NCBI GenBank assembly: GCA_003427395.1
Contig: BFEA01000001.1
Location: 2,677,190-2,724,422, forward strand
Origin: Chara braunii
Lineage: Eukaryota; Plantae; Charophyceae
DNA length: 47,233 bases
Reading direction: 5' to 3'
In this document: positions 1 through 47,233 of the stretch, in pieces
How positions within the stretch are numbered: the stretch's first letter is position 1
How the letters are laid out: each line of letters starts with the position of its first letter
Made by a program: the position numbers and the translations under genes
Notes under the pieces: generated by a model
Databases searched by the model: none
What the model was told of the DNA's origin: nothing
What the model saw: the letters and a program-made list of their open reading frames with translations, nothing else

Positions 1-1766
1 AGGCAGCAAGAAAGGCTATGGCGGCACCGCAGACTCAGGGAAAGGCGAAGAAGGCGGTGGTGCAAGAGGAGGAAGAAGAAGAAGAAGAAGAAGAAGAACC
101 CAAACCTCTAAAGTTAACAAAAACACAAAGGAAGGCCAAAAATCTGGGGCAAGGCGGACAAGGCTCAGGAAGATGACAGACTCCGCAGGCAACAGCACTG
201 CCTCCCCCGGAGTCGCATGGCCAGGCCGCGCCAACACCCTATGGGCCGTGGCCGGGTTATGGACCTCCCAGTCCTTGGCCTGGGCACTGTTCATACGTAC
301 CATGGCCGATGAGTGGACCACATGGATCATGCGCGGGAGCGCCGCTGAGCGCGGCTTCCTGCGGGTGTCCAGGACCCCAGACTCAACAAGTAAGCCACCC
401 GAGCCCCCAGCCAAGCCAACCTCAACAGCCGGCACCATAGGGGTCGCAGGGAATTCAAGACGGCGGACGCCGACAAAACCAAGGATGGGGCCGAGGGCGA
501 GGAAATGGCGGCCGGGGAAATGGAAGAGAAAATGGGGGTGACAATTCCAGTGGAAGAGGAAATGGGGGTGGCAATTCCAGTGGAAGAGGAAATGGGGGTG
601 ACAATTCCGGTGGAGGAGGAAATGGGGATTGGAATGCGTCTGGAAATCAGAATAGTCAGGACGGCGGGTGAGGTTTTGGTAGAGGACGGATAGACTTGAG
701 GAATGTCATTTGCTGGCATTGTGGGCAGAAGGGTCACACCATCAAGTTATGCCATGTCCGAAGGAACGATGAAGATGAAGGGCTGATTAGTACCAACTAC
801 GACGGTGACATGTATGATAAGTTTGGATACTACATTGACGTAGAGATCCCTGGTGGGTCGAGAAAGGAGGCCTTGAGACGAGTCGAGGCCGGCGAGCCGC
901 CCTCTCCTCTGGCCATGTTTCGAATCTGGCAAGAGGAGGATGTCCGTCCTGATGTAAGGGTTGAAGAGATAGGAGAGAATAAGGAAGTAAAGCAGGAAAG
1001 GAAAGCAGGTACGGTCAAGGAAGAACCTATTGTGGTAGAATCTGACGAGGAGATAGAAAGGGGTTACTGGAATGCGGCCCGGAGAACGATGGAAATAATG
1101 GAGGATCTAGTGGCAAAGATGAGAAGGTATCAAGACAAATTGACCAACATGTGTGAAGAGGTCAAGGAGTGGAAAGATAAAAAACCACTGGTATATCTCT
1201 ACGATATGGGTCCAAGACCGCAAGGAGGGTCTTGGAGCCTACCAGGCGTAACGATTTCGAGACCAACGCCTCGGTCCGGAATGGCTTATAGGCCACCATC
1301 AAGGTCAGGAGGAGCGCCACAGGCCGTCAGGACAAGGGCCAAGGGGCCGGTAAGCCCCAATGAGCCGGCAAAGGACGTTCCTGAGCCTAGTGGGGAAAAA
1401 GAGACAGTAGACATCCCACAGGATGAGGATGAGAGAGATGAGAGGTTAAGGAGAGAAGAGGGTAAGAGGACCGAGCTAAGAGCAAAGAAGAGGGATGTTA
1501 AGGCAGACGTGGAGAGAGTCCCGGAGGGGAAGAAAAGGAAGTATGTTGTCCGGGTAGAAGAAGACTATGATGTAGAGGAAATGATGGATAGAATCCTTGA
1601 GGGTCATAATCATCTTATGAATCTGAAGGATGTGTTGACTTCAGCTCCAAGGTTCCGGGACGAGCTTAAAACTCGATTATCCAGGAAGATGGTAGCCAGC
1701 GTGCGATTGAGGGCCATAATTCCCAAGGAAGCGGAATGGGCAGAGACAGGTACGAAGATGGATTGA
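1..1766 (+). pseudogene. gag: gag, 3' portion (poly-Glu, Pro/Gln-rich and Gly/Asn-rich segments, CX2CX4HX4C zinc knuckle)
   Basis: Frame 3 reads AARKAMAAPQ...CWHCGQKGHTIKLC, with in-frame stops at 174, 669 and 1764. Homologous to the minus-strand copy at 26008-27773. Confidence 0.85.
511..630 (+). repeat. 30-bp tandem repeat encoding GRGNGGDNSS-like units in gag
   Basis: ggaagaggaaatgggggtgacaattccagt repeated 3-4 times; inverted counterpart at ~27145-27265. Confidence 0.85.
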
Positions 1767-2525
1767 AAGTCCGTCGCATGTGGATGCTTGGACGTAGTAG
1801 TAAAAGGAAAAACGTGCACGGCAATGGTGGATACTGGGGCGGAAATGAACCTCATAAAAGAGGAGCATGCTTTGCATTTGGGGATGGGGATTGATCACTC
1901 CGATAATGGAGTTTTAATGGGAGCGAATAGTCGGTCTATGTTCATAGGGACCGCATCGAGAGTGGTTTTGGAGATTGGCAAGGTTAAATTGAGAAGCTGT
2001 TTCTTTGTAATGCTCGATCTCGATCATCCCATCCTATTGGGCCNATCTATCCTGAGCCGAACGGAGACCGTCATACNGAATAAGCATGATGGGACGATGT
2101 TCNTTGTCTTATGTGACCCGGTATGTGGCAACTATGAGGTTATTACATGTAGAAATACGAGGCCACAAAGTATAAGGAATAGGCCCAATCCTGGTTCTTT
2201 CACGATTGAGGAATCGGAAGAAGAAAGGAAGAGGCTAGGGGGAGATGAGTTTGAAAAAGAAANNAATCCGGAAGCACTGACTCTTAGCCTGACCAATATA
2301 GGCGATGCTATGGACATAGTGTNAACCTATGGGATGGCGGACCCGGAGGCCGTAGAGGCCTTGAGATAAAAGGTGATGGAACAAATNGGTGAAGGAGAGG
2401 TGGANCAGGTATATCGGACGCNCGGAAAGAGAGGAGGATCGGCAGGAGCCCAACCCCTGAGTGCAACTCGGCCTTTTTTAGGGGTGGGCTCGAGCAAGGG
2501 TCACAAAGGCGGTACAAAAGAGTAG
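1767..2525 (+). pseudogene. Retropepsin aspartic protease, in frame with gag
   Basis: AMVDTGAEMNLI and HPILLG motifs; same frame as gag. Internal TAA at 2367; zero-frame stop at 2523-2525. Confidence 0.9.
2474..2480 (+). promoter_or_regulatory. Candidate -1 ribosomal frameshift slippery heptamer T TTT TTA
   Basis: Phased X XXY YYZ in the gag-pro frame; the RT ORF is in the -1 frame. Conserved in copy B at 25294-25300. Confidence 0.75.
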
Positions 2526-4110
2526 ATCAAAAATGCCGCCCTGTTCCTGTGCTCGTGATTGAGGAACAAAAAATTTATTACGAGTGGGAACGAGAGTTGA
2601 TACGGCAGATGCGNGAAAATGTGGAGAATGGACCATNTCGTATCAATCAAGAAACGGAAGAGGCGCTGATAATAGGNGAACCAGATTTCCTTACAGCGCA
2701 GGAGAGGCANTTGATGGTANAGACCATGAGAGGAAGGCATACTGCCTATGCCTTCAATGATGACGAACGTGGCCGCCTGGATGTTGACAAGATTCCGATG
2801 ATTCGGATACATAACGTGCCACATGAACCATGAAATCTGCGAGGTGCGNGATACCCGAACCCGGNTGACGAAGAAAAANTGGTAAATTATCTTGACGGGA
2901 AGATCCGCACTCATGTCTCAGACTACTCGAGTGGACCATNTGCATCCCCTTGGTTTTGCTTTGTCAAACCAAATGGGACACTNAGATGGGTACAGGATTT
3001 GNAGCGCTTGAATGCTGTAACAGTNAGAGATGCNGGGGGTCTCCCTAANGCTGATGCGCTTTCAGAGGCATGCGCAGGAAGATCCATAATATCNCTCATA
3101 GACTTGTATTCTGGTTATGACCAGTTTCCTNTTTACCCTTCGGACAGACCAATGACTGCAATGCATACCCGTCNAGGGCTGATTCACATGAATGTCGCAC
3201 CGCAAGGGTGGACGAACGCGGTTGCCATGGTCCAGAGACACATGGTGAGGGCAATGCAACCAGTAAGTCATCACATTACACAACCTTACATCGACGATCT
3301 GGCTGTGAAAGGGCCAAACGAGAAGGATGAGAGGGAGGTGATGCCTGGGATTAAGCAATTTGTCTGGGATCATGTGCAAAATCTTTGTAAAGTCCTAGAC
3401 TTGCTAAAAGAGCATAACCTCACTGCAAGCGGAACAAAGTCCAGGCATTGTATGCGTGGAGCAACAATCTTTGGGTTTGTGGGCGACGAGAGGGGTCGTC
3501 GGCCAGACACTAAGAAAACGAACAAGATTCTCGAATGACCAACACCATTCGAGACAATGACAGAGGTAAGGAGCTTCCTGGGAACATGTGGGTTTTGGAG
3601 AGTGTTCATCAAAGGGTTTGCGGCAAAGACAGAGCAGTTGCGAAAGCTTGTGCGCCAAGGTCAGGATTGGGAATGGGGAGACAAGCAGGAGTCAGTAATA
3701 GAGGCTCTGAAGAAAGAGTTTGAGGAAGGGGGTCTGGTACTGGGGGTACCAGACCATGCGGCTGTGATGACCAGACCTTTTATCATAGAAACGGACGCAG
3801 GGCCGACTGCCCTGGGAGGAGTACTGATCCAGCGAGACCTCAATGGAGATTGAAAGTCGAACGCTTAACACAACTGAGAGGAATTACTCCCAGTTTAAGC
3901 GCGAGACCACTGCTTGAGGATTTTCAGAAACTACCTCTTTGGCAGCAGGTTTATGTTGAGGGTGGACCCAACGGCTCTAGCTGGTTCCCTTAAGAACTTC
4001 GCTCCTTCAGATCCAACCATTGCCAGGTGGTTGACGTACATCTAAACGTTTGACTTCGAATTTGAGCGTATTCCTGGGAACAAGAATAGGGCAGATGGGT
4101 TAAGTCGCGT
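2481..4110 (+). pseudogene. pol: Reverse transcriptase and RNase H
   Basis: ASPWFCFVKPNG, DLYSGYDQ, PQGWTN, QPYIDD, VRSFLG, FIIETDAG, ERNYSQ and NRADGLSR motifs. Stops, plus two short deletions (~3850, ~3908) relative to copy B. Confidence 0.93.
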
Positions 4111-4135
4111 CGACTGGGACAAGAGCAACAAAGGG

Positions 4136-5869
4136 GTGATTGAAGATACTCCGCTGGTCGACGGTTTCCTGGACAAGGAAGAGGACGTTAAACTCCACAT
4201 TAACTCCTGGTCATTGGCTATAGGTAACTATGTTACTCCTGGACGACCTGTATGGCTCGCACCTCCGGGTCATGTGCGGCGGCCGGATATAGTCCCCAAA
4301 CCTTATATTGAGGAAGATTCTTGGGGAATGCCTGAACTGGAGTGGATGATGGAGTTGGCCTTGGCGGATAAGTACCAGCTGCGGGAAGACTTGGTCACAT
4401 TGGAGACCGGACCCCAGCAGGTAGAAAAGGATGAACGATTGGTAGGTGGAATGTACGTGTTGGCAAACTCGTTGCTCCAAGAAGAGGTTGCTAGGATTGA
4501 AGAAGAGAGGCAAGATAGAGAGGAGAACGTGATTCATGAAGGAGAGGACGATGATTTTGAAGAAGGTGAGATAAAAGAGGCCTTTCGCGCAGAAGAATAC
4601 GACGGAGTATATCTGGAATTGGGAATGCTCCTGTCATGTGAAACAAGAGAAAGAGATGTTAACGAAANAGTCCTTAAGATGCGACCGAATTTTCTAGTGA
4701 GNGGCGGTCATCTATTCATGAGAAATAAAGGAAAGAATCCCAGAAGGGTAGTCTGTGGGATAAATCGACAGATTGACGTCATAGCTGCCCTTCATGATGG
4801 AACGANTGATGGCCATANNAGNACAGATGCAACATACTTAAAGNTTCACGAACTATATTATTGGGATAGCATGGGACACATGATCGANAAATATTGTAAA
4901 TCTTGCATACCATGTNAGGAGCNGTCTTCGCTAAGACCTANGGAACNGCTTCACCCTAGATATATATGTGAGGTCGGAGCAGTCGTTCATCTGGATCTAT
5001 TAGCGATGNCTCTGGGAATAGGAGGGTTTAACTATATCTTTGATGCACGAGACAATCTCTNAGGGTTTGTTGATGGCAAGGTTATTCGCACGAAGACTGG
5101 AGAGGTACTAGCTCGATGCATTGAAGAGTACTACCTTCGCTATCCTTTCGTCTNAAGGTTCGTAATNGACNGGGGGTCCGAATTCACCTGTGCCGAAGTG
5201 AAAGCGTTGCTGAAAGGGTATGGTGTGATCGCCGAGTATACGACTGCGGCGCACCCTCAGACTAATGCACCGGTAGAAAGANGGCACAGTACCATTACAA
5301 ATCTTCTCACAAAATGGACAGATGGCAGACCTAATCAGTGGCCANCTTTCCTGAGGGTTGCTTTCTTCGTGGANAATATCACTGTCAGAAGGAGTACCAA
5401 CTANGCGCCAGCTACATTATGGTATGGCAGACATGCGACGTTCCCTATAGAAAGTTTCCTAAAGACTTGGAGGCGACAAAACCTCAAGATAAACTTGTCT
5501 TTTGAGGACTTGCTTGATCTAAGGGCACGTCAAATTGGAGCCATAAAAGATAAGGTACAGGAAGCGGCAAGTAGGGTGGCTGACAGTCGAACCAAGGACA
5601 AGTTCAGGTGGGACCAGTTGGCACGAGTAAGGAAGGAACCTCTTAAGGTGGGAGACACCGTGCTACTGTACGACTCGTCCTTGGAGAAGCAATGGTCGAG
5701 GAAATTGGATAAGAGATGGTTAGGACCATACAGGGTCGCCAGGTGTGGAGAACATGGCGCATACCAAATCGAGGAGCTGAATGGGACCGCTTGGAAGGAC
5801 TGGGTGNCAGACTCGAGGTTGAAGAAGTTTGTCGCTCGAGACGAGGTGAGTCTGGACCTTACAAGCTAG
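4136..5869 (+). pseudogene. pol: Acidic linker plus integrase (HHCC, DDE core, GPY/SH3-like C-terminus; no chromodomain)
   Basis: LHDG..GH...CKSCIPC, HLDLL, DxGSEF, HPQTNAPVER and KLDKRWLGPYRV. Confidence 0.93.
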
Positions 5870-6079
5870 AGTCTCTTTCTCTTGTTAAGTATGTCTTTCT
5901 GATGGGGGTATCAGTACAGAAAGATTGTATGGACGTTCATTAGAATGATATGATGGGTTATGATAGTACGTATGTATGTGTAGGTATGTATGTGTATGCC
6001 TGTATAGGCGTCTAGGTTAGATGGGGGGGGATGTGTCTGTCTCTCACTGTGTGCCGAACCTGCTTACACTCTGTGTGCT

Positions 6080-6106
6080 TTGACTTGTCTCTTCCTTGTT
6101 GTGCAG
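6080..6106 (+). promoter_or_regulatory. Predicted 3' splice acceptor for the post-integrase ORF
   Basis: ttgac branch-like motif, pyrimidine tract and tgcag|G, 24 nt before ATG 6130. Conserved in copy B (~21638-21664, minus). Confidence 0.55.
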
Positions 6107-6129
6107 GCTTGACACCATTTGGCGAAGCC

Positions 6130-8495
6130 ATGCCAAGAGGGAGGGAGGGGCAAGGCCAGTGGAACCCCCTCAGGAGGCAGCCAGACAGAGAATGCAGGGA
6201 TGGACCAGGAAAGAGGACAGGCCACCCATCTTTTAGAGGAGGGAACGTGGAGTTGTTTTTTGTCGAGTTCGAGAAGCATGCCAACAAGTTCAGATGGGAT
6301 GGAGCCAGGATGCTGAGAAAGGTACGAGGAGGGGGCGAGTGGGCTGAGGCCATTGCCAGATATGTACGGGAGTCAGTGACCTGGCAGGAGTTCGAAAGGA
6401 AGATGGAAGGGATACATCCATCGCCTGTGGGGAGAGATGGAGTGCCAATCCGGTTCGATGGAACGAACCTGGATGAGTTCTTGTGGGCTTATGACCGGTT
6501 TGCAGACGAGCAGAACATTGCACCTAAGACCAAAGTGAGAGGGTTCCTCCAGTTCGTGAGGAGGCCTATCAGGATGTTCGTCAGGAACATTGTGGAAAGA
6601 GCGTTGCATTGGGGAGATTGCAGGCGGTTACTGAGGAGCTACTATACTCCCACACGCCAGACAGAGGAGAGAAGGAGTATGGAGAAGAAGAGGAAGGAGC
6701 CAGAGGTCACAGAGAGGAGGACTTTTGAGTCGGCATGACCTTAGGCACTCAAAGGGATGGACAGTGGAAAGAGCACAGGTCCCACAGGCAGGAGAGAGGA
6801 GAGGAGCAGCATGCTGAGAGGGTTCAAAGGAGAGAGGAACAACATGCTGACTGGACACAGCAGACAGAGAGGCAGGATGCATAAAGGACCCAGAGGGGAG
6901 GACCATCAGGTGGATCAGATGCGCCCCCTCAGCCTGCTCAGGGCTGCCCTATGGCAGACAAAGGGCCATAACTACCTCAAGAGCCACATGGACAGGAGCA
7001 GAGTGAGGACCAGGCTGCAAGGGAGAAGAAACAAGACAGAAAGGAGAGAGCAGCAATAGAGAGAGAGATCAGAGTAAAAATCAGACTCAAGAANATTGCG
7101 GAGCTGCACGAGAAGGTTGAGCAGGGAGAGCAGCCTGTGATACTAGAAGACAAAAAGGGGAATGGCTCACCCACTCAAGACGATGAGACTCCTCTTTTCA
7201 CGGAAGCGTGGGACAACTTTGATAAGTTGTTGGAGGCAGCAGGGAGGCCCAGGGAACAACATCAGGAGATGGGGGTTAAGATGGTCTCTACAGACTTTCT
7301 TAGCCTGAAGGGCCTTATGAAGGAGGGTTTTGCGGTGGCCAAGACTTCTGATGAAAAAATGGAGAAGAGGTTGACAAGGGTGGCGTGGGCGTCTCGTAAG
7401 CAGAGAATGGACTGGCAGAAAGAAATTGATGATCTCAAGAAGGAGTTGGAGAGGCAGAACAAGGAAGTGGATGCCGTGAAGATTGAGATGGAGAAGGCCT
7501 GGGCAGGCAACGAGGCCATCAGACAGGTCAACCAGACCCTCAACAAAGTCAACGACACCCTGAGGACCTACTTGCAGGTATAACAGAATATCTTTCAGGC
7601 AAAGGAAGCCAAGTGGGAGAAGAGGATAGAGGATCTTGAGGCCAAATGTGCACAACAGGTGCCTACTGCAGTGGTGGACTGGACCGAGGTTCAGGGGTTT
7701 GAAATCAGGAAGCAGCCTGCAGAGGAGGCCTTCAAGAGTCAGAAGGTGGAAGANAGGGCAAACGAGCAAAGGGGTGAGGAAATCCCTCTGCTGGATAAGA
7801 AGATGTTGGAGCCACAAGAGACACTAGCAGGAAGGGACTTAGAAGCAGGAGAGTTTGAGTGGAGGATGCCCACCGTCTTGGCACACGAGCAGGGACTAGT
7901 GAGGCCAGGGGTGAGGCCACCAACATAGGCCAACATGGATGAGGCTGCACCACCTACGATTCAGAGAGAAACTGTAGGGCAGCAGGAGGCTCAGGAGAGT
8001 GTGGGACAGGCCAAGGTTGAGGCTGAGGTAGGGGAGGATCTGGAGGTTTCTCAGAAAACCCCACCACCTCAGGATATGCCTCTGGTTGCAGGTCTGGAGG
8101 AGGCGCTGGGATCTCGGGCCACTGGATCCGGGGCAGAGGAGCGAGTGAGTGAGCNGGTGGCGCAGACAGATGACAGAGCAGCATGCCCCATTCCTCCTTA
8201 GCATCCACAGCAGGAGGTCACGAGCGAGGCTACAACAGTCCCCTCATCTGTGCCCTCCCAAGGAGCTGACAAGATGGAGCAGAAGAAGTTTGGAAGATGC
8301 TTCTACTGCAAGAAGGGCAAGCACCCACAAGAGACCTGTCCCAAAAGCCTCAAGGATGAGGCGAATGGCTTGTTTTCTTGGGATCCGTCTAGGGTACGTA
8401 GGGATAAGTATGGGAACCTGATCCTAAAGACTCGTGATGGGATATGGGCGCAGTTGTATAAGCAGTTGCAGGAGGACATGAGTGATCAGGGATAG
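6130..8495 (+). pseudogene. Extra ORF in the env position encoding a second Gag-like protein (two capsid N-lobe-like repeats, coiled coil, C-terminal CCHC knuckle)
   Basis: FRGGNVELFFVEFEKHA and FDGTNLDEFLWAYDRFA repeats, a heptad-rich segment at ~7350-7640, and CFYCKKGKHPQETC..DEANGL..DKYG aligning with the gag knuckle region. Interrupted by stops and frameshifts. Confidence 0.75.
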
Positions 8496-10210
8496 GGTTC
8501 TTTCATAGGGTCNGAAAATGTCTAGATTCTGACAAGTATAAAGCATCTCTAAATCACTACTGATAGATGATTGTATTGATCTTCAGGCTTAGTTAGTTGA
8601 GTCATTACTGAGATGTTTACTTTCGCATATTGACTTTCAGGCTTAGTTGTACCTAGGATGGTATTGAGTGTGACACTGATTTTCTCATTTTTACTTTCAC
8701 ATTTTTTCAGTGTGGTGTGAAGTGTTCTTAGATAGTGTTTTTGTGTGAGTTTATGATTCTTTCTCGTTCAGAGCGGTGTGAGATCCTGGTTTCTTTTTAC
8801 CTTGACTTTTACTTTGACACTTCGTTCGGATACTCTGATTCTTTGTTGAGTATTGTGACACTTGGTACGATACCCGGACTCTTTGTGTGATACTTGGATC
8901 CTTTGTACGACACCTTGACCGTTTCGATATGGACGGGCGCCTTTGATTGTTGCAAGGCCCCATATTTTGTGTGCATATGCGAGTCTCAGACTTCTTTCTT
9001 TTTGTGTGGTGTGTCACACTCACTCTCAGTTCGTGGACTTGCTCATAGGAATGTTTGTTGTGATGAAGTAAATGTTGTAAAATGACCTGATCTGCACTAT
9101 CTTCCTCTATACTTAGGCATACATATTACATTAACAGACGAAGTCATAAGTACAGGGAAAAAGAGTGCACCTCACGTCTGTTTGAGAGGAAAGACTCGTG
9201 TCATAATTTGTAAGGGCATGAGTGATGACAAATGAAACGGTCGCAACTAAAGTTGTGTTTTGTGTGTGNTTCAAAAGCGAGAGAAGGAAACTCAATGGCC
9301 GATAGGGTTTTTCTTTATATAAAAGTGATATTATGAGAGAGCACTCGAATGAGATGCTATAACGATGAGAAAATTTTATGTCTGTAAGTCTGACGAGGAA
9401 AGGCCAAAATTTTTGTGAGAATTATGAATGGAAAACTTCTGGCAATTGAGATGGAACTCTGGAAAACATTTGAGAGATGTCCCTAAGACGTGTGACCTCA
9501 CCTTCCTTGATCAAAGCAAGGGAGACACGACCTTGTGAGTTTATTGAGTGTTTTGTTGGAATATTAAGAAAGGCGCTATCCCTCCACGTAGTCCCGTGGG
9601 CAGCTTGTACGTGATCCTTTGGTTATGATGAAAGTTTTTGAGAGAGAATGCCAGACCACAATGAAGTCAGTCTAAGGGACATATTTTGTGAGGCCAGGCT
9701 AAGGGGCTATACTTAGCATCGCNGGAACTGTAGGACCTAACTCCCAGCGAGGGCCGCTGACCGGCACAACCTGGCAGCGGGACCATGGCTTACCAATGGT
9801 TAAGTCTTGAAGGGTCGGCCACCCAGAGAGGTTTAGCTAGGAGGAAAGNCATTGGGGTCGATTAGGTCAAGAGTCGGGACCCTTCGGGGTGCCAAGATAT
9901 ATAAAACTGCTTATCGTTGCACAACCAACGAGGGCACTGCCGCTAATATAACAACGCGGTAGGCCGTAGATCTGGCTCGATCAACCAGACTATGGTGGGT
10001 CAGGATGGAGACCTAGAAGCCGCCTGTGTTAGACTCCAGGTTGGGCGTTCATTATAAGTGGGTACTTGATATGGTACTAACTACCATTTTGGGGACTATA
10101 GGTGCCCCATATTTGAGAGAGGTCTCGGTTAGGGCCCGCGTCCTAAGTTATGACCCTGCTTGCAGGACGATGACTAAACAGGACACCCAACGGTGAACCG
10201 ACAGATGTCT

Positions 10211-10227
10211 AAGGCAAAGGGAGAGAA
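10211..10227 (+). promoter_or_regulatory. Polypurine tract (plus-strand primer) of copy A
   Basis: aaggcaaagggagagaa (16 of 17 purines), followed by CnATCAAGC, which resembles the reverse complement of the LTR end (TGTTCAGC). Confidence 0.6.
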
Positions 10228-12010
10228 CNATCAAGCTACTACCTGGGAGCGGGCATTACACTGTAGTACGGAACAAAGTATCCCCAGAGTCCGAGGCCAA
10301 GACGTGGGAGACCCAGGTTGAAACCCTGGCAGTGGAACACCGTGACGGGGGTAGATTGATGGAATGCCTCGAACGGAGTCAAGCCGACTAATCGGATTGG
10401 TTACTTCCTCGTCAGCAGATGTGATTTTGTTGAATTTAAAATTTTGATTGTCCGACGCGACGGGGGCGTCGCTTAATAGGGTCCGGAAAACTGTCGGCAC
10501 CAATACCCTTACAAGGGTAATTGTGCATGTTTTGTGCACCTCACAGAAAAGGCGACTAAGATGATATTTGAAAGAGTGGCGTGTGTTTCGTCCAGCCGCA
10601 ACTAACTCCTTGAAGACGGAAGTGGCAGACGCATGCATAATTTGATTAGAGAGTGTGTGAGCATGCACGTTGTGGACATGTGTGAGTTCAGTCAAATAGC
10701 TATTTAGCATAAACAACTAACCACCGCCAGTCTAGGATAGAAGTAAGTTGGAAACTCGGACAAGGCTGAGTAGGCCGCAACCTCGCGCCCGCTGACAAAG
10801 TCACAGTCAACGCAGAGTTGGTCAATGGGTCTACGACTAGAAGAAAGTTTTCGTTGACTCACTGAAAGACGGGATTTTAAAGACCGCATGGTAAGGAGTG
10901 CGTAAACACTAAGCTCAACTGTATACGAGCAGGGGTCGGAGCCGTCGGAGGAGTGAGAGGGAAAATGATGCGAACTGGGTTAGTAGGGACAAAAGTCGGG
11001 GTTCTCCGGCAAAGCGGCGACAAAAGGGTTGGTCGCGGCAGGCTATGAGAGCCTCGGGCCGCGACCGCGGCATGAAGGGGCGACGCGCGTGGTAGGCCGA
11101 GCAACGCTTACCCTTGAGGCAGCAGAACGCGACATTTCAAAGCCAGGGGTTCTGGGAATAAGCCAAGTGGTGGCCTTGGCATACCCTTGCAGGCCTGGGC
11201 AGGATGCAGTTACTCTTCATATAGAGAACTGAGCCTGTTGCCTCCAGGCTTGGGCTTAGCCCTATAGGTTACGTCACTGAGTTGTCACCAGGAGGATCCC
11301 AAGGTTGAGTCCAGCAGCATGCAGCGGAGCGGTGGAGGAGCGCTATGGAGTGAACCAAGGGGTTGAGGGTCCCGCGGGACTATCCCCCTTGGTTTTGTTG
11401 GGAAGTCCAGCAGCGGGCCCGCGAGGTAGGACCAAGTGCCAACGGTCCCCTCCCCGATCCGTTTTCCTAGCTATTATTTTAAAATTTTACTTATTTTATT
11501 TTATTTACTTATTTATTTATTTATTTTCTCTCTCGTTCCCGAAGAGTTCTTGCGCACGGTCTGTGAGTGGCACCGTGTGACCAGCAAAGTACCGATCCGC
11601 CATTGCTGCAGACAGGCGAGGCCTTGTCCCCTTTGAGAAGGTACGGTAGTGTGGTCTAAACCATGCCCGAAAACCTCAAGTTCGGCCTATTCCAAATCTG
11701 CGTTTTTCGTAGGTCTGGAGTCGCAGTGTGAGCGTTCNCGGTGGGACTAACAAGATGGTGAACTGTGACGGGGCCATGCGGTGCCACANGGAGTGTCAGC
11801 AGGGGCCTGCAGCNATACCGCTGCCAACCATAGACCTAGGTATAGGGCGGAAGGCTAGCCAGACCGCCAAGTAGCAGGTTCTCTCAGTAGGTCTCCCTCG
11901 GGGTAGCTGGAGCTGTGGAGCTGTCTTACTGAACAACAGTGAGGCCAAACCCGGGCAGGAGGGGGACTGTGGTGACTTCTGCATCTAGTACCAGGATTGG
12001 CCAGGCAAAG

Positions 12011-12588
12011 AACCNGCTGNCCCCGCTCAGTTGGTACACCCATGAACTGTTGAAAATACAGATTCGAGTCTGAAGTTCAACTGAGGCAAATAAACAGCAT
12101 GCTATGGTTCTGGGTTANNCGGGACCAGCCAGGGCCGTGGGGGTGTCCCAGTGCCACGCCCATGGGCCAGTCCTTCGGGACAACTGTTAAAATTGGAACG
12201 GTACAGAGAAGGTCGGCATAGCCCCTTGCGTTTGGTTCTGCAACCGGTTAAGGAACCAATNTGCCCAACTCAGTTGGTACTNCCTTCAAGTTGAACTGCA
12301 GACCTGAGTCGAACTGCACTAGTAGCAGATGAGTAAAGAACTGCAATGCTGAATTACCTAGGCTCAGTGCCAGTTCCAGGACTGCTGTTGGGGCCAATGA
12401 GCCTAGCTCATTTGGCACATCTCTGAATTGTTGAAATACAGACCTGAGTTCGAACTCTGCTAAAAGCAGATGAGCAAAAATGCTACGTCTTAAATTACCN
12501 AGGACCGGTCAACCCGGTACCAATATTTTGGGGCAGTGGCCCTGCATTAGTCCCCGGNACATCCGTTAAAATTGGAANGATATAAAAA
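12011..12588. repeat. Three degenerate ~110-bp units within the LTR, followed by a poly(A) tract
   Basis: Related units (ctcagttggtac...tacagacctgagt..gaact) at ~12011, ~12252 and ~12391; gttaaaattggaa at ~12186 and ~12565. Mirrored at ~35665-36240. Confidence 0.6.
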
Positions 12589-14504
12589 NAAAAAAAAAGT
12601 ATGCTCCGCTGTGTGTAATGCCCCGATCAGCCTCTGGGGAGGCATTAAAAAGGCGGGCGTACGGGCGTCGAGGCAGCTGATTGCTTCCCCTTCTCACTTC
12701 AGCCAGTGTGGGACCGTGCGCNNTCGGCCTNTGTAGCGCTCAAGGAAGGGGGGCGAAGGAGGTAAGCTGGGAGAAGAAGAGAACGAAGTCAGAGATGGCG
12801 GGCAGAGGAAGGAGTGAGGGAGAAAAAAGCAGATCTCACCCGTTTCTTAACGGAAACGGGCGAGTGAGGACTCGATTTTGAGTTTTTAGGGCACTGCGAT
12901 TAAGATGGTGAAGTTAGTTTGGGCGTTGGGATAGTAGGATAGGAGTTATAGCAGAAGAAGGTTCGCCAAGGTGTTGAGGAGAGGAGAAAAGATAAAAGGA
13001 AAAAATATCTTTAAGGCTCGTTGCTGAACGGAAACAAACAAGGGGAGGACTCAGTTTGGGGGTTTCAAGGGATGGCGAATCCGGCTGTGAGCTCGGATTT
13101 CGAGCTTAATGAGAAGATTTGGCGCTGCAAGCAATAAGAGCTGCGCCCAGCAGTGAAGGTCGTACTACGAGGATATGCAATGTATCTCCCCGCGGTTTAG
13201 GGGAAGATTCATTCTCATTTTAAGTATTTGGTGAGCAATGGAGTGGGGCGTTTTCCTCCTCAAATGCGCTGTTGTTCGCGGGTGTTTTCTCCTCATGGTG
13301 GTCAACTGGTGATCACAATNTGTTTGGTGTCCTCCACCTTCACTCGTGGTTCCTATGGCTGCCTCGTGATCTTNGCCTCCATTAGATCGTGGTACTCGCT
13401 TTTGTCCAAACTCGCCGCGGTCATCTTCATCGGGCTATCATCATCATCTCACTCATAATGCTGGTCTTTTGTTGCGTTCGTCACGACAATCATGCTCGCC
13501 ATTCCGGTCTGATTGCAGATGATCGTCGTGCCCTATGGTCGTAGCTATCGGCAGAATTCGCCCGTGAATGTGACCAGGTACCGACTACGGGAAGAATGTG
13601 GTGAAGGTAGGACAAAGGAAGGGGTAAGTACTTACCTATAGAATTGCGGTGCGGGTGAACTAAGGGTCGAGCTACAGGCAAAAACACGAGAGTGAAAGGG
13701 AAGCAGCGTATATTTTCATGTCTGGTGGAAAATTCCTTCCGAATTCTGCCAGTCTATCTGAAGGAGCAGCGGCGGAATAAGTGGGAGAAGTGGAGGTAGT
13801 AAGTGCGGGAACAGCGAGAGTGACAACAACCAGGCAGCCGCCGTGTGCAGTCCGACTTCGGCTGTTTATTTAGAGGAGAACAGTGTTGCAGCTCGTCGTG
13901 ACCGTCAATCTGCTCGATCTGCGGAGGAGGGAAGCAGCGAAGAGCTCGTAGGAGCCTTGTTGGGAGGAGGGAGTTTGCATCCCCCTCAAATTCATCGCTT
14001 GACCATCATTGCCGCTCCGCGGACGCAGATGGAGAAGAGGCAGCAGGACTAGCATCGGCCGGGGCACAATGTTTTCACCTGCACCGGCGGGAGTTCAAGA
14101 ATGGTGCTCCTCCGTTCTGGACGATTCCTGCTGCTGCTTGTGGCGGGAGCTGGGGTTGTGCTTTCTTGGAATCTTCGACGGGAGGTGACAGCGAGAACCA
14201 GGACGGGGAGAGAGAGAGAGAGGAGGAACGGGCACCTACCTTGAAGAGATGGTGGTGAGGGATGAATCGAAAGACGGTATCAAACTGCACAGCAACGTAT
14301 ATTTTTCTATCCTAGTGAAAGATACGCTCTCTTACTCTATTGATAAGCGATGAAGGAGAGCTCATCGCCTTGTTTATCACTCCCTCCAGGATGCGAGGCG
14401 CTGTTCCTCCCCTTGCTCCTAGCCTCGGTCGTCCTTGTAGGTATAGTGCCCAATTACCTGTAGCAAGGGCCTGCCTATCATCGCGACTACATAGTGCTCG
14501 TCGT

Positions 14505-14684
14505 NNNNNNNNNNNNNNNNNNNNNNNNNNNNNNNNNNNNNNNNNNNNNNNNNNNNNNNNNNNNNNNNNNNNNNNNNNNNNNNNNNNNNNNNNNNNNNNN
14601 NNNNNNNNNNNNNNNNNNNNNNNNNNNNNNNNNNNNNNNNNNNNNNNNNNNNNNNNNNNNNNNNNNNNNNNNNNNNNNNNNNNN
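14505..14684. other. Assembly gap (180 N)
   Basis: Run of N. Confidence 0.99.
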
Positions 14685-16555
14685 GCCTCTCGGTCGAGAT
14701 ACCAACCTCTGTGGCTTCAGATGAACCTGGCCGCATGAACGACCAGGTGCATCCATGAATTTAGCAGGAGAGAGAGGGGAGTAGGATGTTTACCTTGGGA
14801 AGCTTGNGCAGAAAGAGGANTCGGGAGTCAANCTAAGGTGCNAAACTGTGCACAGATCTGGATNGTGAGTTGGGGGTGCATCTAGCCGCGTTCTAGTGGA
14901 GGGGTCATCTNTTTTTTTGTATGTCGCAAGNAGGGAGTGCNGCGGGAAATTGNATACGTCAGTCTGGNANGACTCATCAGTGCTCCAGCTGTTGTTGAGG
15001 GGTTCGTGCTATCCATAGCCACGGGCCATATCTGCAGACTCCGGGTTCAGGGTCATATCCTTAAATGTTGTGTTGTTGCTGTGGGCTGATCTACTGTGCA
15101 AACGAGATGCTGCTGCAGCTGCTGTAATCTGGAGGTTCGGTGCGTTGTTGGTTGTTTGTTTCCCGGACCAGTGTTGCAGCGGTTACGGTTGACCCTCCGC
15201 TACTGCTCGGACGGAGTGCTGCTGCGTTTCTGAGACTCAACCATACTTCCAATTACTATGCAGCTGATGTATCTCACGTCAACTGCGTGTTTAAATGTTA
15301 CTAATCATTGACATTACGGAGCACCTTTACTGAGCGTTATCCTGCTCTGTTGACCGGGTCGTGTGCGCAGCTGGTTTTATTGCGCTTGTTGTGCATCATT
15401 GGGGAGTGTCATTTTACTAGCCTACTGTAAGGATTGTTGCTGTTCTCAAGTGGGCGGCTGTTACAACCGGTGTTTTGCTCAAGAGGAGGTCACTAGTGCA
15501 TCATGGAGGCCTGATGCGGGACTGCTGCTTTTAAAGACTGCTGCTGCTGTTGTGGGCCGCTCCCTTGATGAGTACTCGACAGCAGCTGCGCAGACAGGGT
15601 TGCGGCCGTGGTCCTAGTGAGGCCGTATTTCCTGCACTACCATCCTTGCCGCCAAACACCATTGCGGAGGCTTGGCGGCAGCGGACTGTTGTGTAACAGC
15701 TGACTTGCGAGAGGTGCTGCGCCGGCCGCTGTGTTTACTGTTGTGCGCGACTGCGGTGCTTGCGACGCTTGCCGAGCTTCCACGGTGTATGGAGGTGACC
15801 TTACTGCGCCTTTGCGGCGCTGCTGCGGTACGGTCTGGCTAAACACAATCTGCGCATGGTCGTGAACTTGGAAGAGTGAGACAACGCAGCGTAGGGCTAT
15901 TGTCGTGACTTGGAGGCCAGTCTCTGCATTCAGGCCAAGGCTCGGCTACTTCTGCTGCGCTTCGTTGACCATCATTAGAAGCCGTTGGGGGACTATTACT
16001 TTGAATTTGGTCACGATCGGACCATCACGACTGCGTTATTTTGGCCAGCATTGCGGGGCCCTCAGGAGATTGAAGATTACAAGGCCCTCTCCCGCGAGTC
16101 TGAGAGCACCCCTCTTGTATCTCAGAGTCTAAACATTTCTCCTTCTATTTTTCTTACTCTAAGTCTCGTCTATTGGTGACGAGAGGAAGGCGGCAGGCGG
16201 GATTGAAACCCGTAATCCGCGCCAAGGCCTCAGTGGGAGGTTCACCCCATCGATTGCGGGAGCTCTGCCGGAGCCCACGCGGGGTTCTGGAGGCAGGGAA
16301 CACTCAGGTATAACTTTCGTCTGACGCGTGTGATCCTTTCCCCTAAACTATTATTCCTTTGGGCTATCTGAGAACATAACTATGTGAGGTTATTACTTCT
16401 TAACTTTGTTATGTATGTTAGGACATGCTCTGCGAAAGGTTAAATAAACACTTATATGTGTGAAAAGTCAGATACTTTGAGCAAATTCAGACATAATGAA
16501 TTGGGGGAAGGCGGAAGGAAGATGTTATGCATGCGTTTGACTGGGTCGACCCAAG

Positions 16556-17805
16556 GCTGAGCCCCTCCGGGTGGATGTGGGCTCAGTGTTGTGTTTTATT
16601 AAGGTTTCCTGATCTGAATGAGTGGCTCTTATGGCTGGTCTACCCGGGTGGGATATGAGTCGCTGTTTTATTTGAGGGTTTTTGAACAGGAGGATGGGCA
16701 CCCCGGGTGGGGAAGGCTAAGAATCCTTGTGTTTATTTTAATGAGTTCTGGTGCGTGTTTTCTTCTGAGGGAGTAACGACATAAGACTAAGCGTACCCTA
16801 GGGTTAGGACGGCTTAGCCATGAGCCATGAGCTAAATGGTCAACCAGAGTATAAAACTTGATATATATACAATTTGAACTTTTACTTCTGATATACCGGG
16901 CGCCCCGGGTGGGGAAAGCCAGTCAGTAACTCAGGTAGAACTAAGAAAGAGGGAAAGAGATGAAGAGTAAAAAAAAGGTAACTGGCAGACTGAACGTACC
17001 CTAGGGTTAGGGCGGTTCAGTTATATGCTCATGATAACACTAAGGAGCAGAGAGTTAGTATAAATTTGATTTTATTTTCCCTTCTAAACATGAGGCAGGA
17101 TCGGAAGTTCCATTTATTGGAAAGGTCCGATCGACTGCTTAATAAGAGAAGGAAAAACATAAAGTCTTTGAAAGTATTTGTACCCTATTTTCTGTTGTAC
17201 GGCTAACTAGGCGTACCCTAGGGTTAGGGCGGCCTAGCGATAAGCTTTTGTCGTTTAAAGTAAGTTAGACGTACCCTAGGGTTAGGGCGGTCCAGCGTTT
17301 CGGTGTTTATAACTGTTCAGGCAGATCAGACACACCCTAGGGTTAGGGCAACCTGATCACATTGCCTTGTGTAACTTAAACTGTTGTGGCTAGTTAGGCG
17401 TACCCTAGGGTTAGGGCGGCCTAGTGATATGCGTTTGTCGTTAATGTGTTGTGGGTTGGACGTACCCTAGGGCTAGGGCGGTCCAGCTTGTTGTTGTTTG
17501 TACCCGTGTTCAGGCAAGCTAGACCTACCCCTGGGTAGGGATGGTCTAGAATGATGTCGTATGTAACTTTGTTTAAAGCGGATTGGGCACACCCTAGGGT
17601 TAGGGCAACCCGGTTCTATGCTATTTGTGGTCAGTTATGCAGAAGTCAGACGTACCCTAGGGTTAAGGCGGTCTGGTCATATGCCTTATGTGTACAGTTC
17701 ATGTTATGTTGGGAATACCCTAGGGTTAGGGCAGTAAAATATCCGTACTTTACTTGTGTACCTAGGCAGGTCAGGCATACCCTAGGGTTAGGGCCTTGTC
17801 TGACC
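16556..17805 (+). repeat. Array of 16 GGGT-loop stem-loops (core GTACCCTA-GGGT-TAGGGCG) with variable but self-complementary arms
   Basis: Loops start at 16569, 16646, 16705, 16801, 16907, 17004, 17221, 17279, 17340, 17408, 17470 (GGGC), 17533, 17597, 17660, 17723 and 17785. Confidence 0.9.
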
Positions 17806-20784
17806 ATATGCCATAGGAAAGGGGGATGTAAAAGGGAAGGAACTAAGCGATTTAACGAACTACTTGGACTAAATTAATGTGGGATTGTGAGAGATGTTTT
17901 GGTTATGCATGCTTGTGGGCTCTCACTCTGGGGCATCTCTTTGATAGTTTAGTTGCTTTAGGTGCTCGCCGAGTGCTAGAGCTATAGGCAGGTAGGATGG
18001 ATGATGGGAGGAAAAGCTTGGGATAAGATAGGACTGGCTCTACTAGGAGTTAGGATCAGTGTCATCACACAGCCTCATCAAGAGGTCGTACAGATTATCG
18101 TTGATCCTACCTTCCAAGTAAGTGTCAGAAGTTAGTCCCAAGTATAGTTATGCCTTGTTTTTTAAGTTTCAGCCTTGTATAAATCTTGGCAACCTCCTTT
18201 TCCTACGGGAAGCGCTGCCGAAATTTCTATAAATTTGAAAAAGTTAGTTATTTTTGAACTCTTCGAAATTCTGGAAAGGCACTTTTCCTACGGAAAGCGC
18301 TGCCGAAATTTCACAAAATTTAGGGAGTTATTTTATTATTAGCTAAGAGAGACTTGACAAATCCACCCTGGATAGGGGAGATGCTGCCAAATTTTCTCAG
18401 TAAATTAGCGTTAGTGAGGGAAGCTGAAAGTGAGACTGATAGAGGAGCTAGGGTACGAATTGGGGAACTATCCTCTACTTGGGTTGAACATAGTAGTGGT
18501 TCTCTTTGACCTATACTGTGATGCAAGTTTTCACATCCGGTTGAAGACTCGAATTGTTCGGCCTGATTCTACGAAGGGATCACTTGTCTGTTATCACTGA
18601 TAACAGGTCGGTTGCTGATTCGTCGGTTTACAACTCAGCTTTCCTATTCTCTCCTGCCTCTCAACCTAAGGCCTTGGCCCTTGCCAGGTTTTGTGTGCTT
18701 CTTTGAGTTTTCACCCAGTTTCTTTATAAATGACCATTTCTTCAAGACTGAGTGTATTTGTTGAGGGGAAATGGTTGGGCTTGTGTGCGTAAGGCAGAGT
18801 GTGAGCTGCAGAACGCTGAAAAGTTGACTCCTTTAGTGCGTGTGATGTTGTTTGAATGTCGAATGTTTGCGNGTATGTATGAGAGAGACTCGATTCAATA
18901 TGTGATTGAGTAATTATGTTTTGAATTCAGATGGGCAAACCACACAACTGTCGTGAGAGTGTACTGCCCCACAACCTGTTGTTTGGGTGNGATTGTTNTT
19001 TTCCCAGCCGGATGATGTGATAATCAGAGTNAGNGTACGCTNGAGTAATCCTTATGGGGCTATGCGACCGCGCGCTTGCGTCCTTCTATTCTCTTTGACT
19101 TCGTGTGGTAGGGCATTTGTCCCAAGTCTGGAAACCAAGATCCTTGTCCGGGACGTCCCAGGCCCTAGACTAACATTGAAGGTATTTTCTTCCGATAGCG
19201 TTAAGAGGATTTATTTTTCATCCTTGTTGAGGTTATTTTGGTGGAACGATAAAGTTCCGAGCGGAAGGATTAGCGTGTCGCTGGTGATGCGCCAGACAAC
19301 TCACCACCGCTCCGAATTCCTTCCTGCCCTAGGGACCATCTTACCCCGCACCCCTTGGGGCACCTCAGGGTGCAGAAGATGGTAAGGCTCTCAGGCCGGT
19401 CTTGCGCTTGCTAAAGGTTTACCCCCCCTTAGCGGCACTTCAGCCGAGGCCTCAGCAGCGAGAGCAACCCCATGGCTCAAAAGAGGCCATTCGGGTATGG
19501 GCGTCACATAATGCGCCGACATCACGATTGCTTACGCAAACCCGCATCGTTGGTCGGTATGCGTAGGTTCTGCCTCCGCGCGGATTTATGCTAACCCATG
19601 CACGCAATACTTGCCTATTGCTGCGCTCGAAGGTTATGATACGAGCAAAGAGGGCAAAAGCGCGTCACGATGAGTAAACCCAAGTTTCGGCAGCGTGAAA
19701 CGACACAGGTAGCAGGGAATAAGCCTAGTCGGCCTAAGGGGACCCGTGTACTAGCCTCCAAAAGTCTCAAACATCGGGTTGCCCGTGGGTCTGAGTCTGG
19801 GCTTCATCCGCACGCATCTTTCGCGTTGGCCTACCCCTCGTTTTTGGAACTACTATCAGACTATCTGCAGTTGTTTCCTCCTTAAAGTCTTCGTGCTTGG
19901 ACGTTGTAGTCCGTGGCAGCCGTCAAAGTCAAACCCCTTGATGTTTGACCGCCACGACAGCTTAAAGCCGTCTACTCAACCCCTCTGCACAGGGTGCAGA
20001 AGAGGGTGTGGTCTTCAACCGCACATGGCGGTTGTCTGGCGTTGAGAGATTACCCCTCAAAGCGCCTGTCAGCCGACACTTGAGTGTCGAACGCGACCCT
20101 CGAAATTATCAAGGGCCGCGAGGCTACGAGTACCACATAGTACCCCATCAACGCAAATGCTTGCGAATGCCCGCATGGCTGGTGGATATGAGGAGGCCAT
20201 GCACGCGCATGACTCTTATACGAAAGTCCAGCGCGCGGTACCTACCTGATTCTCGCGGTATAAAGTTATGGGTTGGATACTGAAGGGACTAGGAGTGTTG
20301 TAATGTTGTGTTTGTTTTGTGTTTTTCCATGTGTTATGTATGGGTAGATGTGAGTGTTGTGGTGTAACGCATGGTGTGTGCGATGCGTCCTGGTCTACCG
20401 GCGCTGAGTCACGTTTGGGACCTCAGCCCCCCAGTACGTCAATTCGCGTGCGGGTTCGATTTCTTGGGCGTTCGACCGCGCGTAACCCCCTATGCTACAG
20501 CGAACGAGAAACGCCCTCGGCTGGGCCACCTCTGCAATTGCATACGAGAAGCTTTCGCATGTGGTTCAGTAGCTCGGCGAAGATTTGCCCACCTAAGGGA
20601 TGGTGACAACTCCCGCAGATGGAGGTAAGCGGTGCCTCGCGTGACCCTGTCCTGTTGTAGGGGCTCGCGAGAGGTACGGCTGGCGCACTCGGCCGGAGCG
20701 GCCAAAACGCTCTGCGACAAAGTCCTGCGAAATCCTGCGTGACGCGGCCGGGAGGGTCCCCATGCGGGACCGATGCGCTGAACA

Positions 20785-21233
20785 GGTGGCGCCGTTGCCG
20801 GGGATTTCGGCTGCCTAACGGGGTCCATAGTGAACGAACCCAGGTTAAGAGCAGGCTGATGATCCAGGCAAAACGACAATCTTTGATGGAAAGATTTTTC
20901 TCCCTTTGATTGACGATGATACGAGTATTGTGGCATTCTTGATGGCATGTCATATCTATTTTTGATTCTAAGTAAGGTTGAAAGTATGCATTGTGTATAT
21001 GTCCGTTTTTAGCAATATAATCAGAAAAGATAATATAGAGACCTGATAGGCTACTTTAAGTGAAATAAAGATAGTAGTAGAATAATGAAAGTAAGCGAGT
21101 GAGAGATTTGACGGCCGATTGTTTTTGTTAAAACTGTTCATTCCTTAACAGGTTTTTGAGAAAGCGTAAAGATGGGGGACGCTGATGGAATCGAGCGGGG
21201 CCCGGGTGCTACACCTGAGGACTTCATCAAGGC
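20785..21233 (+). mobile_element. Stub of a tandem copy C: PBS, 5' leader and first 20 gag codons (MGDADGIERGPGATPEDFIKA), truncated at an inversion junction
   Basis: Matches the reverse complement of 28420-28868. ATG at 21172 is preceded by acceptor-like ttccttaacag|G at 21151. Confidence 0.85.
20787..20805 (+). promoter_or_regulatory. Primer binding site complementary to the tRNA-Asp 3' end (Athila-type)
   Basis: TGGCGCCGTTGCCGGGGAT, 2 nt after the terminal CA. Confidence 0.93.
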
Positions 21234-21614
21234 TTGTCTGCAAACCGGTCATAAGCCCACAAGAACTCATCCAGGGTCGTTCCATCGAACCGGATTGGCA
21301 CTCCATCTCTCCCCACAGGCGATGGATGTATCCCTTCCATCTTCCTTTCGAACTCCTGCCAGGTCACTGACTCCCGTACATATCTGGCGATGGCCTCAGC
21401 CCACTCGCCCTCTCCTCGTACCTNTCTCAGCATCCTGGCTCCATCCCATCTGAACCTGTTGGCATGCTTCTCGAAGTGGACAAAAAACAACTCCACGTTC
21501 CCTCCTCTGAAAGATGGGTGGCCTGTCCTCTTTCCTGGTTCATCCCTGCATTCTCTATCTGGCTGCCCCCTGAGGGGGCTCCACTGGCCCTGCCCCTCCC
21601 TTCCCTCTTGGCAT
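21232..21614 (-). pseudogene. Truncated second Gag-like ORF of copy B
   Basis: Same protein as 6130-6511; 1-bp insertion after the ATG; cut at the junction. Confidence 0.75.
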
Positions 21615-21874
21615 GGCTTCGCCAAATGGTGTCAAGCCTGCACAACAAGGAAGAGACAAGTCAAAGCATACAGAGTGTAAGCAGGTTCGGCACACAGTAA
21701 GAGACAGACACATCCCCCCCCATCTAACCTAGACGCCTATACAGGCATACACATACATACCTACACATACATACGTACTATCATAACCCATCATATCATG
21801 GTAATGAACGTTCATACAATCTTTCTGTACTGATACCCCCATCAGAAAGACATACTTAACAAGAGAAAGAGACT

Positions 21875-24800
21875 CTAGCTTGTGAGGTCCAAACTCACCT
21901 CGTCTCGAACGACAAACTTCTTCAACCTCGAGCCTGACACCCAGTCCTTCCAAGCGGTCCCATTCAGCTCCTCAATTTGGTATGCGCCATGTTCTCCACA
22001 CCTGGCGACCCTATATGGTCCTAACCATCTCTTATCCAATTTCCTCGACCATTGCTTCTCCAGGGACGAGTCGTACAGCAGCACGGTGTCTCCCACCTTA
22101 AGAGGTTCCTTCCTTACTCGTGCCAACTGGTCCCACCTGAACTTGTCCTTGGTTCGACTGTCAGCCACCCTACTTGCCGCTTCCTGTACCTTATCTTTTA
22201 TGGCTCCAATTNGACGTGCCCTTAGATCAAGCAAGTCCTCAAAAGACAAGTTTATCTTGAGGTTTTGTCGCCTCCAAGTCTTTAGGAAACTTTCTATAGG
22301 GAACGTCGCATGTCTGCCATACCATAATGTAGCTGGCGCNTAGTTGGTACTCCTTCTGACAGTGATATTNTCCACGAAGAAAGCAACCCTCAGGAAAGNT
22401 GGCCACTGATTAGGTCTGCCATCTGTCCATTTTGTGAGAAGATTTGTAATGGTACTGTGCCNTCTTTCTACCGGTGCATTAGTCTGAGGGTGCGCCGCAG
22501 TCGTATACTCGGCGATCACACCATACCCTTTCAGCAACGCTTTCACTTCGGCACAGGTGAATTCGGACCCCCNGTCNATTACGAACCTTNAGACGAAAGG
22601 ATAGCGAAGGTAGTACTCTTCAATGCATCGAGCTAGTACCTCTCCAGTCTTCGTGCGAATAACCTTGCCATCAACAAACCCTNAGAGATTGTCTCGTGCA
22701 TCAAAGATATAGTTAAACCCTCCTATTCCCAGAGNCATCGCTAATAGATCCAGATGAACGACTGCTCCGACCTCACATATATATCTAGGGTGAAGCNGTT
22801 CCNTAGGTCTTAGCGAAGACNGCTCCTNACATGGTATGCAAGATTTACAATATTTNTCGATCATGTGTCCCATGCTATCCCAATAATATAGTTCGTGAAN
22901 CTTTAAGTATGTTGCATCTGTNCTNNTATGGCCATCANTCGTTCCATCATGAAGGGCAGCTATGACGTCAATCTGTCGATTTATCCCACAGACTACCCTT
23001 CTGGGATTCTTTCCTTTATTTCTCATGAATAGATGACCGCCNCTCACTAGAAAATTCGGTCGCATCTTAAGGACTNTTTCGTTAACATCTCTTTCTCTTG
23101 TTTCACATGACAGGAGCATTCCCAATTCCAGATATACTCCGTCGTATTCTTCTGCGCGAAAGGCCTCTTTTATCTCACCTTCTTCAAAATCATCGTCCTC
23201 TCCTTAATGGATCACGTTCTCCTCTCTATCTTGCCTCTCTTCTTCAATCCTAGCAACCTCTTCTTGGAGCAACGAGTTTGCCAACACGTACATTCCACCT
23301 ATCAATCGTTCATGCTTTTTTACCTGCTGGGGTCCGGTCTCCAATGTGACCAAGTCTTCCCGCAGCTTGTACTTATCCGCCAAGGCCAACTCCATCATCC
23401 ACTCCAGTTCAGGCATTCCCCAAGAATCTTCCTCAATATAAGGTTTGAGGACTATATTCGGCCGCCGCACATGACCTGGAGGTGCGAGCCATACAGGTCG
23501 TCCAGGAGTAACATAGTTACCTATAGCCAATGACCAGGAATTAATGTGGAGTTTAACGTCCTCTTCCTTGTCCAGAAAACCATCGACCAGCGGAGTATCT
23601 TCAATCACCCCTTTGTTGCTCTTGTCCCAGTCGACGCGACTTAACCCATCTGCCCTATTCTTGTTCCCAGGAATACGCTCCAATTCGAAGTCAAACGTTT
23701 AGATGTACGTCAACCACCTCGCAATGGTTGGATCTGAAGGAGCGAAGGTCTTAAGGGAACCAGCTAGAGCAGTTGGGTCCACCCTCAACATAAACCTGCT
23801 ACCAAAGAGGTAGTTTCTGAAAATCCTCAAGCAGTGAAGAACTGTCAAGGTCTCGCGCTTAAACTGGGAGTAATTCCTCTCAGTTGTGTTAAGCGTTCTA
23901 CTTTCAAATCTTAGCGGCCGTTCTTCTCCATTGAGGTCTTGCTGGATCAATACTCCTCCCAGGGCAGTCGGCCCTGCATCCGTTTCTACGATAAAAGGTC
24001 TGGTCATCACAGCCGCATGGTCTGGTACCCCCAGTACCAGACCCCCTTCCTCAAACTTTTTCTTTAGACCCTCTATTACTGACTCCTGCTTGTCTCCCCA
24101 TTCCCAATCCTGACCTTGGCGCACAAGCTTTCGCAATTGCTCTGTCTTTGCCGCAAACCCTTTGATGAACACTCTCCAAAACCCACATGTTCCCAGGAAG
24201 CTCCTTACCTCTGTAATTGTCTCGAATGGTGTTGGCCATTCGAGAATCTTGTTCGTTTTCTTAGTGTCTGGTCGACGACCCCTCTCGTCGCACACAAACC
24301 CTTAGATCGTTGCTCCACGCATACAATGCCTGGACTTCGTTCCGCTTGCAGTGAGGTTATGCTCTTTTAGCAAGTCTAGGACTTTACAAAGATTTTGCAC
24401 ATGATCCCAGACAAATCGCTTAATCCCAGGCATCACCTCCCTCTCATCCTTCTCGTTTGGCCCTTTCACAGCCAGATCGTCGATGTAAGGTTGTGTAATG
24501 TGATGACTTACTGGTTGCATTGCCCTCACCATGTGTCTCTGGACCATGGCAACCACGTTCGTCCACCCTTGCGGTGCGACATTCATGTGAATCAGCCCTC
24601 GACGGGTATGCATTGCAGTCATTGGTCTGTCCGAAGGGTAAATAGGAAACTGGTCATAACCAGAATACAAGTCTATGAGCGATATTATGGATCTTCCTGC
24701 ACATGCCTCTGAAAGCGCATCAGCATTAGGGAGACCCCCTGCATCTCTCACTGTTACAGCATTCAAGCGCTTCAAATCCTGTACCCATCTGAGTGTCCCA

Positions 24801-25300
24801 TTTGGTTTGACAAAGCAAAACCAAGGGGATGCAAATGGTCCACTCGAGTAGTCTGAGACATGAGTGCGGATCTTCCCGTCAAGATAATTTACCATTTTTT
24901 CTTCGTCAGCCGGGTTCGGGTATCACGCACCTCGCAGATTTCATGGTTCATGTGGCACGTTATGTATCCGAATCATCGGAATCTTGTCAACATCCAGGCG
25001 GCCACGTTCATCATCATTGAAGGCATAGGCAGTATGCCTTCCTCTCATGGTCTCTACCATCAATTGCCTCTCCTGCGCTGTAAGGAAATCTGGTTCGCCT
25101 ATTATCAGCGCCTCTTCCGTTTCTTGATTGATACGACATGGTCCATTCTCCACATTTTCTCGCATCTGCCGTATCAACTCTCGTTCCCACTCGTCATAAT
25201 TTTTTTGTTCCTCAATCACGAGCACAGGAACAGGGCGGCATTTTTGATCTACTCTTTTGTACCGCCTTTGTGACCCTTGCTTGAGCCCACCCATAAAAAA
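21875..25300 (-). pseudogene. pol: pol (RT, RNase H, integrase) of copy B
   Basis: QPYIDD, FIVETDAG, RPLRFESR, HHCC, DDE and GPY motifs; in-frame stops at 24941, 24302, 23699 and 23204. Confidence 0.93.
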
Positions 25301-28300
25301 GGTCGAGTTGGACTCAGGGGTTGGGCTCCTGCCGATCCTCCTCTCTTTCCGGGCGTCCGATATACCTGTTCCACCTCTCCTTCACCCATTTGTTCCATCA
25401 CCTTTTATCTCAAGGCCTCTACGGCCTCCGGGTCCGCCATCCCATAGGTTGACACTATGTCCATAGCATCGCCTATATTGGTCAGGCTAAGAGTCAGTGC
25501 TTCCGGATTTCTTTCTTTTTCAAACTCATCTCCCCCTAGCCTCTTCCTTTCTTCTTCCGATTCCTCAATCGTGAAAGAATCAGGATTGGGCCTATTCCTT
25601 ATACTTTGTGGCCCCGTATTTCTACATGTGATAACCTCATAGTTGCCACATACCGGGTCACATAAGACAAAGAACATCGTCCCATCATGCTTATTCTGTA
25701 TGACGGTCTCCGTTCGGCTCAGGATAGATTGGCCCAATAGGATGGGATGATCGAGATCGAGCATTACAAAGAAACAGCTTCTCACTTTAACCTTGCCAAT
25801 CTCCAAAACCACTCTCGATGCGGTCCCTATGAACATAGACCGACTATTCGCTCCCATTAAAACTCCATTATCGGAGTGATCAATACCCATCCCCAAACGC
25901 AAAGCATGCTCCTCTTTTATGAGGTTCATTTCCGCCCCAGTATCCACCATTGNNGTNCACGTTTTTCCTTTTACTACTANGTCCAAGCATCCACATGCGA
26001 CGGACTTTCAATCCATCTTCGTGCCTGTCTCTGCCCATTCCGCTTCCTTGGGAATTATGGCCCTCAATCGCACGCTGGCTACCATCTTCCTGGATAATCG
26101 AGTTTTAAGCTCGTCCCGGAACCTTGGAGCTGAAGCCAACACATCCTTCAGATTCATAAGATGATTATGACCCTCAAGGATTCTATCCATCATTTCCTCT
26201 ACATCATAGTCTTCTTCTACCCGGACAACATACTTCATTTTCTTCCCCTCCGGGACTCTCTCCACGTCTGCCTTAACATCCCTCTTCTTTGCTCTTAGCT
26301 CGGTCCTCTTACCCTCTTCTCTCCTTAACCTCTCATCTCTCTCATCCTCATCCTGTGGGATGTCTACTGTCTCTTTTTCCCCACTAGGCTCAGGAACGTC
26401 CTTTGCCGGCTCATTGGGCCTTACCGGCCCCTTGGCCCTTGTCCTGACGGCCTGTGGCGCTCCTCCTGACCGTGATGGTGGCCTATAAGCCATTCCGGAC
26501 TGAGGCGTTGGTCCCGAAATCGTTACGCCTGGTAGGCTCCCAGATCCTCCTTGCGGTCCTGGACCCATATCGTAGAGATATACCAGTGGTTTTTTATCTT
26601 TCCACTCCTTGACCTCTTCACACATGTTGGTCAATTTGTCTTGATACCGTCTCATCTTTGCCACTAGATCCTCCATTATTTCCATCAATCTCCGGGCCTC
26701 AGTCCAGTAACCCCTTTCTATCTCCTCGTCAGATTCTACCACAATAGGTTCTTCCTTGACCGTACCTGCTTTCCTTTCCTGCTTTACTTCCTCATTCTCT
26801 CCTATCTCTTCAACCCTTACATCAGGACGGACATCCTCCTCTTGCCAGATTCGAAACATGGCCAGAGGAGCGGGCGGCTCGCCGGCCTCGACTCGTCTCA
26901 AGGCCTCCTTTCTCGACCCACCAGGGATCTCTACGTCAATGTAGTATCCAAACTTATCTTACATGTCACCGTCGTAGTTGGTACTAATCAGCCCTTCATC
27001 TTCATCGTTCCTTCGGACATGGCATAACTTGATGGTGTGACCCTTCTGCCCACAATGCCAGCAAATGACATTCCTCAAGTCTATCCGTCCTCTACCAAAA
27101 CCTCACCCGCCGTCCTGGCTATTCTGATTTCCAGACGCATTCCAATCCCCATTTCTTCCTCCACCGGAATTGTCAGCCCCATTTTCTCTTCCACTGGAAT
27201 TGTCACCCCCATTTCCTCTTCCACTGGAATTGCCACCCCCATTTTCTCTTCCATTTCCCCGGCCGCCATTTCCTTGCCCTTGGCCCCATCCTTGGTTTTG
27301 TCGACGTCCGCCGTCTTGAATTCCCTGCGACCCCTGTGGTGCCGGCTGTTGAGGTTGGCTTGGCTGGGGGCTCGGGTGACTTACTTGTTGAATCTGGGGT
27401 CCTGGACACCCGCAGAAAGCCGCGCTCAGCGGCGCTCCCGCGCATGATCCATGTGGTCCACTCATCGGCCATGGTACGTATGAACAGTGCCCAGGCCAAG
27501 GACTGGGAGGTCCATAACCCGGCCACGGCCCATAGGGTGTTGGCGCGGCCTGGCCATGCGACTCCGGGGGAGGCAGTGCTGTTGCCTGCGGAGTCTGTCA
27601 TCTTCCTGAGCCTTGTCCGCCTTGCCCCAGATTTTTGGCCTTCCTTTGTGTTTTTGTTAACTTTAGAGGTTTGGGTTCTTCTTCTTCTTCTTCTTCTTCT
27701 TCCTCCTCTTGCACCACCGCCTTCTTCGCCTTTCCCTGAGTCTGCGGTGCCGCCATAGCCTTTCTTGCTGCCTTCGCCTCTTTTTCCGCATCGAGTTGGN
27801 CAACAGCATCCTCTACCATTCTCTTAAAATCTCTCCCGTCACTTGTCGTGGCATCCAAAGCCTTCCTTTTCTTCCTGGCCTGCCTCATCTGAAAGATGTC
27901 TACCTGGTCCAATTCTCCCTCTTTCACACCCTCTTTTATGGCGGCCCAAGTCAGTTTCTTTCCTGGCTCAGCCTTCTTGGTTAGCGACGAGGCTTCCCAA
28001 TTCTTGAAGTGCCCCAGGAAAGTGACACACTGTTCTTCTTCCGCCAACCCAGGGACTTTCTTTGCCATTTTCTCAAATGTCGTGGCAAAGGCCCCCACCG
28101 TTGAGAACTCGTCCCGTCTCAACATTTCCAAGTCTTCTTCGGTGAGCAGGTCGTCACCTAACTTGAAACGTCTCTGCATCTTCTCTTTAAACTTTGCCCA
28201 CTCACCATTCGCGCCGGCCGCTACTTTCATTCCCGTCTCTGCATCTTCTCTTTAAGTTCCCACCATACGTACCTAGGCATCAGCTTGGATTTGTCTGCTT

Positions 28301-28481
28301 CTGACGCCTCGCTAGTGACCTGCTCCAACAACTCAAGCCACTCGGACACTCTATCCCCGTTGAAGTGAAAAATGTTGACCTTGGGCACCTGAAGCCGTGC
28401 CATCTCTCTTTTTTCCAATGCCTTGATGAAGTCCTCAGGTGTAGCACCCGGGCCCCGCTCGATTCCATCAGCGTCCCCCAT
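25249..28481 (-). pseudogene. gag: gag-protease of copy B (full length, disrupted)
   Basis: ATG 28481; capsid-like FNGDRVSEWLELLE...WAKFKEKMQRRF...STVGAFATTFEKMA; CCHC knuckle; VDTGAE. Several stops and a frameshift at ~28230. Confidence 0.88.
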
Positions 28482-28847
28482 CTTTACGCTTTCTCAAAAA
28501 CCTGTTAAGGAATGAACAGTTTTAACAAAAACAATCGGCCGTCAAATCTCTCACTCGCTTACTTTCATCATTCTACTACTATCTTTATTTAACTTAAAGT
28601 AGCCTATCAGGTCTCTATATTATAACTTCTGATTATATTGCTAAAAACGGACATATACACAATGCATACTTTCAACCTTACTTACAATCAAAAATAGATC
28701 TGACATGCCATCAAGAATGTCACAATACTCGTATCATCATCAATCAAAGGGAGGAAAATCTTTCCATCAAAGGTTGTCGTTTTGCCTAGATCATCAGCCT
28801 GCTCTTAACCTGGGTTCGTTCACTATGGACCCCGGTAGGCAGCCGAA

Positions 28848-28866
28848 ATCCCCGGCAACGGCGCCA
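28848..28866 (-). promoter_or_regulatory. tRNA-Asp primer binding site of copy B
   Basis: atccccggcaacggcgcca on the + strand. Confidence 0.93.
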
Positions 28867-28868
28867 CC

Positions 28869-31800
28869 TATTCAGCGCATCGGTCCCGCATGGGGACCCT
28901 CCTGGCCGCGTCATGCAGCATTTCGCAGGACTTTGTCGCAGAGCGTTTTGGCCGCTCCGGCCGAGTGCGCCAACCGTACCTCTCGCGAGCCCCTACGACA
29001 AGACAGGTTCACGCGAGGCACCGCTTACCTCCACCTGCAGGAGTTGTCACCATCCCTTAGGTGGGCAAATCTTCGCCGAGCTACTGAACCACATGCGAAA
29101 GCTTCTCGTATGCAATTGCAGAGGTGGCCCAGCCGAGGGCGTTTCTCGTTCGCTGTAGCATAGGGGGTTACGCGCGGTCGAACGCCCAAGAAATCGAACC
29201 CGCACGCGAATNGACGTACTGGGGGGCTGAGGTCCCAAACGTGACTCNGCGCCGGTNGACCAGGACGCATCGCACACACCATGCGTTACACCACAACACT
29301 CACATNTACCCATACATAACACATGGAAAAACACAAAACAAACACAACATTACAACACTCCTAGTCCCTTCAGTATCCAACCCATAACTTNATACCGCGA
29401 GAATCAGGTAGGTACCGCGCGCTGGACTTTCGTATAAGAGTCATGCGCGTGCATGGCCTCCTCATATCCACCAGCCATGCGGGCATTCGCAAGCATTTGC
29501 GTTGATGGGGTACTATGTGGTACTCGTAGCCTCGCGGCCCTTGATAATTTCGAGGGTCGCGTTCGACACTCAAGTGTCGGCTGACAGGCGCTTTGAGGGG
29601 TAATCTCTCAACGCCAGACAACCGCCATGTGCGGTTGAAGACCACAGCCTCTTCTGCACCCTGTGCAGAGGGGTTGAGTAGACGGCTTTAAGCTGTCGTG
29701 GCGGTCAAACATCAAGGGGTTTGACTTTGACCACGAAGACTTTAACGAGGAAACAACTGCAGATAGTCTGATAGTAGTTCCAAAAGCGAGGGGTAGGCCA
29801 ACGCGAAAGATGCGTGCGGATGAAGCCCAGACTCAGACCCACGGGCAATCCGATGTTTGAGACTTTTGGAGGCTAGTGCACGGGTCCCCTTAGGCCGACT
29901 AGGCTTATTCCCTGCCTCCTGTGTCGTTTCACGCTGCCGAAACTTGGGTGTACTCATCGTGAGGCGCTTTTGCCCTCTTTGCTCGTATCATAACCTTCGA
30001 GCGCAGCAATAGGCAAGTGTTGCGCGCATGGGTTAGCATAAATCCGCGCAGAGGCAGAACCTACGCATACTGACCAACGATGCGGGTTTGCGTAAGCGAT
30101 CGTGATGTCGGCGCATCATGTGACGCCCATACCCGAATGGCCTCTGTTGAGCCATGGGGTTGCTCTCGCTGCTGAGGCCTCGGCTGAAGTGCGCGCTAAG
30201 GGGGGGTAAACCTTTAGCAAGCGCAAGACCGGCCTGAGAGCCTTACCATCTTCTGCACCCTGAGGTGCCCCAAGGGGTGCAGGGTAAGATGGTCCCTAGG
30301 GCAGGAAGGAATTCGGAGCGGTGGTGAGTTGTCTGGCGCACCAGCGACACGCTAATCCTTCCGCTCGGAACTTTATCGTTCCACCAAAATAACCTCAACA
30401 AGGATGAAAAATAAATCCTCTTAACGCTATCGGAAGAAAATACCTTCAATGTTAGTCTAGGGCCTGGGACGTCCCGGACAAGGATCTTGGTTTCCAGNCT
30501 TGGGACAANTGCCCTACCACACGAAGTCAAAGAGAATAGAAGGACGCAAGCGCGCGGTCGCATAGCCCCATAAGGATTACTCNAGCGTACNCTNACTCTG
30601 ATTATCACATCATCCGGCTGGGAAAANAACAATCNCACCCAAACAACAGGTTGTGGGGCAGTACACTCTCACGACAGTTGTGTGGTTTGCCCATCTGAAT
30701 TCAAAACATAATTACTCAATCACATATTGAATCGAGTCTCTCTCATACATACNCGCAAACATTCGACATTCAAANAACATCACACGCACTAAAGGAGTCA
30801 ACTTTTCAGCGTTCTGCAGCTCACACTCTGCCTTACGCACACAAGCCCAACCATTTCCCCTCAACAAATACACTCAGTCTTGAAGAAATGGTCATTTATA
30901 AAGAAACTGGGTGAAAACCCAAAGAAGCACACAAAACCTGGCAAGGGCCAAGGCCTTAGGTTGAGAGGCAGGAGAGAATAGGAAAGTTGAGTTGTAAACC
31001 GACGAATCAGCAACCGACCTGTTATCAGTGATAACAGACAAGTGATCCCTTCGTAGAATCAGGCCGAACAATTCGAGTCTTCAACCGGATGTGAAAACTT
31101 GCATCACAGTATAGGTCAAAGAGAACCACTACTATGTTCAACCCAAGTAGAGGATAGTTCCCCAATTCGTACCCTAGCTCCTCTATCAGTCTCACTTTCA
31201 GCTTCCCTCACTAACGCTAATTTACTGAGAAAATTTGGCATCATCTCCCCTATCCAGGCCCTATCCAGGGTGGATTTGTCAAGTCTCTCTTAGCTAATAA
31301 TAATCTAACTCCCTAAATTTTGTGAAATTTCGGCAGCGCTTTCCGTAGGAAAAGTGCCTTTCCTCAAAAATGACTAACTTTTTCAAATTTATAGAAATTT
31401 CGGCAGCGCTTCCCGCAGGAAAAGGAGGTTGCCAACATTTATACAAAACTGAAACTTAAAAGACAAGGCATAACTATACTTGGGACTAACTTCTGACACT
31501 TACTTGGAAGGTAGGATCAGCGATAATCTGTACGACCTCTTGATGAGGCTGTGTGATGACACTGATCCTAACTCCTAGCAGAGCCAGTCCTATCTTATCC
31601 CAAGCTTTCCCTCCCATCATCCATCCTACCTGCCTATAGCTCTAGCACTCGGCGAGCACCTAAAGCAACTAAACTATCAAAGAGATGCCCCAGAGTGAGA
31701 GCCCACAAGCATGCATAACCAGAACATCTCTCACAATCCCACATTAATTTAGTCCAAGTAGTTCGTTAAATCGCTTAGTTCCTTCCCTTTTACATCCCCC

Positions 31801-34800
31801 TTTCCTATGACATACGGTCAGACAAGGCCCTAACCCTAGGGTATGCCTGACCTGCCTAGGTACACAAGTAAAGTACGCACATTTGGACTGCCCTAACCCT
31901 AGGGTATGCCCAACATAACATGAACTGTACACATAAGGCATATGACCAGACCGCCCTTACCCTAGGGTACGTCTTACTTTTGCCTAACTGACCACAAGTA
32001 GCATAGAACCGGGTTGCCCTAACCCTAGGGTGTGCCCAATCCGCTTTAAACAAAGTTACATACGGCATCATTCTAGACCATCCCTACCCAGGGGTAGGTC
32101 TAGCTTGCCTGAACACGGGTACAAACAACAACAAGCTTGACCGCCCTAGCCCTAGGGTACGTCCAACCCACAACACATTAACGACAAACGCATATCACTA
32201 GGCCGCCCTAACCGTAGGGTACGCCTAACTAGCCACAACAGTTTAAGTTACACAAGGCAATGTGATCAGGCTGCCCTAACCCTAGGGTATGTCTGATCTG
32301 CCTGAACAGTTATAAACACCGAAACGCTGGACCGCCCTAACCCTAAGGTACGTCCAACTTACTTTAAACAACAAAAGCTTATCGCTAGGCCGCCCTAACC
32401 CTAGGGTACGCCCAGTTAGCCGTACAACAGAAAATAGGGTACAAATACTTTCACAGACTTTATGTTTTTCCCTCTCTTATTAAGCAGTCGATCGGACCTT
32501 TCAAATAAATGGAACTTCCGATCTTGCCTCATGTTTAGAAGGGGAAATAAAATCAGATTTATACTAACTCTCTGCTCCTTAGTGTTATCATGAGCATATA
32601 ACTAAACCGCCCTAACCCTAGGATACGTTCAGTCTGCCAGTTACCTTTTTTTTACTCTTCATCTCTTTCCCTCTTTCTTAGTTCTACTTGAGTTACTGAC
32701 TGGCTTTCCCCACCCGGGGCGCCCGGTATATCAGAAGTATAAGTTCAAATTGTATATATATCAAGTTTTATACTCTAGTTGACCATTTAGTTCATGGCTC
32801 ATGGCTAAGCCGCCCTAACGCTAGGGTACACTTAGTCTTATGTCTTTACTCCCTCAGAAGAAAACACGCACCACAACTCATTAAAATAAACACCAGGATT
32901 TTGAGCCTTCCCCACCCGGGGTGCCCATCCTCCTGTTCAAAAACCCTCAAATGAAACAGCGACTCATATCCCACCCGGGTAGACCAGCCATAAGAGTCAC
33001 TCATTCAGATCAGGAAACCTTAATAAAACACAGCACTGAGCCCACATCCACCCGGAGAGGCTCAGCCTTGGGTCGACCAGGTCAAACGCATGCATAACAT
33101 TTTCCTCCCGCCTTCCCCCAATTCATTATGTCTGAATTTGCTCAAAGTATCTGACTTTTCACATATATAAGTGTTTATTTAACCTTTCGCAGAGCATGTC
33201 CTAACATACATAACAAAGGTAAGGAGTAATAACCTCACATAGTTATGTTCTTAGATAGCCCAAAGGAATAATAGTTTAGGGGAAAGGATCACACGCGTTA
33301 GACGAAAGTTATACCTGAGTGTTCCCTGCCTCCAGAACCCCGCGTGGGCTCCGGCAGAGCTCCCGCAATCGGTGGGGCGAACCTCCCACTGAGGCCTTGG
33401 CGCGGATTACGGGTTTCAATCCCGCCTGCCGCCTTCCTCTCGTCACCAATAGACGAGACTTAGAGTAAGAAAGATAGAAGGAGAAATGTTTAGACTCTGA
33501 GATACAAGGGGGGTGCTCTCATACTCGCAGGAGAGGGCCTTGTAATCTTCAATCTCCTGAGGGCCCCGCAATGATGGCCAAAATAACGCAGTCGTGATGG
33601 TCCGATCGCGACCAAATTCAAAGTAATAGTCCCCCAACGGCTTCTAATGATGGTCAACGAAGCGTAGCAGAAGTAGTCGAGTCTTGGCCTGAATGCAGAA
33701 TACCAGGCCCTTGTCTGGCCTCCAAGTCACGACAATAGCCCTACGCAGCGTTGTCTCACTCTTCCAAGTTCACGACCATGCGCAGATTATGTTTAGCCAG
33801 GCGGTACCTCAGCAGCGCGGCAAAGGCGCAGTAAGGTCAACTCCATACACCGCGGAAGCTCAGCAAGCGCCGCAAGCACCGCAGCCGCGCAGAAAAGTAA
33901 ACACAGCGGTCGGCGCAGCACCCCTCGCAAGTCAGCTGTTACACAACAGTCCGCTGCCGCCAAGCCTCCGCAATGGTGTTTGGGGGCAAGCATGGTAGTG
34001 CAGGAAATACGGCCTCACTAGAACCACAGCCGCAATCCTGTCTGTCGCAGCTGTTGTCGAGTACTCATCAAGGGAGCAGCCTGCAGCAGCAGCAGCAATC
34101 CTGAAAAGAGGCAGTCCCGCATCAGGCCTCCATGATGCACTAGTGACCTCCTCTTGAGCAAAACACCGGTTGTAACAGCCGCCCACTTGAGAACAGCAAC
34201 AGTCCTTATAGTAGGCTAGTAAAATAACACTCCCCAATGATGCACAACAAGCGCAATAAAACCAGATGCGCACACGACCCGGTCAACAGAGCAGGATAAC
34301 GCTCAGTAAAGGTGCTCCGTAATGCGAGTGATTAGTAACATTTAAACACGCAGTTGACGTGAGATACATCAGCTGCATAGTAATTGGAACTGTGGTTGAG
34401 TCTCAGAAACGCAGTAGTACTCCATCCGAGCAGTAGCGGAGGGTCAACCGTAACCGCTGCAACACTGGTCCCGGAACCAAACAACCAACAACGCACCGAA
34501 CCTCCAGATTACAGCAGCTGCAGCAGCATCTCGTTTGCACAGTAGATCAGCCCACAGCAACAACACAACATTTAAGGATATGACCCTGAACCCGGAGTCT
34601 GCAGATATGGCCCGTGGCTATGGATAGCACGAACCCCTCAACAACAGCTGGAGCACTGATGAGTCNTNCCAGACTGACGTATNCAATTTCCCGCNGCACT
34701 CCCTNCTTGCGACATACAAAAAAANAGATGACCCCTCCACTAGAACGCGGCTAGATGCACCCCCAACTCACNATCCAGATCTGTGCACAGTTTNGCACCT

Positions 34801-37766
34801 TAGNTTGACTCCCGANTCCTCTTTCTGCNCAAGCTTCCCAAGGTAAACATCCTACTCCCCTCTCTCTCCTGCTAAATTCATGGATGCACCTGGTCGTTCA
34901 TGCGGCCAGGTTCATCTGAAGCCACAGAGGTTGGTATCTCGACCGAGAGGCGACTGCAGCAATCGTCCATGACACAATCAACACGCTCCTGATGACGCCC
35001 CACTCCATTGCTCACCAAATACTTAAAATGAGAATGAATCTTCCCCTAAAACGCGGGGAGATACATTGCATATCCTCGTAGTAAGACCTTCACTGCTGGG
35101 CGCAACTCTTATTGCTCGCAGCGCCAAATCTACTCATTAAGCTCGAAATCCAAGCTCACAGCCGGATTCGCCATCCCTTGAAACCCCCAAACTGAGTCCT
35201 CCCTTGTTTGTTTTCGTTCAGCAACGAGCCTGAAAGACATTTTTTCCTTTTATCTTTTCTCCTCTCCTCAACACCTTGGCGCACCTTCTTCTGCTATAAC
35301 TCCTATCCTACTATCCTAACGCCCAAACTAACTTCACCATCTGAATCGCAGTGCCCTAAAAACTTAAAATCGAGTCCTCACTCGCCTGTTTCCGTTAAGA
35401 AACGGGTGAGATCTGCCTTTTTCTCCCTCACTCCTTCCTCTGCCCGCCATCTCTGACTTCGTTCTCTTCTTCTCCCAGCTTACCTCCTTCGCCCCCCTTC
35501 CTTGAGCGCTACANAGGCCGANNGCGCACGGTCCCACACTGGCTGAAGTGAGAAGGGGAAGCAATCAGCTGCCTCGACGCCCGTACGCCCGCCTTTTTAA
35601 TGCCTCCCCAGAGGCTGATCGGGGCATTACACACAGCGGAGCATACTTTTTTTTTTTTTTTTTTATATCGTTCCAATTTTAATGGATGTCCCGGGGACTA
35701 ATGCAGGGCCACTGCCCCAAAATATTGGTATCGGGTTGACCGGTGCTAGGTAATTCAAGACGTAGCATTTTTGCTCATCTGCTTTTAGCAGAGTTCGAAC
35801 TCAAGTCTGTATTTCAACAATTCAAAGATGTGCCAAATGAGCTAGGCTCATTGGCCCCAACAACAGTCCCGGAACTGGCACTGAGCCTAGGTAATTCAGC
35901 ATTGCAGTTCTTTACTCATCTGCTACTAGTGCAGTTCGACTCAGGTCTGCAGTTCAACTTGAAGGGAGTACCAACTGAGTTGGGCACATTGGTTCCTTAA
36001 TCGGTTGCGGAACCAAACGCAAGTGGCTATGCCGACCTTCTCTGTACCGTTCCAATTTTAACAGTTGTCCCAAAGGACTGGCCCATGGGCGTGGCACTGG
36101 GACACCCCCACGGCTCTGGCTGGTCCCGGGTAACCCAGAACCATAGCATGCTCTTTATTTGCCTCAGTTGAACTTCGGACTCGAATCTGTATTTTTAACA
36201 GTTCATGGGTGTACGAACTGAGCGGGGCCAGCGGGTTCTTTGCCTGGCCAATCCTGGTACTAGATGCAGAAGTCACCACAGTCCCCCTCTTGCCCGGGTT
36301 TGGCCTCACTGTTGTGCAGTAAGACAGCTCCACAGCTCCAGCTACCCCGAGGGACACCTACTGAGAGAACCTGCTACTCGGTGGTCTGGCTAGCCTTCCT
36401 CCCTATACCTAGGTCCGATGAATGGTTGGCAGCGGTATAGCTGCGGGCCCCTACTGACACTTCCTCTGGCACCGCATGGCCCCGTCACAGTTCACCATCT
36501 TGTTAGTCCCAACGGGAACGCTCACACTGCGACTCCAGACCTACGAAAAAACGCAGATTTGGAATAGGCCGAACTTGAGGTTTTCGGGCATGGTTTAGAC
36601 CACACTACCGTACCTTCTCAAAGGGGACAAGGCCTCGCTTGTCTGCAGCAATAGCGGATCGGTACTTTGCTGGTCACACGGTGCCACTCACAGACCGTGC
36701 GCAAGAACTCTTCGGGAACGAGAGAGAAAATAAATAAATAAATAAATAAATAAATAAAATAAAATAAGTAAAATTTTAAAATAATAGCTAGGAAAACGGA
36801 TCGGGGAGGGGACCATTGGCACTTGGTCCTACCTCACGGGCCCGCTGCCGGACTTCCCAACAAAACCAAGGGGGATAGTCCCGCGGGACCCTCAACCCCT
36901 TGGTTCACTCCGTAGCGCTCCTCCACCGCTCCGCTGCATGCTGCTGGACTCAACCTTGGGATCCTCCTGGTGACAACTCAGTGACGTAACCTATAGGGCT
37001 AAGCCCAAGCCTGGAGGCAACAGGCTCAGTTCTCTATATGGAGAGTAATTGCATCCTGCCTAGGCCTGCCCGGGTATGCCAAGGCCACCACTTGGCTTAT
37101 TCCCAGAACCCCTGGCTTTGAAATGTCGCGTTCTGCTGCCTCAAGGGCAAGCGTTGCTCGGCCTACCACGCGCGTCGCCCCTTCATGCCACGGTCGCGGC
37201 CCGAGGCTCTCATAGCCTGCTGCGACCAACCCTTTTGTCGCCGCTTTGCCGGAGAACCCCGGCTTTTGTCCCTACTAACCCAGTTTGCATCATCTTCCCT
37301 CTCACTCCTCCGACGGCTCCGACCCCTGCTCGTATACAGTTGAGCTTAGTATTTACGCACTCCTTACCATGCGATCTTAAAAATGTCATTTTTTAGTGAG
37401 TAAACGAAAACTTTATTCTAGCCGTAGACCCATTGACCAACTCTGCGTCGACCGTGACTTTGTCAGCGGGCGCGAGGTTGCGGCCTGCAGAGCCTTGTCC
37501 GAGTTTCCAACTTACTTCTATCCTAGACTGCCGGTGGTTAGTTGTTTATACTAAATAGCTATTTGATTGAACTCACACATGCCCACAACGTGCATGCTCA
37601 CACACTCTCTAATCAAATTACGCATGCGTCTGCCACTTCCGACTTCAAGGAGTTAGTTGCGGCTGGACGAAACACACACCACTCTCTCAAATATCATCTT
37701 AGTCGCCTTTTCTGTGAGGTGCACAAAACATGCACAATTACCCTTGTAAGGGTATTGGTGCCGACA
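28869..37766 (-). repeat. 5' LTR of copy B (8.9 kb; terminal CA changed to TA; lacks ~1.4 kb present in the other copy)
   Basis: Inverted copy of 10492-20784. Homology stops at ...GGTGCCGACA 37766. Confidence 0.8.
31816..33066 (-). repeat. Second copy of the GGGT-loop hairpin array
   Basis: ccgccctaaccctagggtacg units, reverse complement of 16556-17805. Confidence 0.9.
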
Positions 37767-39075
37767 CCGCCATATTTTGATGTGAGCATCGACTTTGAGA
37801 AAACAATGAGCTGCAACCGTGATGGCATACCTCATTGGGATGCTTTCTTGTCAAAACAGAAAAATGTTTCATCTACCACAGAGTTTGTAGGGCTGGCAAT
37901 GTGGCTTTATCTCCAAGACCAAATTGACAAGTCAAAGTCACGCACATGCGGACCGTTCGACTTCGTTCTTGGAAAGGAGCCTTGATAAGAAAAGCGGTGA
38001 CTAGTAAATTTTTTGTGCTCCATAGTGAGGACGTGTTAGGACCCGAAGTTGTGGGGTTGTTGGCTCTTCGTCATTTTAAAAGAGAGGATGAGAAAGAAGT
38101 TGTGAAGTCTGTGTGTGACTTACCATGTATCGCAGCAAACGGAAACGAGTACATCATGTTGTCTCAATGGATTGATTTGCGTCTGTCTATCAATCGCGCC
38201 CACATCACTTTCAGCTTTCTAGCGGGTATCATCGAGATATTGGAAGAAGGGAGAGATGTACTGGAAATAAATGCAATCGAGTCTGGAAATCCTGAGTCAG
38301 TAGCGGACAAGGTTTTTGTCAATTCTTTAAACGTTCTTGTAGGGTCGGAGTCAAGCGCTGTGACTGGGTTTGTAAACGAATGTTGGGAATTGATGTTTGA
38401 GGAAATGAATGTAAGGGATGACACTTCGTCGTTCTCAACGATGGATGTTGCATGTGGGCAAATAGTAAGGGAGAGGGAAAGGGAAACTCCTTTAGCATGT
38501 TTGAGTTTCGCGCTTGAGTATAGAAATAAAGGACCGATGACAATCGGATTTGGGGAAAGCGATAATGAGGGGAAAAAGTGCAGCAACGAAATAAAGGATA
38601 ATGATGAGGACGATGGATTAGGAAAGTTCTGGAAGGAGAACGCGGACGAGTCTTTTTTTTCCGAGAGAGGATGGTGCTTGCGATTTTGCGTTTGGTATTG
38701 ACATTTGAGGAATGTCAGTCAACAATTCTCATTTGCTGTTCGGACGTAACACCTAATGGAGAGGCTCAGTTCAATTTTTTATCACGGTTATCATACCTGC
38801 ATCGAAAAGGGAAGGATCTTTCGAAGGGAGGGAAAAACTGGCATGTGTTGGTTAACAGAGATTTAGCGATGTCTGTGACGGGTGTGTTTGATGGTCGCGC
38901 TGGTTTTCTTGCGCAAGGTGCATTAAGTTGCTCACGTGATGTGACAGTCAGATCGCAGTCCGATGATGTTGTTTCTGTCATGGAGAAAGATGAGAATGAA
39001 ACTGAACATAATATAGAAAATGAGAAAATGGTCAACGGACACAACTGCAAGAGAAAGGGAGATAAAAGACTTAGA
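37767..39075 (+). pseudogene. Frameshifted ORF remnant of unknown function, 5'-interrupted by copy B
   Basis: Overlapping protein-like frames 37767-37985, 37946-38701 and 38671-39078; no motif recognised. Confidence 0.4.
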
Positions 39076-39697
39076 TAAAAACACGGGAGTTCGCGTTACT
39101 ATCAAGATGTGAATGTTGCACCGTAGTCCGACGACGTTGTGCCTTTCATATAGGTAGATGAGAGTTAGACCTGACACGATGTCGAGAGTTAGAACATAGT
39201 CAGCAAACTTCCATGTTACTGTCATTTACGCGTGAATAGAATAGTGGTGGAGAGTTTTAAGGAACTTTGTTCGTATACGGCCAAGCAAGTGTTTTTGTTG
39301 TGCTATGCTTAAGACAGATACTTTCAACATGTTTCTCGCCTCAAGAGTTTTTCTTAAAAAACATACGAGAAATAATAAGCAATATTTACACTTCGGACTC
39401 CTCTCCATTTTTGTTGCTTTGTTTGTGTGCTTTGTTTAAAATATGTTTCACAATTTTTGGAAATGAATGACTTACAGTTCTTTTGCAGTCGCACTTTCCC
39501 ACAATTTTCAACAAGTTTTTGTGATATGCGATTGGCGAAATTACAAACACGGTTTACATTTGTTCGAATGGTTATAAAATTAACACATTGGTTTGTGGCT
39601 TAATGTTTGGTAAACAGATGATCATATTATTCGAAGAGAGCGTATACCTTTCTTTCTCACATTCAACCGGATATCGAACCGTGCAGAAAATATTGTA

Positions 39698-42385
39698 TTG
39701 TGTTACGATTGTGGTCGTAGTTTTACATGCAGAAGCTTAATGGAGTCGCACAGGTCAAGAGGATGTTTAGCTGATAGACTTAATGAGTCATTTGTTGGTA
39801 ATCCAGACTATCGAAATAGAATGTCATCTGACGACTCAGAAGACGAAAATATAGCGAACATAGAAGAGAACGATAATGACATAGGCAATATGAACAATAG
39901 CGGTAATGTGAAAAACGACGTCTCAGGTGATGAATATCCTTCTAAGTTTCGTCTTGCTGCTGTCATTTGCTCTGCAAGAGGAGGTTTATGATTGTCAGAT
40001 AGTGATGTGGATGCATTACTTTCAGTTGTTTGCAACCCGTCATTCGATACAACTCAATTGTCGTACAAAAATTGTCGTACGTTCAAGTCATGGTTACAAA
40101 ATAAGAGTACAGATGATTCTTGGCAAAAGAATGATATGAGATTACAAGACTGGTCAGCACAATCCGAAACTCATCTTTAGTGGCGCAAATGGGATGTCAC
40201 ATATGAGGGTCTTATTCGACAGGCACTGCTAGAAGATAGGAACTATACGCTAGAGGCGGAATGGGTAAGTGAAGAATACGATATAGTCATAAAGAATCCT
40301 AAATCGGAAAACTTCTGGAAGAAAGCACAAGAAATAGTGCGAAACGATAAGGGATTGGATATCGGTGGACGAGAAAGATACGTAGTGTCATTTACTTTGT
40401 ATTCGGACAAAACTCATGTCGACTGTCGTGTGAAAACAACATATCATGTGATGTTGTCGATCACAGACAGACCGGAGTGGGCAACGTTACTTGCGTATTT
40501 GCCTGTTCTTCAAACTGTGTCTCATGTGAGAGGATGGACACATCAAGCTTTTGCGTTCGTTCGTAGAAAGAGACGTCTCTTTCATGATTGTTTGACCGTC
40601 ATACTCGAAAGTGCAAAAAGGGCATCTTATGATGGAATGCAAATGAACCTCCCGAGATATGACCAAGTGACCATACATCCGCTGCTGTTGAACTACCTGC
40701 AAGACCATCTGGAAATATGTCTTCTGGCGTTGATAAAGAATGACAGATGCCCAAATTGTACTGTCACATCGCTTAAGTTGCATGGGTACATGGATTGCAG
40801 CACAATTGTGAGGACCGAGAATGTTGATCGTGATATTATCCGTGATATCAATAGCGATAATGATGTGGTTGCACGTCAACGATCAACGGACCTAGCAGTT
40901 GAGTGAGACATGCATTACGAAGGAGTGAAGAACGATCTTTGGGAATTTTACCAGGGTCCTTTTAATGATATTCTAATGCTTGATTATTATTATGCATTAC
41001 AACCGGATAAAATGCACGCCATAGATCATGACATTTTTGAATATATGGTGGAAGGTTTGAAAACTTTCTGTAAGTCTTTCATAAATACGACGGCGATGCA
41101 AAGTGAGTTAGATGCTCAACTCAAGCAAATAAGCATTAGAGCAAACCGCACATTTCGAAAGTTTTTTTTGCCTCTGTCGACCGGGGCAGATTATTTCACA
41201 CGTGAGGGTAGGTTCGAAGGAAAGCAAAATAGAGTTGTTATGACAGTTCTCCTCTTTATTGTCCACAACTTTGTAGATAATTCTGAGGGGCAGGACATTG
41301 TGAAATGGTGTGACATGTTGTTGGAATACTACATTAGCATGTTTCGCGTCACGAAACATACAAAGTAATCTCTTGATAGATGCGATGTTCTTCTAACAGA
41401 TTTCATGAGCTTCACCAAAATCCGTTTTAGCCATTTACAAAAATTCAATTGGGACATTCCAAAAATACATGATATGAACAAATTTAGATCATCTGTGGAG
41501 CGATCAGGACTTTCCAACACATTTGTAGCTGACATTTGCGCAACCATATTCGTTTGTGCAAAGACCTTTACAAAGCATCAAATCGTCGAAACCCTTCAAG
41601 ACAGATGATGCGCCACATTCAAAAGACAGTCGTTCTAGAGGAACACATATATGTTGTCAGAAAAAAAAGAATTAAGAAAGATGAGAATTGGTCGGCGGTC
41701 ATGGAAGCAGAGAGAACAGGTCGTAATGTCAGCACATCAACCGACATTACGATGTTGAAACTGACATGGTTTACACTGAGCGAGAGGGAAATTGTCGACA
41801 AAGTCACATAAATATCTGCGGAAGGTGCTCAATTCTTGGTCGAAATGCCACATCGAGATCAATTTGTACAAGTTCTGCGTATATATATAACAGAGCAAGG
41901 TTTCGACGAAGTTCATGAGAACAATTTTATACGTCAAAGACTGCATGCAGCACTTGCAGCCTCGCACAATGGGTATCTTGAAGGGGCAGATGTGCGAGTT
42001 ATAAGAGCAACAAACAAGTTTCATGGTCGCGAGGTACGTAGTGACATTAGCATAAGGGCCGCCAACGATGATGTGCGGTATGCCTCTGTGTTAATGTTGT
42101 TTGTGATGCAATGCGTGAAAGAGGAACAAAAAGTGAAGGTGGAATGCGCATTTGTTCAGTGGTACAAGGATTGCGCCATGAACTTCACAAACCGAACAAC
42201 ATAAATTGGTGCAGTGGGAGAAGAACGGAGGTGTACAATGCACCAGGTTAATCGATATAGAAACTACTATTAAACCAGAGCATCCCGTACCATATTTCAA
42301 ACGTGCAACATTCAGCAATCACGCGGAATGCGCCGCAGAAGAGGAAGGACTGTTTTTTATAAACAGGTTCACAACAATCATATGA
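39698..42385 (+). pseudogene. Plavaka-type (CACTA/EnSpm-related) DDE transposase with N-terminal zinc finger
   Basis: CYDCGRSF..LMESH...C; TLYSDKTH; LLAYLP; RLFHDCLTVILE..K.AS.DG; HPLLLNYLQDHLE..L.LIK..RCPNC; PDKMH; IPKIH; NHIRLCKDLYKASNR; AFVQWY; FFINRF. Many stops and one frameshift. Confidence 0.8.
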
Positions 42386-42461
42386 GTCTGGCGTGTTTTT
42401 TGCAGCCTTATATATCGTTGTTATGCATTACATTCATACTGCAAGTATCATCGTCGAAGAA

Positions 42462-44661
42462 ATGGATAGGAAAAGGCGTCAGGACTTAGGACACGTAGTG
42501 CAAAGGGTAGTAGAGGTGGGACAACAAATGCCGCATACAAAGTGTCAGATCAGAAGAGGAAAGACAGAGCTGAAACCCCACCAGCCGCCCGGATCCAAGA
42601 GACAGAACGCACGAGAGGTGTTGCGGCTTCAGAAAAGAAGATTCTGAAATTCTCGAAGACATTGTCAAACGAGAGTGTGCAAAGGAAATATCATCTGTCG
42701 ATGTTGTCGTTATCAGTTGATGCATGGGAACTGGTTCTTTAGCAAAGACAGACAGTTGCATATATTCATTCACATTCAGAGATTGGACAAAAGGGAAGCT
42801 CGTCGGGTAGTGACAACGATTCGAAAATATTATCGGAGATGTGTCGTCAACGACAGTTAAGAATGAAAGAAAATACTTATCAAAACATGAGGAGAACGAC
42901 ATCCATAGGAGAGAAGAGGGTTAAAAATGTAGAGATGGGGAAGTTGGCAGACACAAATGTCGATGCAGCCCGTGCAGAAAACGTGTCTGAGAAAACTGCA
43001 TTTAACCCAATGTGTGTTGGCGATAGCAACATGAACGTTGCTGAGGAAAACGCCAACAATGCACAACAACAGGTGAGGAAAGTTTTGACACACGCACTCA
43101 AAAGTGATGCTCCGTTTGGCACGAGTGTTAAAACATTGTCTTCCAATGTTGACGAACAAGTACATAGTAGCGACATTTGAATTTGAAAGACGAACGAACG
43201 AAGATAGAAGCAAACAGTGAGGAAAGAGAAAAAAGTCAACAGCCTATTATAGATGTAGTAGAAAGTTCGATTCTTAGAGACGCACGGTGTGACAAGGAAA
43301 GAGTGACAACAAACATGGGTTCAACGGACATTGAAGAGATGATGAGAAAGAAAGAAACGGGGACCCGCTTGATAGTCTGTGATGACAACTTAGCAGGAAG
43401 TGGTCTTGACTGTTTTGATAACAGTAGAGTTTCGTGAGCAGCAATAGGAGGAGGATTGCGAAATCTGGAGACATTGAACCAGGAGTGCGATGCTAATGTG
43501 AGAGCAGCGGAGCAGCAGACACGAGACAAGGATAGCACGAATGTTGGAGGTTATAACGAGGACTCACGTGTACCGGATTGTAAAGGAAAAGAGGTATTAC
43601 CACATGTGATGCGGCCACAAAAGAAAGAGATACAAACGACAGAGACACATGCGGTGACAGATGGTGAACATAAAGCAATGGTGGACGCTCAAAGTGGCGA
43701 GGTTGTACAGTCAGACGAAGGCGGGACAATCTGTTACAGTAATGACGACAACAACAAGTCAAGCAACAAATTGGAATCAGAACACGGAGTGGTCCGTTTG
43801 GATGAAGACATTGATGAAGACAGAGAACCACTGAACGAGCAAGTCGACAAGTTGCCACCACCGACAATGACCACCGTCCAAGACTATTTTCCTTTCAAGT
43901 TGCATCCGACATATGCGGAGTCTTTCGTTTTACGCATAGATGATCTCCAATGTTTGGGGGCGAGGAAGTGATTGACAATGAATATCATAGACTTTTATCC
44001 ACAATATGTGTACGACATGCTCTTACACATGGGTGCTAACTTGTCGCAAGTAGAAGTACTATCAACGTTATGGTATAGCAGTATATTGAAGGATCATAAG
44101 GACGTAAGTATAACTACTATTCCTGATGATGAAGTCATAGCACAGTTTTGTGAGGAAAAAAAAACGGGCATGAAATCATTTTGGGAAAAGGAGGTGGTTA
44201 TAGTTTCCGTTTTGCACAACAAGCATTTCACTCTTTTAATAATCAACAATATAGGACCATTTTTTAAAGACCCGGAAATTATAGCTCAATCAGACGACGA
44301 CATTTATCATATGAACTCAAAAGAACGGGTGGGTGCACCGCCATTTGAGTCGTTGTTGACGCATCTGTTTTTCGAGCATATTGTATAAATGTTTTCACAG
44401 AAAGGAGAAGTGTGAAGAGAACGAGCAGCGCATGCTTGGAGGGCGATCGTTGACAATGGTATCACAAAATCTTATATTTATAACGTTTCTTGTCAACCGC
44501 AAAGGAACTCTGTGGACTGCGGGGTATTTATCGCAAGACTTATCAAGAGCATTCTTGACAGAATTGCGAACGATTCTGATTTTGATATAACAAAAAAAAA
44601 ATGGGTTCGACTTGTGAGCGTTTATGTTCAAGGAAGCCTTACGACCAACGTGGTGTTATAG
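42462..44661 (+). pseudogene. Ulp1-like SUMO peptidase (C48) with a long low-complexity N-terminus
   Basis: DDLQCL...*LTMNIIDFY, HNKHFTLLII, YHMNS and CQPQRNSVDCGVF (44491-44529) all lie in one frame interrupted by stops. Confidence 0.8.
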
Positions 44662-45282
44662 TTAAGGCTTTGGCAGCCGCTTATCCCAAGTCACGTACGA
44701 CACAAACAAGTGAAGAATTGTTTGCAGTTTTTAAAAAATATTCGTCAAGCCGGAAGATGGGAGTGATTAATAAATGAGGATGAAAAACAAAGATGAGTAT
44801 AATGAGATTTTTTACATGAGTGTGAAAGTTGACTTTCACCAAGTGAGTGAAATAATAGTGTCGATCACATAACGAAAAGTGTGTATACAATAAATAAAAT
44901 TTGCGATATTTACTAACCCGCTTACGAATATTGTATAGTTTGTAGATGAACTTGTCGTCAGAAATATAAGTAAAAATAATAATAAAATAAAAAATGTCTA
45001 ACATTTGATCATTGACCGTGTATGTTGTTGTGATGGTTGACAGAGTTACGATATCGTACTTTGAAGAGTGAGGAGAAAAAACAGAAATACTGAGAAATGG
45101 ATAACCGTGCATCCAATAGTGGTCGACATCGAACTGCACATCAAACGTGTAATGAAAGGAGAAACAACAATTTAGGAGGAGGCGTGCCAACACGGAAGGG
45201 GTTGGTGCGATGAACATTGGAACAGAAAGAAGATAATGAACAAGTCAAAGCATGAACAAGAAGATCGGTACAGAACGATACT

Positions 45283-47062
45283 ATGCGTAAACGAAATGCG
45301 GAACAATTGGAGGAATTTCGGAGGAGAAACACTGTGCAATTGCACCGTGAGGCCAGTAAACGTTTTCGTTCGAACGAGAGATTAAGAGAGGTTGATGATG
45401 AAGCTGTGTTGTGGAGGAGGGAGGAAAATAAAGAGAGGTTGATGGTGAAGTTGTGTTGCGGAGGAGGGAGGAAAATAAAAGAGAGGTTGATGCTGAAGCA
45501 GTGTTGCGGAGGAGGGAGGAAACGTTAGTGCAAACACATCGAGCAAAGATAGGAAGAAGACAAACATTGAGTGGGTTGAGTGGTCGCCCCAACAAAAAAA
45601 CGAAAAAATATGGAATGCGTGCAAAGCAAACGAAGCGGGCAAGATATTGAAGGGACTATGCGTCATGCACGTGATGAGGGAGATGAAGGAGAAAGTTCGC
45701 TGAAACAAGAAGACATGGAGATTTTTGGAGAGCAACAGTTTAACCATAAAAAACGTTGTATCTCTTACACCAGATGTGAAGATGAGGACGTCGACGATGA
45801 CGAAGATATGAAAGAAGAAGAATTAGAGGAAGAGCATGACAGTGATGACACCAATGACGTTCACGAAGCAAAAGGAGAAGATAATTATAATGAATATGAA
45901 GACACAAGTGTTGACGATGACCAACTAGAAAACAACGACAAAATATATGATCGAGCGATAGGTATAAATTCGCATTACCGCATTCTTTGTTAGAATTGTC
46001 TCATATTAGGATTTGTAGTTTGAATGAGTTGAATTGTATATTGTAATTGTCAAGAATTGATGCACTTGTAAGATATGTATACAACGTACTCTCCACATTG
46101 TGTATGCAACTCACGTGTGTATATCATGATGCTTGAAATTCTTGATGTCCACAGTGACACGGGAACGAGAGAGAGAGTCAGAGAAAGAGAAGCACGTCGA
46201 CAAGAAGCGTTCGTTGAAAGAATTGCAGACATTGCAAGCGGATTATAAAGTCTTGAAGCAAATGTTGCGCTGCTTTGCGAATACCTTTTGTTTTTCACTG
46301 GCACGTGACACTGAGTTGTACTCTTCCATTGATGACTATGTCGACACTTTTATGAAATTTGTGACACCGGTTGATATTGATACACAAGAAAGTGTTCATC
46401 GCATGTTCGAATGGAGAGGTGTGGGGATACTTCGTACCATGGGGTCGAGGGAATTGACGAACATTAGAGGAAAAATCAAAAATAATATCGTTAGAGCATT
46501 TTTTGTTGCACCAGGGATGTTTTTTCCATGTGGAAGCGTGAGAGATCGTTTAGATGTAAAACGAGAGGAGTTGCGTAAGAAAATGGAAGAAGATTTTTCA
46601 TGGCGAATGAAGGGAAATGAAGCATGGGGTACAAAAGAGTTCAGAAGTGTTGTAGAAGACTTGTTGTATAGAGAGTACAACGACGTGGGTCGGAAGGGTT
46701 GCACACTTCAATAACGTGCATTTGCGCATATGGTGTTGGATTGTAATATCAACAACAAAAGTCGACCTACTCGCACACCTCCAGCAACTCGAGAAATGAG
46801 AAAGATTGAAGAAGTCATTGTTTTAACATCTACATCGGACATCCGGAAAGTGACACTCAACGTTGTGTCTCTAGACAGAAAAAAAACAGTTCTGGAGAGT
46901 TCAACAAAAATATGGGAACGAAACTACACGAACAAGAACAAGATGAAAGATGAGGTAGTGCAGATGAAAAACGATCACATATTTATAGACATAGTTGGTG
47001 AGGATGAAAATGTGGAATGCGATGAGAGATTGCAAGAGGCGGATAAGACTCCGACGTTGTAG
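45283..47062 (+). pseudogene. Decayed ORF of unknown function (charged repeats, acidic tract, globular C-terminal part; possible intron 45962-46154)
   Basis: Consecutive + strand frames 45283-45993, 46133-46714 and 46730-47062; AT-rich GT...cacAG interval between them. Confidence 0.45.
45384..45522 (+). repeat. Three ~48-bp tandem units (REVDxEAVLRRREENK-like)
   Basis: aagagaggttgatg.tgaag..gtgttg.ggaggagggaggaaa at 45384, 45431 and 45479. Confidence 0.85.
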
Positions 47063-47169
47063 TTGATTAAAGGTCGGTGCATGACCTTAACATATGTGGC
47101 TCACAACGTGTGCGTGTGTGTGTAGTACGAGTTAAGAGCAAAAGAGCAAAATTATTTATTATGACACAC

Positions 47170-47172
<3 letters not shown>

Positions 47173-47225
<53 letters not shown>
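47173..47225. repeat. (GA)n microsatellite
   Basis: Perfect AG dinucleotide run of ~26 units, followed by an A run. Confidence 0.98.
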
Positions 47226-47229
<4 letters not shown>

Positions 47230-47233
47230 AAAA

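Follow-up and report, generated by a model that had tools for sequence, protein, structure and literature searches.

A gag paralogue after pol in a giant Ty3/Gypsy element of Chara braunii is predicted to carry two capsid N-lobes and no C-lobe

Extra open reading frames in the env slot are common in plant LTR elements, and their origin and function are mostly unknown according to the cited parts of two reviews (PMC7264820, PMC11728184). A 47,233-nt stretch of contig BFEA01000001.1 of Chara braunii (hereafter the window) contains such a gene, ORF3, raising the questions of where it came from and what it could do for its host element. The window contains two inverted copies, approximately 96-98% identical, of one LTR element, which belongs to Ty3/Gypsy as evidenced by the PR-RT-RH-IN order in pol, the LTRs on both sides and a primer binding site (PBS). 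Copy 1 (+) runs from a partial gag through PR, RT, RH and IN to 5869, followed by ORF3, roughly 2 kb without coding sequence and then an LTR. Downstream of this LTR lie the PBS and a leader, then 62 nt that belong to another gag, and then copy 2, joined at 21232/21233. Copy 2 (–) comprises an 8.9-kb LTR as well as gag and pol, with ORF3 represented by its first 383 nt. The features of the host element are as follows.

711..836, + strand: zinc knuckle plus tail of copy 1's own Gag
1767..5869, + strand: pol of copy 1 (protease, RT, RNase H, integrase), broken
10492..20784, + strand: LTR after copy 1, bounded by TG...CA; length 10.3 kb with an N gap counted in, identity to the copy 2 LTR 96%
20787..20804, + strand: primer binding site
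21232..21614, – strand: first part of ORF3 in inverted copy 2, truncated by the 21232/21233 junction
26008..28481, – strand: gag of copy 2, with N-lobe, C-lobe and knuckle, broken
28869..37766, – strand: 5' LTR of copy 2, 8.9 kb

The PBS at 20787..20804 is putatively of the tRNA-Asp type, the type that Athila elements have. A Pfam search of the integrase frame gave no chromodomain, and no clear polypurine tract was found at 10440-10491, before the 3' LTR, where a short GC-rich inverted repeat lies instead. Both gag and pol of the window copies are broken, like ORF3. A frame change between protease and RT occurs at a matching place in both copies (2370-2393, + and 25381-25405, –), representing either a shared defect or a programmed shift. 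At 21232/21233 a gag start (+) meets the inverted, truncated ORF3 (–); this junction of a shared-LTR tandem with an inversion is due either to an assembly artefact or to rearrangement. At 39600-47100 lie further broken frames that are not related to the LTR element; they look like those of a DNA transposon and include a protease-like frame.

By arithmetic over both copies, the internal region spans 11.6 kb and the whole element 29-32 kb, and its genomic RNA (LTR of 8.9 kb plus internal region) is at least 20.5 kb long, in agreement with the RNA of more than 20 kb proposed in the initial annotation. The LTRs themselves, of 10.3 kb (10492-20784, +) and 8.9 kb (28869-37766, –), exceed the lengths quoted for plant giants, which reach about 5 kb in the cited account (PMC6317226). 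Both LTRs contain a 5' fragment of U6 snRNA (12170-12226, + and 36022-36078, –; E 1.7e-6 over model positions 1-62, with a score under the gathering cutoff), and a second, shorter U6-like stretch lies near 12550-12590, approximately 380 nt downstream of the first. Within the LTR and near the U6 fragment on the minus strand, 36374-36501 gave a weak match to eukaryotic LSU rRNA (positions 820-950, E 0.035). A hairpin array is also present in each LTR (16783-17797, + and 31827-32639, –), with at least 11 units at a spacing of about 62 nt, each a CCCTA/TAGGG stem with a 4-nt loop containing telomere-like TTAGGG; the array region folds no better than shuffled sequences (z -1.19), and no link was found between it and the ORF3 protein, which the initial annotation had suggested might read the array.

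Between the end of pol and the non-coding DNA of copy 1, the following features were assigned to ORF3.

6130..8495, + strand: ORF3, gag paralogue after pol, about 790 codons, broken in copy 1
6235..6432, + strand: unit 1, four predicted helices, N-lobe-like through homology to unit 2 and language-model neighbours
6448..6654, + strand: unit 2, predicted capsid N-lobe fold of the Arc/Ty3 type
6685..6696, + strand: KKRK downstream of unit 2, NLS-like; a basic cluster occurs in 15 of 16 models
7350..7643, + strand: predicted coiled coil, a charged helical stretch with heptad bias
8298..8423, + strand: CCHC zinc knuckle plus tail, paralogous to that of Gag (CCHC intact in 11 of 15 models)

In copy 1 ORF3 is not an open frame, having at least seven breaks, among them a compensated shifted stretch at about 6140-6233, a frameshift near 6730 and stops in the C-terminal frame at 6882, 6969, 7581, 7926 and 8199. 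These breaks are read through without interruption in related gene models, so the intact ORF3 is one frame of about 790 codons. Its domain order parallels that of Gag, with lobes, KKRK, a helical part, a low-complexity part and a knuckle, and Gag too carries KKRK after its capsid. The N-terminal arm of ORF3 is rich in Arg and Gly. In the predicted coiled coil, 61% of the a/d positions are hydrophobic in the best register, compared to 14-50% in the other six, and the stretch gave weak matches to coiled-coil Pfam families. Pfam gave no match for the N-terminal part of ORF3 and placed the knuckle below threshold. No membrane helix was found: the highest Kyte-Doolittle 19-mer value in the window ORF3 is 0.69, and none of 58 related ORF3 models reaches 1.6.

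One link to Gag lies at the C-terminus. The knuckle peptides of ORF3 and Gag align without gaps, with 13 of 42 residues identical, and over the 28 columns past the last Cys, with the register fixed by the CCHC motif, the similarity has a p of about 1e-5 against shuffles. In deeper, cleaned alignments, profile comparison of knuckle plus tail gave a probability of 85% (E 6.5e-6), and the tails alone gave 81% (E 1.3e-5), equalled by none of 100 shuffles. In distant families the ORF3 tail is still closer in look to the Gag tail. No similarity between ORF3 and gag is left at the DNA level. Thus far the analysis agrees with the initial annotation, which had placed another Gag-like gene at the env position and described a coiled coil, a paralogous knuckle in ungapped alignment to Gag and no transmembrane segment; the gene lies after pol and is homologous to Gag in the knuckle and, as described below, in unit 2.

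That annotation had also read the N-terminus as two tandem FxGxN...W units forming a duplicated capsid lobe, with no counterpart of the Gag C-lobe. Comparison of profiles (62 rows) revealed that units 1 and 2 are homologous over 61 columns (95%, E 3e-8, none of 100 shuffles); in shallow alignments of 11-14 rows the same comparison was not significant or only marginal. Unit 2 matches the Gag N-lobe end to end over 65 columns (58%, E 1e-4, none of 100 shuffles), carries the start and end motifs of an N-lobe and shares approximately 17% identity with the N-lobe of its own Gag. Unit 1 is only weakly similar to that N-lobe (3.7%, 12 columns). Against the Gag C-lobe both units stayed below 1% in profile comparison (0.5% for unit 2), and after unit 2 there is only charged sequence.

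AlphaFold2 modelling from 11 aligned rows yielded eight helices, grouped into two sets of nearly equal spacing; pLDDT was 82-91 in unit 2 and 55-66 in unit 1, and only one of the five models exceeded 52 overall. The unit 2 model superimposes on the N-lobe of Drosophila dArc1 with Z 10.1 and an rmsd of 1.6 Å over 73 residues. The six best-ranked structures are all N-lobes (Z 7.4-10.1), with Arc and copia at ranks 2-6, compared to Z 5.9-7.2 for C-lobes (best 7.2), a modest preference for a modelled small helical bundle. Foldseek placed dArc1, Ty1, Ty3 and Arc at the top for the lobe model, none reaching E 0.001, and BFVD gave no match at E 0.001. In phmmer searches unit 2 matched dArc2 (E 0.007); another match, to the designed protein 7UEK, was judged to be due to chance. 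When unit 1 was folded alone (pLDDT 63), no capsid appeared among its Foldseek or VIA matches. Its nearest named Atlas clusters, which serve as a lead only, are DUF7041 (0.94), Retrotrans_gag, DUF4939 and Ty3_capsid, and its ten best Atlas hits all come from one family or clan. We therefore keep the two tandem units and the lack of a C-lobe counterpart from the earlier description, and its expectation of a capsid fold is borne out by prediction for unit 2; of the duplicated capsid lobe, the homology of the units and the fold of unit 2 stand, and unit 1 lacks a structural capsid match. Taken together, the domain is predicted to be an N-lobe plus an N-lobe, of which unit 1 is the more diverged, and the C-lobe is predicted to be missing from ORF3.

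To place ORF3 among its relatives, machine-predicted gene models on decayed copies were used. Named relatives are mostly Chara braunii proteins (11 of 12, 27 of 28, and 8 of 10 distant ones looked up), and no relatives outside Chara were found. Searches of metagenome and viral contigs gave no loci for ORF3; for RT they gave one weak 1.4-kb locus in metagenome contigs and none in viral contigs. Among 34 close models (P0001 left out), ORF3 parts lie after gag/pol, save for two weak low-complexity cross-matches, and 26 of the 34 contain at least 60% of a core domain. A representative search returned 90 proteins, of which 80 distant ones were examined: gag/pol lies upstream of the lobes in 62, also or only downstream in 4, and in neither place in 16. 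Two of these 16, the unnamed P0093 and P0101, which is named as an ant protein, are repeat proteins of non-element nature with scattered matches and were dropped. Identity of the distant families to the host element is approximately 47% in the Gag capsid, 73% in RT, 63% in IN and 35% in the lobes. With ORF3 kept after pol across such divergence, the gene is older than the split of these families. As a sense ORF after pol, it also has the position by which env-like ORFs are recognised.

Lobe identity tracks that of the Gag N-lobe (rho 0.79, 17 models), the C-lobe (0.76, 20 models) and IN (0.56, 15 models), with Mantel p ≤0.001; this co-divergence appears only with the distant families and is weak in the 34 close models (rho 0.05-0.45). 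Mean identity among close models is 0.65-0.71 for the lobes, compared to 0.74-0.80 for the Gag capsid, so that ORF3 evolves faster than Gag, which fits a role in regulation or conflict as well as a structural one. Selection was assessed from genomic contigs of one sample, in which 40 of 67 variants at 6200-6680 entered the test and the expectation was given by the same changes at random sites. In the ORF3 frame 25 of the 40 are synonymous, compared to 11.6 expected, a count that none of 200,000 simulations reached; the other two frames gave 5 and 8, no variant makes a stop in the ORF3 frame, and the crude pN/pS is 0.24. Between the two window copies, the start of ORF3 differs at 14 sites, 5 of them synonymous, as expected after insertion. 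Neutral evolution and a separate nested element, two of the three outcomes that had been named as fatal to the proposal of a second Gag-like gene, are thus contradicted by the synonymous excess, and by the position after pol (62 of 80) and the co-divergence with gag, respectively. ORF3 is real and old, and is kept under purifying selection across deeply split families; very probably, it is a functional gag paralogue lacking the C-lobe.

How ORF3 is expressed was considered from sequence signals and RNA reads. The predicted signals are as follows.

6082..6106, + strand: putative 3' splice site with pyrimidine tract and CAG, the strongest among 27 candidate sites in 1-8500; the ORF3 ATG follows 23 nt downstream
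20622..20630, + strand: best 5' splice-site-like motif GAG|GTAAGC (prediction), about 160 nt before the PBS; at 29028 on the – strand in copy 2

The stretch from the pol stop to the predicted acceptor ahead of ORF3 contains 14 ATGs, and together with this acceptor and the donor motif in the LTR they make a spliced, env-style mRNA likely, which would use a donor near the LTR end and the acceptor at 6106. The same short peptide precedes the ORF3 Met in 6 of 12 gene models. An acceptor-like site also lies just before the gag ATG (21130-21151, + and 28502, –); as judged from sequence, splicing from the LTR donor to it would strip the PBS from a gag-pol mRNA. From three poly(A) read runs, sampled at 6-13% of each, 50, 1719 and 69 reads fell at 19043-22339 on both strands, mostly in the LTR. 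RNA depth at the ORF3 acceptor is under about 2, and no splice joint is listed among those thin reads.

What, then, might the product do? We tentatively favour a minor particle protein. A spliced mRNA would yield a small amount of Gag-like ORF3 protein, whose tandem N-lobes would dock on the N-lobe rings of a normal Gag shell, and whose coiled coil and zinc knuckle would hold the genomic RNA of more than 20 kb, thereby helping assembly and not blocking it. In the cited account of retroelement capsids, rings are formed by N-lobes and bound together by C-lobe contacts (PMC11684626), so that a protein with two N-lobes should not close a shell alone. The same source describes RTL8, which has only an N-lobe, as binding the N-lobe of PEG10 and entering PEG10 particles (PMC11684626). 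In Ty3, a pair of N-lobes is described as the repeating unit, and 540 subunits pack two RNAs of 5.2 kb (PMC6525542); an RNA dimer of the host element would be about four times the content of the Ty3 shell. The particle role is favoured because numerous successful families retain all 790 codons of the gene, and keeping both gene and knuckle across many amplified families would fit a benefit to the element. Counting against it by analogy, the closest analogues that have been tested, RTL8 and Ty1 p22, inhibit particle formation; furthermore, unit 1, which is modelled at low confidence, matched no capsid and barely resembles the N-lobe of the element's own Gag, and no Foldseek hit of the lobes reached E 0.001.

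A related and more doubtful reading is a two-protein capsid of Gag plus its spliced paralogue, in which the covalent N-lobe pair would replace two neighbouring N-lobes, loosen or enlarge the lattice and anchor a genome of 2 x 20 kb. If true, this would be a retroelement that overcame the limit of capsid size by duplicating gag.

Unlikely, in our view, is a self-encoded restriction factor, whose N-lobes would enter the Gag lattice while the missing C-lobe blocks closure, limiting copy number, although such a role has better bench precedent than the particle role favoured above. RTL8 cuts the yield of PEG10 particles, as described in the cited passages (PMC11684626), and Ty1 p22, made from a subgenomic RNA, blocks assembly (PMC8458377); ORF3 likewise has no C-lobe match and evolves faster than Gag. 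However, ORF3 is kept across many amplified, deeply split families and has about 600 further residues, with coiled coil and knuckle, which a plain blocker would not need. In addition, p22 is described as identical to its Gag by overlap (PMC4599808), unlike unit 2 with its low identity to the Gag N-lobe.

It is equally improbable that ORF3 is a nuclear RNA adaptor resembling Rev or CERV, with a knuckle that would bind unspliced RNA and with lobes and coiled coil that would oligomerise for export or protection. The widespread basic cluster and the Arg/Gly-rich N-arm are consistent with this role, and CERV is reported to be produced by Cer1 from a spliced mRNA for such a job (PMC10309623). Motifs resembling splice sites lie on both sides of the PBS and ahead of gag as well as ORF3, which suggests that unspliced RNA would need export. 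However, the basic cluster is also present in Gag and may simply have been inherited, and export needs no capsid fold kept twice.

Quite improbable is a complete second Gag, in which unit 2 would act as the C-lobe and ORF3 would build shells of its own, perhaps as the captured gag of a related element and not as an in-place duplication. Its two lobes, basic cluster and knuckle are collinear with Gag; N- and C-lobes are described as sharing one fold (PMC6525542), in keeping with the C-lobe Z scores of 5.9-7.2 against unit 2; shallow tests showed a likeness between the two Gag lobes of the host element; and unit 1 is not close to the N-lobe of that Gag. Against this, unit 2 has N-lobe motifs, matches the N-lobe far better than the C-lobe in profiles (58% versus 0.5%) and ranked N-lobes first in structural comparison. 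Finally, a neutral relic or nested insertion without function, to which the seven or more breaks in copy 1 and the 5 of 14 synonymous differences between window copies might point, is largely refuted and most improbable given the synonymous excess, the fixed place after pol in distant families, the co-divergence with gag and the equally broken gag and pol of the same copies.

A literature search over titles and abstract openings, with the Chara genome paper outside it, did not turn up any account of this Chara family or of a second gag located downstream of pol. The nearest counterparts by position are the 3' sense ORFs of plant Ty3/Gypsy and SIRE elements (env-like aORF-3S or eORF-3'F, as in Athila and Bagy2), which share position and strand with ORF3 and are kept in most copies, and of which the extra ORF of Bagy2 is spliced (PMC7264820, PMC6317226). 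In the cited passages plant env-like ORFs are described as membrane-type or as of unknown origin and unlike other TE genes (PMC7264820); ORF3, in contrast, has no membrane helix and is a gag paralogue. It is thus unusual among the extra 3' ORFs of LTR elements in being a remodelled gag, with an origin that can be traced to a duplicated or captured gag in which the C-lobe was lost and the N-lobe doubled. Selection has kept it in deeply split families of an LTR element that ranks among the largest recorded. In size, the host element falls in the same class, at about 29-32 kb and with extra coding capacity, as Ogre (16-25 kb, LTRs of 1.9-6.5 kb) and Burro (more than 30 kb), with its LTRs of 8.9-10.3 kb lying above the Ogre range; a second gag is not named for either element in the cited part of that source (PMC6431247).

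In its fold, unit 2 is predicted to resemble the N-lobes of Drosophila Arc1/Arc2 and the Ty3 capsid. These proteins differ in combining an N-lobe with a C-lobe and forming closed shells, whereas ORF3 is predicted to be an N-lobe plus an N-lobe. ORF3 offers a direct test of how retroelement shells pack genomes several times the size of Ty3. Among Gag-derived second proteins, Ty1 p22/p18 and Drt2 control copy number in yeast, and p22 is encoded by the element and made from subgenomic RNA, as described in the cited source (PMC8458377). p22 is read from the gag ORF itself, of which it makes up the C-terminal half, unlike ORF3, a separate and diverged gene with N-lobes in a Ty3/Gypsy element, which also allows a test of whether elements beyond yeast Ty1 carry Gag-derived regulators of their own. 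CERV of C. elegans Cer1 is likewise an accessory protein that an LTR element makes by way of a spliced mRNA (PMC10309623), splicing being predicted for ORF3; it is called a novel protein in the cited text and not a Gag copy (PMC10309623), a description that sets it apart from ORF3. A further likeness, in domain content, is to RTL8, the PEG10 antagonist of the mammalian Mart family, which has an N-lobe without a C-lobe, as predicted for ORF3, and binds its partner Gag at less than 30% identity (PMC11684626). RTL8, however, is a host gene that arose by domestication, has a single lobe and lacks a knuckle, whereas ORF3 has two lobes, a coiled coil and a knuckle. In the cited passages, capsid proteins with only N-lobes are host-domesticated, as RTL8 is, whereas ORF3 sits in the element itself.
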